From assembly GCA_963675665.1 (NCBI GenBank), contig OY776510.1, positions 2,240,001 to 2,304,000 of the forward strand: DNA of 64,000 bases, given 5' to 3'. Each line of letters opens with the position of its first letter. Within the stretch, counting starts at the first letter, position 1. The stretch is from Spirochaetia bacterium (lineage in GTDB: Bacteria > Spirochaetota > Spirochaetia > UBA9216). The notes below the pieces were generated by a model. That model saw only the letters and a program-made list of their open reading frames with translations, had not been told where the DNA came from and did no database searches. Below are positions 1 through 64,000 of this stretch, one piece after another. Both the position numbers and the translations under genes were made by a program.

Positions 1-46
1 GGATATCGTCGCCCAGTATTTCGTAATCAAGTTCATGGCTTCTCAT
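1..46 (-). CDS. 5' end of probable TIGR00266/AIM24-family protein (runs off window)
   Basis: Minus strand AGGAG RBS then ATG at 46 giving MRSHELDYEILGDDI, resembling AIM24-family N-termini; only 15 codons visible. Confidence 0.5.
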   Translation of the reverse strand, partial: MRSHELDYEILGDDI

Positions 47-220
47 TTATCAGCTCCTGTTTATTACTTTTTTTGATGATAAGTCAGCACTCAAATTCTG
101 TCAATTATAAACCGGGTTGCAGCCCCGCGCTATGCACTTGTACATTCAAAATGCTGGATAAAGAGGAAAAAAATGAATCAGGTTGATCATTCAGGGTTCC
201 AAATATAAGATGAATAAAGG

Positions 221-321
221 AGCTTCTTGCAAAACTCGGTTAGTTTAGCAGGAAGCTTTGAAGAAAAAAATTACAACTTTAAGTTATTATATACAGAATA
301 AGAAGTTGTAATTTTTTCTTC
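221..321. repeat. Two inverted repeats upstream of xdhC
   Basis: AGCTTCTTGCAAAACT/AGTTTAGCAGGAAGCT (221-257, 2 mismatches) and GAAGAAAAAAATTACAACTT/AAGTTGTAATTTTTTCTTC (260-321, 1-nt indel). Confidence 0.7.
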
Positions 322-359
322 AGTTACATTATGGATATTCCAAAACAGGATTTTACCGG

Positions 360-1388
360 ATGAAAGAAATTATTCAAACAGCAGATGAACTTGCACGCAA
401 GCATGAAGACTTCGCCCTCGCAACCGTAATTTCACGTGACGGTTCCGCACCCAGGGGCCCTGGTGCAAAAATGCTCATCAGGAAGAACGGTGATATCACC
501 GGAACCATCGGAGGCGGGCTGATTGAAGCCGAGGTGATAAAGAACGGAATAAACTGTATTGGAAACAGGGTATCCGTTATAAAAACCTATGTTTTATCCG
601 GAGAAAAAGCTGCGGGACTCGATATGACCTGCGGAGGGGAAGCCCGGGTACTGATTCAGTATATTGATGCCTCGAACCCTGAAACCGGAATGCTTTTCGG
701 TTCGGCTTCAAAAGGCATAAAAGGCAACGGCAAGATTCTTGTTACGGATGTAAGGCTATTGAAAAATGAAACGGTTGATGTGTCGATGCGGCTGCATGAA
801 GAAGGCGGTTCCTGTGTCCCTGAAGCAAACTACAGTTTACTGCGGGAAGCCCTTCAGTCTGCTGCGCAGTACAAATGTATTTTTTCAGATAATAACATTT
901 ATATAATTGAGGCGCTGAGCAATCAGCACTGCGTATACATCTGCGGCGGCGGGCATGTCGGGCTGAAAACGGCTGAAACCGCTTCGCTTGCCGGGTTTGA
1001 CACAGTAATAATTGACGATCGGCAGGAGTTCGCAAACCGTGAACGTTTCCCTTACGCACGCGATGTAAAGGTAGCCGAAAACTTCAATAACGTTTTTGAT
1101 GAATACAGGATTGACGGCAGAAGCTATATTGTCATCCTTACCCGGGGACACAGTTACGATCAGGAAGTGCTGAAGCAGGCGCTGCAAACAAACGCATTCT
1201 ATATCGGGATGATCGGCAGCCGGGGCAAGATCGGAAAAATTTATGATAATCTGAAAGCAGAGGGAGTAGACGAGGCGGCTCTTCTGAATGTTGCCGCTCC
1301 GATTGGTCTGCCGATAGGTGCAGAAACTCCTGCAGAGATTGCAGTCAGTATTGTAGCCCAGCTGATTCAGAAGAAGGCTGGAATATGA
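360..1388 (+). CDS. xdhC: XdhC/CoxI-family molybdoenzyme maturation factor
   Basis: GSAPRGPGAKM, GTIGGG, CGG, GGGHVG, TRGHSYD, YIGMIGSRGK, APIGLPIGAETPAEIAVSIVAQLI motifs. Confidence 0.9.
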   Translation: MKEIIQTADELARKHEDFALATVISRDGSAPRGPGAKMLIRKNGDITGTIGGGLIEAEVIKNGINCIGNRVSVIKTYVLSGEKAAGLDMTCGGEARVLIQYIDASNPETGMLFGSASKGIKGNGKILVTDVRLLKNETVDVSMRLHEEGGSCVPEANYSLLREALQSAAQYKCIFSDNNIYIIEALSNQHCVYICGGGHVGLKTAETASLAGFDTVIIDDRQEFANRERFPYARDVKVAENFNNVFDEYRIDGRSYIVILTRGHSYDQEVLKQALQTNAFYIGMIGSRGKIGKIYDNLKAEGVDEAALLNVAAPIGLPIGAETPAEIAVSIVAQLIQKKAGI

Positions 1389-2554
1389 CGCGGGAAGGCA
1401 ACGCCGCCGTCTGCAGAAAACCGGCCGGACTGATTCTTGTCGCCGGGTATTCAAGCCGGATGTACGCATTAAAGGCCCTGTATCCTGTCGGAGAAGAACT
1501 TGTTATACAGAGAGCAGTCCGCGTTCTTTTTGAAGCGGGAATTGAAGACGTTTTAATAGTTACCGGCTATAAAAAACATCTGATTGAAACTGTCCTGGAA
1601 GGATTTGACGAAAATTATAAAAACCGTATAATCCTGACGGAAAACCCGGATTATAATGACGGTATGTTTTCATCTGTCCTGACGGGAGTAAAAGCCCTTG
1701 CTGATATTTCCGAAGGATTTCTGATGCTTCCGGTTGATTATCCGTTTGTAAAAGCTGAAACAATAAGGGCGCTTGTCCGTGAATTTGAAATATCCGGTGC
1801 AGATATTATATCTCCTTTCTGCGACGGCAGAAAAGGCCACCCGCCGGTTATCCGAAATACTGTATTCAGCAGCATCCTGGAATATCAGAAAAACATCGGC
1901 GCAGAACGCGGGCCGACCGGAGGCCTTGCTTCAATTCTGGAGAATCCCCGTTTCAGCACCAGAACGACAGAAACAGCCGATTGCGGCGTCCTTGACGATA
2001 TGGATGATGACAGGGCTTATATCCGGCTGCTGAAAAAGTATACCGGTGTTGAGCTGAAATATCCTGCGGCCGCAGAACTGGAAATGCTGATAAGGGCTAA
2101 ATCCCCCGGCAGCCGGACAGTTACGCATATGGAAAAGACCGCTGAACTTGCTGTTGAACTGGCTGAAAAACTTAACGCCTGCGGCTGCCGCCTTCAGCCG
2201 GGACTTATTTATTCTGCGGCAATGCTGCATGATGTCTGCAGGGCCGAACCGGATCATGCCGAAGCGGCAGCTGAATATATTCGTAATTCCGGTTATCCTG
2301 CGGTCGGTGAAATAGTCGGCCGGCATATGAATATTACTCATAATGAGGATGATTCGCTTGATGAAGCTGCAGTGCTCTATCTTGCCGACAAGATGATGGA
2401 AGGGGATAAACTGACCGGGCTGTCGATTCGTATGGAGTCAAAATTGAAACAGTTTGCCGGCAACCAGGTCGCCCTGGAAAATATAAAAACCCGTTTTGAG
2501 AAGGCCTTTCTTATCCGGCGCAAGGTTGAGAAAATTCTAAAACCCCGAATATAA
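1385..2554 (+). CDS. MocA-like nucleotidyltransferase fused to C-terminal HD domain (DVU_1551-like)
   Basis: LVAGYSSRM, GMFSSV, PVDYP, GHPP, DMD followed by HD-domain motifs H..., LHDV, YLADK; ATGA overlap with xdhC. Confidence 0.8.
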   Translation: MTREGNAAVCRKPAGLILVAGYSSRMYALKALYPVGEELVIQRAVRVLFEAGIEDVLIVTGYKKHLIETVLEGFDENYKNRIILTENPDYNDGMFSSVLTGVKALADISEGFLMLPVDYPFVKAETIRALVREFEISGADIISPFCDGRKGHPPVIRNTVFSSILEYQKNIGAERGPTGGLASILENPRFSTRTTETADCGVLDDMDDDRAYIRLLKKYTGVELKYPAAAELEMLIRAKSPGSRTVTHMEKTAELAVELAEKLNACGCRLQPGLIYSAAMLHDVCRAEPDHAEAAAEYIRNSGYPAVGEIVGRHMNITHNEDDSLDEAAVLYLADKMMEGDKLTGLSIRMESKLKQFAGNQVALENIKTRFEKAFLIRRKVEKILKPRI

Positions 2555-2586
2555 CTGCTGTCATTTTTGCCGAAAAATGATAGGTT

Positions 2587-3657
2587 ATGTCGATGGAAAA
2601 ACCCGAATATATGAAAGATATAAAAACAGAACCTCTTGAAGACGGCGTGTCTCTTCAGCTGTATAATTCTTCCGGTTATACAATATTTCAAAGCTCGGGT
2701 AAATGGTTATATCCTCTCTTTGAGGTGGAAGATCATCTTCATGCAATGGCGCTTGACGCCGGTGAATTATTTCTTCACGATCGGATTGCCGGAAGAGCCG
2801 CGGCAAGCCTTATCGTGCTGATGGGCTTTAAAAAGTGCTTTATTGATACATTGAGTTCGCATGCGCAGGATGTGTTTAAATGTCACGGCGTCGATTACGG
2901 ATACAATATGCTTGTAGAAAAAATAGCCTGCCGTACCGAGAACCTTATTACCAATGAAATGACTCTTGATGATGTTTACAGGATGTTAAGGCAGCGTGCA
3001 GGGCGTCTTCAGGGTATAGACCTTCAGATAAATGATTTGTATGCGGACCATAACGGTAAAACCGTTCTAAACGGATTAAACCTGACCATGCGCGGCGGTG
3101 AACAGCTTGTAATCGGCGGAAACGACTTCGAGGGAAAATCCGTGCTGGCGAAAGTCCTGACCGGGCGTGCGTCTCTTGAAAAAGGCGAAATTATTCTCGG
3201 TGGTGAGTCCGCTAAGCAAACAGAAAATATTCTGCAGGCAATCGGGTATATGAATCAGGATATTCAAACAGACGATATGACCTTAACCGCCTCGGAGTTT
3301 GTGGCGACAGGAATGCAACGGCAGAATCTGAAGGCGGCTGAACTAAGCTACGAGACTGAAATTGTAATGAGGCGGACAGGATGTTTTTACCTGGCTGACC
3401 GGAATGTGGGTTCTCTCACAAAACTGGAAAAGATTCTTGTCGGTCTTGCCCGGTGCCTGGCACGGAAGGTCGGGGTAATTTTGATGGATGAGCCTTCTTC
3501 GTTTCTGGATAATGAAGCCAAAGACGAATTTCTCAATGTACTGAAAAATGTTGTTCGCAGGCATATGCCCACTATCGTTCTTTTATCCAGTGATCGTGGC
3601 TGGATAAACAAGCTGGGCTGGACTGTGAAAACGCTTGCCGGCGGCAGGTTGGATTAG
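2587..3657 (+). CDS. DUF1893 (TM1506-like) domain fused to degenerate ABC ATPase domain
   Basis: N-terminal HDRIAGRAAASL...C.TE; C-terminal GNDFEGKS (Walker A-like), GYMNQ (Q-loop), ILMDEP (Walker B). Confidence 0.65.
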   Translation: MSMEKPEYMKDIKTEPLEDGVSLQLYNSSGYTIFQSSGKWLYPLFEVEDHLHAMALDAGELFLHDRIAGRAAASLIVLMGFKKCFIDTLSSHAQDVFKCHGVDYGYNMLVEKIACRTENLITNEMTLDDVYRMLRQRAGRLQGIDLQINDLYADHNGKTVLNGLNLTMRGGEQLVIGGNDFEGKSVLAKVLTGRASLEKGEIILGGESAKQTENILQAIGYMNQDIQTDDMTLTASEFVATGMQRQNLKAAELSYETEIVMRRTGCFYLADRNVGSLTKLEKILVGLARCLARKVGVILMDEPSSFLDNEAKDEFLNVLKNVVRRHMPTIVLLSSDRGWINKLGWTVKTLAGGRLD

Positions 3658-3684
3658 ATTTATAGATATCAGGATGCTACTGTA

Positions 3685-4137
3685 ATGTTGTTTGTATTTG
3701 ACCTTGATTTTACTTTATGGGACTGCGGCGGAACCTGGTGCGACTGCACTACTCCGCCTTACAGGAAGAAAAAGGAGCATATTTTTGACAGCGTCGGCCG
3801 GCATATAAGGCTGTATGATGATGTACGGGCTGTTCTGGATACGCTGATAAAGAAGGGACACCGCATAGCGGCGGCCTCAAGAACGCATGAGCCGGAATGG
3901 GCGAACGAATTACTGGAACTTCTCGGGATAAACGGATTATTCGATTACAAGGAAATTTACCCTGGGCCCAAGATCCCTCATTTCAAAACGTTGAAAAATA
4001 AAAGCAGCCTGGAATTCCAGGATATGGTTTTTTTCGATGATGAATACAGAAATATTGAGGATGTTTCCGGACTCGGCGTCAAGGCAATTCATGTGCCGGA
4101 CGGAATACGATTTTCCGATGTATACGGGTTGATTTAA
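3685..4137 (+). CDS. Magnesium-dependent phosphatase-1 (HAD IIIC)
   Basis: FDLDFTLW, ASRT, EIYPGPK..HF, FFDDE..NI motifs. Confidence 0.9.
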   Translation: MLFVFDLDFTLWDCGGTWCDCTTPPYRKKKEHIFDSVGRHIRLYDDVRAVLDTLIKKGHRIAAASRTHEPEWANELLELLGINGLFDYKEIYPGPKIPHFKTLKNKSSLEFQDMVFFDDEYRNIEDVSGLGVKAIHVPDGIRFSDVYGLI

Positions 4138-4201
4138 ATCTGATTTGTAAACTGTGTAAAATGATCGCCCGGACGCTTGACTATTCAGGCGTTTAGTATG
4201 A

Positions 4202-4271
4202 TTTTTAACAGGAAAAGTACTTCCGTGTACTTTTCCTGTTAAAAAGTTTGAAAATAAAATTTTCAAACTTT
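4202..4271. repeat. Two abutting perfect inverted repeats
   Basis: TTTTTAACAGGAAAAGTAC-6nt-GTACTTTTCCTGTTAAAAA (4202-4245) and AAAGTTTGAAAAT-AAA-ATTTTCAAACTTT (4243-4271). Confidence 0.9.
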
Positions 4272-4318
4272 ACTCAAAACGTGCGCCATCAATGGCGTTG
4301 AATACTAGGAGTTGCAAA

Positions 4319-5020
4319 GTGAACCAGTACGAGAATACTTTTAATCCGGCTGCTCTTCGGGAACGCAGCATTATAAAGAACGTTTACATGTGGATGACAG
4401 CGGGACTTGCACTGACCGGCGTTGTAGCCTGGTGGTTTTCAGGAAATATGCAGCTTATGAGCGCTTTTTACAGTAATCCGATGCTGTTTTTCGGTGCCAT
4501 AATCGGTGAGCTTGTTCTTGTAATGTATCTATCCAGAAATATCATGCGCATGAGTGCCGGTGCGGCTACAGCCGCCTTTGCGGGCTACGCCTTTTTAAAC
4601 GGAATTACGCTGTCGACGATTTTTCTTGCCTATACAGGCGCAACAATTGCATTGGCGTTTCTGACGACGGCAGCTTCTTTCGGGGCAATGAGCCTGTATG
4701 CTGTAACGACAAAACGCAGTTTGCAGGGTATGGGTCATTATCTGATGATGGGACTCATAGGTATAATTATCGCCTCGGTAATAAACATCTTTCTTAAAAG
4801 TCCGGCATTATATTACCTGATTTCATATGTCGGAATTGCGGTATTTCTTGGGCTTACTGCATATGATACCCAACAGATTCTTGCAATGAGCAGACAGTAC
4901 AGCGGCTCAGTAGACGAGACAAATTATATCAGAATCTCAATTCTAGGCGCCCTGAAGTTATATCTTGATTTTATAAATATTTTTCTTTTTGTTTTAAGAA
5001 TATTCGGCAGACGAAGGTAA
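4319..5020 (+). CDS. Bax inhibitor-1/YccA family membrane protein
   Basis: 7-TM pattern, VYMWM, TAYDTQ, ALKLYLDFINIFL; GTG start at 4319 preferred (AGGAG at 4307). Confidence 0.9.
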   Translation: MNQYENTFNPAALRERSIIKNVYMWMTAGLALTGVVAWWFSGNMQLMSAFYSNPMLFFGAIIGELVLVMYLSRNIMRMSAGAATAAFAGYAFLNGITLSTIFLAYTGATIALAFLTTAASFGAMSLYAVTTKRSLQGMGHYLMMGLIGIIIASVINIFLKSPALYYLISYVGIAVFLGLTAYDTQQILAMSRQYSGSVDETNYIRISILGALKLYLDFINIFLFVLRIFGRRR

Positions 5021-5098
5021 AGAAACAGGATTGTTATTTTAAGAAATATTATTGTTATATTTGATTTTCCCTGCATGTTTTAATTATAATTATCGCAG

Positions 5099-6424
5099 AT
5101 GCATGATCAAAAACTTTTTAATAGATTTTTAACTCTCTGTGATAACGGTTTTGCAGCTGTTGATTCCGACGGCTGTATTCTGGAGGTCAATAAAGCCCTT
5201 TGCGAGCTGACCGGCCGTACAGAGTCATCGCTTACAGGGGCCGGTCTGGAGATCCTGTTCGACAGTTTCAGTGTAGAAACAATACTCCGAATTTATAATG
5301 CATTTGATTGTCACGAAATATCACATACAATATCGGGAGATCTTCTTCAGAAAAAAGGCAGCCCCAGGCTGGTAGAAATCTTTGTTAACTGTACAGCCGA
5401 CGAGCGTTGGCTGCTGATAAAAAACAGATCATTCAGAAAAGAAATGGAAAACAAGCTGCGCCGAAGCGAGTTAATGCTTAGCACCACTCTTGAGAGTCTT
5501 CCGTTTGATTTCTGGATAAATGATGATCAGAACCGCACCTGGATGCAGAATTCTTACAGCAAGGCTTTGTGGGGCGATGTAAAAGGCAAATCTCCCGAAG
5601 AAGTAGGCGCCGAAGAAAAGATAACGGGACAATGGCAGGATACTACCGAAAGGGCATTAAGGGGTGAGGTTGTCGAGGGTGAGATTGAATATATAATCGA
5701 CGGGCATAAAAAGACTTTCAGGAATATTCTGGCGCCGATAAAGGATGATGAAAAAATCCTGGGAATTCTCGGAATGAATATTGATATTACCGACCTTAAA
5801 GAAGCCCTGAATATTCGTGATATGCTGGTTAAAGAAGTACATCACAGAGTCAAGAATAACCTGCACATGATAAACAGTATAATCCAGCTTGAATCAGCCA
5901 GAATACCGGACGGCGAAAGCAGTGCAGTACTTGATGATCTGGTCAGCAGAATTGAGGCTGTTTCGCTTGTTCATGAGAAACTCTACACAACGGGTAATAA
6001 TAATCTGGTACATACTGCAGATTATATAAGAGACCTGGTAGATCATATAATTTCAGGGGTAAGAGCCGGTAATGTAATGGTTGACTATAATCTTGATGAT
6101 ATTGATCTTGAAACAGACCGGATTATTATTCTCGGACTTATTATTAATGAGCTTGTAACCAATGCCGTAAAATATGCGTTTACGGGTGAAGGGAGGCACG
6201 TTCTCAAGCTTTCCATGAAGAAAAAAAATAATGAAATTATAATAGTGGTTACCGATGACGGTCCGGGTTTAAAAACCGGAACCGAAAAAGAGCCGAGGGG
6301 ATCCCTCGGGTTTAAACTGATGGATGTATTGTCAGAACAGCTCGGCGGAAAGCTGGAAAGGCAAAGCAGTCCGGCTGGATGCAGCAACAGTTTGGTTTTC
6401 CCTGTAAAAAAGGCGGAAGCCTGA
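5099..6424 (+). CDS. PAS-domain sensor histidine kinase (HisKA_2 type)
   Basis: PAS/PAC-like segments, EVHHRVKNNL H-box, NELVTNAVKYAF, DDGPG, GSLG. Confidence 0.9.
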   Translation: MHDQKLFNRFLTLCDNGFAAVDSDGCILEVNKALCELTGRTESSLTGAGLEILFDSFSVETILRIYNAFDCHEISHTISGDLLQKKGSPRLVEIFVNCTADERWLLIKNRSFRKEMENKLRRSELMLSTTLESLPFDFWINDDQNRTWMQNSYSKALWGDVKGKSPEEVGAEEKITGQWQDTTERALRGEVVEGEIEYIIDGHKKTFRNILAPIKDDEKILGILGMNIDITDLKEALNIRDMLVKEVHHRVKNNLHMINSIIQLESARIPDGESSAVLDDLVSRIEAVSLVHEKLYTTGNNNLVHTADYIRDLVDHIISGVRAGNVMVDYNLDDIDLETDRIIILGLIINELVTNAVKYAFTGEGRHVLKLSMKKKNNEIIIVVTDDGPGLKTGTEKEPRGSLGFKLMDVLSEQLGGKLERQSSPAGCSNSLVFPVKKAEA

Positions 6425-6450
6425 AACCTGAAACGGCTTAAGCCTCCGCC
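6412..6450. terminator. Hairpin between convergent genes
   Basis: GGCGGAAGC...GCCTCCGCC stem at the convergent 3' ends. Confidence 0.45.
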
Positions 6451-6472
6451 CACAAAGCTGTTTTGCTGATGT

Positions 6473-8188
6473 TTATGAATTGATGATGTCCTGATAGTTT
6501 TTCAGCAGTGTCGATTCTCCGCTTATAATAAAATTCATATTCATTTCTATTCTTGTAAGCATTTTTGCAATGAATGTTTCAGCGATTTTCAACTTTCGCT
6601 CTGAATGTTTTGCGTCTCTCATAAAGAACAGTCCGATTACTATATCAGTTGCCATTTCGACAAGACGTCTGGAATGGTAAGTTATGATATCCTGGTCTGT
6701 AATCTCCTTGATCTTAATGAGGGTTTTTTCAAAATTGAGCTGGGCCTTTTCTACCTTTGAAAAAAGATCTTTGCAGTGACTGAAATCATTATTTTCTATG
6801 AAATCCTCAATAAAGCGTGATGCTGTTCCCGAGGTAATGCCTCCTATTGCGGCCACAACCTGAAGCTGGGAGGTTCCTTCATATATATTGGTTATTCTTG
6901 CATCGCGGTAGTGGCGTTCGGCATTGAATTCTTTCATATAACCTGTGCCGCCGTGAATCTGGATTCCGTCGTATGTAACCTTATTGGCAGCTTCCGTGTT
7001 GTGAAGTTTGGTCATCGGTGTAAACAGGTTTGCAAGCCTTGTATAAGTCTTCAGATCCGATTTAAGTTCGGATGCCCTTTCCGGATGGGTTTCGGAAATA
7101 TGTTCCAGGCATTCTTTCAGATCGACAAACCTTGATGTTTCGTAAAGCAGCGTTCTGCTTGCTTCAACGGCAATTTTCATCTCGGTAAGCATTTCATAAA
7201 CAGGCGGAAACTCGATAATAGGCTTGCCGAACTGGATTCTTTCCCGGGCATATTTATATGCCTCACGGTATGCTGCTTCCGCAATGCCGGTCGCCTGACC
7301 CGAAACCATAAGGCGCGCGCTGTTCATCAGCCACATTGTGTACTTTGTAAGGCCACGCCGTCTCTGACCGACAAGTTCAGCCGGAGCATTGTTAAACTGC
7401 AGCTCGCAGGTTGGCGAACCGTGGATGCCGAGTTTGTTTTCAACGCGCCTGATGGTCATGTGCTCGTCCCTTTCATAAAGGAAAAAGGAAAGCCCGCCGG
7501 CGCCCTTTGACCCTTCTTCGGAACGGGCAAGAACCAGCCCGATTTTTCCGTTTCCGTTGGTAATAAAGCGTTTTACACCGTTAAGATACCATCTTCCGTC
7601 ATCGGCCTGATGTGCGCGAAGCGTAACCGCCTGTAAATCGGAACCTGCATCCGGCTCGGTCAAAATCATCGAAGAAGTTTCTTTACCGCTTGCAAGTATG
7701 GGAATTATTCTTTCCTTCTGTTTTTCGGAACCGAATTTATTGATTGTTTCGCTTATATCCTGCTGCAGTCCGAAGTTCAGAAATGAACCGTCCGCCCGGC
7801 TCATTATTTCGCCGGCAATGGACATAACCGTTACGGGACAGTTCAGGCCTCCGTATTTCCGGGGGTTTGCAAGTCCCATCAAGTCAGCCTTTGCAAGCAT
7901 ATCAAGGGCCATCTGCGTGCCTTCAGCGTAAACGACTTCTCCGTTTACAAGTTTTACACCTTCTTCGTCTACTTCTGCTGCAACGGGAGCCATATATTCT
8001 CCGGCAATCTCTCCGATAAGCGAAAGAATTTTTTCATATGAATCCATACAGTCCGCTACGTCTTTCGGAGCGTGAGGGAAAATGTCTTTTTCCGCGAAAT
8101 TGTCCTCTTTCAGCTTGATGATCTGTTCAAGATCAATATGTTTGAGGTGAAACAGTATATCTTCATTATCTTTCAAAAAGTTTTCCAT
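6473..8188 (-). CDS. Acyl-CoA dehydrogenase with C-terminal extension
   Basis: LTEPDAGSDL, NGVKRFITNG, KLGIHGSPT, RIQFGKPI, QIHGGTGY, IYEGTSQLQ. Confidence 0.95.
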   Translation of the reverse strand: MENFLKDNEDILFHLKHIDLEQIIKLKEDNFAEKDIFPHAPKDVADCMDSYEKILSLIGEIAGEYMAPVAAEVDEEGVKLVNGEVVYAEGTQMALDMLAKADLMGLANPRKYGGLNCPVTVMSIAGEIMSRADGSFLNFGLQQDISETINKFGSEKQKERIIPILASGKETSSMILTEPDAGSDLQAVTLRAHQADDGRWYLNGVKRFITNGNGKIGLVLARSEEGSKGAGGLSFFLYERDEHMTIRRVENKLGIHGSPTCELQFNNAPAELVGQRRRGLTKYTMWLMNSARLMVSGQATGIAEAAYREAYKYARERIQFGKPIIEFPPVYEMLTEMKIAVEASRTLLYETSRFVDLKECLEHISETHPERASELKSDLKTYTRLANLFTPMTKLHNTEAANKVTYDGIQIHGGTGYMKEFNAERHYRDARITNIYEGTSQLQVVAAIGGITSGTASRFIEDFIENNDFSHCKDLFSKVEKAQLNFEKTLIKIKEITDQDIITYHSRRLVEMATDIVIGLFFMRDAKHSERKLKIAETFIAKMLTRIEMNMNFIISGESTLLKNYQDIINS

Positions 8189-8210
8189 AAGTTATCCCCT
8201 TGTACCTAAG

Positions 8211-9224
8211 CTATGCTTTAGCCTTGTATGCCTTGATGAACTGCGGAATAACCTCTTTAAGATCGCCTACGATTCCGTAGTGGGCAATCTGGAAGATGGG
8301 CGCTTCCGGATCAGTATTGATGGCAATTATCTTTGATGATTCCGACATACCTGCTCTGTGCTGAATAGAACCTGAAATACCGCATGCGATATAAAGTCTC
8401 GGTCTGACGGTTGTTCCGGTCTGGCCTACCTGGTGTTCTTTGCTTACCAGCCCTGCATCGACTGCCGCGCGTGAAGCGCCGACCTCACCGCCGAGAACGT
8501 GCGCAAGATTCTCAATAAGCTTGAAGTTCTCCCTTGTTTCAACGCCTATCCCGCCTGATACGATAATCTGGGCGCCTTTAAGATTTACCGATTTTTCTTC
8601 ACGAACGCGCTTGATTATCTCGGTCAGGAAATCTCCGGCATCAAGTTTAATTTCCAGCTTTGTGATTTTACCCTTGAAACCGGTATCCGGCTCAGTCATC
8701 TTCATAACGCCTTCGCGGACTGTTGCCATCTGCGGAGTTTTCTCGGGTGAAACGATTGTAGCGATTATATTTCCGCCGAAAGCCGGACGAATCTGGTAAA
8801 GAATATTCGTGTACTCTTTGTCACGGATTTTATGATCGCCAATCTGGAGATCGGTACAGTCTGCTGTAAGCCCGACCTTCAGGTTGGATGCTATACGGGG
8901 GCCGAGATCCCGGCCGGTGGTGGTTGCTCCGTACAATACTATCTGAGGTTTTTCGGTTTCGATAACCTGTTTTACCACTTTTGTGTAAGGAACGGGGGTA
9001 TAATGTGCAAGCCGCTTGTCTTCTACAAGAAAAAGCTCGTCGACTCCGTATGTTATTACTCTTTTTGCTTCCGCTTCCAGCTTGTCGCCGGCAAGTACGG
9101 CTGAAACCTTTACGCCGAGCTGATCGGCCAGGTCGCGGGCCTTGCATACAAGTTCAAGGCTTACATCGGCTACAATGCCGTCGTCCTGCTGGATAAAGAC
9201 CATTACTGTATTTTTATTGCTCAA
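8211..9224 (-). CDS. etfA: Electron transfer flavoprotein alpha subunit
   Basis: GLTADCT, RPAFGGN, GASRAAVD, QVGQTG, GISGSIQH; TTG start after AAGGAG. Confidence 0.95.
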   Translation of the reverse strand: MSNKNTVMVFIQQDDGIVADVSLELVCKARDLADQLGVKVSAVLAGDKLEAEAKRVITYGVDELFLVEDKRLAHYTPVPYTKVVKQVIETEKPQIVLYGATTTGRDLGPRIASNLKVGLTADCTDLQIGDHKIRDKEYTNILYQIRPAFGGNIIATIVSPEKTPQMATVREGVMKMTEPDTGFKGKITKLEIKLDAGDFLTEIIKRVREEKSVNLKGAQIIVSGGIGVETRENFKLIENLAHVLGGEVGASRAAVDAGLVSKEHQVGQTGTTVRPRLYIACGISGSIQHRAGMSESSKIIAINTDPEAPIFQIAHYGIVGDLKEVIPQFIKAYKAKA

Positions 9225-9234
9225 TTGTCTCTCC

Positions 9235-10110
9235 TTATCCTATTGTGTGATCGGCGATTAAATCATGGACCATACCGGCAATACCGCCGGTTGTGTTATC
9301 AACCATCACTATCTCGCCTGCAGTAAGAACAACCGACTCGATTTTTTTAACCTTTGTCGGCGAGCCTGACAGGCCGCAGCTTTCAACATCCGCGTTGATT
9401 GCTTCAATATCCCATTGTGCAAGGTTTGTATTTGCGCCTGCATCGCCGTCCATATAGCTTTCATCAAATGCTTCTGTAGAAACTTCGGTTGAAGCGTTCT
9501 TATATGCCAGCATTCGTATCGCGGAAGGAGGCCTTGGTACGAACCCTTCGTCAGTGAAGGTCATCAGAACCGGAAACCCTGCTTTTACAATCTCATAACC
9601 GCCTTCGATTGAACGGGTTGCTTCAATTGATTTTTTATTTTCATCAATCTTATTAATCCCGGAAACGCAGGTGATCTGGTTGATTCCGAGTTTTTCTGCA
9701 GTCTGGGGACCGACCTGGGCCGTGTCACCGTCTATCGCCTGCCGTCCGCAGAAAACCATATCGACATTGCCGATTTTTTCAATAGCACATTTTAATGCGT
9801 ATGATGTTGCAAGGGTATCGGCCGCTGCAAACCTTCTGTCCGAAATAAGGGCAACAAAGTCCGCTCCCCTGTATAGAGATTCCTTTAATACCTGAACTGC
9901 CGGCGGCGGTCCCATTGTCAATACATTTACCCTTGCATCCGGGTACATGTCCTTAACTGTAAGGGCTGCTTCAAGCGCATGCAGATCCTCAGGGTTGAAA
10001 ATAGCTGGAAGAGCCTGTCTGTTTACAGTTCCATCCTCTTTCATTGCTTCGCCGGTAATATTTGCTGTATCCGGCACCTGTTTCACAAGAACGACGAGAT
10101 TTAAACCCAT
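9235..10110 (-). CDS. etfB: Electron transfer flavoprotein beta subunit
   Basis: VKQVPD, NPED, MGPP, ADTLAT, GRQAIDGDTAQVGP, GLSGSPT; AGGAGG RBS. Confidence 0.95.
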   Translation of the reverse strand: MGLNLVVLVKQVPDTANITGEAMKEDGTVNRQALPAIFNPEDLHALEAALTVKDMYPDARVNVLTMGPPPAVQVLKESLYRGADFVALISDRRFAAADTLATSYALKCAIEKIGNVDMVFCGRQAIDGDTAQVGPQTAEKLGINQITCVSGINKIDENKKSIEATRSIEGGYEIVKAGFPVLMTFTDEGFVPRPPSAIRMLAYKNASTEVSTEAFDESYMDGDAGANTNLAQWDIEAINADVESCGLSGSPTKVKKIESVVLTAGEIVMVDNTTGGIAGMVHDLIADHTIG

Positions 10111-10398
10111 CCTTTCCTCCTGTTATCAAAACTTGGTAACCAACCCCGTAATATCAAGTTGGTTAGGTGTTTATCAAAATATTATTTATAATAATATGAA
10201 TAAAACGCCGGAAATTCAAGACTAATTTCGGTCGTTGGCCGATAAAATTTGCCTGTAATATGCATATTAAGTCTTTTATATTAAAATAAAAATATCCTTT
10301 ATTTTTTGTATTTGAGATACTATAATTTTCTCTTAAGAAATAAAAAAATAATTTTAAAGTGGTTCATAAAAAAGAAAACACTATTTCGGGGAGTTGTG

Positions 10399-11493
10399 AT
10401 GGACAAAGAGACCGCTTTAAAAATTAAGAAAGATCTATCCAGAAGAAAAAACAGACAGCTTAATCAATATGTCGCGGATATCACGGGAATGCTTGGGAAT
10501 TTAAAATCCGTTTCGGAAGATGTTTCCACTGAACTGGACATGAACAACAATATTCTGGAGCGCAACTTTGACGGGCTGATTAAAACACTCGTTAATTTTG
10601 ACGAATCGATAATATCAATAAGACAGAGCATTCTTAAAGAGAATGACGCAGTGGATAATGTAGCGGCATCTTCAGAGGAGATGGCCAGAACAGCTGATTC
10701 AATTTCTGAGAATATTACTTCGCAATCGGCTTCTCTTATTGAGTTTTCTTCGGTCCTGGAAGAGATGACCGCATCAATTAATAATGTTGCTACATCCACT
10801 TCAGAAGCTACAAATCTTGTAACTGAAGTATCAAAGACCGCAAAAGAAGGCAACCGGTTTGTTGAAGAAAACCTGAAAGCAATAGAAGACATCAAGACTT
10901 CTTCCGAGCAGATAACCAGTATAACTTCGGTAATTCAGCAGATATCAAGCCAGTCGAATCTTCTTGCAATGAACGCATCCATAGAAGCCGCCCATGCCGG
11001 GGAGCATGGACGGGGTTTTGCCGTCGTGGCGGAAGAAATGCGTAAAATGGCGGAAAGCAGCAGCACTGAAGCGGATAAAATCTCCAGGATAGTAAAAGAA
11101 GTAATGGATAAAATCGATCAGGCTGTCAGCGTAACCAGGCGTGTTACGGAAAATAACAATACCATTTCCAACGGAATCGGAAGAATCCTGGACATAACAA
11201 GCCAGATTATGGATGCAATGCAGGAACAGTCTGCAGGTACTGAACAGGTATTGAAGGAAGTTAAGTCGTTAACCGACGGAACAGCAGAAATAAAATCCGC
11301 AACCGGGGAACAAACAGGGGCGAACAGAACACTTTTAAATTCAATTACGGAATTGAGACAGGCAGCTGAAGATGTAAACAGAATTCTTGCTATTGAAGAA
11401 ATAACCCGTAACGAGATTGTTGATATCATTAATAAATCAGGAAGATCGTTTATCCGCAATACTGATATAAGCAGAAAACTGAACGGAGGTTGA
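10399..11493 (+). CDS. Soluble methyl-accepting chemotaxis protein (signalling domain only)
   Basis: [35 protein letters not shown] hairpin tip; no hydrophobic TM segment; start reassigned to ATG 10399 after GGGAG. Confidence 0.9.
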
Positions 11494-11499
11494 TAGAAA

Positions 11500-12030
11500 A
11501 TGGATATAGATTTTGTTCAGCGTTTTGATACAAGAAGGAATTTCCAGTACGTTAATGATGAACCGTCGGTTATGCATTGTCATCATTATGCAACATTATT
11601 CACAAAACTTGCCATGGATAACAAGGCCCTGAACGGACCGCAGCTTCTGTCTGATTCAATGGAAGACAGTATTTTTCTTGTTTTGAAAAAATATTATCTG
11701 AGGCATGAAATTTCATCAGTAAATATGAAAATTGAGGTTGCAGAAGAATATTTTTCCAAAATAGGAATGGGAAAAGTTTCAATCAGGTTCTCAGAGAGCG
11801 GAGGGAGTGCAAGAATGACCAGGTCCCATATTGACGAAGGCTGGCTGAAAAAATGGGGAAAGAATTCCGAACCTGTGAACTACATTAGCTGCGGCTATCT
11901 CAACGCTGTTTTTTCGCTGGCTTCAGCTTTACCTCTCAGATCTTTTCGGGCGGTTGAGAAAGAATCGATTGTTACGGGAAGCTCCCATTCAAATTTTTCA
12001 ATAACTCCCGCAGGAGGTAAGCTATCATGA
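11500..12030 (+). CDS. V4R/XylR_N-like small ligand-binding protein with HCHHY motif
   Basis: GMGK..., SHIDEGW, PVNYISCGYLNAVF, E.ESI..G...F pattern typical of V4R-fold proteins. Confidence 0.55.
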   Translation: MDIDFVQRFDTRRNFQYVNDEPSVMHCHHYATLFTKLAMDNKALNGPQLLSDSMEDSIFLVLKKYYLRHEISSVNMKIEVAEEYFSKIGMGKVSIRFSESGGSARMTRSHIDEGWLKKWGKNSEPVNYISCGYLNAVFSLASALPLRSFRAVEKESIVTGSSHSNFSITPAGGKLS

Positions 12031-12620
12031 TAGACAGAGATACTGCAATTGATGCCTTGTCGAAAATTAAAGTCAAAGGCAACAGCGACGGTCTGATACC
12101 GTCCTTTAATGTTCTGGTTAATTTTCTTCCCAGTTATTTCTGGAATACCTTTTCCGAGAAAATTCTTAAACAAACCGGAGACGATCCCGGGTTATATGCA
12201 AAAATAGAAGAGGGTCTTGAACTTGCCGCTGCGGAATGCGGATATCATACTGGGTACGGAATAATTACAAGCGAGGAATTCCGGTCGATAATCGGGCCAA
12301 TGATAGAAAAAGAACCTGATGATGTTCTTCACGGCGCATACGCTGTTTTTACAGCATGGGGCTGGGCCGATGCCGAGATTACCGAGTTGTCTCCGGCGCG
12401 AATGACTATAAAGGTAAATGACTATTATGAATCCGATATTATCGATACATTTAAGGTCACGAAGCCGTTTGCATATATGATTAAAGGCGTTTCCAGGGCT
12501 TTTATGGATCTGGGATATGGGAAACCGTATCCGGACGGGCTCGGGATGCATGTCTGCAGGCAGACAAAAGCAATAGAACTCGGCGACAGTTACGGAGAGT
12601 TTGTTGTTACAAAAGCATGA
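12027..12620 (+). CDS. Second V4R-like protein
   Basis: AWGWA, YYES, YMIKGVSRAF, CRQTKAIELGDSYGEF resembles the V4R C-terminal pattern; ATGA coupling on both sides. Confidence 0.5.
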   Translation: MIDRDTAIDALSKIKVKGNSDGLIPSFNVLVNFLPSYFWNTFSEKILKQTGDDPGLYAKIEEGLELAAAECGYHTGYGIITSEEFRSIIGPMIEKEPDDVLHGAYAVFTAWGWADAEITELSPARMTIKVNDYYESDIIDTFKVTKPFAYMIKGVSRAFMDLGYGKPYPDGLGMHVCRQTKAIELGDSYGEFVVTKA

Positions 12621-13762
12621 TATATTTCAATAACGCTGCTACGTCTTTTCCCAAACCTGGTGAAGTCATCGAACGTGTTAACAGGGTTCTCAGGGAAACT
12701 CCGGCAGAGCAGTCAAGGGGCGCCGGTGCTGCCGGGAGTGCATCTCCTGATTCCTGCAGAAAAACGGCTGCATCCTTTTTTAATCTGAAAGACAGCAGGC
12801 AAATTATTTTTACATCGGGGGCGACCGAGTCGCTGAATACGCTGATTTTCGGGATGACTGAACCCGGCTGCAGGGTTGTTACAACTGTTACTGAGCATAA
12901 TTCAGTATTAAGACCTCTTTTTCAGCTTGAAGATCGGGGGGATATTGATCTCTGCCTGGTCGGATGTGACAGGCAGGGTTATATAGATCTTGATTCATTG
13001 GCAAACGAGCTTAAAATTGCAACCGATCTGGTTGTTATCAATCATGCTTCGAATGTTACCGGGGCAATTCAGGATATTGAAAAAATAATTGATATCTGCA
13101 ACCGATCAAAGACACCGATAATACTTGATGCTTCTCAGTCGGCCGGGCATATACCGGTATCGGATTTCGGCTACAATAAAATTGCTGTTGCGTTCACCGG
13201 CCATAAAGGTTTATTCGGTATTCAGGGCAGCGGAGGATTCTATATTTCACCCGGAATAAAATGCCGTCCGTTCAAGCTCGGAGGCACCGGAAGCCGAAGC
13301 GAATCAAGGCAGCAGCCTTCCGAATTCCCGGTATATTTTGAGGCCGGAACCAGAGGCCTGCCGGGTATCTGTTCGATGGATGCCGGAATGAAATGGATTA
13401 CAGATCAGAATCTTTCCAAAATAGAATCAAGCGAAGCCCGGCTAAGGAATCTGCTGATTGATGGGATTTCCGGACATAAAAAGGTAAAATTATTTGCTGC
13501 GGATCGGATGTCAAAATCCACCGGATTACTTTCATTCGCTATTGACGGTTTTTCACCGGATGACATCTCCTATGTTCTCGAGAGATCTTTCGGAATAATT
13601 ACACGTCCCGGTCTCCACTGCGCGCCGCTTATGCATAAAGCGATAGGGACTTACCCTGAAGGAACAGTAAGAATAAGTTTCTCTGTTTTTAACAGTAAAG
13701 ACGAAGTTCTGCAGCTTATTAATGCAGTTGAATCAATAGCCGAAACTGTGGCGGCAGTATGA
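12617..13762 (+). CDS. Class V PLP aminotransferase, cysteine desulfurase family
   Basis: YFNNAATSFPKP, FTSGATESLN, EHNSV, HASNVTG, DASQSAG, TGHKGL (PLP Lys), EAGT, RPGLHCAP (catalytic Cys). Confidence 0.9.
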   Translation: MIYFNNAATSFPKPGEVIERVNRVLRETPAEQSRGAGAAGSASPDSCRKTAASFFNLKDSRQIIFTSGATESLNTLIFGMTEPGCRVVTTVTEHNSVLRPLFQLEDRGDIDLCLVGCDRQGYIDLDSLANELKIATDLVVINHASNVTGAIQDIEKIIDICNRSKTPIILDASQSAGHIPVSDFGYNKIAVAFTGHKGLFGIQGSGGFYISPGIKCRPFKLGGTGSRSESRQQPSEFPVYFEAGTRGLPGICSMDAGMKWITDQNLSKIESSEARLRNLLIDGISGHKKVKLFAADRMSKSTGLLSFAIDGFSPDDISYVLERSFGIITRPGLHCAPLMHKAIGTYPEGTVRISFSVFNSKDEVLQLINAVESIAETVAAV

Positions 13763-14043
13763 AGATAAACGGATCAAGGATGCTTGAAGACTGCCTGGAC
13801 GGTTCGTTTATCTTTGAGCTTAGCTATTCTGAACCTGTGACAGAAGAGGCGATCCTTATCCTGAACACTCTGGGTGAGCTTGAATATTTTTCAAGCTTCC
13901 CCAAACCTTTTTACCGTCTTGTACAGAATGATAACTTCCAGTTAAAGGGTGTTGAAGGCGAAACAACATCCCGGCTTTTTCTTTTTAAGGGATCGCTTAA
14001 GCACCTGATTGATGAACTGAATACGGTTTTTAAATTATTATAA
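13759..14043 (+). CDS. Small hypothetical protein, last gene of MCP operon
   Basis: 94 aa, ATGA overlap with desulfurase stop; EDCLDG and FPKPFY motifs. Confidence 0.75.
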   Translation: MKINGSRMLEDCLDGSFIFELSYSEPVTEEAILILNTLGELEYFSSFPKPFYRLVQNDNFQLKGVEGETTSRLFLFKGSLKHLIDELNTVFKLL

Positions 14044-14145
14044 CCATATCGGGCAGTTTTTAGGGAATGCCTGTTTTTAACGCTCCGGCCGCGACAGATA
14101 AAATAATAAGCTTGTTGAGGTACAATTGCTGAATTATAATGAGGC

Positions 14146-15915
14146 ATGTTTTCTTCAATCCAGAGCAGAAATACTTTATCCATTATTGCAGCTGTTGTCC
14201 TGTTTCTGGCTGTTCTTCTGCTGGTTAACTACCTGCTGTTAAGGGATTTCTCACTTGAACACGCGGAGCGGACCTCGACGCTGATACTCGACAGCGCCGA
14301 TTCCCAGCTTGATATAATTTTCAATGAGATAGAAGCGCTGGTATTATCGATGACGACTGTAAGGGCGGTCTATGAGGTTTATATTGATGATATGTCGGAG
14401 CTGTTTATCAACAATGTGCTGGTCAGGCAGCAGAATGTGCGGGCTATCTATCTCGGAACCGAGGACGGCCGGATGTTCGAATGGGGCGTCGGGGAAGGTT
14501 TTACTGATTATACTCCGAAGTTCCCTGAAGGATATGATCCCCGGGTAAGACCCTGGTACCGTCAGGCTGTTGAATCCGACAGTTACGGGTTGACGAGTCC
14601 GTACATATTCGCGAGCATTGAAGCCATAGGCATAACCGCCGTAGCCCCGGTCTATAATAAGGAAGTGCTTGTCGGCGTGCTTGGGCTGGATCTGATCATG
14701 CATGGCCTGGATAATGTCGTCGATTCGCTTGATGTTCCGATGGACGGAAAGGTGATGCTGTTGAACAGCGATATGGCCATTCTTGTAAACCAGTTTTTCC
14801 CTACAACCGAAGCTGTTACCGAGCTGGAGACTTTCCGGCACCCTGAGCTGATACAAACTGATGAAAGCTTTATCATTGCGGATGTTTACGGCGCACAATA
14901 TATGATCAGCACCGTTGAAAACCTTGAAACCGGCTGGATTATGCTGCTGTTTCTGCCGTACAAAAGGATTATGAATTTTTCACAGCAGATAATCATGATA
15001 ATTATATTATTTGATATTCTGCTCACCTTTCTCCTGGGATCACTTATAGCCTTTATCACGCGCAACCTTGTTACGAATCCGCTCGACAGAATTATATCGA
15101 TTTTCAGACGCTTCGAAAGCGGAGATATATCAGCCCGGATTCCGGACCTTCCCGGGCGAGAGTTTGGTCTTATTTCGAGGCTGTTTAACAGGCTTTCAGA
15201 TCAGTCCGCTGAATTTACCCGGACAATGGAAGGTAAGGTCGAGCAGAGGACTCAGGCGGTAATACGCCTTCAGAAGGAGAATGTAAGGCTTAGAATTATA
15301 GAAGAGAAAGAGCGGATATACGGAAACCTGCATGATTCTCTCGGCGCAAGGCTTACGAGCATCAATATCAGTAATCATGTTGCCAGGAGTGCGCTTGAAC
15401 GCAATGAAAAAATCGTGCTTTCAGAGATGCTTGATCGTATTGAAAAGAATACCGGGCAGGGAATTCAGGACTTAAAGGAAATTCTGAAAGCAGGGGAGGG
15501 CGATGCGGCAGGCCCTGTTGAGCTTCTGGATTATATCGGGAGGACGGTGCGTGAAAGGCTGGCGCTTAAAGATATAAAGCTCGAAACCAGGCTGCCTTCG
15601 GTTGAAGATGCTGCAATATTTGAGCCGGATTTTATCGTTAACTGCGAAAAGATTATTCAGGAGCTGGTTTCCAACACAATGAAGCATTCCGGCGCCGCCC
15701 TTGTGCGGATCGAACTTGATCTGGAGTCGAATAAAATCAAACTTAACTATATGGATAACGGAAACGGATTTGTTTTAAAAGATGCTCTCAGGAACGGGTT
15801 CGGACTTCAGGGGCTTTACAGCAGGGCTGAAAGAATGGACGGCATATTAAAGATTTCTTCACGGCCGGGCAGGGTTTCGACTTTTAATTTTCAATTCAGG
15901 GCCGGTGAAGAATGA
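14146..15915 (+). CDS. dCache-HAMP sensor histidine kinase (HisKA_3/NarX type)
   Basis: Two TMs, YDPRVRPWY dCache motif, HAMP, ERIYGNLHDSLG, QELVSNTMKHS, DNGNGF, GFGL. Confidence 0.9.
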   Translation: MFSSIQSRNTLSIIAAVVLFLAVLLLVNYLLLRDFSLEHAERTSTLILDSADSQLDIIFNEIEALVLSMTTVRAVYEVYIDDMSELFINNVLVRQQNVRAIYLGTEDGRMFEWGVGEGFTDYTPKFPEGYDPRVRPWYRQAVESDSYGLTSPYIFASIEAIGITAVAPVYNKEVLVGVLGLDLIMHGLDNVVDSLDVPMDGKVMLLNSDMAILVNQFFPTTEAVTELETFRHPELIQTDESFIIADVYGAQYMISTVENLETGWIMLLFLPYKRIMNFSQQIIMIIILFDILLTFLLGSLIAFITRNLVTNPLDRIISIFRRFESGDISARIPDLPGREFGLISRLFNRLSDQSAEFTRTMEGKVEQRTQAVIRLQKENVRLRIIEEKERIYGNLHDSLGARLTSINISNHVARSALERNEKIVLSEMLDRIEKNTGQGIQDLKEILKAGEGDAAGPVELLDYIGRTVRERLALKDIKLETRLPSVEDAAIFEPDFIVNCEKIIQELVSNTMKHSGAALVRIELDLESNKIKLNYMDNGNGFVLKDALRNGFGLQGLYSRAERMDGILKISSRPGRVSTFNFQFRAGEE

Positions 15916-16562
15916 TAAATCTGGTTATAGTGGAAGATTCCAAGGATACACGTGAAGGCCTCAAGTATCTGCTGCGGCTCGAGGAAGGCATAAGGGTGCT
16001 TAAAGCCTGCGAGAGTGCTGAAGAGCTGCTGATCGATTCTGATGTGCTTGGCAGCGTGGATATTGTATTGATGGATATCGAACTGCCCGGGATGAACGGA
16101 ATCAAGGCCACCAGAAAGATAAAAGAATTAAGGCCGGAGGTTGATGTCCTGATTCTGACGATTTTTGAAGAGCAGGAAAAAATTATCAAGGCTATTCAGG
16201 CCGGAGCTTCCGGCTATATCCTCAAGAACGCTGCGCCCGGAGAACTAGTCGGACAGATTAAAAGCGTTGTAAAAGGCGGCTCTCCAATAAGTCCCGGGGT
16301 AGCGCGTACGCTTCTTGAAGAATTCAGACAGAAAGAGAAAAGAAATAAAAGCACCGAAGATTACGATCTGACTCCCCGTGAGATTGAGGTTTTCAAGGCG
16401 ATAGTTGAAGGTTATACATACAAGGAAATGGCGGACGAGCTCAATATAGCTTCTTCGACAGCCAAAAAGCACATCCTTCATATCTATCGAAAGCTTAACG
16501 TTACTTCAAAGGTTGAGTTTATCAAGAAGGTTATTGATGAAAATATTCTCGAAGACCTGTAA
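15912..16562 (+). CDS. NarL/LuxR-family response regulator
   Basis: VED, MDIELPGMNG, GASGYILK, LTPREIEV...KKHILHIYRKL. Confidence 0.95.
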   Translation: MINLVIVEDSKDTREGLKYLLRLEEGIRVLKACESAEELLIDSDVLGSVDIVLMDIELPGMNGIKATRKIKELRPEVDVLILTIFEEQEKIIKAIQAGASGYILKNAAPGELVGQIKSVVKGGSPISPGVARTLLEEFRQKEKRNKSTEDYDLTPREIEVFKAIVEGYTYKEMADELNIASSTAKKHILHIYRKLNVTSKVEFIKKVIDENILEDL

Positions 16563-16564
16563 TA

Positions 16565-16640
16565 TACGCCAAATGGTGTAGAAACCGTAAAAGCAGACTG
16601 AAAAAATATAAATATTCACCTCCTATGGTCCATATACGCC
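16565..16640. promoter_or_regulatory. Candidate NarL-type 7-2-7 operator plus a repeated half site
   Basis: TACGCCA-AA-TGGTGTA at 16565-16580; ATATACGCC recurs at 16562 and 16632. Confidence 0.45.
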
Positions 16641-16701
16641 GGCATAATTCCGTGGTGTTATTAATACAATACAAATTCGGACTGATTTATTTGGAGGAAA
16701 A

Positions 16702-18000
16702 ATGAGTACAGAGAAGAAAAAACCTTTTGACTGGTATTTCAAGTCAAATCTGCTGATGCGAATTCTAATCGGCCTTATTGCGGGTGCGATAGTGGGAATT
16801 ATTTTCGGCACCAAAACAGCATGGTTGAATCCGTTCGGATCAATCCTTGTCAATCTGCTGAAAATGATTGTTATGCCGGTTGTTCTTTCGACGCTTGTCG
16901 TGGGCGCTGCAAGTATAAACCCGTCTACACTGGGAAAGATTGGGGTTAAGATCATTGCATTTTATCTGCTGACTTCGGCCTTTGCTGTTGCTGTCGGTCT
17001 GCTGATGGGAAATATTTTCAAACCCGGTCTGGGGCTTGAACTCGGTGCAGCAGCCGATGCCGCCGGCAAAGCCCTGGCTGCGCCGAAACTGTCAAGCACG
17101 CTGATTGCCATTATTCCGAATAACCCGTTCGGGTCCATTTCGGGAGGGGCTGTTCTTCCGACTATCTTCTTCGCCATCATTCTCGGTGTGGCAATCTCAT
17201 ATATCAAGCAGAGTGATAATGAGCGAATCAAAAAAAGCGGTGAAACACTGTTTAATGCATTCGACGGTCTGGCCGAGGCAATGTACCTGATTGTGCGCGG
17301 CGTTCTTCAGTATGCTCCGATTGGTGTTTTTGCGCTTATCGCTGTAGTTTTCGGCCAGCAGGGAGCAAAGGCCGTCGGTCCGCTCGGAAGCGTGACCCTT
17401 GCAGCCTTCCTCGGGTATGTGGTACATGTAGTTATTGTTTACGGTTTAATATTGATGCTCTCAAAGATTAATCCTTTGACCTTCTTCAAGGGAGCAAAAA
17501 CCCCGATGATAACGGCTTTTGTAACTAGAAGTTCCTCCGGAACCCTGCCTGTAACAATGAAGGCTGCTGATGAGAACTTCGGTATATCCAAGAACGTTTA
17601 TTCCTTCACCCTGCCGCTGGGCGCAACCATAAATATGGACGGTACTGCCATTTACCAGGGCGTTTGTGCCCTTTTTATCGGTTTTGCAATAGGCATGCCG
17701 CTTTCTTTCGGTCAGCAGCTTACCGTTATTCTTACGGCCGTTCTCGCATCAATAGGAACAGCCGGTGTTCCCGGCGCCGGCGCGATCATGCTTCTGATGG
17801 TCCTGAATTCCGTAGGACTTCCCGTTGAAGCCGGTACCCCGGTAGCCGCGGCATACGCGATGATTCTGGGAATCGATGCAATTCTTGATATGGGACGGAC
17901 TGCAGTTAACGTTACAGGCGATATGACCGGAACTCTTGTCGTCGCCAAGAGCGAGAAACAGATCGATATGGAGAAACTGACACGGAAAGCGGAATTATAA
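16702..18000 (+). CDS. Dicarboxylate/amino acid:cation symporter (DAACS, GltP/GltPh-like)
   Basis: [42 protein letters not shown]. Confidence 0.95.
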
Positions 18001-18749
18001 TAGGAGGAGGAGTCGGCCCTGCCGCAGGGTTACGGCTCCATCATCTTATTCTTGAGCACACCCTGACCGCAGGACGCGATCAGGACCATCTCAGGATAAT
18101 CCATATGTGTCTGCCCGACATGGTCTCCGACCGGACTGAAGCGCTTCTGAGCGGAAATCCGGGTGATCCGGGCCGCGGTATGGCTGATGTAATAGCCGCC
18201 GGGGCTGCAGCATACAAAGCCCTCGGGTTGAAAGGTATTGCAGCTGTTCCATGCAATACCTTTCATGCCGGACCGATTTGGAGCAGCTTCAATGCCCGGC
18301 TTGATGAAACCGGCGTTAATGTTCAATTAATAAACATGATAGAAGAAACAGTCTCAACCGTTAAAGAGCTTGTGCAGCCGGGCGGAACCGTTGGGCTGCT
18401 TTCAACAACAGGTTCGCGCAGGATCGGCCTTTACAGCGGGCCCCTTTCTGCCGCCGGTTTTAAAATTCTTGAAGCCGAAGACCAGGCGGCTGTTCACGAA
18501 ATAATTTATAATACGGAATGGGGACTCAAGACGGCGCCTCCGGTAAGCGGGAAATCACGACAGAAAGTGATCCGTGAAATTGACAGGCTGATGGAACGGG
18601 GCGCGGACCTTGTAATTCTCGGCTGTACCGAATTCCCGCTTGCTTTTGATGGAGAAAACAGACCCGGCAAACTGCTTGATCCGATGGAATCGCTTGCAAA
18701 AAAACTTGTAAAAACTGTTGACCCTGCTAAACTGAAAAAAACGGACTGA
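17982..18749 (+). CDS. Aspartate/glutamate racemase family protein (start codon non-canonical or mutated)
   Basis: Frame continues upstream of the 18105 ATG as [14 protein letters not shown]...DQDH; PCNTFH and LGCTE catalytic Cys motifs. Confidence 0.85.
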
Positions 18750-18756
18750 AATCACC

Positions 18757-19315
18757 ATGACATCCGAAAAAAATGGAGGCGGCATGTTTACATCTATTCA
18801 GGAGCTTGTTTCTGTTCATAAATTAATCTCACCCTATATACACCGCACTCCGGTTATGAGTTCATCAGCGTTTAATAAAGCCGCAGGCTGCACGGTTTTT
18901 TTCAAATGCGAAAATTTTCAGAAGATGGGCGCATTCAAAATGCGGGGCGCCATGAACGCGGTTCTGGCCCTGAACGCAGAGCAGCGCGGCAGAGGCATTA
19001 TCACGCATTCGTCGGGCAATTTCGCTCAGGCGGCGGCACTTGCCGCGCGGAATATCGGAATCAGGGCAACCATTGTAATGCCGTCGAACGCACCTGAAAT
19101 TAAAAAGGCGGCTGTCCGCGGATACGGCGCTGAAATCGTCGAATGTGAGCCGACAAACGAAGCGCGTGAAGCCGTAACGGATGAAGATTGTGATTGAACC
19201 GTCGGCTGCCGTTGCGCCTGCTGCAGTATTGAAAAGTCCGAACATTTTCAGGGACATGGAAGTGGGCATAATTCTGTCAGGCGGAAATGTTCAGCTTGAC
19301 AAGCTCCCTTTTTGA
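18757..19315 (+). pseudogene. Serine/threonine dehydratase (serine racemase/hydroxyaspartate ammonia-lyase-like) with internal deletion
   Basis: N-part with RTPV, KCENFQKMGAFKMRGA, HSSGNFAQA is joined out of frame to C-part MKIVIEPSAAVAPAA...ILSGGNV (19181-19315); central Gly-rich loop absent. Confidence 0.85.
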
Positions 19316-19407
19316 GGTTTTTACCAAAAATCGTCGATGCCGGGTTATAATTCAATAAAATATCATTCATAAAACAAAGATATAAAAGGCTTGGAGGCTT
19401 AGATCTG

Positions 19408-20637
19408 ATGAATACAGGGTACTACGATAAAATAGCCGAACTGATGCTTTTTGCCGTCAGCTTCAGGGAAGGTGATAAGCTGAATATTCAGTTGAACCAT
19501 GACTGCAGGGAAGCTGTTAAAAGACTTGCGTATAAAGCTTACGAGCAGGGCGCTGCTTTTGTGGGGTTGCGTTATATTGATGATTTTTTACACGCGGCTG
19601 CCATAAAAGCCGGAAAAAGCAGTATCGAATACCCCCGGTATTTGAAAGACTCATTAAAAGAGATAAGCGAGCCTGAATGGAAGTCTATTTCATATATAAG
19701 TTTCTGTGAGGGTGATGTTTATGCAGATCTTCCGGGAGATATTTCGACTGCTTATTTTCGGCAGTATCAGAGTCTGACGGAACACCGCCGAAAACAGACA
19801 CTGAACGGGGCGTTCCTGTGGACGCTTACCTTTATTCCTACTTTGGGTACAGCCGGAAAGGTTTTTCCGGAATTGGCTGAAAAAGATGCCCTCAATGCCT
19901 ATTGGAAACAGGTAATTAAGATAATGCGGCTGGATCTGGATGACCCTGTTGCATTCTGGAAAGATAAATTCAGCAAGGATGCTGAGAGAAGCAAATATCT
20001 GAACGAGTTATCTCCGGAGTTTATTGAGTTCAAAGGTCCGGGCACCGACTTTAAAGTTGGCATTAACCGTAATGCGCTGTGGATGGGAGGAATGAAAGAA
20101 GCCCAAAACGGCGAACTGTATGCAGCCAATCTTCCGACGGATGAGATTTTCACTTCTCCGGACTGCAGAACGGCAGAAGGCAGAGTCACCCTGACCCGAC
20201 CATTCGTTATGCATCAGAACCTTGGAGCAATCCCGGAAAACGCCTGGTTCGAGTTCAAAGAAGGGCGGGTCGTTGATTACGGGGCTGACAGGGGCAAAGA
20301 CAGCCTTGATACGCTGTTTGCACGCGACGAGCGGGCCCGTTATCTCGGCGAAGTGGCGTTGGTAGATCCGAAGTCTCCTTTTGCCGAAGGAGGGCTTACC
20401 TATTTTAACGGATTGTACGACGAAAACGCCGCCTGCCATATTGCACTCGGAGCTGCTTACTCCGGAACTCTCAAGGTTCCGGGAAAGTATTCCGACGAAC
20501 AGCTTGCGGAAATGGGAATGAATGTATCGTCGGTGCACGAGGATATGATGATCGGCTCGCCGGAAGTGGATGTTTCGGCAGTCTGCCCGGACGGAAACAA
20601 GGTGGATATTATTAAAGATGGTAAATTTTACATATAG
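19408..20637 (+). CDS. Aminopeptidase, M29 family
   Basis: ANLPTDEIFTSP, LGEVAL, YDENAACHIALGAAY, NVSSVHEDMMIG. Confidence 0.92.
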   Translation: MNTGYYDKIAELMLFAVSFREGDKLNIQLNHDCREAVKRLAYKAYEQGAAFVGLRYIDDFLHAAAIKAGKSSIEYPRYLKDSLKEISEPEWKSISYISFCEGDVYADLPGDISTAYFRQYQSLTEHRRKQTLNGAFLWTLTFIPTLGTAGKVFPELAEKDALNAYWKQVIKIMRLDLDDPVAFWKDKFSKDAERSKYLNELSPEFIEFKGPGTDFKVGINRNALWMGGMKEAQNGELYAANLPTDEIFTSPDCRTAEGRVTLTRPFVMHQNLGAIPENAWFEFKEGRVVDYGADRGKDSLDTLFARDERARYLGEVALVDPKSPFAEGGLTYFNGLYDENAACHIALGAAYSGTLKVPGKYSDEQLAEMGMNVSSVHEDMMIGSPEVDVSAVCPDGNKVDIIKDGKFYI

Positions 20638-20698
20638 TTAGAAATCAAACCACTTGACTTTTTCTGTTGCTGTGTTTATATTTAGTTAGAAATCTAAT
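20635..20698 (+). promoter_or_regulatory. Sigma70 promoter flanked by two MarR-type boxes
   Basis: TTGACT(20654)-17-TATATT(20677); TAGTTAGAAATC at 20635 and 20683, second forming TTAGA-AA-TCTAA. Confidence 0.65.
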
Positions 20699-20723
20699 CA
20701 TAAATACAGCAGGAGAAACCCGA

Positions 20724-22118
20724 ATGAATAACAATAAAACTGAACTGATGGAGAAAGCGCCTGTCAAACAGGCGATATTAAAACTTGCGCTGCCGACAAT
20801 GCTGTCTATGGCTGTTGTTCTTATCTACAATATGACCGATACCTTCTTTATCGGTCAGCTGAATGATCCGAACCTGGTAGCGGCGCTCTCTATTGTTTTC
20901 CCCGTTTTCATGTCTGTTCAGGCAATAGGAAATATTTTTGCAAACGGGGCTTCAAGTTACATCTCCAGAAAACTGGGAGCAAAAGATGGCGAAGAGGCCA
21001 AACGAACTTCAGCCACAGCATTATATACAGCGGCTTTAATTGGAATAATTATAACCGCATCAATGCTGATTTTGCGCAGGCCGCTGCTTTCGGTAATCGG
21101 AACAAGCCCGTCAACATACAGCGTAACAAGCGAATACTACACAATTATTTCAGCTTTTGCTGTAGTATTCATCCTGCAAATCACTCTTTCAGGACTTATT
21201 CGAAGCGAGGGGGCAACAGATAAGTCCATGATTGGAATGTTTATCGGTATCGGTCTGAACATTGTTCTTGATCCGCTGATGATTTTTACCCTGGATATGG
21301 GTGTGGCAGGAGCAGCCTGGGCTACAGTCATAGGAAATGTCTTCGGAATGCTTTACTTTATAACCCATCTCTTGTCGAAACGGACCCTTCTTTCCATTAA
21401 AACACAGTATTTTCATCCGTCGAAAAAGATCTACAGTGAAATTTTCAGAATAGGTATTCCTTCAGCCTTATCCAACCTCATTATGAGTTTTTCAATGGTG
21501 CTTGTTAACGTGATTGCTTCCGGCTACGGTGATTACGTTGTTGCCGGTAACGGCATCCAGATGCGGATAGCGAGTATGGCATTTATGCTGCTCATGGGGC
21601 TTGCCCAGGGATATCAGCCCTTTGCCGGTTATAATTACGGCGCAAAGAGCTACGACAGGCTAAGAGAAGGCTTTAAAATAACCCTTATTTATTCAACCCT
21701 GCTGGGATTATTTTTTTGTATAATATTCAGGGCCTTCGGAGAGGAGCTGATTTCATTTTTCATCCGGAACCGTGCCACAATCGAGACCGGCTCAAAAATG
21801 CTCGGGGCCTTTGCTTTTGCTATTCCTTTCATAGGTCTTCAGATGACGATGATGATTACTTTTCAGTCTACAGGACGGGCAATGAAGGCAATGATTGTCT
21901 CTATGGGCCGGCAGTGTATAATTTATATTCCGGCGCTGTTTGTTCTAAACAGTCTTTTCGGGCTTAACGGGTTCATCTATGCTCAACCGTTGGCGGATGT
22001 TCTGACTACGGTTGTTGCCGTTCTGATGAGCCGGTCATTCTTCAGGGAAATGGAAAGGTTGAATGAAGAACAAAGATGTATGGCTCCGGAAGAGGGCAGG
22101 TTAATGCTGGCTGAGTAA
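20724..22118 (+). CDS. MATE family efflux transporter (MepA-like)
   Basis: LALPTM, YNMTDTFFIG, RSEG, NIVLDPL, QPFAGYNYGA; ATG 20724 after AGGAG. Confidence 0.93.
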   Translation: MNNNKTELMEKAPVKQAILKLALPTMLSMAVVLIYNMTDTFFIGQLNDPNLVAALSIVFPVFMSVQAIGNIFANGASSYISRKLGAKDGEEAKRTSATALYTAALIGIIITASMLILRRPLLSVIGTSPSTYSVTSEYYTIISAFAVVFILQITLSGLIRSEGATDKSMIGMFIGIGLNIVLDPLMIFTLDMGVAGAAWATVIGNVFGMLYFITHLLSKRTLLSIKTQYFHPSKKIYSEIFRIGIPSALSNLIMSFSMVLVNVIASGYGDYVVAGNGIQMRIASMAFMLLMGLAQGYQPFAGYNYGAKSYDRLREGFKITLIYSTLLGLFFCIIFRAFGEELISFFIRNRATIETGSKMLGAFAFAIPFIGLQMTMMITFQSTGRAMKAMIVSMGRQCIIYIPALFVLNSLFGLNGFIYAQPLADVLTTVVAVLMSRSFFREMERLNEEQRCMAPEEGRLMLAE

Positions 22119-22186
22119 AAAATATTATTATAACAGACTGGAATTGTGTTACAATCCAAAGCAGCAATCCGGCAAGAGGCGGTTCA

Positions 22187-22648
22187 ATGGATATTTCTGA
22201 AAAAAGCAGTGAAGAAATGAAGGTAGAGAGCATATTTGAGCTGCATAGATCTATCATATCAATCTTTTTTAAGGATTTTGAGAATATATTCGAATTGCCG
22301 AAGGGGCTTAATTTCACGCATATGAAGGCGGCAATGATCCTGAGATTTCAGGGGCCCATGACGATGTCGAAGCTGAGCAGCCGTCTTGTTCTCGAAAAAG
22401 GTTCTTTCACCCCGGTTGCGGCAAAAATGACGGAAAAGGGACTTATAGAGAAACAACGATCTGCAGAAGACAAGCGGGTATATCATCTGGTCCTGACTGA
22501 TTACGGCCGGAAATTGACTGCCGAATTCAAGGATAAGCATTGGGCCTTTATCCTGTCGGCCTTTGATCGGATCAGCCCTGAAGAGCAAAATGAATATTTT
22601 AGACTGATCAGCGGGCTTAACCGACTGAACAGGAAAATAAAAGGCTGA
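22187..22648 (+). CDS. MarR-family transcriptional regulator
   Basis: Winged HTH with KGLIEKQRSAEDKRVYHLVLTDYG. Confidence 0.9.
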   Translation: MDISEKSSEEMKVESIFELHRSIISIFFKDFENIFELPKGLNFTHMKAAMILRFQGPMTMSKLSSRLVLEKGSFTPVAAKMTEKGLIEKQRSAEDKRVYHLVLTDYGRKLTAEFKDKHWAFILSAFDRISPEEQNEYFRLISGLNRLNRKIKG

Positions 22649-22668
22649 AGCTGTCCGGAAACGTTAAT

Positions 22669-23319
22669 TCAATCTATGATTTCAGCTATATCAGAGAATT
22701 TATCGACTTCAAAAGATGAACTGAGGCCCTTCCTGTTACCGAAACCGTAATTACAGAAAATGCTTTTAATATCTGCATTTTGCGCAACCTGCAAATCGGT
22801 AAAATGATCGCCGACCATCCATACGTTTTCGCCGTTTCGTTTAAAACCCTGAGCTTCGGCTCTTTTAATAACTTCGAAAACGCCCTCGGGATTGGGCTTT
22901 GTTGTTGAAACGTCGCCTCCTCCCATTGTCGTAACCAGAAATTTATCAAGTTTGAAATAATCGGTTATTTCACGGCACATATCACCCGGCTTGTTTGAAA
23001 GTACAGCCAGATAGTATTGTGTTTCGGCAAGATTCTTTATTCCTTCGTAAACACCATCATACAGTTCAGTTTCAACCGTAAGATTATCATTGTAGAAATT
23101 GGTGAACTTTTCTATTGCCTCCGGTATATCAACATCGGGTTTGTCATAAAAAGAACGTTCAATCAGTTTGGTTCGTCCTTCTCCGACGTAATTCACTATT
23201 TCAGTCCAGTCGAGATTGTGGAGCCCGTAATGATTCCTGGTAAGATTTACCGCGTTTGCGAGATCTGCTCTGGTATCGGCCAGAGTGCCGTCGAGATCAA
23301 ATATAATCAGTGTATTCAT
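22669..23319 (-). CDS. HAD-family hydrolase (phosphoglycolate phosphatase-like)
   Basis: FDLDGTLAD, SNK, KPNP, MVGD...D; start likely ATG 23319. Confidence 0.9.
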   Translation of the reverse strand: MNTLIIFDLDGTLADTRADLANAVNLTRNHYGLHNLDWTEIVNYVGEGRTKLIERSFYDKPDVDIPEAIEKFTNFYNDNLTVETELYDGVYEGIKNLAETQYYLAVLSNKPGDMCREITDYFKLDKFLVTTMGGGDVSTTKPNPEGVFEVIKRAEAQGFKRNGENVWMVGDHFTDLQVAQNADIKSIFCNYGFGNRKGLSSSFEVDKFSDIAEIID

Positions 23320-23415
23320 ATGAATAATATAGATCGAAACAGTGTTGAATATCAATTAAGGCGATTTCAGAACATGGAATGTTGCTATTTTAATTTTCTG
23401 CCCGTATAATAAGTA

Positions 23416-25263
23416 TTGATGGGTAGTAACGCTCTTATAAAACTCCTTCTTGTTGAAGACGAAGCGTTAATAGCTTCAAACGGAAAGAAATCTCTTGAAG
23501 AATACGGGTATACGGTTTTTATTGCGATGAACGCTGATGAAGCTGTGTTAACTGTTAATTCAACCAATATCGATCTGATTCTGATGGATATTGATTTGGG
23601 ACAGGGGAAGACTGACGGAATTAAAACAGCAGCAAGGATTTTAAAGAACTATGATATTCCCGTCATATTTCTTTCAAGCCATACCGACCCTGATATTCTT
23701 GAGCGGACACAAAAAATCACTTCGTACGGTTATATTGTAAAGAATACCGACATTGCAGTAATCGACACAATGATAAAAACTGCCCTGAAACTGGCGGTAC
23801 AAAAAAAGCAGCCTGATTCTGATGCGCAGGTTCTTTCTGAACTGGAAAAAACACGTTTGATGTTGAATGATGTGCTGAATACTATTCCGGTTCGGGTCTT
23901 CTGGAAGGACCTTGAAAGTGTCTATATGGGATGCAATCAACTCTTTGCGCTGGACTCAGGAAAGGATTCTCCGGATGATATTGTCGGGTTTACCGATTAT
24001 GATATACGATCCTCCGTGCAGGCGGAATTAAATCGAATTGACGACAGGAACATTATAGAAAGCGGAAACCCGCGGCTTAAATATGAAGAGCCCTTTTTAA
24101 CACAGGATGGAAATAAAAACTGGATAGTAACTTCGAAAATTCCGCTGCGAAACAGTTCCGGAGTCATGTACGGAATATTGGGAATGTATGAAGATATTAC
24201 CGAACGCAAGCGGATGGAAGAGGAGATAATTCTGCAAAAGAACCGGCTTGCAAATATATTATACGGAAGTAATGTCGGAACCTGGGAGTGGAATGTTCAA
24301 ACCGGCGAAAATATAGTTAATGAACATTGGGCCGCAATAATCGGTTATACCCTGGACGAGCTTCCTTCAGATAACCGGAATTCCTGGAAAAAATTTGTTC
24401 ACCGGGAAGATTTGGAAATTGCGAATGCTTTACTCGAAAAGCATTTTAATAATGAGCTGGATTATTTTGAGTGTGAGTTCCGTATGCGGCATAAGCATAA
24501 TCACTGGATCTGGGTTCTTTCCCGCGGCAAGGTTTCTTCCCGGACTGAAGACGGTAAACCGCTTCTTGTTTGTGGAACTCACCTGGATATAAATGAAAGA
24601 AAGTTGATTCAGGATGAAATTCTGAATCAGTTGTCGGAGAAACAGATTATTCTGAAAGAAGCACATCATAGGATTAAGAATAATATTTCTTCAATAAGCA
24701 GTTTGTTATCGCTTCAAGCCGAAACAATTGACAACTGGGAGGCAAAAGCGGCTCTTCAGGATGCAATCGGTAGAGTCCGCAGTATGCAGATTCTTTATGA
24801 AAAACTGCTGATAGCAGATGATTGCATGGATACCTCTCTGAAACATTATCTGGAAGATCTGGTTGATGATGTTATAGATGTGTTTCCCGACAGGATCAAT
24901 ATTAAAGTTGAAAAGCAAATTTGCGACTGCAGGCTTAATTCCAGGCAGATCTTTCCATTGGGGATTATTGTAAACGAAATTATTACCAATATACTGAAAT
25001 ATGCTTTTACAGACAGAGAATCGGGAGTTATCAGGATAAAAGCAAAAAAGGAAGATAAGAATATAATTCTTGAAATACAGGATAACGGAAACGGGCTGCC
25101 CGAGGATTTCGATATAGACAAGCAGGATGGCTTCGGTCTTATGCTTATCAGAATATTATGTCAGCAGCTGGACGGGTATTATCAGATTGAAAACTCCGCC
25201 GGTGTCAGAAGCATTCTGAAGTTTAAGATACCCGATTCACAAGCTGCGGTTATTTCGCACTGA
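23416..25263 (+). CDS. Hybrid REC-PAS-PAS-HisKA_2 histidine kinase
   Basis: LLVEDE/MDI receiver, VFWKD PAS, GTWEWN PAS_3, EAHHRIKNNI, DNGNG. Confidence 0.92.
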   Translation: MMGSNALIKLLLVEDEALIASNGKKSLEEYGYTVFIAMNADEAVLTVNSTNIDLILMDIDLGQGKTDGIKTAARILKNYDIPVIFLSSHTDPDILERTQKITSYGYIVKNTDIAVIDTMIKTALKLAVQKKQPDSDAQVLSELEKTRLMLNDVLNTIPVRVFWKDLESVYMGCNQLFALDSGKDSPDDIVGFTDYDIRSSVQAELNRIDDRNIIESGNPRLKYEEPFLTQDGNKNWIVTSKIPLRNSSGVMYGILGMYEDITERKRMEEEIILQKNRLANILYGSNVGTWEWNVQTGENIVNEHWAAIIGYTLDELPSDNRNSWKKFVHREDLEIANALLEKHFNNELDYFECEFRMRHKHNHWIWVLSRGKVSSRTEDGKPLLVCGTHLDINERKLIQDEILNQLSEKQIILKEAHHRIKNNISSISSLLSLQAETIDNWEAKAALQDAIGRVRSMQILYEKLLIADDCMDTSLKHYLEDLVDDVIDVFPDRINIKVEKQICDCRLNSRQIFPLGIIVNEIITNILKYAFTDRESGVIRIKAKKEDKNIILEIQDNGNGLPEDFDIDKQDGFGLMLIRILCQQLDGYYQIENSAGVRSILKFKIPDSQAAVISH

Positions 25264-26209
25264 TAGTCAGGGTCAGAATATCTTCATAATCACCTGCGGG
25301 AAGTGATGTACTGCCTGAATAGCTTATTTTCAACGGTTTTGCTGTCCATTCCGGGGTAGTAATGAGTGTTGAATCGGTTAACAGGGCTGTGCCGCCGCTC
25401 CACGAATCTACGGCCGTGCCTGCATATGTCAGAGAGTAGGTCAGCATACCTGCTGATTCCGACTGCAGAAAATAAGGTTCGGATGCTCCGCTGCCGTCGT
25501 TTGCAAGGTTTTTACTGGTAACCGACACAGTGTATCCTGTAGCCGAATTGCTTCGTTCGTTTACCGTGGCAATAAGCTTGTCTGTTTCATTAATTGTCAA
25601 ATCCATAAACCGTATTCCCGGTTCACGTATACAGTAGATGTCAAGCAGTTCCGCCATCCTTCCGTAGACAGTCACGTTTACACTGTCGGCAAGGACGTGT
25701 GTTCCGCTGTCGGCGTAATCTCCTTCATACAGGTAAAGAGTTATTGTGTCGGAGTATGTTCCCGAAGGGATAAACTGTCCCGAGTTGATGTAAAAGTAAA
25801 GATTGTAACTTTGCTGCTCCATCACTGCAGCTTCGCTGTTAAAGTCGGTTGTTGAGATTACACTAGTAGAAGTCAAAACTTCAGGCGGAGCCTTTATAAC
25901 GTCGGAGGAGGGCGGGGCGCTTTTATAAAGCTGATAGTACATTGTGTTCGACGAGAACACCAACTCCCGCGGTTCATAACCTGAGGAAGTCCCTTCATCA
26001 GCGGCAATAAACCATTGGGGAATTGCCGTACCCTCGTGTTCAACTGTTACGGATATGGTTTCATTTGAGATCTGTTCAAACGACGAATTAAGATAAACCC
26101 CACCCGGAGGCGCGCTGAACTGGAATAAATTATCACAGACTATATTTTGCAGCGGAATAATCGAAAATGTGAGCAGCAGGATTTTTATTTTAAAACATCT
26201 GTTTGTCAT
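25250..26209 (-). CDS. Two-domain fimbrial tip subunit/adhesin
   Basis: Signal peptide; two pilin-like modules ending SGTYSDTITL and AGDYEDILTLTISAK; last gene after usher. Confidence 0.65.
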   Translation of the reverse strand: MTNRCFKIKILLLTFSIIPLQNIVCDNLFQFSAPPGGVYLNSSFEQISNETISVTVEHEGTAIPQWFIAADEGTSSGYEPRELVFSSNTMYYQLYKSAPPSSDVIKAPPEVLTSTSVISTTDFNSEAAVMEQQSYNLYFYINSGQFIPSGTYSDTITLYLYEGDYADSGTHVLADSVNVTVYGRMAELLDIYCIREPGIRFMDLTINETDKLIATVNERSNSATGYTVSVTSKNLANDGSGASEPYFLQSESAGMLTYSLTYAGTAVDSWSGGTALLTDSTLITTPEWTAKPLKISYSGSTSLPAGDYEDILTLTISAK

Positions 26210-28575
26210 TATCCCTCCGGTAAGGTTATGGTTTCGGCATCAAAAAAACCGCCCTCTGCCGCGCTCAGGTCAATTTCGACGCTTTGATCCGTTCCGTTCA
26301 GCTTCAGGATGTAAATATCATTAAGAAGGTTATATGCTTCAAAATATCCGTTGTCGTCTGTAAAAAAGTCTACCCTTTCTGATGTATTTTTTCCAGTCAA
26401 ACTGCCGAGTACAGTATCGACGGGAAACCCGTCGCTGTCTTTTATAAAACCGCCGGCGAAAACTCTGATCTCGGCATGAGGCGTCACCACGAAAGCGGAC
26501 TTGTATGACGGGTATGCAAGGTACTTCATTCCGGCGGCATCCATACCCAGCGGGAGTTCTTCAGGTTCGATATAAACTTTACAGGTTTTAAAAGAATGGA
26601 TATTTGACATGATTCCCGGTTTGCCTTTAATTTCCAGATCGCTTTCGCTTAATGATGGGTTAACCTTAAGTGTCTGTTCCATAAACTGCTCTCCCGGAGC
26701 AATAATAATAAATGAATCCGTGACGGCTTTTGTAAGAAGAAAATTACCTTCGGCATATGCAATTCCGCTGTTTGCCCTGAGATAGGTTGAATTATTGGTT
26801 GCACCGGTATTAATTATTGCGTCAAAGTCATGTCCGCAGTCCAAACTGAACAGAGAATGATTGTATCCGCCGCTGAATCCGAGCGAGAGCTTTTCATCAA
26901 GACTCATTGGGAGTTCTGTGGATGCATTCAGTGAAAAATCGTTATCATCCGAACTGTAACGGTTCCAGAATGCGGACAGTTTTTGGGTTTCCAGGTTTTC
27001 AATAATATAAATGTTCTGTTTCTGATCGGGAAAAGACGAGGAGTAACTTATTGTAGCGGAAAAAGAGAGTTCCCTGTCATAGTCTACGCCGATATTGGCC
27101 GACAGCGCGCTTCCTCCTCGGATGCTTTTTTTAAGTATTACCTTTGCCCTGATTAAATTCCTGCTTTCGTCAAATTTCCAGCCCCAGGATGCTTCCGGGG
27201 TAAAACTGAAGCCGTCGCCGAAATAGAAATTATAGTACCCTTCTACCGACAGTAAAGACGGCGGTAACTCAGCGTTCGTTATTGAGTTGTAAGTGTAGGC
27301 GATGCTCCCGCCGAAATTCAGGTAACTGTTCTGCCCCGGTTTCAGCATCTGGTAACTGAGGCTTGCGTCTATTTTTTGCCCGCCGCTGAAGGACATCCCC
27401 CAGATCGGGACCAGGTTGAAGTTGCCTATACCGGTTGAAAGCAGAAAATCAGGATGGATTGCAAGCTCCAGCGTGTCGATATCGAAAGATTCGGTTATTC
27501 CGAAAGTAAACCTGTCGGTTATTCCTAAATACTGGTATGATGAAAAAGTCGGCAGAATAATTTGCCTGTCCGGCAGACCCGCGGCAATTCCAAGGTCAGT
27601 CTCGCCTGCGTCCAGCAGGCTGCTGTCGTAAGGAATAACAATATCTTCTTCATGAGCGCCTTCGCTGTCTTCCCATCTGATGGAAATCCTGTTGATTCCG
27701 CGGGATAAAGGGAAATCCTGGAAAATGTAATTACCGCTCGGATAATCCTTCTCCCTGATTTTACGGTCGTTCATATAGATTTCAACCTTTGAAGGTTCGC
27801 GAATAAATATTTCTCTGGCGTATAGCTGGCGGGCATCCGTGTCTGCAGCAAGCACCTGATTTTTTCTGAATGAGGCTCCGAGAAGCTTTGATGCGCCTGA
27901 AAGATCGGTTACCGGCAGTGTCAAATCTCCGACTTCAAGGCGGTACCCGGCTGATTTGAAATCTTTTACCAGACGGGCATAGTCCCAGAACAGCAGATCC
28001 CCGTTGGTTCTGATGCCGCCGCGGGCTTCTATAACCCAGTTGAAAATGTTTAGTCCGATTTCCGGTGTTGCCGAGAAATCATAAGAAAGCGTTTCGTATG
28101 TGAATTTATTCCAGAGATTCAGATTCATGAAGGCGCTGAAATCCGACTGTTCAACGTACTCTCCGGCAGGTTCTTTTGTGCTGCCCCTGAAAGAGACTAC
28201 AGTTTCCCTTTGAAGATGTGCCGGAATGGTAATGTGCATTGTAAGGTCTTCAAATTTAAAGAGTATTCGAACACCCAAACCTCCCATTTCGGTAAGATTC
28301 AGCCAGCCACTTTCCGGAAATATCTTTACGGCGGTCTCAATGGCTTCATCAGACATCAGATCCTGCAGATATGATATAAGTTCCGAAGGACGTATCTGAA
28401 CCGACTCATCGGACAGAATCGTGACGCCTATTTCTCCTGAATATATTTCATCGATAAAAAGAGGGATTGGGAGAGAGTCGGCTTCCTGGGTAAAGGCCGG
28501 AACCGGAAAACATAAAAACACCAGCAGCAGAACAGTAATCGGGGGTATGAATATGTATTTCCGGGCATGAGTCAT
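26209..28575 (-). CDS. Fimbrial outer-membrane usher
   Basis: Signal peptide, SAFMN, LEVGD...LLGASF, PSKVEIYMN, GNY...FPLSRGIN, LLDAGE, C-terminal FTDDNGYF. Confidence 0.8.
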   Translation of the reverse strand: MTHARKYIFIPPITVLLLVFLCFPVPAFTQEADSLPIPLFIDEIYSGEIGVTILSDESVQIRPSELISYLQDLMSDEAIETAVKIFPESGWLNLTEMGGLGVRILFKFEDLTMHITIPAHLQRETVVSFRGSTKEPAGEYVEQSDFSAFMNLNLWNKFTYETLSYDFSATPEIGLNIFNWVIEARGGIRTNGDLLFWDYARLVKDFKSAGYRLEVGDLTLPVTDLSGASKLLGASFRKNQVLAADTDARQLYAREIFIREPSKVEIYMNDRKIREKDYPSGNYIFQDFPLSRGINRISIRWEDSEGAHEEDIVIPYDSSLLDAGETDLGIAAGLPDRQIILPTFSSYQYLGITDRFTFGITESFDIDTLELAIHPDFLLSTGIGNFNLVPIWGMSFSGGQKIDASLSYQMLKPGQNSYLNFGGSIAYTYNSITNAELPPSLLSVEGYYNFYFGDGFSFTPEASWGWKFDESRNLIRAKVILKKSIRGGSALSANIGVDYDRELSFSATISYSSSFPDQKQNIYIIENLETQKLSAFWNRYSSDDNDFSLNASTELPMSLDEKLSLGFSGGYNHSLFSLDCGHDFDAIINTGATNNSTYLRANSGIAYAEGNFLLTKAVTDSFIIIAPGEQFMEQTLKVNPSLSESDLEIKGKPGIMSNIHSFKTCKVYIEPEELPLGMDAAGMKYLAYPSYKSAFVVTPHAEIRVFAGGFIKDSDGFPVDTVLGSLTGKNTSERVDFFTDDNGYFEAYNLLNDIYILKLNGTDQSVEIDLSAAEGGFFDAETITLPEG

Positions 28576-28580
28576 TCACG

Positions 28581-29423
28581 TTATTTCGCAGAAGCCTGTT
28601 TAATGCTGCCGTATATCGGGCCGTCTTCCCATACCTCCCCGGGCAGGGGGATTCTGAAAATACGGACTGATCCTGCAAGCATATTCTCTCCTGCGACTCC
28701 CTTAAGGTTGTTATCTGTTAATATTATCGGTTGAGGGTCATTTTCATCGCGTTTTAATTTAAGTTCAATTTTGTTCAGCAGGGTATGCCTGTTTCCGGTA
28801 TTTTCTATCTCGAAAAGAAGATATTCTGTTTTTTTCTCAGTTTCAACGAGTTTCTCAACCTGTTTTTCAACTTCCTGATCTCCTTCCGTTACTATTACTG
28901 TTTCAAAAACTGTTTCGGTTACAACCTCTGTCTCAATATCGCGCTTTATGGATTTTACAGACAGTTTGGGTTTTGCCCCGGGCGGCACGATGTATATATT
29001 GCCCTCGTAGCGGTAGGTCAGCGTGATCTGCCCTCCTTCGATGGGCTGTATTTCGTTGAAAGAGACCGGCACCTGTTCGGCGATGACCCTGAACGGAAGC
29101 TCTGAGGACAGCTCTGCATCCCCGGTCCATTTTACCCGGACACTGCGGCTTTCGCCCGGATCCAGAATGCTTTGTCTCGGGTAGATTATAAAAAACCCTG
29201 ATTCGTCGCCCTGAATCTCGGTGCCGTCGGGTTCAATCGAACGCGGTCTGACTGATACTTTTACCGCTATTTTTTCGTCGCCGGTATTTGATATTCTGAA
29301 GATATGATTGGCGCCTTTTCCCGTCGGGGTATAATCCTGCGTAATCGGCTCGAAATTAAACGCCTGCGCGACCGTCGCGCAGGTAATAATCAATGAGAAT
29401 AATATACTGATTTTCTTCAGCAT
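28581..29423 (-). CDS. Fimbrial periplasmic chaperone (PapD_N-like)
   Basis: Signal peptide, FIIYPRQSILDPGESRSVRV, ELPFRVIAEQVP, IYIVP, ENTGNRH, NMLAGSVR. Confidence 0.85.
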   Translation of the reverse strand: MLKKISILFSLIITCATVAQAFNFEPITQDYTPTGKGANHIFRISNTGDEKIAVKVSVRPRSIEPDGTEIQGDESGFFIIYPRQSILDPGESRSVRVKWTGDAELSSELPFRVIAEQVPVSFNEIQPIEGGQITLTYRYEGNIYIVPPGAKPKLSVKSIKRDIETEVVTETVFETVIVTEGDQEVEKQVEKLVETEKKTEYLLFEIENTGNRHTLLNKIELKLKRDENDPQPIILTDNNLKGVAGENMLAGSVRIFRIPLPGEVWEDGPIYGSIKQASAK

Positions 29424-29426
29424 TTT

Positions 29427-29936
29427 TTATTTTGCCCTTAACACCAGTGTAAGTTGATCGGAGTAATAACCGGCTGCGTATGCCGTAGACTGGTTGTAAA
29501 TCATATCAAGATCTCCCGAGGCGTCTCCGGTTGTGTTGGTTTCTTCTGCATAGCTTACTCCAGCTGTTGACGGCGCAACATCCGTACCAAGAGTGGTCGA
29601 ATCCGGAGATGCATAGAGCAGGGTGTAGGCAATTGTATCGCCGTCTGCATTAGTCATAACGCCGTCATTTGCCGAATAGATATACAGATCCCAGCCTGCC
29701 GAAGCATTAGAAGCTATTACAATGCTGGCCAAATTTTCAGTATGATCGTTTGCGTCCGCAGTGTTGAGCGCAAGGTTGTCAATACCGATCTCGGCTGTAA
29801 CCGTCAAATTCAGTACCAGCGGAACAGTGCCGCCGATGTTAAGTGTATCGCCGTTAGCCGCGAATGCAGTTCCTGCAACAAGTATAAGAACCAGAAAAAT
29901 TATCAACTTTTTTAACAGATTTGCTTTGAAGTTCAT
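29427..29936 (-). CDS. Major pilin subunit (Cys-free, acidic)
   Basis: Signal peptide (AFA), SN...GW, C-terminal AGYYSDQLTLVL motif; GGAGG RBS; first gene of cluster. Confidence 0.7.
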   Translation of the reverse strand: MNFKANLLKKLIIFLVLILVAGTAFAANGDTLNIGGTVPLVLNLTVTAEIGIDNLALNTADANDHTENLASIVIASNASAGWDLYIYSANDGVMTNADGDTIAYTLLYASPDSTTLGTDVAPSTAGVSYAEETNTTGDASGDLDMIYNQSTAYAAGYYSDQLTLVLRAK

Positions 29937-30118
29937 ATTATGCCTCCGTTATATAGTGGTTCCCAGTTTTTACCCATATAGATAATACAAAGTTTAATGT
30001 TTTTAAATTGGAAAATCAAACACAATAAAAAAAATGTTGCTTTATACGGGGAAAAGAGCTGAAATTTTGTTAATTTCCGGTGAAGAAAGCAATTAACCCG
30101 AGCCGATAAGTATAACAT

Positions 30119-30841
30119 ATGGATTTTAGTTTTTCGCCTGCCCTTGTCATAATGAATATCGCCTATGTGCTTAACCTGATTGGGCTGGCAGTTAAAAATA
30201 TTCTTATCCTCCGTATTCTGTTAATCAGCGGACAGATAATTCTTATATATACAGGCTATGTACGCGGAAACTGGATTGTAATGTTCTGGAATACGATTTT
30301 TCTGATTATCAACCTGTTGCGGACCATTATGCTTCTGATAGAAATGCGCCCCGTTAAGGTCCCCGAGGAGCTTGACGACATTTACCGTGAAAACTTCATT
30401 TACATGACCGAACGTGAATTCCTGAGGTTCTGGAAAACCGGAGAAAAGAAAACAGTTGAGGATGATTATGTTATAAAAGCCGGCGAGACGCCGGATTCCG
30501 TGTTCATAATAGTTAACGGGCGCGCTGTTGTCCGTAACAGGGCGGTAACCGTTGCGGTCATCGGACGGGGCGGTTTTATCGGGGAAATGAGCTATGTTTC
30601 CGACCGTCCGCCTTCTGCCGATGTGATAGCCGACTCCGAACTCGTTCTGTGGTGCTGGAAAAGGTCAGATATGAACAGGCTTAAAATCCGTGAACACAGC
30701 CTTTGGGTTAAGGTGCAGCAGGCCCTGGGGCATGATCTTGTAACAAAAGTTAACAAGATGAGCGATAAAAAAAATGATAAACCGGGCGGACTGCTTGCCA
30801 GGGCGTCAAGGTTTACAGATTCAACCCGCGGCAGTATCTAA
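30119..30841 (+). CDS. Popeye-like membrane cyclic-nucleotide-binding protein
   Basis: Three N-terminal TMs with LILR and WN..F..IN, then cNMP-like beta-barrel (G.A.V, GFIGEMSY, SADV.A). Confidence 0.75.
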   Translation: MDFSFSPALVIMNIAYVLNLIGLAVKNILILRILLISGQIILIYTGYVRGNWIVMFWNTIFLIINLLRTIMLLIEMRPVKVPEELDDIYRENFIYMTEREFLRFWKTGEKKTVEDDYVIKAGETPDSVFIIVNGRAVVRNRAVTVAVIGRGGFIGEMSYVSDRPPSADVIADSELVLWCWKRSDMNRLKIREHSLWVKVQQALGHDLVTKVNKMSDKKNDKPGGLLARASRFTDSTRGSI

Positions 30842-30842
30842 A

Positions 30843-30869
30843 AAGGCCGCCGAAACCATTCCGGCAGCC
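30843..30869. terminator. Hairpin terminator between convergent genes
   Basis: AGGCCGCCG...CGGCAGCCT stem with an A-run on the left (U-tail for fucI). Confidence 0.6.
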
Positions 30870-30907
30870 TGAACCTGCTTTAAGTATTGTAATCCTCTTA
30901 ATTGAAC

Positions 30908-32698
30908 TTACCTGTAAACCGGTCCTAATGCCTTACAGGCGCGGTAATCGGCGCCTTCCCGGTCCATTCCGAAAGCATTCCATGTGCTGGGTCTGAAGAT
31001 CTTTTCATCGGCTACATTATGCATGCATACGGGTATTCTCAGAATTGAAGCCAGCGTAATCAGGTCGGCTCCGATATGCCCGTAGCTTACGGCGCCGTGG
31101 TTGGCACCCCAGGCGGCCATAACCGAGTACGTGTCCTTAAACGGCCCGTCTTTGCCGTCTACTACCGGTGCAAACCATGTTGTAGGCCAGGTAGGGTCGG
31201 TTCGTTTATCAAGCTGATCATGGACCTGTTCGGGTATTTCCACTGTATATCCTTCTGCAATCTGGAGGACAGGTCCGAGCCCGTCCACAAGGTTAAGCCG
31301 GGTCATTGTGCACGGCATTCCGCCTTTTGTCAGGAAGTCGGTGGACCATCCGCCGCCGCGGAAGTATTCGGTAGAGGCAGGTCTGAATTCAGTCGCTTTC
31401 AGGCATTTCGATACTTCGTCTGTTTTTATGTCCCAGAAGGGTTTCATTACAGGTTTGCCTTCGCTGTCTGTCTGTTGTCCTGTGCCGTCGAGACAGGTTG
31501 AGCCAGAATTGATTAGGTGTATAAGCCCGTCCTTTGCAAGGCCGTCAGGTTTCCATCCTGTTACCCGTTCGATTGCCTCGGGGCTCCAGTATGTTCTGAC
31601 GTCGCTGAAAATTTGTGCCGTATCGGTAAGCAGGTGGCCGAACATCATTGATACGCCGTTTAGAGCGTCGTTTTCTGTTGCGCAAAGGTAGGGTTCACGG
31701 ATTCCGTTCCAGTCGAAAGATGTATTAAGCATGGTTTCCATAAAATCGCCGTTGCATTTGAAGTCGGTCCATTGGCGCTGTCCCTGGAACCCGGAGAGCA
31801 GGGCGTTTCGTCCCAGAGCTTCTTCTCCGAAACCGAGTTCAGCAAGCCTGGGATTGCCGACCATCATGTCACGCGCTATCATGGTCATCCTGACGGCTGT
31901 TTCCCAGTCGTCATTCTTCTGTTCTTTTGTGCGCTGTACATCAGGTCTGTTGTTGTCGGGACCTTCCTTGCAGTTTGCCTTTGTCCATTTAAGGGCTTTT
32001 TCAAATTCGTCCGGATCATAAATGCCTTCTTCCATTCTGCGGATAAATTCCGACATGTCCACGACCTCTGTGCGCATGCCGAGATATTTCTGAAAGAAAT
32101 CCTGATCAACAATCGATCCGGCGATACCCATCGATACTCCGCCGAAGGAGAGGTATGCCTTACCTTTCATATATGCTGCGGCAAGACCGGCTTTTATGAA
32201 ACGTAAAATCTTTTCTTTTACATCGTCGTGGATGGAAGTATCTGAAGCGTCCTGAACCTCACGTCCGTAAATTCCGAACGCAGGCAGTCCCTTCTGCGCA
32301 TGTGCCGCCAGAACTGCCGCCAGATAAACGGCTCCCGGACGTTCTGTCCCGTTAAATCCCCATACAGCCTTCGGGGTCAGGGTGTCCATATCCATTGTTT
32401 CCGAGCCGTAGCACCAGCAGGGCGTTACGGTCAGCGAAACGCCGACATTTTCCTTTCTGAATTTATCTGCGCAGTCGGCAGCTTCGGCAAAACCTCCAAT
32501 AGTGGAGTCCGCTATAACACATTCCACCGGCAGTCCGTTAGGATGTCTGAGATTTTCACATATCAGCTTTGCCGCGGCTTTTGCCATATTCATCGTCTGA
32601 TCTTCAAGCGATTCCCGGACGCCCTTTCTCCTGCCGTCGATGGTCGGTCTGATACCTACTTTGGGCATTTCGCCGCGCAGTCTGTTTGTAAATTCCAT
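30908..32698 (-). CDS. fucI: L-fucose isomerase
   Basis: [49 protein letters not shown]. Confidence 0.97.
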
Positions 32699-32718
32699 AT
32701 TCTATTCCTCCGTATCTT

Positions 32719-32754
32719 TCAATAATAAATGTAATCGATTACATTTATTATTGA
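32719..32754. promoter_or_regulatory. LacI-type operator within a perfect 36-bp palindrome upstream of fucI
   Basis: TCAATAATAAATGTAATC|GATTACATTTATTATTGA; core TGTAATCGATTACA. Confidence 0.85.
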
Positions 32755-32802
32755 TCCAATCAGGCATTTTTGCAAGTAAAATGTTCAAATATATGACCGG
32801 GG

Positions 32803-33822
32803 TCATACCGGTTTTACAGATCTGTGTTCTATGAGTCCGGTTTTTAGTCTGATAAACCGGGACGGGCAGATTTGGGTTGAACCTGATGCGAATTCCTCAA
32901 TCCTTTCGAGCAGCATTTCAGCGGCTTTTTCTCCCATGCTGTGCATCGGCTGGGATACGGTAATGCTGGAGAAACCCAGGATCGATGAAAGCGACATGTC
33001 GTCGAAACCGGCAATCCGTATTCCGGGCTGTACCCGGTTATTATTTTCAATAAGGAATTTGGTTGCGCCTACCTGTAGAAAATAATTTGCTATAAATACA
33101 TTCTCAGGCGGGTTGGGGCCGATCATAAGCTCTTTCATCAGCTCATAACCTGAATTTATGTGGACATTGCCGAATTTTATGATTTCGTCTTCCAATGCGA
33201 TGTTATAATCGCTTAATGCGCGTTTGAATCCTTCATATCGCTCCCTGAAATTCGATAATTCAAGACTTCCGCCGATAAAACCGAATCTTTTGCAGCCGGT
33301 TTCGATAAGATGTACTACCGCTGAATAAGTGCCGTTGATGTTGTCGGCAAGAACGGCATCGGAATTAAAATCATCTACCAGCCTGTCTACCAAAACTACC
33401 GGAATTCCAGCTTCGGGCAGCCGGTTGAAATGCGCGCCTGCAGAGCTTGCGGGAATAATGATTGCACCGTCCACACATTGCTCAATAAGCAGATCTATAC
33501 GATCCTGTTCATATTTTTCATCTTCATTGGCATTACATATAATTACACCGTAGCCCCTGGTTCTCAGCACATCTTCCACGCCCTGGGCAACAGTCATGAA
33601 GAAGTCGTTGGCAAGTTCGGGAACAAGAAGGCCAACTGTACCTGTTCTTGAGGTCTTGAGGCTTCGTGCCGCCTTGTTTATTCGGTACCCGGTGTTTTTG
33701 ATAGATTCCTTAACCCTTCTCCGTGTTTCCGGTTTTATTCCCGGATCATTATTTAAAACCCGCGATACTGTAGCTGTGGATACCCCGGCATGGGCTGCAA
33801 CGTCCTTAACTGTAATTGCCAA
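32803..33822 (-). CDS. LacI-family transcriptional regulator
   Basis: TVKDVAAHAGVSTATVSRVLN HTH, ARSL, GFDD; TTG start. Confidence 0.95.
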   Translation of the reverse strand: MAITVKDVAAHAGVSTATVSRVLNNDPGIKPETRRRVKESIKNTGYRINKAARSLKTSRTGTVGLLVPELANDFFMTVAQGVEDVLRTRGYGVIICNANEDEKYEQDRIDLLIEQCVDGAIIIPASSAGAHFNRLPEAGIPVVLVDRLVDDFNSDAVLADNINGTYSAVVHLIETGCKRFGFIGGSLELSNFRERYEGFKRALSDYNIALEDEIIKFGNVHINSGYELMKELMIGPNPPENVFIANYFLQVGATKFLIENNNRVQPGIRIAGFDDMSLSSILGFSSITVSQPMHSMGEKAAEMLLERIEEFASGSTQICPSRFIRLKTGLIEHRSVKPV

Positions 33823-33837
33823 TTTATTTCCTCGTGT

Positions 33838-33851
33838 TGTAATCGATTACA
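33838..33851. promoter_or_regulatory. Second copy of LacI operator (autoregulation)
   Basis: Identical TGTAATCGATTACA about 15 bp upstream of the lacI-family start. Confidence 0.85.
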
Positions 33852-33947
33852 TAAGTATATCATTACGTTTATCCGTAAAGCAAGTTTAAAGATGATGAAA
33901 ATACAGCAAATTGTTTTATGTGCAGGTTCGGATACAGACAGCAGGAT

Positions 33948-34526
33948 TTATTTATCGGGGTCCTGTCCGAGTATATGTCTGGTCATTTTTTCGATCGGTA
34001 TTTCCTTGATTCCCAGGCTTGCCTGGATGAATATTCCGTCGAGACAGGCCAGGATTAATTCGGAGAGAATTTCCTTATCGGAATGTTCGCTGATTATCTT
34101 CGACAGGCCTTCTTTTACTGTATTTTTCCATTGCTGATATATTTCGCGAACCCTGATTGTTGCGGCTTCCGACCCCGAAATACCGTCATAGATCAGGTAC
34201 AAATGAAGGCGTCCGCGTTTGCTTGCCCTGGTAAGCAGGCTGTATACAGCCTGAAGGATTTTTTCCGGCGGCAGGCCCTCGCTCATGCTGCCTACCCAGC
34301 GCAGAATGTCTTCGCTGAGGCGGGTCATATGCCGGTTTGTAATTTCAAAGATTAATTCTGATTTTGTCGGATAGTAATAGTACAGAGTTCCCTTACTGAT
34401 GCCGCTTTCACGCGCTATGTCTGAAAGGCTTGTATTCTCCGCGCCCTGCTTTGTAATCAGGAAAGCTGCCGTACTTATTATTTTTTCTCTGGTTTTCGCG
34501 GAATCCGCATTTTTCATCTTGCCCAT
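33948..34526 (-). CDS. TetR/AcrR-family regulator
   Basis: TSLSDIARESGISKGTLYYYYPTKSEL. Confidence 0.93.
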   Translation of the reverse strand: MGKMKNADSAKTREKIISTAAFLITKQGAENTSLSDIARESGISKGTLYYYYPTKSELIFEITNRHMTRLSEDILRWVGSMSEGLPPEKILQAVYSLLTRASKRGRLHLYLIYDGISGSEAATIRVREIYQQWKNTVKEGLSKIISEHSDKEILSELILACLDGIFIQASLGIKEIPIEKMTRHILGQDPDK

Positions 34527-34545
34527 CGGTTTATTTATCGGCCTC

Positions 34546-35343
34546 TTACTGTAAAAATGTTCCTGTTATTTTTTTAAACTCCGCCCGGTCGGAATGCCGC
34601 ACAATTTCAGGGGTTTTTCCGGCCATTGCAAGTTTATCGTTTTTTATTATAAGAACACCTTCAATTTTTTCAACCGCTGCAATATGCTTTGCAGCCGGTT
34701 CGAGGTCTTTTTCGGTTTTAACCAGGTTGCATCCGAGGGTTGCGGCAGCATCGGCGACGGCTGCGTCGGCTGATATAACCGTACAGAGATCACAGTGGCC
34801 GAAACTCAAGGAGTGACCCATCAGGCTTGATGAAGAGCAGACCGCAATTCCGCCGGGGGGAGGTTTTACCTTAAGCGCAAGATTTCCGAACCTTGAACCG
34901 GGCCCGCTGAATATGCCGGCTATAACCGGTTTCCCGTCATGTTTATCCGAAGGCAGTATGAAAATATCGCCGCCGTTTTCAATGATAATCTCTGGCGTGA
35001 TTTCTCCGCTTTGAAGGCTGAATTCTTCAGCTGCCCTGCAGGCTGCAAGCTGTGCGACGGTTCCTGCTACGGCCGCCATTGGACCAATTCCGGTTTTTCG
35101 TGCTGCTTCAGCCATAATAACTGCAGAGGTCGGCGCCCCGGGAAGAAGATCAAGCGGCACAAGAGATTTGAGGAATTCCGGCTGCAGCTTTATATATGCT
35201 TCAAGCTCATCTCTGAGCGCTGTGATTTCCGACGTAATAATTCTGTAAAGAATCGGACCGTACGGCGACTTCTCATCAGGAGATATCCGGTATGAGGCGT
35301 CACGATATCTGAAGGTTGTAAAGCTTCGTCCGGATTCGTGCAT
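34546..35343 (-). CDS. UPF0280/ApbE-like protein (MA1715-type)
   Basis: GPMAAVAG, ENGGDI, CSSS..GHSLSFG..D, ADAAAT..CN. Confidence 0.85.
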   Translation of the reverse strand: MHESGRSFTTFRYRDASYRISPDEKSPYGPILYRIITSEITALRDELEAYIKLQPEFLKSLVPLDLLPGAPTSAVIMAEAARKTGIGPMAAVAGTVAQLAACRAAEEFSLQSGEITPEIIIENGGDIFILPSDKHDGKPVIAGIFSGPGSRFGNLALKVKPPPGGIAVCSSSSLMGHSLSFGHCDLCTVISADAAVADAAATLGCNLVKTEKDLEPAAKHIAAVEKIEGVLIIKNDKLAMAGKTPEIVRHSDRAEFKKITGTFLQ

Positions 35344-35349
35344 ATCGGG

Positions 35350-35769
35350 TCAGAATATGGTTGTACAGGCTTCGAAGGGACAGTTTCGTATACAGCTGAG
35401 ACATTCTATGCATTTCTCTCCGTTAAATACTACCTTGCGGCTGGATTCATCAGAGACATAAAGCGCCCCTGTAGGGCAATGACTGAGGCAGTTTCCGCAA
35501 CTGACGCATTTTCCTTCATTCCAGATTAGACTGTTTTCGGTATGGTTGATATCTACATCGAATGAACTGAGAAACCGGAGCCCGCTTTCAATCTGATCTT
35601 TTTCTCCGGACAAATCAATTGCCATATGGCCTTCTTCGTTTGGGGTTATCCTTGCCCGGTATATATTGACCTGCAGGTCATATTTGCGTATCAGTTCTGA
35701 AATAATGGGTTTGCCGGCAATTTCACCTGTAAATGTAAGAAGAACTCTTCTGGTTACCATGCTGCTCAT
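35350..35769 (-). CDS. NIL-domain ferredoxin (MA1822-type)
   Basis: N-terminal NIL (KPIISELIRKYDLQVNIYRA) plus two CxxCxxCxxxCP motifs. Confidence 0.9.
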   Translation of the reverse strand: MSSMVTRRVLLTFTGEIAGKPIISELIRKYDLQVNIYRARITPNEEGHMAIDLSGEKDQIESGLRFLSSFDVDINHTENSLIWNEGKCVSCGNCLSHCPTGALYVSDESSRKVVFNGEKCIECLSCIRNCPFEACTTIF

Positions 35770-36962
35770 GCCCGGCCTCCCTGTTTTCTGATTTTAAGCG
35801 ACGACATGCCCTGTTTTGCAGGCAGCGGCCGGATTGGTCTGGAAAGATGGAATTCTCCGCGCCTGATTTGCTCTTTAAGCAGTTCTGCAATCTTAAGGGC
35901 TTTGGAATATGACGACATTGAGCCGGTAACAACCTTTTTACCATTAATTTCAACCTGGCCGCTGCGCATCTGTTCGTAGGAGAGTTTGCATAATATATCG
36001 CCCCTGCGTTCCGGATAGGCGGATGAATAATCAATTACCGGAGCAAATATCTCGCTGTCTCGTACAGTACAGTTTTTAAGGATCTCCCTGTCCAGGATAG
36101 GGATAGGTATGCCGACGCCCAGCGCCAGCGAGGCGCCGTAACCTTTGAGGCTTACACCGCGGACATATTCCGCATCCATTTTTTTCATGTCGCCGGTAAG
36201 CGCCAGGGTTCCGGCGCCTTCCGTCGGCACCCCGTTCTCACCGCGATCGCAGAGCGATGCATGCTGGGTTCCTTCAGCGTAAACATGGCCGTGTGCTCCC
36301 GCAAGCCATACGCTTGTTCCTACGCCGATTGTTCTGTAATGAGGATCATTCAGAAGCGGCGAAAGTTGACCGGCGGAACAGTAGGTCAGGTTTTTCATAT
36401 TGGGATTAAGCTTTCCGAGATAGGTATGAATAGGTTTGTCCGAGCAGTTAATTGCAACATTATAATTCTGATAACAGTTGCGCGGATTTGTCATTATTGC
36501 CTGATTAAGATCGTCTATGGTTATGTATGATCGAAGCTCTTTAAGCGGGTATTCATCGGTACCGTAGGAAAGAGCGAAAAGCTGAACCTCTTCTCCAGCA
36601 ACAAGTTTTTCGATAACATGTCCGCCGCCGAACAGGAAATCGCCGGGATAATACATGTTGGCCGGATCATTATGTCGCAGCTGGGTTGCTCCGAGATAAA
36701 CATCTACCGCTGCAATGCCTGCGTACGCCATCACATCATCAAGCCATACTTCGGTCATTCTCATTTTTGGTTTTGAATGCCCGAAATTGAGAAAACATCC
36801 TGAAGAGCACATCGGTCCGAATGTGGCTGTTGTAACTACGTCGATTTCGGCAGCGGCTTCGTCCAGGCCCTTTCTGTCAACATAGCCGATTACTTCATCT
36901 GCAGTGAGAACAACTGCTGTTCCGGATTCAATTTTCGAGTTTATTTCTTCATATGTCTTCAT
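35766..36962 (-). CDS. Homocysteine biosynthesis protein / aspartate-semialdehyde sulfurtransferase (DUF39, MA1821-type)
   Basis: KTYEEINSKI..G.AVVLTA.E, DVVTTATFGPMCSSG, NPRNCYQNY, GQLSPLLNDP, GVGIPIP. Confidence 0.88.
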   Translation of the reverse strand: MKTYEEINSKIESGTAVVLTADEVIGYVDRKGLDEAAAEIDVVTTATFGPMCSSGCFLNFGHSKPKMRMTEVWLDDVMAYAGIAAVDVYLGATQLRHNDPANMYYPGDFLFGGGHVIEKLVAGEEVQLFALSYGTDEYPLKELRSYITIDDLNQAIMTNPRNCYQNYNVAINCSDKPIHTYLGKLNPNMKNLTYCSAGQLSPLLNDPHYRTIGVGTSVWLAGAHGHVYAEGTQHASLCDRGENGVPTEGAGTLALTGDMKKMDAEYVRGVSLKGYGASLALGVGIPIPILDREILKNCTVRDSEIFAPVIDYSSAYPERRGDILCKLSYEQMRSGQVEINGKKVVTGSMSSYSKALKIAELLKEQIRRGEFHLSRPIRPLPAKQGMSSLKIRKQGGRA

Positions 36963-37086
36963 ATAATCGACAGTATATTATTGTTTTATTTATTTCAAGG
37001 CAAATCGGTTGCCGAATAATCTTCAATATCAGAATATTTTTTTTTCTTGGCTTGCAATCAATATTAAAAAAGTTCAAAATTGACCT

Positions 37087-37488
37087 ATGATTGGTTTGAA
37101 GGCTGACGGTTCTCCGTACCGTATTATGATTGTGGACGACTCAATATTTGTACAAAACCAGATAAAAAAACTGCTTCTTCCGGAGGGATTTGAAATAGTT
37201 GCTACCGCCGGTCATGGACGCGAGGCAATAGAAAAATACCAGTCGCTCTGTTCAGGTATCGATTTGGTCACCATGGATATTACCATGCCGGGTATGCACG
37301 GTGTTGAAGCCATGAAAGAAATCATAAAGATTAATCCTGATGCTTGCGTTATTATAGTCAGCGCACTGGGCAGAACCGATTTGATGAAAGAAGCTTTGCT
37401 TTGCGGTGCCGCCAATTATATTATCAAACCGATTAAGAGGAAAAATCTTTTACAGACTATACAGTATGCAATTCAGGCATTTATATAA
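37087..37488 (+). CDS. Single-domain CheY-like response regulator
   Basis: IVDDS, MDITMP, SA, IIKP; spirochaete-like N-terminal extension GLKADGSPYR. Confidence 0.9.
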   Translation: MIGLKADGSPYRIMIVDDSIFVQNQIKKLLLPEGFEIVATAGHGREAIEKYQSLCSGIDLVTMDITMPGMHGVEAMKEIIKINPDACVIIVSALGRTDLMKEALLCGAANYIIKPIKRKNLLQTIQYAIQAFI

Positions 37489-38714
37489 TCCGAATATCTG
37501 CTCAGGATTTCATCGCCGCAGACCGCTTTGATTTTAATTACCGAATCGGTATATTTTTCTTCAATAATCTCGCATGCGTTGTGTATATGACCGGTGATTC
37601 TGTACCCTCCGGGTTCAACCGGGATGCGGAATTCTGTTACCCGTCTGCCTTCCCGCAGCATTTTTTCCATTTCATTAACCAGCTCTTCCATACCGGCTCC
37701 GGTTTTTACCGAACAGAATATACAGTTTTCGGCATCAAGCTGGATGCTTTTGATATTCATAAGCTTTGATTCATCATCATCAAAACAGTCTGTTTTATTA
37801 AACACTGTCAGTATACGTTTGCTTCCGGCTCCAATCTCCGTCAGTGTTTCAAGGGTCGTCCGGTACTGGGCCTCGGCGGACGGATCTGATGAATCGATAA
37901 CATGAATCAGGAAATCGGCTATTACCGCTTCTTCCAGAGTAGAATGAAAAGCCTGAACCAGTTTATGCGGCAGGTCACGAATAAATCCTACGGTGTCTGT
38001 AAGAGTCATTTTATGTCCGTTTTTCAGTATCAGTAATCTTGTAGTTGGATCAAGGGTGGCAAAAAGCTTGTCTTCAGCGGGAATCCCGGCGTCGCAAAGC
38101 CTGTTTAAAAGAGATGACTTCCCTGCGTTGGTATAGCCCACGATACAGGCCGAGGGAATTCTTCCTGCACGTTTTGACCGTTGTACCGCCCGCTGTTTTT
38201 TTACCTCAATAAGCTCGCGTTTCATTCTTGCTATTTTTTTCAGTACTATCCGGCGGTCAACTTCCAGCTGGGTTTCACCCTCTCCGCGGGTACCGCGGGT
38301 GCCTCCGCGCTGCCTCGACAGGTGCGTCCATGCCCGGGTAAGGCGGGGCAGCGAGTATTCCATCCGGGCAAGCCCGGTCTGAAGAGCGGCTTCGCGGGTG
38401 ACCGCACGCTGTGAAAATATCTCAAGTATAACCTCATGCCTGTCAATAACGCATAATCCAGACGCTCTTTCCCAGTTGCGCTGTTGCGATGGAGAAAGGG
38501 GCGGGTTGAAAACAATCATGTCGGCTTCGTTGTCAATTGCCCACTCGATTATCTCTTCTGTTTTGCCCTTGCCAAGCAGCCAGGCCGGACCTGGTTTAAT
38601 CAGCGGAACTGTAAAGGTTTTTATCGTTTCAATTCCAATCGAAAGGCAGAGGGCTTCCAGCTCGCTGGTAAGTCTGCCGCTGTTTTTTAAGGCGACGATT
38701 ACTGCCTGTTCCAT
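37473..38714 (-). CDS. hflX: Ribosome-splitting GTPase HflX
   Basis: GYTNAGKSSLLN, DKLFATLDPT, DTVGFI, NKTD, GEGETQLEVDRR. Confidence 0.97.
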   Translation of the reverse strand: MEQAVIVALKNSGRLTSELEALCLSIGIETIKTFTVPLIKPGPAWLLGKGKTEEIIEWAIDNEADMIVFNPPLSPSQQRNWERASGLCVIDRHEVILEIFSQRAVTREAALQTGLARMEYSLPRLTRAWTHLSRQRGGTRGTRGEGETQLEVDRRIVLKKIARMKRELIEVKKQRAVQRSKRAGRIPSACIVGYTNAGKSSLLNRLCDAGIPAEDKLFATLDPTTRLLILKNGHKMTLTDTVGFIRDLPHKLVQAFHSTLEEAVIADFLIHVIDSSDPSAEAQYRTTLETLTEIGAGSKRILTVFNKTDCFDDDESKLMNIKSIQLDAENCIFCSVKTGAGMEELVNEMEKMLREGRRVTEFRIPVEPGGYRITGHIHNACEIIEEKYTDSVIKIKAVCGDEILSRYSDYINA

Positions 38715-39943
38715 CTTTTCTCCACTTTCCTGAAATAGGAATTTATCATATCAAGTTCAAATTCTTGATTGTTTACGTACTCGCGGTTAAATACCGGGGC
38801 CCAGAGCCCGATGTCTTCCATACAAAGATAGAAGAATATTTCATCATGCCAGGGTTTAAAGGCATTGTATGCAAAACTGAACATCTCCTTTTTAACATTA
38901 AACGGGTAGGAGAATTTTCCTGCAATTTCTTCCAGCGGCATCTGCAGAATTTTACTCTTTAATTCGCGTTTTCGGAGTTCTTTTATTACAGGTTTTATAA
39001 ATGTAAGAGTACCGAACGAAATATGAGTAATCTCTTCGGCGGAGAATTCCGAAAGCAGACGTGTGAATATTTTATTGTAATCTTCTTTCCACCCTTCATA
39101 AATTATTATCGGGTGAAAGTGAAAACCTATCAGACCGCCGTGTGATGCTATCTTTGCAGCGGCGGAAATCCTGTCTTCAAGCGACGCGGTAAGATGTTCT
39201 TCGTTCTCAACAATAATATCGGGGTTAAGCGACCATGTTGTAAGGATATTGGCGGGTATTCTGTTTTTAACATGATATGAGACATTGCCCGACTTTGATT
39301 TTAATTCAAGAATAACGTTGGGATTTTTTTCGGCAAAATCGAAAAGGTCATCCATCATTCCGTTCCGGTTTCCCCACATGAGCGAGTCCGACGACTGGCC
39401 TGTTCCTATATGGTATCGTTTTTTATGATCAAGGTTTGCCGAGATCTCCGCCAGTTTCTGTTTAAGATTCTTATGAAAAAGTATTTCGTCAGTATGGTAG
39501 AATGTCTGAATTGAACAATAGCTGCAGTCGAATCCGCAGTTAATAACAGCGTCAAGGGTCTGAAGATTACAGCATCTGGTCTTCTCCGATGCAACAGGGC
39601 ACTTCCCAAGAATAGGGTTTTCAGGGGAACGGTCGGACAGCCTGCTTTCCGCAGGCCGCGCGGAATAATCTGTTCTGAAGTTGCCGTAATCTTTCGGTTT
39701 AAGCTTCAGCTGCTCCCAGTAGTTTTTAATATGGCCCATTGCACGCTTTTTACGGTCTTTTCCCTTTAGCCCGGTATCTTCCGGCTCCTTCCATATTCGG
39801 GATAATATGCCTTCGTCCCAGCGTCTCAGATCGGAAGCTATTACTTCGAGCTGGAGCCTGTCCTGGCAGCTGAGTCTGTATTCTTCTGTTTTTCTTTCAA
39901 TAAAACGGAGATCTTCCTGTTGAAGGAAAGCTAAATTACGCAT
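38699..39943 (-). CDS. Spore photoproduct lyase (SplB)-like radical SAM protein
   Basis: CGFDCSYC, GTGQSSDSL, ELKSKS, WSLNP, FHFHPI, YLCME. Confidence 0.8.
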   Translation of the reverse strand: MRNLAFLQQEDLRFIERKTEEYRLSCQDRLQLEVIASDLRRWDEGILSRIWKEPEDTGLKGKDRKKRAMGHIKNYWEQLKLKPKDYGNFRTDYSARPAESRLSDRSPENPILGKCPVASEKTRCCNLQTLDAVINCGFDCSYCSIQTFYHTDEILFHKNLKQKLAEISANLDHKKRYHIGTGQSSDSLMWGNRNGMMDDLFDFAEKNPNVILELKSKSGNVSYHVKNRIPANILTTWSLNPDIIVENEEHLTASLEDRISAAAKIASHGGLIGFHFHPIIIYEGWKEDYNKIFTRLLSEFSAEEITHISFGTLTFIKPVIKELRKRELKSKILQMPLEEIAGKFSYPFNVKKEMFSFAYNAFKPWHDEIFFYLCMEDIGLWAPVFNREYVNNQEFELDMINSYFRKVEKRWNRQ

Positions 39944-40206
39944 TTAACTCCTTCAAGGCTGCCGAGATCAGAATACAGTTTCCGGAAAGTATCATCATCA
40001 TTTATGGTAACATCGACACGGTAGCTTGCGTATTTTCCACCGCTGCTCAGCTTGCAGTCCCATCCGGAATGGCAGATATTTATATTGTCCAGTATCTTGC
40101 CGAATCTGTTGTAAGCCGAGTTCTCATTATCGTATACTATACTGATAATTTTCAGTCTGAATGAAACAGGAAACTGAATTTTATCATTTTTCGGTTGTAA
40201 ATCCAT
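39931..40206 (-). CDS. DUF493/YbeD-family protein
   Basis: FP..F.LKI, SSGGKYAS, LY..L......VKCV. Confidence 0.8.
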   Translation of the reverse strand: MDLQPKNDKIQFPVSFRLKIISIVYDNENSAYNRFGKILDNINICHSGWDCKLSSGGKYASYRVDVTINDDDTFRKLYSDLGSLEGVKCVI

Positions 40207-40253
40207 ACTTCACTGAGTATCATGAAACAGCGGAAATTTCAAGGAGGGTTGTG

Positions 40254-41024
40254 ATGTACATGCAAGAACGGGCTGATTGGTATAAAAACCCGGAATTCTG
40301 GGAAGTATATATGCCGCTCATGTTTGATCCCGACAGAATTGAGGATACGCCGCTTGAAGTTGACGGGATAATCCGTCTGGCAGGATTAAAAGAAGGTTCT
40401 GATGTTCTGGATCTTTGCTGCGGATGGGGGCGGCATTGTTTTGAGTTTGTCCGAAGAGGTTATAATGTCTGCGGTGTTGATATAACTCCCTCTTATCTGG
40501 AAAGGGGACGGAAGGCCGCTCTGGAGACAGGGCTGGAAGTCCGGTTTATAGAAGAAGATGTAGGCACTTTCGTTGAACCGGAAAATTATGATTTTGCAAT
40601 GAATTTTTTCACATCTTTCGGTTATTTTGAAGATCCCGCTGATGATCTCGGGTTTTGCATGAATGTCTGTAAATCGCTCAGACCCGGAGGACGCTTTCTT
40701 GTTGATACGGCAGGCAAAGAGACTGTTGCGCTTAAATTCAGAGAAGCGGAATGGTTTCAGCGGGACGGTTTTTTTATCATGCTTGAATATAAAATTACCG
40801 ACGGCTGGACACATATTGAAAACCGCTGGATTTTTACGTCGGATAATCCCGAGAAAAAGTCCGAACCGAACGAAGCAGTTTTTAAACACAGGCTTTATTC
40901 CGCAATGGAGATGGCCGGGCTCTTAACCGAAGCCGGTTTTTCAGAAGTCCGTTTTTTCGGTTCTCTTGACGGCCGTCCGTATGATCATAAGGCGGAACGA
41001 ATGATTGCTGTTGCTTATAAATAG
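40254..41024 (+). CDS. Class I SAM-dependent methyltransferase
   Basis: LDLCCGWGRH, GVD, FTSFGYF, LRPGG; start after AAGGAGG. Confidence 0.9.
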   Translation: MYMQERADWYKNPEFWEVYMPLMFDPDRIEDTPLEVDGIIRLAGLKEGSDVLDLCCGWGRHCFEFVRRGYNVCGVDITPSYLERGRKAALETGLEVRFIEEDVGTFVEPENYDFAMNFFTSFGYFEDPADDLGFCMNVCKSLRPGGRFLVDTAGKETVALKFREAEWFQRDGFFIMLEYKITDGWTHIENRWIFTSDNPEKKSEPNEAVFKHRLYSAMEMAGLLTEAGFSEVRFFGSLDGRPYDHKAERMIAVAYK

Positions 41025-41032
41025 AAGATTAT

Positions 41033-42799
41033 ATGAAAAGGCTTTTTATTATTATCATACCGATCCTGTTTCTTTCATGTTCAGGCGGAAGCAAAGATTT
41101 TTCCGTAGTCGACGGGATCCTTGACCTGCGCTCCGGAACTGCCTTTGAAGACGGTTTAATTGAAATCAAGGGTGATTTTGCTTTTTTCTGGAACGAATTT
41201 GCGTCGGAAGAGAATCTTGCCGGGTTGACGGTTGACGCTGCCGATGACTATATGCATGTTCCGGGATACTGGTCTCCTTATGTCCGGGGGTATGGTGCTT
41301 ATTCACTCAGAATACTGCTGCCGGAACAAAGGCCTGATGTCCTTTATTTCAAGCTTACCAATGTTCTTGAAAATTACAGTATGTATGTAAACGGCGAGCC
41401 TGTTTTTCAAATGGGTACGCCCGGAACCAAAAGAGAGTCTTCGGTACGTGAATCGGCGCCCGCTATTATTGTTGTGGACGCCGGCCCTGATATTCTGGAT
41501 ATAGTTTTCCAGGTTTCGGTCTGGAATGATGTTCAGGGCGGTTTATGCAGAAATATTTATATCGGAAACAGAAAGGATGTTGTTTCCGCCCGGGAAAGAG
41601 GCCTGATTCTTGACGCCCTGATCATCGGTGCTGTTTTATTAATAGGTTTGTATCATATCGCTTTGTTTATATTGCAGAGATTTGAGTACCGGTATCTGTC
41701 AATGCTTTTTCTGGGGATGGTGTTTGTTTTAATTGTTCTGTTTATCGGCAGCAAGGATGAGCTGATGTTCAGAACGCTGTTTGAATGTTTTAACGCGTCG
41801 ATCAGATCCAAATTCATATATTCGAGTCTTACGATCTCTGTTCCGTTCTTCTTCTGTTACATATATTTTATTTTTCCGGAGTACATGTCGAAAAAGGTTT
41901 TTTACATCGTTCTGGCGGTGTCTTCCGTTGCATGGATTTTTATACTGAGCTCAGATGCAGCGGTTTATACAAAGCTTTTAATTCCCCTCGAAGTTTTTAA
42001 TCTCGGAACATCGATCTATATAATCTCGAATCTTTTCTACCGTTTTGCAGGTAAAAAGACCCCGATTATTCTGGGTTTTCTCGGAGGTTATATCCTGCTG
42101 GTCTGCGGTGTGGTATTCAGTATGCTCGATAATTTCATGATAGTGCCTGTATGGTCGCCCGGGGTTGTGTTTCTGTTATTCACAGTCTATCAGACCGTGC
42201 TTCAGGCATTCAGTACTTCCGATGCGTACAGGCAGGTTGTCAGACTTAACGATGCATTTATTGAAATGGAAAAAGAAACGGAGAAACTTTATGATCTTTC
42301 CTATGTTGATCAGCTAACATCGCTGGCAAACAGGCGGTTTTTAAATGAATATATGCAGAAGCTGTGGGAACGGAACAGCATGACCGGTACTGAAATAGGC
42401 TTTATTATTGTTGATATTGATTACTTTAAGCGCTATAACGACCGCTATGGGCATCTGGCCGGCGACAACTGTCTGATCAGTGTTGCGGGCTCTCTCCGGG
42501 ACTCAATGAACCGCAAGGGTGATTTTATTGCAAGGTACGGAGGGGAGGAATTCGTTGCAATCATCCCGAATTGTCCCGGTGAAGAACTTCCGATGATTGC
42601 CGAAAGACTTCGGGAGAATGTTGAAAAAATGGAGATAGAGCATCTCGACTCCGACTGTTCGGAATTCGTGACTGTCAGCGCCGGGGTTTCTTCAATAATT
42701 CCCGACAGAAAAGACAGCTGGCTCAGGCTTTTTAAAAAGGCGGACGACGCCCTGTACCAGGCCAAAAAAAGCGGGCGCAACAGAATTGTTTCCGTCTGA
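41033..42799 (+). CDS. 7TM-DISM diguanylate cyclase
   Basis: Lipoprotein-like LSC, extracellular sugar-binding-like domain, 7 TMs, DIDYFKRYND, RYGGEEF, ADDALYQAK. Confidence 0.9.
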   Translation: MKRLFIIIIPILFLSCSGGSKDFSVVDGILDLRSGTAFEDGLIEIKGDFAFFWNEFASEENLAGLTVDAADDYMHVPGYWSPYVRGYGAYSLRILLPEQRPDVLYFKLTNVLENYSMYVNGEPVFQMGTPGTKRESSVRESAPAIIVVDAGPDILDIVFQVSVWNDVQGGLCRNIYIGNRKDVVSARERGLILDALIIGAVLLIGLYHIALFILQRFEYRYLSMLFLGMVFVLIVLFIGSKDELMFRTLFECFNASIRSKFIYSSLTISVPFFFCYIYFIFPEYMSKKVFYIVLAVSSVAWIFILSSDAAVYTKLLIPLEVFNLGTSIYIISNLFYRFAGKKTPIILGFLGGYILLVCGVVFSMLDNFMIVPVWSPGVVFLLFTVYQTVLQAFSTSDAYRQVVRLNDAFIEMEKETEKLYDLSYVDQLTSLANRRFLNEYMQKLWERNSMTGTEIGFIIVDIDYFKRYNDRYGHLAGDNCLISVAGSLRDSMNRKGDFIARYGGEEFVAIIPNCPGEELPMIAERLRENVEKMEIEHLDSDCSEFVTVSAGVSSIIPDRKDSWLRLFKKADDALYQAKKSGRNRIVSV

Positions 42800-42856
42800 T
42801 ATTTAACATGGACGAAGAACAAGAAATTACCAAAAGATCACAAGAATCTTATTGTT

Positions 42857-43015
42857 TATTATCGGATATTATGGGAGAATACTTCACCCATCAATGGAAG
42901 TGAGGTGAGAATCCTCCGCGGACCCGCCACTGTAATCGGATGCAGCTGCATCCGAAAGCCAGGTTACATTGATTTTCGATAATAATTTGCGTTGACTTCG
43001 AGGATTGAGTCGCAA
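42857..43015 (+). ncRNA. Cobalamin riboswitch (compact, short P6 extension)
   Basis: GGAA-GTGAGGTGAGAATCCTC, CCCGCCACTGTAA B12 box, AAGCCAGG, TCAATG/CATTGA closing stem, downstream TTCGAGG hairpin; precedes btuF. Confidence 0.88.
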
Positions 43016-43077
43016 TGCCTGATAATCTTCCGTTTACAGGTTAGCCGAGCTCCTCTCTTTGAACAAAGGAAGGATGA

Positions 43078-43926
43078 ATGAAAAAATTAAGTATAACTGT
43101 ACTTATCGTATTAATACTGCCGTTTATGATTGCTGCCGGCGGACAGCAGGATGTTCCTGTAACGGAGGATACTGTTCCTCAGCTGAGAGTAGTATCGCTT
43201 GCGCCCAATATAACCGAAGCCGTATTTGCCCTGGGAAAGGGCGGCTGCCTTGTGGGCCGGACCGATTATTGCGATTATCCGCCTGAAGTATTATCCGTTG
43301 CCTCGGTCGGCTCAATAATGCAGCCTAGCACCGAGACCATAATTGAGCTTGCCCCGGATCTAATTTTCGCGTCCACGCATGCGCCCAAAGATGCCGCGGA
43401 CGTGCTGACGGACGCCGGTCTGGAGGTAAAATACTATTACGGACCTGAAAGTTTTGAGGGTGTGTATGATGTAATTGCCAGTGTAGGCGCTGATCTGGGC
43501 GTATCTGAAGCAGCTGATGCCATGATTGATGATATTAGGCGGCGGTATGAAGAAGTAAAAGCCGTAACCTCCGGCAGTACGGACAGGCCGTCTGTGTATT
43601 ATGTTGTCGGATTCGGAGAAGGCGGAGACTGGACGGCCGGCGGCGATACCTTTATAGGAAAGATGATTGATATAGCCGGCGGGGACAATATTGCAAAAGA
43701 CATAAGCGGCTGGTCGTTCTCTCTTGAAAAAATTGTCGAGGCAGATCCTGATATTATAATTGTTAATTCCATACTGAAAGACGATTTTGTCAGTGCCCCA
43801 ATCTATTCGGAGCTTTCTGCAGCAAAAGCCGGAAATGTAATAGGTGTGGATGAGAATATAATCGCCCGCCAGGGCCCACGGCTTATTGAAGGGCTCGAAT
43901 TTCTTAACGATGTTTTTTCGAAATAG
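43078..43926 (+). CDS. btuF: Cobalamin ABC transporter substrate-binding protein
   Basis: VVSLAPNITE, VGRTDYCDYP, RQGPRL; downstream of Cbl riboswitch. Confidence 0.85.
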   Translation: MKKLSITVLIVLILPFMIAAGGQQDVPVTEDTVPQLRVVSLAPNITEAVFALGKGGCLVGRTDYCDYPPEVLSVASVGSIMQPSTETIIELAPDLIFASTHAPKDAADVLTDAGLEVKYYYGPESFEGVYDVIASVGADLGVSEAADAMIDDIRRRYEEVKAVTSGSTDRPSVYYVVGFGEGGDWTAGGDTFIGKMIDIAGGDNIAKDISGWSFSLEKIVEADPDIIIVNSILKDDFVSAPIYSELSAAKAGNVIGVDENIIARQGPRLIEGLEFLNDVFSK

Positions 43927-44935
43927 GCACACCGTTTCGATCATACTTTTTCCCGCTGTTCCACTGATAATGATCATATCAGCTGCATTTGGTGCAGCTG
44001 ATATAAATTTTGTTACTGTAATAAAGGCTGTTGTTGAATCTCTGGGATTAGCCGATTTCGGGATTAGCGAATCAGTAAAGATAATACTGTTTAAAATCCG
44101 CCTTCCGCGAATCTTTCTTGCGGCTATTGCCGGCGCCGGTCTTGCAACGGCAGGCGCTGTATTTCAGGCAGTGTTCAGAAATCCGCTTGCCGAACCTTAC
44201 CTGCTGGGAATATCTTCAGGAGCATCGCTCGGGGCCACTATAGCCATCGTTTTCGGGGGCGGACTGCTGATCGGCAGTTACGGAAGCATTACCGTTTTTG
44301 CTTTTGCAGGGGCCATCCTGACGCTTTTTCTGGTAGCCTTATTGAGCGGAAAAGGACGGGGCAACCTGGGGCATCTTCTGCTTGCCGGAATTGCGGTCGG
44401 TTATATATTTCAGTCCGTAATCTCGTTTCTGATGATGCTGAATCATGACAAGATGGAACGCATTGTTTTCTGGATGATGGGCAGTTTCACATTTGCCGGC
44501 TGGAACAAGGTCGCAGGTTCGGCAGTTATTGTGACCCTGTGTGTTATAGTAATCAATTTAAACGCATTGAAGCTTAATATTCTTTCGCTCGGAGCTGAAG
44601 AGGCCCATTCGCTGGGAGTCAATCCTGAACGGTCGGGAATGTTTCTGCTTTTATTCAGCTGCATGCTGACTGCATCGGTTGTTGCGGCATCGGGAATTAT
44701 CGGGTTCGCGGGCCTGATTGTGCCGCACCTGATAAGGCTGATAACCGGGGCTGATCACAGAAAACTGCTTCCCGCAGCTGCGGCCGCAGGCGCCTGCCTC
44801 CTGATTCTGGCAGATATTGCCGCCAGGAGCATGATGGCGCCGCAGGAAATACCGGTCGGTGTTATAACGGCTTTTATCGGCGGACCGTTTTTTCTGATAA
44901 TGTTGCGCAGAAGGCGCAGGGAGGCAATCAAGTGA
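43910..44935 (+). CDS. btuC: Cobalamin ABC transporter permease (start uncertain)
   Basis: IRLPR, FRNPLAEPYLLGISSGA, GFAGLIVPH, EIPVG. Confidence 0.85.
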   Translation: MFFRNRHTVSIILFPAVPLIMIISAAFGAADINFVTVIKAVVESLGLADFGISESVKIILFKIRLPRIFLAAIAGAGLATAGAVFQAVFRNPLAEPYLLGISSGASLGATIAIVFGGGLLIGSYGSITVFAFAGAILTLFLVALLSGKGRGNLGHLLLAGIAVGYIFQSVISFLMMLNHDKMERIVFWMMGSFTFAGWNKVAGSAVIVTLCVIVINLNALKLNILSLGAEEAHSLGVNPERSGMFLLLFSCMLTASVVAASGIIGFAGLIVPHLIRLITGADHRKLLPAAAAAGACLLILADIAARSMMAPQEIPVGVITAFIGGPFFLIMLRRRRREAIK

Positions 44936-45747
44936 CTATCAAACTGACGGCGGCTGAATACAGATACGATCAGGGCTTTCATTTAAAACCCGTGTCGTTT
45001 GAAATAGAGCCCGGTAATTTTATTGTGCTGACAGGCCCTAACGGATCCGGAAAAACAACTCTTTTTTCCTTAATTAACGGGGTGGTCAAGCCTTCTTCCG
45101 GGAGTGTTACAGTAGGAAAGCAGGATGTCTCGGGCATGTCCGCCCGTGCCCGCGCGCGTTTTATGGGAATGGTTCCCCAGGTCAGCCGCATCAATTTCGA
45201 TTATACAGTTGAAGAACTTATTGCAATGGGCCGTTACCCGTACCAGGGGTTTTTCTGCAGTGAGTCCGACGAAGACAGACGGGTTATAGACGAAGTAATT
45301 ACACGCCTGGATTTGTCTGAATTCCGGGAGCGTTCGATCAGCTGTCTCAGCGGCGGCGAATACCAGCGGGTTTTGCTTGCCCGGGTACTTGTGCAGCAGA
45401 CGGATATACTGCTTCTGGACGAGCCTGGCAACCATCTTGATCTTAAACACCAGACAATGCTTCTGAATCTGCTTAAAGAAGAAGTTGGAAACGGAAAAAC
45501 GGTCATAGCGGTTTTACATGATCTTAACCAGGCTCTGCTGTATGCCGATTACGGGGTTCTGCTGGACAGGGGAGAATGCGTGAGATTCGGAAGCCCGTCT
45601 GAAATACTGACGGCGGATATCATACAGGAAGTATTCGGCGTCACTATGAAAGAATACAGGAACGATGAAGGTGCGGTTCTTTTCGCACCCGAAACAGGGG
45701 CAGCTGAATCTGCCGCCGGAATTGTCGACTATAAAATGTCCTGCTGA
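44932..45747 (+). CDS. btuD: Cobalamin ABC transporter ATPase
   Basis: GPNGSGKT, LSGGEYQR, LLDEP, LHDLN. Confidence 0.85.
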   Translation: MTIKLTAAEYRYDQGFHLKPVSFEIEPGNFIVLTGPNGSGKTTLFSLINGVVKPSSGSVTVGKQDVSGMSARARARFMGMVPQVSRINFDYTVEELIAMGRYPYQGFFCSESDEDRRVIDEVITRLDLSEFRERSISCLSGGEYQRVLLARVLVQQTDILLLDEPGNHLDLKHQTMLLNLLKEEVGNGKTVIAVLHDLNQALLYADYGVLLDRGECVRFGSPSEILTADIIQEVFGVTMKEYRNDEGAVLFAPETGAAESAAGIVDYKMSC

Positions 45748-45773
45748 TTTTAATTTAACGGAGCTGATTTCTG

Positions 45774-46481
45774 ATGGATATAAACTGGAGTTGTACCGAC
45801 GCCTGGGTCAGCCTTGTCTTCGACAAGCCTGTTAAAGCGCTGTCTTCGGCTATCCTTGGCGGGGGGCTGGGATGCGTACAAAGTTTTTTAAATATGCGCG
45901 TGGATGAAAATTTTAAAGGGGCCGAAAAAGATTTTCCGCCGCCGCGGCAGACCCTCTCTGAAGTAATACGCAGCATAAATTTACCCGAACCGGCTTCCGG
46001 AATGATGACCGCGGCATCCATGAACAGTTTCAGGTATTCGTTTCGAACCCGGGAAGACATCAGCGTTTTTTGTTTTCTTACCGCCGGGCTGTCGAATGCA
46101 CTTGCGGCCGGTGATGCGGGTGAGTTTCTTCCCGGACAGATGTATTCCGGAAGCGGAAACAGCCGGACGGGCACCATCAATATGGCCGTCGGAACGGATT
46201 GCCCGCTGTCTGATGCCGCGCTGACGGAAGCATTGCTGATAACGACTGAAGCCAAATCTTCGGTACTGTTTGAGCTCGGGGTTAAAAGTATTAATTCGGA
46301 AAGGATAGCAACCGGAACAGGAACCGATTCAGCCTTTATTTTCTGCCGTCAGCCGGAAGCTTCAGGGCCTTTTGAAGAGTTCTGCGGAAAACATACTGTT
46401 CTCGGCGAGATGTTTGCGGCAGTTGTTCGTGAAGCCTTGTTTGATTCGGTTAAAAACGATGCAGTCTTCAGCAGCAGATGA
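45774..46481 (+). CDS. cbiZ: Adenosylcobinamide amidohydrolase
   Basis: LSSA..GGG, GMMTAA, TAGLSNA, GTIN, TEAK, ATGTGTD, GKHT.LGE. Confidence 0.88.
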   Translation: MDINWSCTDAWVSLVFDKPVKALSSAILGGGLGCVQSFLNMRVDENFKGAEKDFPPPRQTLSEVIRSINLPEPASGMMTAASMNSFRYSFRTREDISVFCFLTAGLSNALAAGDAGEFLPGQMYSGSGNSRTGTINMAVGTDCPLSDAALTEALLITTEAKSSVLFELGVKSINSERIATGTGTDSAFIFCRQPEASGPFEEFCGKHTVLGEMFAAVVREALFDSVKNDAVFSSR

Positions 46482-46488
46482 GGCTGAA

Positions 46489-47493
46489 TCAGAAAAAATC
46501 AGGGTATTCAGCGATTAACGCGTTCTTTTTTGATTCCGCCTGCAGCAGGAAATCCCGGTATTCGGGCGAATCAGGGTTAATCGGTTTGTGGTTAAGATCA
46601 CGCAGTACCGGCAGCCACAACTCAAGGAATTTCAGAAAGCGGCTGTCATAAACACTGTTGATAAATCTTGAAATTATATAGCTTACAGCCTCGGCGGAAG
46701 GATGACATAGATCATCTGCATACCAGCGGTAGTCGCGAAGTTCGTCGAGCATTATTTCAAAGGACGGATAATACCAGGTTCCGGATGTATCTGCCTGTTC
46801 TTTACGGCCGCCGCAGACCTCGGCTGCCGCACAGCGAAGTACTGCTTTGCTCAGGGAATTCTCAGCTGCATCGTCGCGCAGGTGTCTTACAGGCGAAACA
46901 GTAATGATTATCTTCAGGTCCGGGTTGACTTTGCGCAGATTTTCTATTGTCTGCCGAAGAGCTTCGGCAGTTTCTTCTATTCTTAACTGTTCGCGGACAA
47001 ACATCCCGGAGGGCAGTTTGTGGCAATTATTGACTATGGCCGCGTTTTTATTAATTAGCCTGAAAACCTGTGATGTTCCAGGTGTAATTACCGCCGCCTC
47101 TGCATTAAGCAGAAAATTGCGACATTCAGCCAGCTCATCATTCAGACATGCTGCAAGCGCATCGGCCGAACCGGCAGTTTTAAGGCTGTGAAACATGAAG
47201 TGCTTGAATCCGCCCGGTGTGCTGAAACAGTCTTCAGGTTTTACCGGGGGCGTTTCCGAGCTTATCATCCGGGCTGCTTCAGCCAGCGAAACCGGGTTGT
47301 AGATGTTTCCGAAAGGCGACCCGAAAGCTTTAAGCCCGGCAGTTTTAAATTCAGTGTAAAGATATTCGGCAAAGCAGGACCCGAGAAACAGTGTGCCGCG
47401 TCCGGCGAGCTTCCAGGCAGGCGGATGAATCTTGACAGCAGTGATTCTGGAGCTGTAGAAGTTTTCACCGTTGTTATATGAGAGCGAAATCAT
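46489..47493 (-). CDS. GSCFA-domain protein (start uncertain)
   Basis: LGSCFAE, PFGNIYNP, NNCHKLP, TVSPVRH, DELRDYRWY..D..HP. Confidence 0.88.
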   Translation of the reverse strand: MISLSYNNGENFYSSRITAVKIHPPAWKLAGRGTLFLGSCFAEYLYTEFKTAGLKAFGSPFGNIYNPVSLAEAARMISSETPPVKPEDCFSTPGGFKHFMFHSLKTAGSADALAACLNDELAECRNFLLNAEAAVITPGTSQVFRLINKNAAIVNNCHKLPSGMFVREQLRIEETAEALRQTIENLRKVNPDLKIIITVSPVRHLRDDAAENSLSKAVLRCAAAEVCGGRKEQADTSGTWYYPSFEIMLDELRDYRWYADDLCHPSAEAVSYIISRFINSVYDSRFLKFLELWLPVLRDLNHKPINPDSPEYRDFLLQAESKKNALIAEYPDFF

Positions 47494-49888
47494 AATTGAA
47501 TCCTGTTTCCTTTTCATTGCCCTGAACACGGTTTAATTCATAATAATCGGCGCAATTCCCGGTTGCAGGGAGCGAGATGACCTCGTCCGGAAAAACAAAT
47601 CCGAGGCCTCCGGCTGCAGGTTTTTTCCCGTCGTCCGGTTCGGAGAAATCCAGATCTGATACCACAGGCTGAACGACAATGAATTTCTTTCCGCGTGAAT
47701 CGGAGATCAAACCTTCAATCGAGAGCGTTGCCCTGGTGGCAAGAAGAAAGGGTTTTCCGCGGCGGTATAATTCCGCTTTAACCGGCCAGTTCTTAACTGC
47801 AGCTTCGATTGCATCATAATCAAGTTCAAGCCAGATTTGTATTTTTGAAGCGCCCATTGTTTCCAGTTCGCGGGAGGCAAGGCTGTTGGCGGCGGGCAGC
47901 GGAAAGGAGACGGATAATCTGAAGTCTTCAGGAAAAACCCATTCTGCATCCGGCGCAGTGTTTCTGCCGAGCGCTGTTTCAAGCAGTGTAAACTGGTAAA
48001 TCGAGGTAAGCCTGAAGCGGCGTATACCGCGTACGGCTGCGGTCCTGATCATCTCTGCAAGCGCAGCAAGGCGATTTTCGGGACAGAAAAAAGGCAGGAT
48101 CAGCTCACTGATTCCGTCCGGGGAAGAGACGGAACGTGCCGGCCCGTTAATAAAACTGCTGATGTCGAGTACGTTTATTCGTTCTCCGTTAATGCCTTCG
48201 TTTGCTTTATGTCCGGTGCCGGCAAAGACCGCCGGCAGATTGCTCAAACTCAGGGCTTTATTCTTTTCAGCTGAAAAACGGTAAGCCTCGCGATCAGCGA
48301 TAAAAGTATCTTCCCAGCCGTTGAATGCTGATGAGTTCCGGTTTACCAGGGCTTCAGATACAGCCGGCTGGTTTTCAAGCCATTCCCAGAACTCGCGGCG
48401 TATCTTTTTTAATCTTCCTGCAGGCAGAAACAGTCCGTCTCCGGTTTCCGCTTTTATCGGGTCTGCAGCAAGGAGCGTGTTCCTGGTGACCCCGAAGGCC
48501 TCAGTGAGCGTGTCAGGGGCCAGCGGCCTGTTTGCCGCGGGTTCGATGGGTTCGCTGTCGGACCATTCGAGAATGATCCGACTCCCGGTGTTCCCGGGCA
48601 CTTCAGCGGTAACGCGGAGGCCGCCGGCTGAGGCTTTTATACTGAGGCCGATATCAACGGGAGGATCATACAACGGCAGATCCGACGGTCTTTTAACTGT
48701 TTCAGCGCTGCTTTCGCCTATTTTGTATATGATACTGCGTTCGGATACAGGCTTGTCGCAGTGAATAAACACACGGCTGCCTTTTGATGCAGTCTTTACG
48801 GACTGCCTTTCGCGGCTCATTTTTGTTATTGTTATTGACGGGCCTTCGTCTCCGGACCGCGGCTGGATTCTTATCCGGTCGCCGATGTGAAGCCGCTGAC
48901 TTACCGAAGCTTCAAAGCCGTTTTTGGCGGTTTTTTCAACGTTCCCGGCAAGCCTGCCCGAAACGCCTGCGGAACTGAACTGGATAAGGCTCTCCATGTC
49001 TTCGTAGGTTGAAAAACCGTGAGACCATTTGCGTCCGTATGAGCCTGCAAGAACCGCCCGTGCTTCCCTGATAATTACAGGCTTGTCTTCCGCCGGAGCG
49101 TCTATCATCATGCGGTAAGCCGTTACAACGGATTTAACGTAATCCGGCTTTTTCAGACGGCCTTCAATTTTCAGTGAACGAACTCCTACTTCTGCCAGAA
49201 CGTCAAGCATGTCAAGGCTGTAAAAATCCCGGGTTGAAAAGAAAAACCCGCTTTTTCTGTCGCCGTCTTCTTCTCCGTGGAAGCGTCTGCGACAGGGTTG
49301 TTTACACCGTCCCCTGTTTCCGCTCCAGCCTCCAAGCCATGATGAAAACAGGCAGTGTCCGGATATTGAGCAGCATAATGCTCCGTGAATAAACACTTCA
49401 ATCTCTACCGGAAGTCGGCATATGGATTTCAGCTCGTCAATCGTTACCTGGCGTTCAAGGATTACCCGCTCTATTCCCATTGACGCGGCTGTTTCAACTC
49501 CTGCGCTGTTGTGAATTCCCATCTGGGTGGATGCATGAATTGTCAAAGCAGGGAAATATTCTCTCAGAAAGCGAACCACTCCTATGTCCTGAACTATAAC
49601 GGCGTCGGGTTTCAGCGAGGAGATTTGTTCGACTGTTCTGCCGAAGTCTTCGAGTTCCTGTTCTTTAACAAGGGTGTTCAGTGTAAGGTAAAGCCGTTTG
49701 CCGGTTTTTTTTGTAAACGCTGAAAGCCGGGACATATCGTCCCAGCTGAAGTTTTCGCCCATCTCGCGGGCGTTAAAACGGCTGACTCCGGCATATACAG
49801 CGTCGGCGCCGCTTTGCAGGGCGGCAAGCGCACAGTTAAGGTTTCCGGCCGGAGCAAGCAGTTCTGGTTTGTCGGTTGTATTCTTCAT
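47474..49888 (-). CDS. U32-family Fe-S protein (RlhA/TrhP-like RNA hydroxylase)
   Basis: PELLAPAG, HASTQ, EVFIHGALC.S.SG.C...NRGRCKQPCR, SLKIEGR. Confidence 0.88.
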   Translation of the reverse strand: MKNTTDKPELLAPAGNLNCALAALQSGADAVYAGVSRFNAREMGENFSWDDMSRLSAFTKKTGKRLYLTLNTLVKEQELEDFGRTVEQISSLKPDAVIVQDIGVVRFLREYFPALTIHASTQMGIHNSAGVETAASMGIERVILERQVTIDELKSICRLPVEIEVFIHGALCCSISGHCLFSSWLGGWSGNRGRCKQPCRRRFHGEEDGDRKSGFFFSTRDFYSLDMLDVLAEVGVRSLKIEGRLKKPDYVKSVVTAYRMMIDAPAEDKPVIIREARAVLAGSYGRKWSHGFSTYEDMESLIQFSSAGVSGRLAGNVEKTAKNGFEASVSQRLHIGDRIRIQPRSGDEGPSITITKMSRERQSVKTASKGSRVFIHCDKPVSERSIIYKIGESSAETVKRPSDLPLYDPPVDIGLSIKASAGGLRVTAEVPGNTGSRIILEWSDSEPIEPAANRPLAPDTLTEAFGVTRNTLLAADPIKAETGDGLFLPAGRLKKIRREFWEWLENQPAVSEALVNRNSSAFNGWEDTFIADREAYRFSAEKNKALSLSNLPAVFAGTGHKANEGINGERINVLDISSFINGPARSVSSPDGISELILPFFCPENRLAALAEMIRTAAVRGIRRFRLTSIYQFTLLETALGRNTAPDAEWVFPEDFRLSVSFPLPAANSLASRELETMGASKIQIWLELDYDAIEAAVKNWPVKAELYRRGKPFLLATRATLSIEGLISDSRGKKFIVVQPVVSDLDFSEPDDGKKPAAGGLGFVFPDEVISLPATGNCADYYELNRVQGNEKETGFNYDFALI

Positions 49889-49897
49889 TCATTTTCA

Positions 49898-50899
49898 TCA
49901 TACCCGTCCTTTCGGCAGTATGGCAAGGGTCCTTTTTACAAGGTTCCAGCCGCTGAGGCCGAGCAGAAGAATCAGAACGCCGGTATAGATTTTAACAGCC
50001 ATAGACGCCAGTTCTTCAATCCCCGCAATACTGAAAGAGTCGAGTATAAAGAAAGTCTCCGCCCCTCTTGAAAGCAGAAGGATCAGTATCCCGATATCAA
50101 ACACGGACAGGCCTATCTGGGATATCTGGTAATAGTAGTTCTGTTTACCCGCGGACACGGCATCTGCCCCCGCAATAAACGGCAGTACCACAACAGCGCC
50201 TACGGCTATTCTGACGCTGAACATCGGAAGCAGGCTTTTAATCTGATCGGTCAGTACCGGTGTAAAAGTAAAACCTTCATCATGAAAATTGTAAATTCCA
50301 ACCTTGTCTATAAAAAGGTTGAGAACGATTATTAATATCACCGAGAATATCAGACCTGCGACAATTTCAGCTTTTGAAGGTATCTTTTCATGGGTTTCGG
50401 GCAGATCGGAAATCTTCCAGCTGTCATCGTTAAAATCAAGTTCTGATTTGTTTTTAATGGCGCGTTCAAGAATAACAAAAATTATAAAGATTGTTCCCAC
50501 TGCCCCGGTCAGCGAGCTGAAAAGTTCAAGAAAGTACAAACCGGCTTCCGCCGCCGACATTCCTGAAATTGTCAGCGCAAAATTTATTACCGATACGATT
50601 GTTGTTACAAGGCAGACTACAAGAAGGACAATTTTGAATATCGGCATCAGTTCGGGGCCTATAAGAGGTTTGTCTTCCCTGTATTTTGCCGCCAGTCCGG
50701 AGGGTTTGCCAAGCTCTGTGAGGACGCTTTCCATTCTTTTTGAATCTACATCGGTCTGGCTGTACCGTTCTTCGCATATATCAAGCGCCAGGGATTCAAT
50801 TTCCCTGGAAATATCGGCTCTTTTTGAAAGCGGCAGGTGCCGTTCAACTGCCTTCAGATATCGCTGAAGCAGCTCTTTAGCGGTGTTTTCGATATTCAT
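49898..50899 (-). CDS. HAAS-domain membrane protein (PadR-associated)
   Basis: RYLKAVERHLP...ELGKPSGLAAKY followed by multiple TMs; coupled to padR. Confidence 0.7.
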   Translation of the reverse strand: MNIENTAKELLQRYLKAVERHLPLSKRADISREIESLALDICEERYSQTDVDSKRMESVLTELGKPSGLAAKYREDKPLIGPELMPIFKIVLLVVCLVTTIVSVINFALTISGMSAAEAGLYFLELFSSLTGAVGTIFIIFVILERAIKNKSELDFNDDSWKISDLPETHEKIPSKAEIVAGLIFSVILIIVLNLFIDKVGIYNFHDEGFTFTPVLTDQIKSLLPMFSVRIAVGAVVVLPFIAGADAVSAGKQNYYYQISQIGLSVFDIGILILLLSRGAETFFILDSFSIAGIEELASMAVKIYTGVLILLLGLSGWNLVKRTLAILPKGRV

Positions 50900-51234
50900 T
50901 TAATTACCTCCCTGAGTCTTTCAGACTGGTTTTTCCATTCTTTTGCGAGATTCTCAAGCATCGTTCTGCCGTCTTCGTTAATGGTGTAATATTTTCTGGG
51001 CCTGGTTTCATCCACAACCCATTCGCTGTCGATTAACTGCTGTTCATCCAGTCTTCGAAGCAGCGGGTACAAAGTATCCTGGGAAAGACCGAAACCCAGA
51101 CTGTTCATCTGTTTCAACAGTTCGTATCCGTACTTTTTTTCCGGCAGCATTGCAAGGACGGCAAGAACAAGGTTTCCCCGTCTCATCTCCTGCACAGAAC
51201 GTTTTAAAAGCTTTTTATGTTCTTCACTTGTCAT
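50896..51234 (-). CDS. PadR-family transcriptional regulator
   Basis: RRG.L.L.VL, YGYEL, TLYPLLRRL, PRKYY; start likely ATG 51234. Confidence 0.92.
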   Translation of the reverse strand: MTSEEHKKLLKRSVQEMRRGNLVLAVLAMLPEKKYGYELLKQMNSLGFGLSQDTLYPLLRRLDEQQLIDSEWVVDETRPRKYYTINEDGRTMLENLAKEWKNQSERLREVIK

Positions 51235-51240
51235 ATTTAT

Positions 51241-51270
51241 ACAATACTGTGTAATGCACACTATTGTCAA
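51241..51270 (-). promoter_or_regulatory. padR promoter overlapped by a palindromic operator
   Basis: TTGACA-18-TATTGT on minus strand; ACAATACTGTG-TAATG-CACACTATTGT inverted repeat. Confidence 0.7.
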
Positions 51271-51354
51271 GTAAAAATAGTGTTAAACCGCATTGTTGTT
51301 TATAGATCAGCTAACTTACTGTACTGTTCAAACTTCAGAACATGCTGTAGAATA

Positions 51355-51368
51355 TTAAAACGTTTTAA
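51355..51368. promoter_or_regulatory. LacI-type operator
   Basis: Perfect palindrome TTAAAACGTTTTAA between a TAGAAT -10 and the AGGAGG RBS. Confidence 0.65.
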
Positions 51369-51380
51369 ATAGGAGGAAGT

Positions 51381-51791
51381 ATGTACCAGACGTATAATCT
51401 TTCACATGCCGAAGCGGCAGAGATAATTGATGTAATCAGGAAAAAGGTTGAAGAATACGGAGAGGGGGCTTCTGTTGCTGTTGTAGATTCTCACGGAGAA
51501 CTGCTTGCTTTTCTGCGGACCGATAATTGCCGTGTTTCGGTGATAAATATTGCTATTAATAAGGCATTTTCGGCGGCAAGGGAACGTACCGAGTCGGGAA
51601 ATATAGGGAAAGCGGCCCGTGAGTATAATTTTCCTATCACAAACTTCGGCAGTCTGCATTATACGGGATGGGACGGAGGATTTCCGGTTATTTACAACGG
51701 ACAGGTTATCGGCGGAGTAGGGGTAAGCGGCCTTCCCGATGAAGTTGATGTGGAGTTTGCAAAGGCAGGCGCGGCGTTATTCAGTAATTAA
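51381..51791 (+). CDS. GlcG/HbpS-family (DUF336) heme-binding protein
   Basis: AVVDSHG.L..F.R.D, IAINKAFSA, GGFPV, IGGVGVSG...D. Confidence 0.9.
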   Translation: MYQTYNLSHAEAAEIIDVIRKKVEEYGEGASVAVVDSHGELLAFLRTDNCRVSVINIAINKAFSAARERTESGNIGKAAREYNFPITNFGSLHYTGWDGGFPVIYNGQVIGGVGVSGLPDEVDVEFAKAGAALFSN

Positions 51792-51850
51792 AAGAAAAAT
51801 CTGAAACGTTTTAGATTTTTCTTGACACATTACTTTTCATGGGTTACCAT
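51792..51850 (+). promoter_or_regulatory. 32-bp near-perfect palindrome abutting a sigma70 promoter
   Basis: AAGAAAAATCTGAAAC|GTTTTAGATTTTTCTT (1 mismatch), then TTGACA(51822)-17-TACCAT(51845). Confidence 0.75.
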
Positions 51851-52017
51851 TTCTTTACATTTAATAGCATTTGGTAGCGTTTGAAAGCGCGACGATAAGG
51901 AGGAATGATAAAAAGTCTTCCATGACTTTATATCATTTTGAAGTTTGAAGCGTTGCTGTCAAACTTCATCTCCGTATCCTGCATCCATGCAGGTATTACT
52001 TATAGGAGTTAAGTTAG

Positions 52018-53346
52018 ATGAAAGCAAAACTGGTACCCGTATATTTCCCATCAAAAGATGAACAATTTCAGAAACAGATTGACTATCTGAAAAAAAATCT
52101 CGGTGATTACGCTGAAATACTTGGACCTGTTCCGCTGGGCGCGGACATCCCCGCTGATGTTGATGCAGTGCTGTTTCCTCAGATCCTGGGCGACGCCTAC
52201 ACAATGGCTGATGAAATCCGGAAGATTGATAATGCCGGTCTTCCGATGCTCGTGATTACTTCCGCATACGGAACTTTTTCAATGTGGGACTGGGAGATAA
52301 ACAATTTCCTTCGATCAAAGGGAATGAACTTCCTGATGCCCCACAATCTTGAAACGTCAAAAAAACTTTGCAAAATTCTTACGGTGAAGCGGGAAATGAA
52401 AAATACCAAATTCCGTGTATACCAGGACAATCCCGGAGAGGGTATGCAGCCGTGGATATTCAAATGTTTTTACTGGTGGGGAGATGAATGTACCGGGCAG
52501 ATAAACAGAAAATTCGGCGTGGAAATTGAGAAGAAAAGTTTTAAAAAACTTGCCGAAGATGCAAAAGCCGTATCCGATGCAGATGCGAAAGCGGAATGGA
52601 AAAAATGGGATTTCCCTGTTGAGGGTCTGGGCGACAAGGCAATTAACAATGCCGTCAAGATGTTTCTTGCTCTTGAACGTGATATGGATGATGAAGCAAT
52701 AAAGGGTATGGGCATCAACTGCCTTAACGAGTCCGCCTTTTCCGATACAACGCCGTGTCTTGCATGGAACATGCTTTATGAAAAATACGGTATGATGTGG
52801 GCCTGTGAAGCCGATACCGTTACTTTAACGACAAAGTACCTGCTTCATAAATCGCTTGGTATGCCTATCATGATGACGAATATCTATCCGTTCCTTATGG
52901 ACAAGGCCGCCACGGCCCATGAAAAGATACCCGGACTTCCCGAGTTTGTGCATGACTGGGAAGATCATGTTCTGCTTGCGCACTGCGGTTATTTCGGGCT
53001 TGTCCCGAGGTCATTCTGCTCATCCTGGACATGCAAGCCCCCTGTTCTTGAGATTGTAGACAAAGACGCTCACATGTTCGACGCGCGATTTCCCGAAGGT
53101 CCGCTTACGCTGGCCAAACTTGACGCAACAATGGATAAAATGTTTGTAACGGAAGGCGAGCTTGAGGGTTACATTCAGTATGACGAGACTTCCGACTGCA
53201 GAAACGGTGGAATCCTGAAGGTTAAGGACGGACACCGGTTCCTTGACAAGGTCTATTCGCATCACCTTCTGTTTATGACCGGAAAACAGCAGCGTGATAT
53301 CTCGCTGGTCGGAAAGATTTTCGATATTGATATGGATGTTCTTTAG
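52018..53346 (+). CDS. L-fucose/L-arabinose isomerase-like protein
   Basis: GINCL, WACEAD, LAHCG, TLAKL, CR, C-terminal SHH resemble the FucI/AraA C-terminal family. Confidence 0.6.
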   Translation: MKAKLVPVYFPSKDEQFQKQIDYLKKNLGDYAEILGPVPLGADIPADVDAVLFPQILGDAYTMADEIRKIDNAGLPMLVITSAYGTFSMWDWEINNFLRSKGMNFLMPHNLETSKKLCKILTVKREMKNTKFRVYQDNPGEGMQPWIFKCFYWWGDECTGQINRKFGVEIEKKSFKKLAEDAKAVSDADAKAEWKKWDFPVEGLGDKAINNAVKMFLALERDMDDEAIKGMGINCLNESAFSDTTPCLAWNMLYEKYGMMWACEADTVTLTTKYLLHKSLGMPIMMTNIYPFLMDKAATAHEKIPGLPEFVHDWEDHVLLAHCGYFGLVPRSFCSSWTCKPPVLEIVDKDAHMFDARFPEGPLTLAKLDATMDKMFVTEGELEGYIQYDETSDCRNGGILKVKDGHRFLDKVYSHHLLFMTGKQQRDISLVGKIFDIDMDVL

Positions 53347-53406
53347 AAAGCTCTGTAATAATTTGGGGTACTGCTGATAACCCTGAATTGGGATTATAAA
53401 GATTCA

Positions 53407-53433
53407 AGCCGCTCTGTTTACGGGGCGGCTTTC
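53407..53433 (+). terminator. Intrinsic terminator
   Basis: AAGCCGCTCTG-TTTA-CGGGGCGGCTTT. Confidence 0.75.
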
Positions 53434-53512
53434 TAAATTCAGGAAAAGAAAATTCAGCTACGTAATGCGGGGCTGAACGAAGAGGCGGTTCACGGAGTTT
53501 GATAATATCGCT

Positions 53513-54607
53513 TCAGTGGTACCGGAGCTTAAGATTTTTCACCGTTTGTAGAAAATGCACAGCCCTGTTTTTTCTGTATGTGAATGAATCGATGTGCCTG
53601 GTCGTATAGGCAGGATCGTTTGTATCAACAAAGCTTCTGATGCAGTTTGCAGCAGCCATGGTTGAATCGATAAAGATGAAGTTGTCGTTGTTTGTTCTTC
53701 TGAACGGAAAATTGTCGATTGATTCAATAAAGCTTCCGACTGATTTTGCAATACGGTTTATATCGCCGTACATTCCCCATCCTGATCTTTCCAGCATAAT
53801 TGCGTTAAGCCTCTGTTCGAACTGCATTTTCTGGGGAAAGGCAAGAACAGGTTTCCCAAGGAACAGGGCTTCAGAAAGCATCTGGTGTCCGCTTGAACTG
53901 ATTACGCCTTTGCAGCCGGTCAGCGCTTCTGTGAAATTCTGTTTTTTATCGGGGAAGACCCTGAAGTCCGTATCGGGAAATTCTCTGATCGCCTCAAGGA
54001 CTGATTCACGCGATTCTTCCTTTGTATAAACGAGGTAATAATTGTCCCTGCGTGGTTTCCTGTTTTTTATATCCTTTCTGAGTATCGGACCTATGTCTCC
54101 GCCATAGAAGGAGCAGATAAGATCCTGTGTTCCCCGAGGCATCATAATCCTGGCGGCAAATTTGGCCGCCAGGGCATCGGGTTTTATCGAGAAATATCTG
54201 AGGACCACCCCCGGATGATTAAGGTTCAGCACGGGAAGATTCAGACTTTTTGCCGCCAGGGCCGTATAAGGCTCAAAATCGGAAACAAGGGCAGTAACCC
54301 CGAATTCCGACATAAGCGCGGAAAGCCTCCTGACTTCCGGTTGAATACGGCCTATCTTTGTGAGGTTTTTCAATAGTGTTTTTCTGTAACGGACAACATG
54401 ATTTTCCTTATGAAAATTTATTCCCGGAATTTCGATAATTTCAGTTTCAGGAAGACTTTCAGCAAGAAATCTTCTGATTGATTGGGGTGCAAAGATCATT
54501 ACTTCATAGTGCTCCTGCAATGCTTCAGTTAATGCAATGGTCCTTGCCGCATGTCCGCGGCCTTCTCCGGCAACGCCAAACGATATTAGTTTTTTTGTAT
54601 TGTTCAT
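53513..54607 (-). CDS. Glycosyltransferase, MJ1255/VC2487-like GT-B
   Basis: GEGRGHAAR, VSDFEP, SGHQMLSEA..LGKP...P...QFEQRLNA. Confidence 0.85.
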   Translation of the reverse strand: MNNTKKLISFGVAGEGRGHAARTIALTEALQEHYEVMIFAPQSIRRFLAESLPETEIIEIPGINFHKENHVVRYRKTLLKNLTKIGRIQPEVRRLSALMSEFGVTALVSDFEPYTALAAKSLNLPVLNLNHPGVVLRYFSIKPDALAAKFAARIMMPRGTQDLICSFYGGDIGPILRKDIKNRKPRRDNYYLVYTKEESRESVLEAIREFPDTDFRVFPDKKQNFTEALTGCKGVISSSGHQMLSEALFLGKPVLAFPQKMQFEQRLNAIMLERSGWGMYGDINRIAKSVGSFIESIDNFPFRRTNNDNFIFIDSTMAAANCIRSFVDTNDPAYTTRHIDSFTYRKNRAVHFLQTVKNLKLRYH

Positions 54608-54780
54608 TACAGAAAAACTAAAGCCTGAATATTTCTGCAGAGTTAATGTTAAGTTAGGAATCGGTTATTATTTGCGGGTGAATTGAGTCTTTTTAAAGGT
54701 TTTCTAATGTGTCTGTAATTCAGCTCACATATGCAGTTGATTTACTACCGGCAACAGGAATGAATTGTCGGGAGGGCATG

Positions 54781-56160
54781 ATGAAAAAGAAAATAGCTGT
54801 TTTCGGAACCGGTTATGTTGGGCTTGTTACCGCTGTGGGACTTGCCGAAATCGGGCATGATGTTACAGCAGTAGATATCGATACAAGCAGGGTAAAAGAA
54901 CTGAAAAAGGGATATCTGCCGTTTTATGAACCGGGACTGAAAGGTATGCTGAAAAAAAACCTTACTGTCGGTAAAATCCGGTTTACGACTGAAGGCGACG
55001 AAGCTGTTACAGGTAACAATATAATATTTATTGCCGTGGGTACCCCTTCAAAAGCGGACGGCAGGGTTGATCTTTCACAGGTTGATAAGGTTTTCGATGT
55101 TATAACGGAAAATCTTGATACAGCAAAGACTATAATCATCAAATCCACAATTCCTCCGGGAACTGTTAACAGCTACAGGGAGTTGTATTCAAGCGAGCTT
55201 CAAACAACATCAAGCGAAATTATATTTTGCCCTGAATTTCTGAGGGAGGGTACTGCAGTGCACGATTTCTTTCATCCCGACAGAATAGTCGTAGGCGCTG
55301 ATTCGGTTGAGGCATCAAGGACGGTCAATTCGATATTCTTTCCCATAATATCAAGGCTGGATGTGCCGGTACTGAGATGCAGGCCGGTTTCGGCTGAAAT
55401 GATTAAGTACGGAAGCAATGTTATGCTTGCCTCAAGAATAGCTGTGATGAATGAACTGGCCGAAATGTCCGAAGCGGCAGGCGGCGATATTAGAGAGGTT
55501 TCAGCAGGGGTGGGCATGGATAAAAGAATTGGAAAAGAATTCCTCAAGGCCGGTCCGGGGTTCGGCGGAAGCTGTTTCGGAAAAGATGTTGCCGGTATAG
55601 TCAGGACAGCGGAGTATTACGGTCTTGACCTGAGGTTGATAAGCGGGATTATCAAATCAAACGACAGGCAAAGAGTCAGGCCTGCACTGAGGCTTGAGAA
55701 AGCCCTCGGGTCTCTGAAGGGAAAGAAAATTGCCGTTCTCGGACTTGCTTTCAAGGCGGATACCGACGATGTTCGCGGGTCGGCAGCTTTTGATGTGATA
55801 AATTATCTTGTTGATAAAGGAGCGCAGGTAAAGGCCCATGATCCCCGGGCTGAATACAATTTTATCCGGCTTTTCAGGAAGAAGGGTTATACCTGTACTG
55901 ATAAGGCGGAAGACGCCCTGAAAGGCGCCTGGGCCTGTATTATCCTTACTGAATGGAAAGAATATAACGATTTAGGTCCGGAAATGTTCGGCTGCCTGAT
56001 GCGGGGAAGAATCATAATCGACGCAAGAAACATCCTTGACGGGGATGCTTTCAGATATGAAGGTTTCAGGGTATTCGGCTCAGGCCGCCCCGAAACTGTT
56101 CCTGCAGCAAGGACAATTATAAGAAGTGATTTTGTAAACGCAGCGATTGTATCGGTTTAA
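54781..56160 (+). CDS. ugd: UDP-glucose/GDP-mannose 6-dehydrogenase
   Basis: GTGYVGL, AVGTP, KSTIPPGT, PEFLREG, GFGGSCFGKD, GLAFKADTDD.R. Confidence 0.9.
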   Translation: MKKKIAVFGTGYVGLVTAVGLAEIGHDVTAVDIDTSRVKELKKGYLPFYEPGLKGMLKKNLTVGKIRFTTEGDEAVTGNNIIFIAVGTPSKADGRVDLSQVDKVFDVITENLDTAKTIIIKSTIPPGTVNSYRELYSSELQTTSSEIIFCPEFLREGTAVHDFFHPDRIVVGADSVEASRTVNSIFFPIISRLDVPVLRCRPVSAEMIKYGSNVMLASRIAVMNELAEMSEAAGGDIREVSAGVGMDKRIGKEFLKAGPGFGGSCFGKDVAGIVRTAEYYGLDLRLISGIIKSNDRQRVRPALRLEKALGSLKGKKIAVLGLAFKADTDDVRGSAAFDVINYLVDKGAQVKAHDPRAEYNFIRLFRKKGYTCTDKAEDALKGAWACIILTEWKEYNDLGPEMFGCLMRGRIIIDARNILDGDAFRYEGFRVFGSGRPETVPAARTIIRSDFVNAAIVSV

Positions 56161-56170
56161 TAAGAATGGT

Positions 56171-56205
56171 AGTTACGTAATAGATTTTGATTTATATACG
56201 TAACT
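56171..56205. terminator. Hairpin between convergent genes
   Basis: AGTTACGTA...TACGTAACT inverted repeat. Confidence 0.55.
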
Positions 56206-56220
56206 GTCTTCTTCAGTTTT

Positions 56221-57222
56221 TTACATTTTGCCGTAATTATTTCTATATAAAGGAGATTTTTTCTCGATAAGTTTTGTGATGAGCCTACTGAAAATTCGGA
56301 TTGCCGGTAAAATCGGACGCAGTTTTTTTACAAGGATCTCCTGCCAGTTCCGTATGGAATGCTGCTGGTAATCAAGTAACGACTGCACTTCAGCTGTGTC
56401 GTACCAGTCAAGGTAATAAGAGTCCGGATCCTGTGAATAAAGGGCCGGATTGGGTGTTTTAAGAAAAAGCGGATGAAACATCGCTTCTGCAAAATCCTCA
56501 GTATGCATACGGCAGCCGTTCTGTTCTCCGCCGGCAATAAAACCTTTTTTACCGCAGATTTCCCCGCTGCCCCGGAGGTTCTCACACGCAGCAACCAGTG
56601 CAATTGCTACATCAAGATCAACTACGGCTTCGCAGCGGGCATTAACCGGTATTTCAAACAGGAGTTCCGTCATGTTCAGTACGGCTTTCAGGTTAAGTAC
56701 CGTAGGAAGAACTGCCGCAGGTCTGAGAATGCAGTAGTCAAGCCCTGATGATTGGATAACTTCTTCAGCTTCAGCCTTGCTGACTGAATAGTTGTCGGTA
56801 GGCGACAGTTTGTCATCTGGGCTGACCGGCGGCTTTCGGTTTTGCGTAGACCCCATCACGCTTGCCGAAGAAACAAAGACAATCCCCGTTTTACCGCCCG
56901 ACTGTTTTAGCGCTTTTACAAGGTTTTCAGTACCGCCAAGGTTAACGGCCCTGCACAGTTCAGGCAGTCTGTCGCTTGCGGGAGGCAGAATCGACGCCAT
57001 ATGAATAACGGCATCCTGGTTTGCTGTGGCGGCGGAAATATCGTCATATTTTCTTATGTCGCCGAAAATGACTTTTACGCCTTTTCTTGCATATTTACGG
57101 GCAAGTCTGAAGGTGCGGTCGGTTCTTACTTCAAATACGGAAACACTGTGGCCGCGTTTCAGGCATTCTTCAATTACAACTACTCCTATACTGCCGAATC
57201 CGCCTGTTATCAGGATTTTCAT
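56221..57222 (-). CDS. NAD-dependent epimerase/dehydratase (extended SDR)
   Basis: ITGGFGSIG, HMAS, SSAS, YSVSK; start likely ATG 57222. Confidence 0.9.
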   Translation of the reverse strand: MKILITGGFGSIGVVVIEECLKRGHSVSVFEVRTDRTFRLARKYARKGVKVIFGDIRKYDDISAATANQDAVIHMASILPPASDRLPELCRAVNLGGTENLVKALKQSGGKTGIVFVSSASVMGSTQNRKPPVSPDDKLSPTDNYSVSKAEAEEVIQSSGLDYCILRPAAVLPTVLNLKAVLNMTELLFEIPVNARCEAVVDLDVAIALVAACENLRGSGEICGKKGFIAGGEQNGCRMHTEDFAEAMFHPLFLKTPNPALYSQDPDSYYLDWYDTAEVQSLLDYQQHSIRNWQEILVKKLRPILPAIRIFSRLITKLIEKKSPLYRNNYGKM

Positions 57223-57278
57223 GGTAGGGCCTCTTTTTATCATTATACTTCATTAAAGGCGGTTTTGAGAAATTTTAT

Positions 57279-57326
57279 GGCCGCGAATTACACGAATGTG
57301 TATCGGGTAAGGGCAGGAAGAGATTG
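57279..57326 (+). repeat. Degenerate repeat copy 1 (upstream of WYL gene)
   Basis: GGCCGCGAATTACACGAAT-GTGTATCGGGTAAGGG...GAGATTG, related to copies at 58566 and 59164. Confidence 0.65.
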
Positions 57327-57474
57327 GAAGAGGGGGTATCGATACCATATTCTGGTTTTTAATAAGTATGAGTAAAAGTGTAATTTGTAATTTTTATGGA
57401 TCGGGCATATAATGATTTTTAGGCCCAATAATAAAATTATAGTTTCTGTATTTTTAAAAATGGTTTGGTTTGGA

Positions 57475-58497
57475 ATGAAAAGGGCTTATGCAAAATCAGA
57501 GAGATTAAACAAAATCCAGCTCTTATTGTCGTCAATTGAACGGGGCATTACACGAAGTGAATTGGCGAGAAGGCTTAATGTAAGCAGAGCCACAATATCC
57601 CGTGATATAGCAGAACTCAGTCATGATTATCCTGTGATTGAGGATGAAGAAACCGGAAAACTTTATGCCGATAAAATTTCTCTTTTGGCTAATCTTCATT
57701 TTAATGCAGAAGAAATTCAGGCTATGCACCTTGCCTGCAGACTTCTTGGCCGGAAAGTGCGATTTAAGTACCCTTCAGCTTCTTCTGCACTAAGGAAGCT
57801 TGGAATCGCTCTGGAACATTATGCTTCTCCGCTTGCTTCTTCAATTACTTCGACTGCTGAATTATTCGAAAACCATGAACCGGAAAAACAGACAGAACCG
57901 GCAGTTATGGTAAAAACAATAACTGAAGGTATAGTCCGGGGTCTTTCAATCCGTTTTGAGAGATACTCAAGAAGAGAGAAGATCTGGAAGGATTGTTTAT
58001 TCAATTCTTATTGCATTGAACCGTATGCCGAGGGGAATTCGCTTTATCTTGTGGGTTTTGATGAATGCTCTTCAGAACTAAGAACCATTAAATTTGAATT
58101 GATAAGAAATATTATACTTACTGACAGGTCTTATAGTATTCCGTCTGATTTTAATGCAAACGAATATTTTAAAAACAGCTGGGGTATCTGGACTTCATTA
58201 TGTGAAAGCCAAAGGGTTGTTTTAATGTTTTCAGCGGCTGTAAAGCAGCGGGTGCTTCAGACGGAATGGCACTATAGCGAAGAGATTGAGAAGCTTCAGG
58301 ACGGCAGAATAAAATGGACCGCTCTAATTGCCGAACCTGTTGAGATGCTTCCTTGGATTAGAGGTTGGGGTGCTGATGTGGAGGTAATAGAGCCAGAAGG
58401 TTTAAAACAGATGATTATTGATGATATCAGGGCTTGTTCAGATTGTTATGGGTTACGGATGTTAAGTGATAATGATGAAAAAAAACAGAATTTATAA
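57475..58497 (+). CDS. HTH-WYL-WCX transcriptional regulator
   Basis: ELARRLNVSRATISRDI HTH, YLVG, RTIKFELI, WGIW, WIRGWGADVEVIEP. Confidence 0.9.
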   Translation: MKRAYAKSERLNKIQLLLSSIERGITRSELARRLNVSRATISRDIAELSHDYPVIEDEETGKLYADKISLLANLHFNAEEIQAMHLACRLLGRKVRFKYPSASSALRKLGIALEHYASPLASSITSTAELFENHEPEKQTEPAVMVKTITEGIVRGLSIRFERYSRREKIWKDCLFNSYCIEPYAEGNSLYLVGFDECSSELRTIKFELIRNIILTDRSYSIPSDFNANEYFKNSWGIWTSLCESQRVVLMFSAAVKQRVLQTEWHYSEEIEKLQDGRIKWTALIAEPVEMLPWIRGWGADVEVIEPEGLKQMIIDDIRACSDCYGLRMLSDNDEKKQNL

Positions 58498-58565
58498 GTT
58501 TACCCTGTCAGCAGTTTCATTAGGTGAAACGGGTCGTGAGTAAAATAAAATGGAGGTGTTGAGTC

Positions 58566-58593
58566 GGCCGCGGATTAAGAGGATTTTCACGGA
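58566..58593 (+). repeat. Degenerate repeat copy 2
   Basis: GGCCGCGGATTAAGAGGATTTTCACGGA. Confidence 0.75.
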
Positions 58594-58665
58594 AAGGGAA
58601 AAAGGCTGATACATATGATTAATAGTTTTTATACGATGTTTTTCCTTCAGTTTTTCATTTTACAA

Positions 58666-58740
58666 TCCGTCTTTAGCCTGTCAAGGGCCGGGCAAGTTAA
58701 ACGGCTGTGCCGTTTAACCCTTGACCGGCTAAAGAGCGGA
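58666..58740. other. Long bulged hairpin upstream of GxxExxY gene
   Basis: TCCG-TCTTTAGCC-T-GTCAAGG pairs with CCTTGAC-C-GGCTAAAGA-G-CGGA; inner GTTAAACGGC-TGT-GCCGTTTAAC. Confidence 0.8.
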
Positions 58741-58776
58741 GTCTGTATGTTCTGAAAAATTTCAGGAGGTACAGTT

Positions 58777-59139
58777 ATGGTACATGAAGAGTTAAGTTAT
58801 AAAATTATCGGCTGTTGTATGGAGGTTCACAGTGGTCTTGGAGCCGGTTTATTGGAACAGTGTTATCACAATGCATTGTTTTATGAAATAAAAACGGCCG
58901 GGTTGCAGGTTGGGTACAATGTTCCTTTTACGGTGAAATACCGGGGTGAGGTGGTCGGAGAATATTTTGCTGATCTGGTTGTTGAGGGCAAGGTAATTAT
59001 TGAGCTTAAGTCGGTAAAAAGGCTTGGTGATGAGCATGCGGCGCAGGTTATCAACTATCTGCGTATTTCAGGCTGTCGTCTGGGGCTGCTGGTTAATTTT
59101 CAGGGCTCAAGCCTTGAGTGGAAACGGCTGGTTGTATAG
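58777..59139 (+). CDS. GxxExxY protein (PD-(D/E)XK-like)
   Basis: GLLEQCY, ADLVVE, IELKS, AQVINYL, GLLVNF; AGGAGG RBS. Confidence 0.93.
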   Translation: MVHEELSYKIIGCCMEVHSGLGAGLLEQCYHNALFYEIKTAGLQVGYNVPFTVKYRGEVVGEYFADLVVEGKVIIELKSVKRLGDEHAAQVINYLRISGCRLGLLVNFQGSSLEWKRLVV

Positions 59140-59163
59140 GGCGTTTTCTGGCCGGGTTTGTTG

Positions 59164-59221
59164 GGCCACGGATTTGGAGGATTAGCACGGATGTATAGGG
59201 TTAAGGGTGGGGGGGAGATTG
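59164..59221 (+). repeat. Degenerate repeat copy 3 (between GxxExxY and cas3)
   Basis: GGCCACGGATTTGGAGGATTAGCACGGAT-GTATAGGGTTAAGGG...GAGATTG; 23/28 identical to copy 2. Confidence 0.75.
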
Positions 59222-59244
59222 TGATAAAGATCTGGAGGTTGTAG

Positions 59245-61557
59245 ATGAATGAGATTAAATTTTATGCACATTCTACAAAAATGGGTGATAAATCTGATTG
59301 GCAATTACTTGAAACTCATCTTTCTGAAGTTGCTCAGTTAACAGAAAAATTCTCTGAGAGTTTTGGAGTCGGAGAGTGTGGTCGAATCGCTGGTCTTCTT
59401 CACGATTTAGGTAAATACACAAAGTCATTTCAGGGATATCTGGAACGCAGTCAGCGAGGCGAAACTGTAAAACGTGGTGAAGTTATTCATGCTTTACAGG
59501 GAGCAAAGTATGCAGAACAAATAATTTGCGATAATGTACTTTCGGATATAATTGGTAATGTCATCGCGTCTCATCATGGAGGCTTGTTTGACAATATTTT
59601 TGATGGGGAGAGGACGTTATCAGTAAAGACAGATAAAGGTGAAGATAGTTTACATTATGCAGAAGTTATAAATCACTTCAGTCCTGAAATTAATGAAATA
59701 AAAGTGAAAGAGGAAATCCTTAACTTTTGTAAAACAATTCAACGAAGAGGGTTAAAAAGTCCTTCTTTTATGCTCCATTTTATAACAAAAGCAATTTATT
59801 CGTGTGTTGTGGATGCAGATAGATCTAACAGTGCGGGGATAGAAGTCAGCGATGCAATTCCAAATTGGGAAAAGTCAATTCAACAATTAGAAACTTATCT
59901 TGAAGCTTTTTTAGCGATAAATGATATCGATAAAATTCGTACACAAATATCAGAGCAGTGCCAAACAGCTGGCAGAAAACCGCAGGGAATTTATACTTTA
60001 TCCGTTCCGACAGGCGGCGGGAAAACATTATCTAGCATGCGTTTTGCTTTAGAACATGTTAATGCACATAACCTTAAAAGAATAATCTATGTTATTCCTT
60101 ATTTATCTATTCTTGATCAAACTGCAGAGAAATTACATGAAGTTTTTTCTGATGAAAGAGATGACTTAATTCTTGAGCATCATTCAAACATCGAACCACC
60201 TGAAGATGATAATGAAGAAGACGAATACCGTTTACTAACTTCAAGGTGGGATAGTCCAATTATTTTAACTACAATGGTTCAGTTTTTAGAGACAATATAC
60301 AGTAATAAATCTTCAAAGCTTCGTAAATTCCATAATATGTCAGATTCGGTTTTAATCTTTGATGAGATACAGGCCTTGCCGATAAAATGTATCCATCTTT
60401 TTAACGATGCAATTAATTTCCTGCAAGTAGCCGGCGGATCAACAATCTTACTTTGTACAGCGACTCAGCCCCATCTCCATATGGTGGACCGTCCGGTGCT
60501 GTTGGCTGAGAACCCGGATATCGTAAATATTACAGCGGAAGAGTTAAGCGTTTTCGAGAGAGTTCATATCAAAGACATTACTCAAAAGGTAATGGATTAC
60601 GAAGAAATAACCGAACTTGTTCGTACTCAAATTGAACAGGAAAAGAGTACCCTTGTAATTATGAACACGAAAAGGGATTCCCTCGCTTTATATGAACAAT
60701 GTAGGTCTATTGATTGTGAAAGAGCATTGTTGACGACTGATCTTTGCCCAGCCCATCGTTTGGAAGTACTTAGACTGTTACGTAATAATCTGGCCCCTGA
60801 ATCAAAGCAAGTAATATTATGCATAAGTACACAACTGATTGAGGCCGGTGTAGATGTGTCGTTTGATTGTGTCATTCGTGCAGAAGCGGGTATGGACAGT
60901 ATTATTCAGGCAGCCGGGCGTTGTAATCGAAATAAAGAAAATTCAATACCTCAGTCGGTATTTGTTGTTGATGTTCAGGGGGAAAAGCTTTCCCGGCTTC
61001 CAGAAATAAAGGAAGCAAAAAGTGTAACAAAAACAGTATTCCACGAAAAGCAGGGAGCTGATTTACTAAGTCCTGATGTTGTGAATTTATTCTATAAGTA
61101 TCATTTCTATGATCAGAAAAATAGAATGGATTATGACACTAAGGATGGTAAAACAACCGTCTATAATTTATTAAATATTAATAGCTTAGGAATGGGCGCA
61201 TACAAGGATCGAAATAGTGAAAAACAATACAACGGGTTGCCTTGTGCTTTTAAAACTGCTGCAGAAGAATTTTCTGTAATTGGGGGAGGTCAAATCGGTA
61301 TTGTTGTTCCTTATGGTGATGCTATGGATCTTGTAGATGATTTTATACAAAGTTTTAAACCTAAAAATAAAATACGCATTCTTAAGCAGTTGCAGAAATA
61401 TACGGTTTCTGTCTATTCGAATAAATTAGAAAAACTTATACAAGAGCGTGCAATCAGGCCTATAGAAGATTCTTTCTATCTTTTAGATTCAGAATATTAT
61501 GATTCTGAGGAGAAGGGATTATTAATAAATTCAAAATTTTCCTTTTTGTATGTATAG
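59245..61557 (+). CDS. cas3: CRISPR-associated helicase/nuclease Cas3 (type I-C)
   Basis: YAHS, HDLGK, HH, DAD HD domain; VPTGGGKT, DEIQ, TATQP, STQLIEAGVD, QAAGRCNR. Confidence 0.97.
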   Translation: MNEIKFYAHSTKMGDKSDWQLLETHLSEVAQLTEKFSESFGVGECGRIAGLLHDLGKYTKSFQGYLERSQRGETVKRGEVIHALQGAKYAEQIICDNVLSDIIGNVIASHHGGLFDNIFDGERTLSVKTDKGEDSLHYAEVINHFSPEINEIKVKEEILNFCKTIQRRGLKSPSFMLHFITKAIYSCVVDADRSNSAGIEVSDAIPNWEKSIQQLETYLEAFLAINDIDKIRTQISEQCQTAGRKPQGIYTLSVPTGGGKTLSSMRFALEHVNAHNLKRIIYVIPYLSILDQTAEKLHEVFSDERDDLILEHHSNIEPPEDDNEEDEYRLLTSRWDSPIILTTMVQFLETIYSNKSSKLRKFHNMSDSVLIFDEIQALPIKCIHLFNDAINFLQVAGGSTILLCTATQPHLHMVDRPVLLAENPDIVNITAEELSVFERVHIKDITQKVMDYEEITELVRTQIEQEKSTLVIMNTKRDSLALYEQCRSIDCERALLTTDLCPAHRLEVLRLLRNNLAPESKQVILCISTQLIEAGVDVSFDCVIRAEAGMDSIIQAAGRCNRNKENSIPQSVFVVDVQGEKLSRLPEIKEAKSVTKTVFHEKQGADLLSPDVVNLFYKYHFYDQKNRMDYDTKDGKTTVYNLLNINSLGMGAYKDRNSEKQYNGLPCAFKTAAEEFSVIGGGQIGIVVPYGDAMDLVDDFIQSFKPKNKIRILKQLQKYTVSVYSNKLEKLIQERAIRPIEDSFYLLDSEYYDSEEKGLLINSKFSFLYV

Positions 61558-61566
61558 AGGTGAAAT

Positions 61567-62305
61567 ATGGATAAAAAATGGAATTCGGTGGAGTTTAAGA
61601 TCACGGGACGATACGCAATGTTTGCCGACCCAGTCACGCGGGTAGGCGGTGAAAAGTTTTCATATCAGGTTCCAACTTATCAGGCACTTAAAGGTATTTT
61701 GGAAAGTGTGTATTGGAAGCCGACTTTTATCTGGTATATCGATAAAGTTCGTATAATGAAAAAAAATACAAACCGAGTCAAAAGGCATTAAGCCAATTAA
61801 AATGAGCGGTGGTAATGATCTCTCGTATTACACTTATTTACGTGATGTGGAATATAAGGTCATGGCCCATTTTGATTGGAATTATAAACATAAAAACTTA
61901 GATAATGATCGCGACGAAAATAAGCACCACAACATCGCTAAACGTAGCATAAAAAAAGGAGGAAGGCGTGACATTTTCCTTGGGTCACGGGAATGCCAGG
62001 GGTATGTTGAACCCTGTGTTTTGGGAGGAGAGAAGGGTTTTTACGATAACTATGGAGAATTGGATTTCGGTGTAATGTTTCATGGATACGATTATCCTGA
62101 TGAGACTGGGAATGATGAGCTTGTTGTCCGTTTATGGAGGGCAAAGATGAAAGACGGACTAATTGAGTTTCCTATGCCGAAGAATTGTGATCCTGCCATG
62201 AAACGTTTTATACGCAAAATGACTGCAAAAGAATTTGAGAATAAGCGTAACTTTTCACTAATCGATGAAGATCCTTCTATAGCGGATACATTATTGGAGG
62301 TATAG
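61567..62305 (+). pseudogene. cas5: Type I-C Cas5c split by a frameshift in an A8 tract
   Basis: [26 protein letters not shown] in frame 1; YLRDVEY, GGRRDIFLGSREC in frame 2; removing one A at 61759-61766 restores [13 protein letters not shown]. Confidence 0.88.
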
Positions 62306-62306
62306 A

Positions 62307-64000
62307 ATGGGATTCTGGCAAAACTTAGCAGATAGTTACGATAAAAATGTTGATATTTTAGGAAAACTCTATCCTCTCTCGACAACCTCAATTTCCAATA
62401 ACAGTGACATGATTGTCATCATTGTTATTGATGGAGATGGCAATTTTGTCCGTTTCGATAAAATTGAGAAAATATCTAATCAAACCAAAAAAGGTCATGG
62501 AAATCCTCTCGTCAATATCACGATTCCGGTTACTGAAGAGAGTATGGGACGATCAAGCGGTATTTCGCCACATCCTGTTTTTGATCAATTCGGATATTTA
62601 AGAGGAGATGGCGATAAATTCAAAGCTTACATCGAACAGTTTAAAGGATTTGCCACATCTAAATTCGCAACAAAACAGGTAATGACCATCTTTCAGTATG
62701 CTGAAAAGGGAAATATTGCTCTTAATTTATCAGAAATCGGAATGAAAGAAAAAACAAACATCCTCTTTCAAGTAGAAATATCGGGGCAATCACAATCTAA
62801 AGTTTGGGAAGACGAAACGTTTTTTAATGCCTGGCATCAATATTATCTGGATGTAAAGGACAAACGGGCTGAAGCGAAAAAAACAGGTGAATATAGACTG
62901 GCAAGCAAAACAAAATTATCTTCAGAGGAAAAGGAACAAAAGAAAGAACTGGGAAAAATAAAAGATGTAATATCTTTGGACTATATTACAGGTTACGGGA
63001 AACAGCCGATTGCTACTTTTCACCCTAAAAAAATTTCCAATGCCTCTGCAAATTCAAAACTTGTATCGGATAACGATACAGCGAATTATACATTTCGAGG
63101 TAAATTCGAAGACTCCCTGCAAGCGGTATCCATTGGGTACGAGACCTCCCAGAAAGCCCATCAGTTTCTACGTTATCTTATTAATGATCGGGGATACTAT
63201 TGCGGCGAACAAGTGCTTTTATCTTTTACCATTGGTTCCAATGAAAAGCTGTTAGCTCCACCAATCAATAATGATAGTATAACATCTTTTTTGAAAGAAG
63301 CTATAACCCTAACGGACAAAGACAGGGAAATCGAACTTCATGCTGAAACAGGGATTGATTACGCAAAGATATTAAAAAAGGCACTTGATGGTTTTAAATA
63401 CAATAAAAAGTTAGAGCATGCAAAAACAGCGGTAATAGCTTTAGATGCGGCTACGACCGGGCGATTATCCATTACCTTTTATCGTGAATTGGATCGAAAT
63501 GAATATCTTGAAAGAATATTAGACTGGCATGAAGGCTGTAAATGGAATCAAAAATTCTGGGATAAAGAGGAAGGACGATACGTTCCTTATACAGGAGCCC
63601 CATCCGTTGATACGATTATTGAAGCCGTCTATGGAAAACCTCGTGGGGGTAAAGATGAGAGCTATACTAAAATAAAAAAGGCTGCCAGAGAGCGTATTTT
63701 ACGTTGCATTTTTGATGGCTCTCCTTTACCTCTGGATTATGTAGTAACAGCATCACGGCGGGCATCAAATCCATTGGGAATTACAAGTAGAAGTAAATTT
63801 GATCGAAATAGTTTTTTACAAGTCGTTTCAACGGCATGTGCACTAATAAGAAAGAATAATATACAACAAAAAAAGGAGGAATATAAATTGAGTATTGAGC
63901 ATGATAGAACTGACCGCGATTACCTGTACGGCAGATTGTTGGGCGCTGCAGACAAATTGGAGGAATATGCCTTAAATAAACAGGGAAATGATCGATTAGT
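62307..64000 (+). CDS. cas8c: Type I-C Cas8c/Csd1 (3'-truncated by window end)
   Basis: Hand translation of the frame from ATG 62307 gives RSSGISPHP.FD, KLVS.ND..NYTFRG, SQKAH, LDAATTGRLSITFYRE, and DYLYGRLL near the window end; absent from ORF track, presumably because it has no stop in the window. Confidence 0.93.
   Translation, partial: MGFWQNLADSYDKNVDILGKLYPLSTTSISNNSDMIVIIVIDGDGNFVRFDKIEKISNQTKKGHGNPLVNITIPVTEESMGRSSGISPHPVFDQFGYLRGDGDKFKAYIEQFKGFATSKFATKQVMTIFQYAEKGNIALNLSEIGMKEKTNILFQVEISGQSQSKVWEDETFFNAWHQYYLDVKDKRAEAKKTGEYRLASKTKLSSEEKEQKKELGKIKDVISLDYITGYGKQPIATFHPKKISNASANSKLVSDNDTANYTFRGKFEDSLQAVSIGYETSQKAHQFLRYLINDRGYYCGEQVLLSFTIGSNEKLLAPPINNDSITSFLKEAITLTDKDREIELHAETGIDYAKILKKALDGFKYNKKLEHAKTAVIALDAATTGRLSITFYRELDRNEYLERILDWHEGCKWNQKFWDKEEGRYVPYTGAPSVDTIIEAVYGKPRGGKDESYTKIKKAARERILRCIFDGSPLPLDYVVTASRRASNPLGITSRSKFDRNSFLQVVSTACALIRKNNIQQKKEEYKLSIEHDRTDRDYLYGRLLGAADKLEEYALNKQGNDRL

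Follow-up and report, generated by a model that had tools for sequence, protein, structure and literature searches.

We judge it slightly better than an even bet that a five-gene operon of a Spirochaetia bacterium encodes a bipartite cytoplasmic chemoreceptor, in which two sensor-fold proteins, here called A and B, would form the input module of a soluble methyl-accepting chemotaxis protein (MCP) and would carry a signal-responsive site with a dedicated sulfur supply. The gene set is probably an undescribed route by which an internal signal enters chemotaxis: our literature search found no published description of a module made of a V4R pair, a desulfurase, and S94, the small protein encoded last in the operon. 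To our knowledge, the input route of cytoplasmic sensor-less chemoreceptors is known for very few cases.

The Operon and Its Soluble Chemoreceptor

The operon lies in a 64,000-nucleotide stretch of contig OY776510.1, which we analyzed as a whole and call the window. The list of open reading frames places five genes on the + strand at 10399-14043, namely those of the MCP (10399..11493, 364 aa), A (11500..12030, 176 aa), B (12027..12620, 197 aa), a class-V (group II type) cysteine desulfurase (12617..13762, 381 aa), and S94 (13759..14043, 94 aa). Direct reading of the junctions confirmed the same-strand unit described in a first-pass annotation of this DNA, with a 6-bp gap (TAGAAA) from the MCP stop to the A start and three ATGA start/stop overlaps at the A/B, B/desulfurase, and desulfurase/S94 boundaries; GGAGG precedes the starts of A and B. 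The longest MCP reading frame opens at TTG 10306, but we place the start at ATG 10399 because GGGGAG sits 5 nt before it and the orthologues begin at the matching alignment position. The presumed promoter region of the operon is the AT-rich intergenic stretch (10111..10398, + strand) that separates the MCP gene from the divergent ETF-beta gene; a consensus scan of 9900-16800 found no + strand promoter-like site there, only weak - strand ones.

PF00015 is the sole domain of the MCP (residues 140-292, E 8.4e-36, 123.8 bits against a cut-off of 34.6), and it forms an MCPsignal hairpin with a conserved tip, EHGRGF at residue 202, whose invariant alignment columns are E196...G201..G204.G206F207. 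Given the position of the tip, the hairpin leaves only about 44 residues of the protein outside it. No 19-residue stretch averages above 0.67 on the Kyte-Doolittle scale, so the protein has no transmembrane segment, and the combination of Pfam and NCBIfam scans with hydropathy revealed no ligand-binding or transmembrane input module of its own, in agreement with the earlier description of a chemoreceptor nearly devoid of an N-terminal sensor region. The genome has 24 MCPsignal matches, among which this MCP is one of the shortest, and chemotaxis machinery is encoded elsewhere in it (9 CheW-domain matches). What the MCP does have are two conserved segments: an N-terminal motif, L.MNN.ILE.NF..., at residues 46-65 (10534..10593, + strand), seen in our alignments A4 and A5, and a C-terminal tail at residues 335-359 (11401..11475, + strand), in which D342, G348, and R353 are invariant in the 8-sequence alignment A5. 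A hidden Markov model of this tail matched 11 of 100 loci, each time in an MCP encoded directly upstream of A, and we refer to such receptors as the tail class.

Two Proteins with a Sensor-Type Fold

The first-pass annotation had called A and B V4R-like, a label that is invisible to sequence models and is borne out by the predicted structures. Neither protein matched a Pfam or NCBIfam model at E<=0.1, V4R (PF02830) and XylR_N included, and the precomputed Pfam assignments were empty for all 240 A/B homologues among the matches listed. Nevertheless, both AlphaFold2 models (pLDDT 93.8 for A and 86.5 for B) show a V4R-type fold, that is, a helical layer on a beta-hairpin sheet. In Foldseek searches, A matched the sensor domains of PoxR, MopR, and DmpR at E 1.6e-8 to 1.6e-6 and TMq 0.70-0.76, with PoxR 5frw_A at the top, as well as Bet3/TRAPPC3 and the V4R protein MJ1460 (E 3e-4 for the latter). 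B matched MopR 5kbh_A and TRAPPC3 6aq3_E equally well (E 6.2e-6 each) and MJ1460 at E 1e-3, its TMq against the MopR/PoxR/DmpR sensor domains being 0.53-0.60. The two are distant paralogues (hhalign probability 76.9%, E 2.1e-5), and their strict adjacency and overlapping genes lead us to infer that they work as one unit. A has 156 homologues and B has 1348, corresponding to 1348 90%-identity clusters; among the 119 non-self matches listed for B, which include Spirochaetales, Sedimentisphaerales, Zixibacteria, and Aliikangiella, identity is 59-88%.

In A, a near-invariant His/Cys cluster, HCHHY, occupies residues 26-30 (11575..11589, + strand), with H26 kept in 80/80 and C27, H28, and H29 each in 79/80 distinct non-gap rows. 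In B, the motif CGYH lies at residues 71-74 (12237..12248, + strand; C71 90/91, Y73 91/91, H74 88/91), and Cys177 (12555..12557, + strand; 88/90 non-gap rows) stands with Q179 and E184 (both 90/90) in the last beta-hairpin. Together, A and B hold just three near-invariant cysteines. The canonical V4R zinc site is absent in A, which has E153, S156, and S164 at positions that we take to be Glu/Cys/Cys in MopR, and a variable residue 131 (Q/C/A), while B has Q179, A182, and G190 at the matching positions in the hhalign register; this mapping follows the sequence pattern and not a superposition. The portion of PMC7264223 available to us gives the zinc site of DmpR as C151, E172, C177, and C185.

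These structural matches raise the question of whether A/B is simply a MopR/PoxR/DmpR-like small-molecule sensor, its ligand being a tetrapyrrole or a metabolite of hydrophobic or aromatic character, while the desulfurase and S94 have a different role and are merely co-regulated. Phenol-binding domains are indeed the best structural matches of both proteins (TMq 0.75 and E 1.6e-8 for A, E 6.2e-6 for B), and the conserved aromatic residues (W115 and W119 in A; W111, W113, Y133, and Y134 in B) recall the tryptophan lining the DmpR pocket in the available part of PMC7264223. However, identity to those domains is only 11-15%, the profile of A retrieved no PDB sequence at E<=10, and the pair is linked to the desulfurase and the one-Cys protein across phyla and in both of the lineages described below, which makes these two genes hard to explain as passengers. 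We consider this explanation distinctly unlikely.

The Desulfurase and Its Small Neighbor

The enzyme scores 389.8 bits against TIGR01977 (cut-off 377) and 228.7 bits against PF00266 (E 1.4e-67), and it keeps the PLP lysine and catalytic cysteine attributed to it earlier: Lys197 (GHK) is present in 46/46 and Cys335 (LHCAP) in 47/47 cassette copies. The selenocysteine-lyase model SclA gave 284 bits, under its cut-off of 525. As judged by family model and active-site residues, the protein belongs with the group II (SufS/CsdA-like) cysteine desulfurases, and desulfuration is its probable activity. The genome encodes 7 Aminotran_5 proteins, this one included.

S94 belongs to an unnamed family with 472 cluster representatives at E<=1e-3, and the 150 relatives among the matches listed, 65-134 aa in length, all stand alone. 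It has one invariant cysteine, Cys12 (nt 13792-13794, 54/54). No Pfam or NCBIfam model was matched at E<=0.1, those of SufE/CsdE, SufU, and TusA included; a Pfam scan of 30 members at E<=1 yielded five scattered single-member matches to unrelated families (best E 0.081), and a search of PDB sequences yielded no relative (best match E 0.96). A single conserved cysteine and a gene placed beside a desulfurase, straight after it in both lineages, are features of an acceptor-type protein, and S94 is a candidate persulfide acceptor or cofactor ligand.

Distribution of the Module

The annotation could have been overturned by homologues scattered in other genomes, but the gene set is kept together in the loci that we fetched. 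Counting the window itself, we compared 100 loci, 99 of them fetched; many are near-duplicates (for example, L024/L025, L045-L047, and L084/L085), so that locus counts are not independent. The families that recur near B, all on its strand, are A (93 loci), S70 (61), S94 (60), the desulfurase (50), MCP (27), and a REC/CheW-type cluster (19); A and B almost always lie side by side. Full context, meaning at least 3.5 kb upstream and at least 2.5 kb downstream, is available for 35 loci, where the corresponding counts are 34 for A, 29 for S94, 25 for S70, 22 for the desulfurase, 13 for MCP, and 10 for the REC cluster. The desulfurase is therefore absent beside 13 of these loci and an MCP beside 22, and neither is obligatory. 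Going by record titles, the 19 fetched genome loci span at least nine phylum-level groups, including Spirochaetota, Planctomycetota, Zixibacteria, Ignavibacteria, Thermodesulfobacteriota, Acidobacteriota, Aminicenantes, and Clostridia, which we take to be mostly anaerobic lineages. Linkage that persists in so many phyla shows that the arrangement is not due to chance.

The loci fall into two lineages. The majority carry S70, a protein of about 62 aa encoded upstream of A. The lineage of the window lacks S70, and its MCP has the conserved N-terminal motif and C-terminal tail; S70 occurs in 0/11 tail-MCP loci versus 61/89 others. Most MCPs beside the cassette are 317-423 aa long and have MCPsignal as their sole domain, and other neighbors include CheW, CheA-REC, CheB, CheW-REC, hybrid kinases, REC-DUF4388 proteins, and a sigma-54 activator, while some loci have no signalling gene. 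The A/B module is thus not specific to chemotaxis, an MCP being adjacent in 13 of the 35 full-context loci.

Two alternatives draw on this context. According to the first, the desulfurase and S94 would themselves be the sensing element, with turnover reporting cysteine or sulfur supply and A/B serving only to convey persulfide loading to a transducer, be it the MCP or another. S94 (29/35) and the desulfurase (22/35) are the most constant companions of A/B, and B, with a mean column identity of 71%, is conserved far above a typical ligand sensor, as expected for a protein with several fixed partners. Nevertheless, the desulfurase is missing from the 13 complete loci noted above, and the near-invariant HCHHY and CGYH motifs point to a group bound in A/B itself, so we find this account unlikely, although not negligible. 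According to the second, A/B would be a TRAPP-like regulator of a small GTPase/ATPase polarity switch, in which Bet3-fold pairs act with Roadblock and PATAN proteins. Bet3/TRAPPC3 chains do appear among the structural matches, the gene immediately upstream encodes REC-DUF4388 in L013, L015, and L019 (DUF4388 alone in L009), and L007 has two Roadblock/LC7 genes about 1.3-2.2 kb downstream of B. Roadblock was found only there, however, and when the other 51 ORFs of the window were scanned with Pfam, neither a small GTPase of the Ras-like (MglA) type nor a Roadblock or PATAN gene turned up beside the operon; the sole GTPase match in the window is a 413-aa protein (GTP-bdg_N/GTP-bdg_M/MMR_HSR1) at 37473-38714 on the - strand, some 23 kb away. 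The partner in the window is instead an MCP, for which direct contact is predicted, and we regard such a switch as very improbable.

Predicted Docking of A/B on the Chemoreceptor

The operon combines a sensor-less soluble MCP with adjacent, separate sensor genes, and binding between their products is predicted. In the A+B+MCP complex model, in which the MCP was included as a monomer (MCPs are dimers) with custom alignments, that of the MCP having 8 rows, and a setup that differs from the tool's calibration, ipSAE was 0.82 (0.81, 0.82, and 0.83 in the runs) against 0.01 for the best of three controls, a mark attained by 116/157 solved complexes and 2/215 mismatched pairs. The runs share at least 93% of contacts, with a partner pLDDT of at least 87, and replacing B with an unrelated protein gave a score of 0.00 and 0 contacts. 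The MCP contacts fall at residues 57-65 and 335-359, thereby coinciding with the two motifs already identified by alignment, with the tail as the predicted main contact. The absence of a V4R-MCP interaction would have spoken against the first-pass annotation; an interface is instead predicted with high confidence against controls, and the model supports A/B-MCP binding.

Conservation of A agrees with this picture. At 17 contact positions, entropy in the tail lineage is 1.23 bits versus 1.37 elsewhere in A, while in the S70 lineage it is 2.41 versus 1.55, an excess that 0 of 10,000 random draws of 17 positions matched; the contrast is partly confounded because the tail lineage comprises few sequences (10 distinct rows), which are closely related, and because contacts lie at the surface. 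In the S70 lineage, the hydrophobic residues L60, L67, and Y17 are replaced by D/E, K/R, or mixed residues. The contact positions of A thus appear constrained only in the tail lineage.

Accessory enzymes tethered through MCP tails are a known principle, CheR binding receptor C-termini being an example, and the cassette could in this way be no sensor at all. A/B with the desulfurase and S94 would then be either a complex for sulfur trafficking or modification, or a factor that assists the array or adaptation, attached to the MCP tail as CheR is. In 8 of the 35 complete loci, only the desulfurase, S94, S70, A, and B are present among the tracked families, as such a role would have it. We nonetheless consider it quite improbable, as several unrelated kinds of signalling gene flank the cassette and contact is predicted for the input end of the hairpin, where it involves the N-terminal helix and not the flexible tail alone.

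Proposed Mechanism and Its Significance

In the bipartite chemoreceptor that we favor, the A/B unit would dock through MCP residues ~46-65 and 335-359 on the hairpin end opposite the tip that binds CheA/CheW. HAMP or transmembrane input normally enters at that end, so A/B would stand in for the missing input domain of the receptor. The desulfurase and S94 would act as a dedicated sulfur-relay pair feeding a site in A/B, formed by HCHHY of A and by CGYH, H102, and C177 of B. Given the conserved residues and the gene linkage, this site would most likely hold an Fe-S cluster or another sulfur-derived group. A change in the site (redox state, O2, a gas, or a sulfur species) may shift A/B and thereby bias MCP signalling to CheA. 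More broadly, the module could be a general plug-in sensor, with the larger sister lineage using S70 in place of the MCP tail and adjoining MCPs, Che proteins, REC-DUF4388 regulators, or kinases.

A bolder version, which we hold to be possible but doubtful, is that A, B, and S94 together form an inter-subunit sulfur-derived cofactor, for instance an Fe-S cluster on Cys27 of A, Cys71 and Cys177 of B, and Cys12 of S94, with His as back-up, loaded by the desulfurase. It would then be a new class of universal cytoplasmic plug-in for sensing redox state or gases, spread by transfer among anaerobes. Its route into chemotaxis would be direct docking on a specialized MCP end, as in the lineage of the window, or S70, which would connect it with MCPs, PATAN response regulators, and kinases.

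A, B, S94, and, elsewhere, S70 are four unnamed families in one module with interchangeable signalling partners, and the window has its simplest testable form: one soluble MCP with a predicted docking motif, two sensor-fold proteins, an enzyme, and a helper. If the cofactor idea is true, it would bring new sensor chemistry to chemotaxis and a function to a large unannotated family (B alone accounts for 1348 clusters). If it fails, the docking motif would still be a model for how a separate protein replaces an MCP input domain.

Comparison with Known Systems

Group II desulfurases are known to work in two-component systems such as SufS-SufE, SufS-SufU, and CsdA-CsdE. The operon resembles them in having a SufS/CsdA-like PLP enzyme with an RxGxHCA-type loop beside a small single-Cys protein, but S94 falls outside the SufE, SufU, and TusA models, and the enzyme belongs to TIGR01977, a family without an assigned function.

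As for A and B, the nearest structures are MopR, PoxR, and DmpR, sigma-54 activators with XylR_N and V4R domains. Unlike these, A and B are stand-alone proteins that would form a hetero-pair, show 11-15% identity, and have no Pfam V4R or XylR_N match; they do not keep the zinc ligands, and the invariant HCHHY and CGYH are new. Their output partner is an MCP, whereas that of MopR, PoxR, and DmpR is a fused AAA+ domain. The DmpR sensor domain forms an interlocked dimer through N-terminal residues, as stated in the accessible part of PMC7264223, and A keeps the N-terminal strands. Eukaryotic and Asgard TRAPP Bet3 heterodimers and the archaeal stand-alone V4R protein MJ1460 share the fold and the occurrence of paralogue pairs with A/B, but they match less well (for A, E 1e-4 to 1e-3), and no GTPase context exists beside the operon. 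In CorQR of Thermococcus onnurineus, the V4R protein CorR has been proposed to be a CO sensor (as cited in PMC6557876, seen in part); there, too, a V4R domain is proposed to sense a gas and to act via a separate partner, although the system is transcriptional.

A parallel in architecture comes from another spirochaete. TDE2496 of Treponema denticola is an MCP homologue that has neither transmembrane nor sensing modules, and ODP (TDE2498) is coupled to it genetically (PMC7666581, from the text available to us). In both cases, a soluble MCP with no sensor of its own goes together with a cytoplasmic sensor protein that has its own gene. From what that text describes, the sensor there is one di-iron protein, whereas here there are two V4R-fold proteins, a desulfurase, and a one-Cys protein, none of which matched the di-iron (ODP) family in Pfam or NCBIfam. 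Compared with ODP-TDE2496, the MCP of the operon offers a predicted, defined docking motif.

Organization of the operon and its products

The operon consists of five genes on the forward strand, encoding a methyl-accepting chemotaxis protein (MCP; 10399-11493), two adjoining proteins of V4R/MopR fold that we call A (11500-12030) and B (12027-12620), a cysteine desulfurase (12617-13762), and S94, a 94-residue protein with a single cysteine (13759-14043). A 6-bp gap and three ATGA overlaps had been described in the first-pass annotation, and both the ORF coordinates and direct reading of the junctions confirmed this layout: the MCP/A junction reads TGA-TAGAAA-ATG, and the next three are ATGA overlaps. 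GGAGG precedes the starts of both A and B. Although the longest MCP ORF begins at TTG 10306, we favor the start at ATG 10399, since GGGGAG lies 5 nt before it and orthologues have an equivalent start.

Between the operon and the divergently oriented ETF and acyl-CoA dehydrogenase genes lie 288 bp of AT-rich sequence. Across 9900-16800, neither the terminator scan (18 versus 13.4 in shuffles) nor the promoter scan (8 versus 7.1) exceeded shuffled sequence, and the fold of the 65 nt following S94 was no better than that of shuffles (z 0.80). After S94 comes a 102-bp gap, in which no convincing terminator was found, followed on the same strand by a gene that Pfam identifies as a dCache-HAMP-HisKA_3 kinase (14146-15915) and, overlapping it by 4 bp, a NarL-type response regulator gene (15912-16562). 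Both are absent beside the cassette in the closest loci examined, L001 and L004, where this position is occupied by opposite-strand genes and an MscS channel gene, respectively; on this comparison of gene content, the pair appears not to be part of the module.

The only domain found in the MCP is MCPsignal (PF00015, E 8.4e-36), and the protein was rightly described as having no transmembrane segment, as its highest 19-residue Kyte-Doolittle mean is 0.67 and no hydrophobic segment is present. Its hairpin tip, EHGRGF, lies at residue 202 of 364, so that the receptor is essentially a bare hairpin with around 44 extra N-terminal residues. The closed genome contains 24 MCPsignal and 9 CheW-domain matches, and thus a chemotaxis apparatus is present to receive its signal. 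The desulfurase scores above the TIGR01977 cut-off (389.8 bits versus 377), also passes PF00266, and keeps the PLP lysine and catalytic cysteine that had been read from the sequence (Lys197 and Cys335). Counting this desulfurase, the 5.15-Mb single-contig genome has seven Aminotran_5 genes, and the enzyme is therefore an extra, dedicated copy.

Several other features of the window deserve mention. Around 8 kb upstream of the operon, 360-2554 (+) carries genes of the molybdenum-cofactor maturation type for an XdhC/CoxI-family protein and for a MobA-like nucleotidyltransferase with a fused HD domain, and 35350-36962 (-) encodes a homocysteine-biosynthesis sulfur-incorporation enzyme (PF01837) adjoining a NIL-domain 4Fe-4S ferredoxin. 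At 25250-29936 (-), three ORFs (788, 280, and 169 aa) with no Pfam match at E<=1e-6 come after a gene whose product has an SCPU (spore coat protein U) domain, and together they form a possible secreted-pilus or usher-like cluster. The last part of the window, where G+C is lower (0.37-0.40) and GC skew is strong, carries genes for Cas3 (HD and helicase) and Cas5 (58777-62305, +).

Conservation and gene context of the module

The suggestion that these genes belong together was borne out by their co-location in other genomes. We compared 100 loci containing B homologues, namely 19 from genomes, 80 from metagenomes (the best 80 of 252 relatives), and the window itself. The families recurring near B, all on its strand, were A (93 loci), S70 (61), S94 (60), the desulfurase (50), MCPs (27), and a mixed REC/CheW-type cluster (19), counts that are not independent, since several loci are near-duplicates, and that miss many neighbors hidden by contig ends. 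In the 35 loci whose sequence extends 3.5 kb or more upstream of B and 2.5 kb or more downstream, A was present in 34, S94 in 29, S70 in 25, the desulfurase in 22, an MCP in 13, and the REC cluster in 10, the commonest gene order being desulfurase-S94-S70-A-B. S70 is a protein of around 62 aa encoded directly upstream of A in 61 of the 100 loci (for example, L013:5257-5469, L015:1958-2164, L019:5257-5460, L046:210-401, and about 57 more), with the consensus MG.KL.K.Y..AK..GG..AQMRLAMKTG..S.KA...PDSPENI.KFK.A.KEITGKD. Within the window's phylum, the module is rare and scattered, occurring in 5 of the 401 genomes sampled, the window's included.

The neighboring genes encode CheW, CheA-REC, CheB, CheW-REC, hybrid kinases, REC-DUF4388 (PATAN), and a PAS sigma-54 activator, and most MCPs adjoining the cassette are 317-423 aa long and have MCPsignal as their sole domain. 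Given this variety, the module is a conserved unit that accompanies several kinds of signal transducer, of which chemotaxis is the most frequent and not the sole kind. In some non-spirochaete loci, a REC-DUF4388 (PATAN) regulator gene precedes the cassette (L013:4031-5245, L015:790-1905, L019:3086-4324), as does a DUF4388 gene at L009:4120-5199, and one locus has two Roadblock/LC7 genes nearby (L007:7852-8205 and 8437-8814); these neighbors hint at a connection with polarity or motility switches and not with classical chemotaxis. Other sulfur genes also occur. For instance, in a locus from Spirochaetota, a 2-thiouracil desulfurase-like gene (PF04463 and DUF1722; L017:6522-7547) follows B and replaces the class-V desulfurase, placing a different sulfur enzyme in the same position, and in one from Ignavibacteria, DsrC-like and DsrE/DsrF-like sulfur-relay genes (L010:1338-2166) lie around 3-4 kb upstream of the cassette.

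A word-indexed homologue search with S94 returned only the window's own protein, and the family was recovered by phmmer on the fetched loci and by a profile search, in which 472 cluster representatives passed E<=1e-3 and 318 passed E<=1e-10. The 150 relatives listed are stand-alone proteins of 65-134 aa. S94 is thus a member of a genuine and widespread family, with no relative in Pfam or among PDB sequences; a protein atlas gave only unnamed clusters for it, at a recognition value below the tool's mark and thus too low to be informative.

Folds of A and B and a putative cofactor site

The label "V4R-like" given earlier to A (176 aa) and B (197 aa) holds for the fold and not at the level of family models, as A, B, and S94 have no Pfam or NCBIfam match. 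AlphaFold2 models built on family alignments (pLDDT 93.8 for A and 86.5 for B) were both grouped by Foldseek with the domains by which PoxR, MopR, and DmpR sense phenol, the best match having E 1.6e-8 and TMq 0.75 for A and E 6.2e-6 for B. Bet3/TRAPPC3 and the archaeal V4R protein MJ1460 ranked next; a TRAPP-like GTPase regulator would fit the former resemblance, and we consider it very improbable. By hhalign (probability 76.9%, E 2.1e-5, 139 columns), the two are distant paralogues. In a database clustered at 90% identity, A has 156 homologues and B has 1348; 119 listed non-self matches of B are 59-88% identical to it, and those with names include Spirochaetales, Sedimentisphaerales, Zixibacteria, and Aliikangiella. 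B is single-copy in the closed genome.

Counting distinct non-gap rows of the fetched loci, the HCHHY motif of A is nearly invariant (H26 80/80; C27, H28, and H29 79/80 each), as is W115 (87/87). B has a CGYH motif (C71 90/91, Y73 91/91, H74 88/91) together with H102 (77/91), C177 (88/90), Q179 (90/90), and E184 (90/90), while C12 of S94 (54/54) and K197 (46/46) and C335 (47/47) of the desulfurase are fully conserved. One report gives the zinc ligands of DmpR as C151, E172, C177, and C185 (PMC7264223). This site is not kept in A, which has E153, S156, and S164, nor in B, which has Q179, A182, and G190 by the hhalign register; the profile of A found no match among PDB sequences at E<=10, and hence its ligand and zinc residues are placed by pattern only. 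As the DmpR-type site is not kept, the conserved cysteines and histidines of A and B mark a site unlike those of known V4R sensors. The shared fold would agree with A/B binding an organic ligand as MopR does, the sulfur genes being passengers; we regard this explanation as unlikely. In another scheme, the desulfurase with S94 would form the sensing element and A/B would be a mere coupler. This is the strongest rival, improbable though by no means negligible, and the conserved cysteine and histidine motifs of A and B suggest that a group is bound by the pair itself.

Two lineages of the module

In our alignment, the MCPs encoded directly upstream of A share two motifs that the other cassette-linked MCPs lack. 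The first, L.MNN.ILE.NF, is N-terminal (around residues 46-57 in the window), and the second is a C-terminal tail, N[RK]..[IM].D..N[KR].G[RK]...[IV]R, with D342, G348, and R353 shared by all eight aligned sequences. An HMM of the tail seeded with eight sequences matched 11 of the 100 loci, always in the MCP directly upstream of A; L004, L017, and L025 were outside the seed, L025 being identical to L024. Three more tail-bearing loci were found in the phylum sample, including L103, which shares coordinates with L004 and is probably the same contig. S70 was present in none of the 11 tail loci versus 61 of the 89 others, and S70 and the tail are thus mutually exclusive. In the window's closed genome, S70 had no match at E<=1, and its profile matched none of the window's proteins. 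We also considered whether the tail is S70 fused to the receptor and rejected the idea, as hhalign gave the pair a probability of 0.2%. In a quick IQ-TREE maximum-likelihood tree of B (89 rows), the tail and S70 lineages fall on opposite sides of one branch (SH-aLRT 97); as the tree is unrooted, it gives no direction of change between them.

A predicted complex of A and B with the receptor

A V4R-MCP interaction had been proposed, and modeling now lends it support short of proof. With A, B, and the full-length MCP modeled together and the MCP scored as the partner, the model attained an ipSAE of 0.82 (runs 0.81, 0.82, and 0.83), while the best of three controls reached 0.01; 116 of 157 solved complexes attain the score mark, as do 2 of 215 mismatched pairs, a calibration that applies only roughly here, as our own alignments and three chains were used. 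The runs shared at least 93% of contacts, with a partner pLDDT of at least 87, and replacing B with an unrelated protein reduced the MCP score to 0.00, with no contacts. To our knowledge, no V4R-MCP complex has been solved from which the model could have reproduced this result by memorization.

The predicted MCP contacts (residues 57-65 and 335-359) coincide with the two motifs that the alignment had already found, and they sit away from the hairpin tip, at the opposite end, which is where input usually enters MCPs. On the other side, the contacts of A are residues 10, 12-13, 17, and 20-22, in the N-terminal strands just before HCHHY, together with 56-68 and 145-147, and those of B are 37, 41, 137, and 140-141. 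Conservation provides a check independent of model confidence. At the 17 contact positions of A, the mean entropy was 1.23 bits versus 1.37 elsewhere in the tail lineage (10 distinct rows) and 2.41 versus 1.55 in the S70 lineage (59 rows), a contrast to be read with the contacts being surface positions and the tail lineage being small and closely related. The hydrophobic Y17, L60, and L67 of A are replaced by mixed, acidic, or basic residues in the S70 lineage, whose excess entropy at the contacts was 1.17 bits versus 0.28 over all positions, a value matched by none of 10,000 random sets of 17 A positions. The five contact positions of B behave similarly (1.06 versus 0.88 in the tail lineage, 2.26 versus 0.91 in the S70 lineage). 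The docking would also suit a complex that traffics sulfur or serves the array as an accessory, tethered to the MCP tail; contacts at the usual input end fit a sensor, and we consider such a complex decidedly unlikely.

Proposed mechanism and comparison with known systems

We favor, as a working model, a sensor in which A and B would work as a hetero-pair whose predicted docking site is the MCP's input end, with the N-terminal motif and C-terminal tail providing the contacts. S94 may take persulfide from the desulfurase, which is of the group II type, and the sulfur would end in a site built by HCHHY, CGYH, H102, and C177. The receptor would then report the state of this site, be it redox, O2, or a gas or sulfur species.

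Our literature search, which covered few subscription journals, found no paper on this module. The closest functional precedent is in Treponema denticola, in which ODP (TDE2498) is genetically coupled to the MCP homologue TDE2496, described there as being without transmembrane and sensing modules (PMC7666581). Among V4R proteins, CorR has been proposed as a CO sensor, as cited in another publication (PMC6557876). The module described here would likewise supply a sensor-less MCP with input from a sensor encoded by separate genes. Its protein families are unnamed, and there is a substantial chance that its sensor chemistry is categorically new.

Follow-up and report, generated by a model that had tools for sequence, protein, structure and literature searches.

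Three short, degenerate direct repeats lie ahead of cas3 in a type I-C CRISPR-Cas locus, where they alternate with a gene for a WYL-type regulator and a small gene of the GxxExxY family. Are these strings members of a real repeat family, and do they mark the joints at which the intervening genes came to be where they are? An earlier note on this DNA read them as delimiting the two genes like cassettes. The locus was analysed in the stretch of 64,000 nucleotides that contains it, referred to here as the window, and in the genome beyond. The features concerned are as follows, in window coordinates.

57278–57332, plus strand: copy 1, long form, with the start motif, two phased CGAAT words and a GTATCGGGTAAGGG...GAGATTG tail
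57335–57346: palindrome GGTATCGATACC, between copy 1 and the promoter-like site
57385–57413, plus strand: promoter-like TTGTAA-17-TATAAT, upstream of the WYL gene and 3′ of copy 1, matching the consensus at only 10 of 12 positions
57412–58497, plus strand: HTH-WYL-WCX regulator gene, likely start codon ATG at 57475
58564–58605, plus strand: copy 2, short form, with the start motif, GGATT and CACGGAA words at 9–10 nt and then a purine run
58606–58650, plus strand: AT-rich centre and short pyrimidine tract, defined by sequence and by pairing with copy 2 in the fold
58651–58776, plus strand: structured leader of the GxxExxY gene, with an anti-Shine-Dalgarno stretch, a long hairpin, AGGAGG and the start codon
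58777–59139, plus strand: GxxExxY (PDDEXK_3) gene, 120 amino acids, D66, E76 and K78 intact
59162–59232, plus strand: copy 3, long form carrying one more block of words, with three GGAT words in phase and a GTATAGGGTTAAGGG...GAGATTG tail
59245–61557, plus strand: cas3 of the type I-C locus
76670–76723, outside the window (genome 2316670–2316723): copy 4, the twin of copy 1, matching it at 49 of 55 positions

The repeat units and their surroundings

The gene layout is that described in the earlier note: the WYL gene lies between copies 1 and 2, the GxxExxY gene between copies 2 and 3, and cas3 starts at 59245, with its ribosome-binding site, GGAGG, directly 3′ of copy 3. Copy 1 does sit at the edge of the island: 35 nt separate it from the start codon of an epimerase gene that runs divergently and is the last polysaccharide-type gene ahead of the CRISPR block. 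A search of positions 55000–64000 against Rfam returned no family at E ≤ 1.

The start motif GGCCRCGRAT has exactly three matches on the two strands of the window, at the claimed positions 57279, 58566 and 59164 and all on the plus strand; 100 dinucleotide shuffles gave a mean of 0.46 matches and a maximum of two, and none contained three. The recurrence of G[GA]AT at 9–10 nt is likewise present in every copy: at 57285 and 57294 in copy 1 (spacing 9), at 58572 and 58581 in copy 2 (spacing 9, followed by CACGGAA at 58588) and at 59170, 59179 and 59189 in copy 3 (spacings 9 and 10). Aligned without gaps, copies 2 and 3 agree at 23 of 28 positions, as had been noted, a score matched in none of 500 shuffles of the two intergenic regions, and in a repeat search the pair lengthens to 43 nt (72%). 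The likeness of copy 1 to copy 2 alone is not significant, since 125 of 500 shuffles reach its score. The tail said to be common to copies 1 and 3 does appear in their alignment, which includes CACG.ATGT..TA..GGGT.AAGGG, and the significance of that alignment is marginal (35 of 500 shuffles reach the score).

Copy 1 was identified by other means. When the whole 5.15-Mb genome was searched with a profile made exclusively of 7 units that come from four other genomes, copy 4 scored best (E = 3.3e-5) and copy 1 came second (E = 0.0021); copies 2 and 3 were missed by this search at a threshold of E ≤ 20. A chance likeness of three short GC-rich strings might account for copies 1 and 2, taken alone, their score being within the range of the shuffles. 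It is opposed by the three start motifs, by the score of copies 2 and 3 and by the recovery of copy 1 with a profile from other genomes, and we give it negligible weight. We conclude that copies 2 and 3, and copy 1 with them, are genuine repeat units of a GxxExxY-linked family.

None of the three copies folds better than its shuffles (z of −0.23, +1.94 and +1.70 for copies 1, 2 and 3), and the repeat search revealed no inverted partner within the units of the window. The flanks of the GxxExxY gene match each other in direct orientation (score 31, reached by 1 of 500 shuffles) and not in inverted orientation (score 16, reached by 478). Pairing between the purine run of copy 2 and the pyrimidine tract downstream is seen in the minimum-energy fold only, and copy 2 together with 58606–58650 looks like a degenerate hairpin element, composed of a purine arm, an AT-rich centre and a pyrimidine arm. 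The leader that follows is conserved among GxxExxY genes. Its fold has a z of −3.53, the arms of its hairpin are 58670–58687 and 58718–58735, and compensatory changes are found in 8 of 12 pairs across 17 sequences. A promoter-like site in antisense orientation is present at 58684–58657.

Three other candidate identities were set aside. CsrA sites, with their GGA motifs, were dismissed on inspection because copies 1 and 4 carry GAAT words; an Xer/dif module was dismissed on inspection because there is no dyad. As for a Chi-like hotspot, CACGGAT is not over-represented in the genome, with 375 occurrences observed against 333 expected.

A repeat family that accompanies GxxExxY genes

The GxxExxY protein matches PF13366 with 136.4 bits (cut-off 22, E = 7.6e-40) and TIGR04256 with 144 bits (cut-off 35). 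In an alignment of 26 sequences E27, Y30 and K78 are invariant, and G24, D66 and E76 are nearly so (at least 90%). The predicted model (pLDDT 95.2) has a core like that of Cas4, lambda exonuclease and Hjc, and its fold is that of a plain nuclease rather than that of a recombinase. A sequence search gave no relative of solved structure, and neither PADLOC nor PHROGs contained a matching family. With the GxxExxY motif and the PD-(D/E)XK residues all present, the protein qualifies as a PDDEXK_3 member and a predicted nuclease. Where the family (TIGR04256/PF13366) is listed in the only survey that names it, its function is entered as 'Unknown' (PMC3424549).

Unit-type words occur near all eight GxxExxY loci of this genome, in each case within 1.5 kb. 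The word CC[AG]C[GT]GAT, picked after the data were seen, has 678 genomic matches. Around the 8 PF13366 genes, 13 of them lie at a distance of at most 500 nt where 1.38 would be expected (binomial P = 2.7e-9), and all 13 are on the strand of the gene. For the motif of the earlier note in five other genomes, 8 of the 150 matches listed (from a total of 164) fall within 500 nt of a PF13366 gene, where about 0.2–0.3 would be expected; counted by hand, these are 2 in G003, 3 in G004, 3 in G008 and none in G009 or G010. Among metagenomic GxxExxY loci for which both flanks were available, 63 of 69 show significant flank-to-flank similarity, with inverted repeats at 58 and direct repeats at 26. Viral GxxExxY loci have flank-to-flank repeats in 9 of 57 cases. 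The statement in the earlier note that CACGGAT-type periodic motifs often flank GxxExxY genes is in line with the eight loci here. Enrichment near these genes is found for the CC[AG]C[GT]GAT word in this genome and for the motif of the note in the five others.

Long-form units were also sought by pattern in genome contigs. Five loci were found, one of which, L061, is a true unit, whereas the other four lie in coding sequence from other phyla and match by chance. Units are present in restriction-modification and other non-CRISPR settings, both in this genome and in L061, and copy 4 and many further units stand apart from any WYL or cas gene. In G004, direct tandem amplification has produced 7.4 copies of an 88-nt unit and 5.5 copies of a 245-nt unit. 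These observations define the units as members of a little-known dispersed repeat family accompanying GxxExxY genes; we found no paper describing such a family of word arrays.

The adjacency of the units to cas3 raises the alternative that they are degenerate CRISPR repeats which form, next to the cas operon, a mini-array or a regulatory RNA of repeat-like kind. On inspection, GTGGATTG in the 3′ part of the array repeat loosely resembles the CACGGATT word. Against this origin, also on inspection, the GC hairpin of the array repeat is absent from the units, the units recur in the non-CRISPR settings just described, 63 of the 69 metagenomic loci have repeats on the flanks of the GxxExxY gene, and no Rfam CRISPR repeat family matches the region. 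We consider it highly improbable.

The word arrays of the window are those of the family, phased 7-nt CACGGAT-type words at 9–10 nt spacing adjoining the GxxExxY gene; mirrored arms, whether forming a hairpin or bracketing the gene, are not seen in the window copies. They do occur elsewhere. In same-genus genomes the counterpart of the element, at L023 and L038, forms an entire hairpin whose ends are inverted (z of −3.6 and −5.7; none of 200 shuffles each), and this genome has an inverted unit pair at 2656305/2656939. The hairpin arms of L068, the closest metagenomic relative, have a weak likeness to the window copies, reached by 15–21 of 500 shuffles for copies 1 and 2 and by about 100 of 500 for copy 3. 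No target-site duplication was identified beside the units.

Complete hairpin elements, the inverted genomic pair and the excess of inverted flanks in metagenomes all fit a second alternative, in which the units are independently inserted, half-eroded, gene-less copies of a selfish hairpin element that has no role in moving its neighbours. Such copies would gather at tolerant junctions in defence islands, and the presence of one gene between successive copies would be incidental. That copies 2 and 3 are lone arms folding worse than their shuffles fits eroded copies, and the insignificant likeness of copies 1 and 2 fits separate insertions. The co-orientation of all 13 near-gene words with their genes is not expected if insertion were random, and the arrangement of units around blocks of genes, described below, also bears on this reading.

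Unit pairs, the WYL|cas3 junction and proposed block exchange

The closest relative of copy 1 is copy 4, 19.4 kb away and beyond the CRISPR array, and the two bracket a block that extends from the WYL gene to the array and a phosphatase gene. The units therefore form two nested pairs and not three equal delimiters. In this respect the cassette proposal of the earlier note stands in part: copies 2 and 3 do end a GxxExxY cassette, while copy 1 is paired with copy 4. Two one-gene cassettes with three equivalent boundaries are contradicted by copy 4 and by the WYL genes of sister species G002 and G003, the two that have one, where the gene is without flanking units.

Similar pairs enclose other blocks. 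Units matching at 54 of 58 positions stand around a GNAT and cupin gene pair that adjoins a GxxExxY cassette; a 618-nt pair of 93.7% identity, which ends exactly at a unit end, encloses a 20.2-kb defence island; and in L061 a pair matching at 46 of 48 surrounds a GxxExxY gene within a type I restriction operon. Of 17 units that we selected ourselves, 9 are no more than 25 kb from the unit that matches them best, where the null expectation averages 3.6 (P = 0.0016).

The junction at which the cassette lies is one that is normally continuous in related proteins. The WYL protein corresponds to positions 1–322 of the PADLOC Cas3c model PDLC01766, a WYL-Cas3 fusion (E = 2.4e-86), its gene being collinear with the N-terminal third of the profile, and cas3 is collinear with positions 326–1002 of the same profile (E = 1.8e-167). 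The WYL protein has 440 matches among longer proteins at E ≤ 1e-20; among the 120 of these that were listed, most are of about 1,070–1,270 amino acids and have Cas3 domains. WYL relatives were found in 3 of 11 genomes of the order, and a single-protein query found none in metagenome contigs. The best reading of this junction is that the GxxExxY cassette, bounded by copies 2 and 3, was inserted between WYL and cas3.

In G002 the order is WYL, unit, GxxExxY, unit, and then cas1 and cas2-3 of type I-F; in G003 it is unit, GxxExxY, WYL, and then cas3, cse1 and cse2 of type I-E. The block of regulator plus cassette thus fronts three CRISPR-Cas subtypes in the genus. DNA similarity between this genome and G002 stops at the word that opens copy 3. 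Copy 2 and the unit at the corresponding position in G002 are strongly conserved, which the neighbouring spacer is not. A 21,365-nt contig from a related organism (run X4) matches positions 54065–59140 with 280 differences (94.5% identity), and its final 434 nt past 59140, at which the contig ends, are unlike the window, which places a break at the GxxExxY stop codon. Breaks of gene order at repeat boundaries, for which the earlier note had suggested comparing related strains, are found at WYL|cas3, at 59140 in X4 and in the differing cas subtypes. Neither of the outcomes that the note named as refuting its reading, a lack of motif enrichment near GxxExxY genes and a lack of indels at repeat boundaries, was thus obtained.

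No empty site was found among the five same-genus genomes compared (the genus comprises only six), in which the flanks of the block are not conserved at the DNA level: partial matches of 67–73% were obtained for the left flank in two of five and for the right flank in one of five, with no conserved junction. Contigs from sequencing runs, which by their nature cannot show rare excision products, contained no joint at any unit except a trivial alignment of copy 4 on copy 1 in the source-like contig X1; run X3 is fragmentary and identical, and run X7 covers scraps only.

Several of these observations would also suit units that act in cis on gene expression. The phased words may be candidate sites for the WYL regulator, the GxxExxY protein or a host factor, or the units may act on a polycistronic RNA, as signals for its processing, for the coupling of translation or for insulation, and would so make the cassette harmless inside an operon. 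At a phasing of 9–10 nt the words share one face of the helix, the units run in the direction of transcription, and copies 1 and 3, with their common tail, precede the regulator gene and cas3. In L061 the tail of the unit stops 6 nt before the next ATG and resembles a ribosome-binding site, and the GGAGG of cas3 follows copy 3 directly. The selective conservation of copy 2 with G002 is in keeping with such a role, and in the minimum-energy fold only, its purine run can pair with the pyrimidine tract that would otherwise mask the ribosome-binding site of the GxxExxY gene. The family nevertheless tracks the GxxExxY genes (eight of eight loci) rather than the WYL gene, of which the genome has just one of this type; there is no WYL or cas gene around copy 4 or around many further units; the word types GGAT, GAAT and TGAT differ even inside one unit; and the distance from unit to next start codon ranges from 6 to more than 140 nt. 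A primarily regulatory role seems to us doubtful.

Independent insertion of selfish elements has to contend with the reciprocal-best pairs that bracket blocks far above random pairing, with the 618-nt duplication that stops exactly at a unit end, and with the loss of similarity to both the close relative and G002 at the start of copy 3. We regard it as possible and, on the whole, unlikely. Neighbouring units could also owe their similarity to gene conversion or local duplication that came after they had inserted independently.

Our preferred reading, held with modest confidence, is that the units are probably joints at which blocks of DNA were inserted, duplicated or swapped by unit-to-unit recombination. 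The units would be single purine-rich arms of the word-array family that accompanies GxxExxY nuclease genes. A cassette made up of unit, AT-rich centre, structured leader, gene and unit would have been placed between the WYL regulator and cas3, and copies 1 and 4 would enclose the whole 19.4-kb block from WYL to array and phosphatase. After recombination between two units, the incoming DNA would be flanked by a unit at both of its ends. It counts against this reading that a domain scan of the open reading frames showed neither a recombinase nor an integrase or transposase gene within the block or next to it. The recombination may be of a short-homology, RecA-type or similar kind, perhaps triggered or favoured by cuts of the GxxExxY nuclease at the phased words and presumably with circular intermediates. 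Any such event would be old because copies 2 and 3 are only 72–82% alike and copies 1 and 4 89% alike.

More speculatively, and with clear reservations, GxxExxY and its word-array units might constitute a recombinase-free, integron-like exchange system, in which the nuclease cuts the words and short-homology repair moves modules. Modules from single toxin-antitoxin pairs up to an entire CRISPR-Cas locus would be inserted, excised, amplified and swapped; whole CRISPR-Cas loci would be exchanged behind a conserved WYL regulator, and defence islands would be put together at the units, which would act as their joints. The constant partnership with phased repeats gives the widespread orphan GxxExxY family a testable role. 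If the units are recombination joints, they would explain whole-system swaps in defence islands in the absence of a dedicated recombinase, and they would provide short, portable sequences for testing the recombination idea.

Comparison with known systems

Miniature inverted-repeat elements (MITEs) and extragenic palindromes such as Correia/NEMIS, ERIC, BOX and RUP are short non-coding repeats found at gene junctions; some have terminal inverted repeats and are able to affect the expression of neighbouring genes. The window copies differ in having no inverted ends, which are present at 2656305/2656939 and in L023 and L038, and the gene-carrying form of the unit family encodes no transposase.

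Free-standing homing endonuclease genes, for example seg and mob of T4-type phages, are likewise small nuclease genes wedged between functionally linked genes in the same orientation and patchily distributed among close relatives, and in spreading by double-strand-break repair they would carry along copies of the DNA that flanks them. To our knowledge GxxExxY is not among the recognised homing-endonuclease families, and we know of no homing genes that are flanked on each side by phased arrays of words or by direct repeats of 50 nt.

The Coxiella burnetii 23S rRNA intervening sequence, in the account given of that element, is a compact selfish insert with one small open reading frame and complementary ends, tolerated by the host through removal at the RNA level (PMC4990558). 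The window element lies outside rRNA, and its reading frame encodes a GxxExxY protein rather than the four-helix S23p protein of that account (PMC4990558). Its ends are direct and not complementary, so no RNase III stem would form between them.

The REP/REPIN-RAYT systems resemble the present family in combining short dispersed repeats with one small gene that they flank, in the gene-less copies scattered at gene junctions, and in the hairpin forms, which are seen here in relatives of the window units. The partner gene is different: RAYT is a Y1 HUH transposase and the partner here a predicted PD-(D/E)XK nuclease. The Y1_Tnp family (PF01797) has no match in this 96%-complete, single-contig genome, whereas control genomes do match. 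Copy number is also lower, about 17 against tens to hundreds, and the window copies are lone direct arms that form no stable hairpin.

Integron attC cassettes differ in that attC sites are imperfect palindromes, which the units here are not; the units are spread over several loci rather than gathered in one array, and blocks of 19–20 kb are bracketed too. No recombinase domain, as of an IntI-type enzyme with its attI site, was found in the 22 open reading frames from 52018 to beyond copy 4. The likeness to integrons lies in the co-oriented genes with one repeat between each, in the repeat on both sides of an inserted block, and in the unrelated cargo carried between units, which here includes a toxin-antitoxin pair, a GNAT and cupin pair and a regulator.

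Phased repeat units in the window and a fourth copy

Three matches to the start motif GGCCRCGRAT lie in the window, at the places given in the earlier note (57279, 58566 and 59164; copies 1–3), all of them on the + strand. Shuffling the window gives a mean of 0.46 occurrences and never three, and chance resemblance is contradicted by these counts. The G[GA]AT words recur at 9–10 nt within every copy. Copies 2 and 3 agree at 23 of 28 positions, as had been claimed, a score reached by none of 500 shuffles; the pairwise likeness of copy 1 to copy 3 is marginal (35 of 500 shuffles reach the score), and that to copy 2 is not significant (125 of 500). A profile of seven units from four other genomes, searched against the whole 5.15-Mb genome, ranked copy 1 second (E 0.0021) and did not find copies 2 and 3. 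Its top match, outside the window, is a fourth copy at genome 2316670–2316723. Copy 4 shares 49 of 55 positions with copy 1, and we pair the two.

An HTH-WYL-WCX regulator gene, a 120-aa GxxExxY/PDDEXK_3 gene (GxxExxY being a family of small PD-(D/E)XK nucleases) and cas3 of a type I-C locus follow one another across the copies as described. The earlier scheme of one gene per interval placed the genes correctly; the pairing is instead nested, copies 1 and 4 enclosing 19.4 kb and, inside this, copies 2 and 3 enclosing GxxExxY. We conclude that the unit is a real feature and that its first interpretation was partly right.

Content of the block between copies 1 and 4
First part: WYL and GxxExxY genes; cas3, cas5, cas8c, cas7
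Later part: two inserted genes (Bro-N, AAA_14/DUF4143); cas4, cas1, cas2
Remainder: CRISPR array of ~79 repeats; metallophosphatase gene

The Bro-N and AAA_14/DUF4143 ATPase genes are inserted between cas7 and cas4 (genome 2305160–2307402; locus L009, 1160–3402). cas5d lies in two ORFs in different frames (window 61567–61791 and 61802–62305; Pfam Cas_Cas5d positions 2–70 and 96–216), a frameshift that may impair the type I-C system. A source-like contig does not differ from the window at the split.

Linkage to GxxExxY genes and form of the units

The function of GxxExxY is given as unknown in a survey (PMC3424549), and one other paper touches on the domain only in passing; a literature search on defence islands and cassettes yielded nothing relevant. 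The earlier suggestion that such motifs accompany GxxExxY genes elsewhere was borne out: with that motif unaltered, and matches in five other genomes tallied by hand, 8 of the 150 matches listed (164 in total) fall no further than 500 nt from a PF13366 match, where ~0.2–0.3 would be expected. Genomes G009 and G010 gave no motif match within that distance. The present genome has eight PF13366 loci, within 500 nt of which lie 13 unit-type words against 1.38 expected, for a word picked after inspection of the data and with one of the 13 falling within an ORF. All 13 are on the strand of the gene, and every locus has at least one such word within 1.5 kb. At 25 loci of relatives, the density of same-strand words is 1.01 per kb in the nearest 500 nt against 0.18 per kb beyond, and 16 of these loci have such a word.

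Among the 80 best metagenomic relatives, both flanks are present for 69 loci, and at 63 of them the two flanks are significantly similar to each other (inverted at 58, direct at 26). The identical test was positive at 9 of 57 viral GxxExxY loci, a rough control which shows that the repeats are mostly absent from distant viral homologues. A CRISPR-derived origin of the units is contradicted by these metagenomic flank repeats, by the lack of an Rfam match in the region and by locus L061, a type I restriction operon split up by three co-oriented units.

In same-genus genomes, a complete hairpin of ~120 nt stands upstream of the GxxExxY leader, its outer ends formed by the unit start and its inverse (z −3.6 at locus L023 and −5.7 at L038; 0 of 200 shuffles each), and the closest metagenomic relative carries the whole hairpin element on either side in direct orientation. 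The window units are lone purine-rich arms, folding no better than shuffles or worse, and flank comparison found no inverted partner for them. Since an AT-rich centre and then a short pyrimidine tract come after copy 2, this copy looks like the hairpin element minus its far end. The same-genus genome G004 also has arrays of units in direct tandem, one of 88 nt × 7.4 copies and another of 245 nt × 5.5 copies.

These G004 arrays (locus L209, 8515–9171 and 114–514; L208, 641–1988 and 2048–2950) have periods of 88–90 nt, in 7.4 and 4.5 copies, and of 245–336 nt, in ~2–5.5 copies, the latter surrounding a GxxExxY gene. In the present genome, units at 23343, 2630097 and 2656305 (L010, L013, L012), 2.6 Mb apart, are followed by a conserved ~70-nt segment reading GGGTAACACGG...TTAATCC..TAGTCT; two of the three precede GxxExxY leaders.

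The leader itself, structured and ~125 nt long, is conserved ahead of GxxExxY genes at window 58651–58776 and 16 other aligned loci. Its parts are, in order, a stretch of anti-Shine-Dalgarno sequence, a long hairpin in which TCAAGG/CCTTGA is invariant, and AGGAGG-ATG. Compensatory changes occur in 8 of 12 consensus pairs, the window leader folds with z −3.53, and the leader has no Rfam match. The region's best promoter-like match, TTGACA-16-TAAAAT (11/12; window 58684–58657, − strand), lies inside it, directed towards copy 2 and away from the GxxExxY gene. Both hexamers coincide with columns conserved across the aligned leaders, so an antisense promoter may be part of the cassette.

Unit pairs around gene blocks and the WYL–cas3 junction

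Elsewhere in this genome, a unit pair (54 of 58 positions) surrounds GNAT and cupin genes beside a GxxExxY cassette, and a 618-nt direct duplication (93.7%) that terminates exactly at a unit's end encloses a 20.2-kb island of CBASS-type, QueC, toxin-antitoxin and type I restriction genes with four GxxExxY copies.

Genome 8923–9537 and 29141–29756 (L016, L010): arms of the 618-nt duplication

The duplication takes in a 1113-aa gene's 3′ end, the hairpins downstream of that gene and one unit.

In L061 the unit pair around GxxExxY matches at 46 of 48 positions. In a set of 17 units of our own selection, 9 have their best partner no more than 25 kb away, where the null mean is 3.6 (P 0.0016). On the main rival reading, each unit would be the decayed remnant of a separate insertion of a selfish hairpin element, and neighbours would owe their similarity to later conversion.

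The WYL protein and Cas3 correspond to positions 1–322 and 326–1002 of a single PADLOC Cas3c profile. Longer proteins matching the WYL protein at E ≤ 1e-20 number 440, and most of the 120 listed have the Pfam domains of WYL-Cas3 fusions. Here the two genes are separated by 747 bp, made up exactly of copy 2, the leader, the GxxExxY gene and copy 3. In the same-genus genome G002, unit-GxxExxY-unit and then type I-F cas1 and cas2-3 come after a WYL orthologue (59% identity); in G003, unit-GxxExxY-WYL (75%) precedes type I-E genes. The alignment with G002 spans copy 2, the 3′ half of the leader and the GxxExxY gene, and gives out after the first of copy 3's words. A related organism's contig from sequencing run X4 matches 54065–59140 at ~94.5% and diverges over the final 434 nt; its similarity ends at the GxxExxY stop codon.

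WYL regulator orthologues
Window 57412–58497: this genome
L048 5042–6064: G003
L049 2162–3154: G002

In three species of the genus, these orthologues (59–75% identity) head cas operons of types I-C, I-E and I-F. The sequence GGTATCGATACC (window 57335–57346), a perfect palindrome of 12 nt between copy 1 and the WYL promoter-like site, is a candidate operator. The G002 cassette (L049) carries two similar inserts of ~46–60 nt, at about 1530–1590 and 1960–2030; the leader hairpin holds one and the GxxExxY gene the other, and the two resemble copies of a further small repeat.

Proposed mechanism and known systems

In the simplest account, a unit on incoming DNA would recombine with a chromosomal unit, leaving a unit on either side of the block, and the 6–11% divergence within unit pairs would mirror how far donor and recipient had differed. 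No recombinase was found by an ORF domain scan from 52018 to beyond copy 4 or by a Y1_Tnp search of the genome, and the GxxExxY nuclease, its catalytic residues intact, is the sole constant companion of the units. For these reasons we propose short-homology recombination at the phased words, which we infer the nuclease may stimulate; its model predicts a Cas4/lambda-exonuclease/Hjc-like core. A second rival, that the units have a regulatory or RNA-level role, draws support from the phasing of the words, the co-orientation of units and genes, the conservation of copy 2 and the resemblance of unit tails to ribosome sites.

The element has partial likenesses among known systems. The layout of units and genes resembles an integron array, but an ORF scan around the block found no IntI and the units contain no attC palindrome. 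In its mode of working the element would come closest to a free-standing homing nuclease gene, although GxxExxY lies outside the recognised homing families, or to the partnership of repeat and gene in REPIN-RAYT systems, although the search of this genome found no Y1 transposase.
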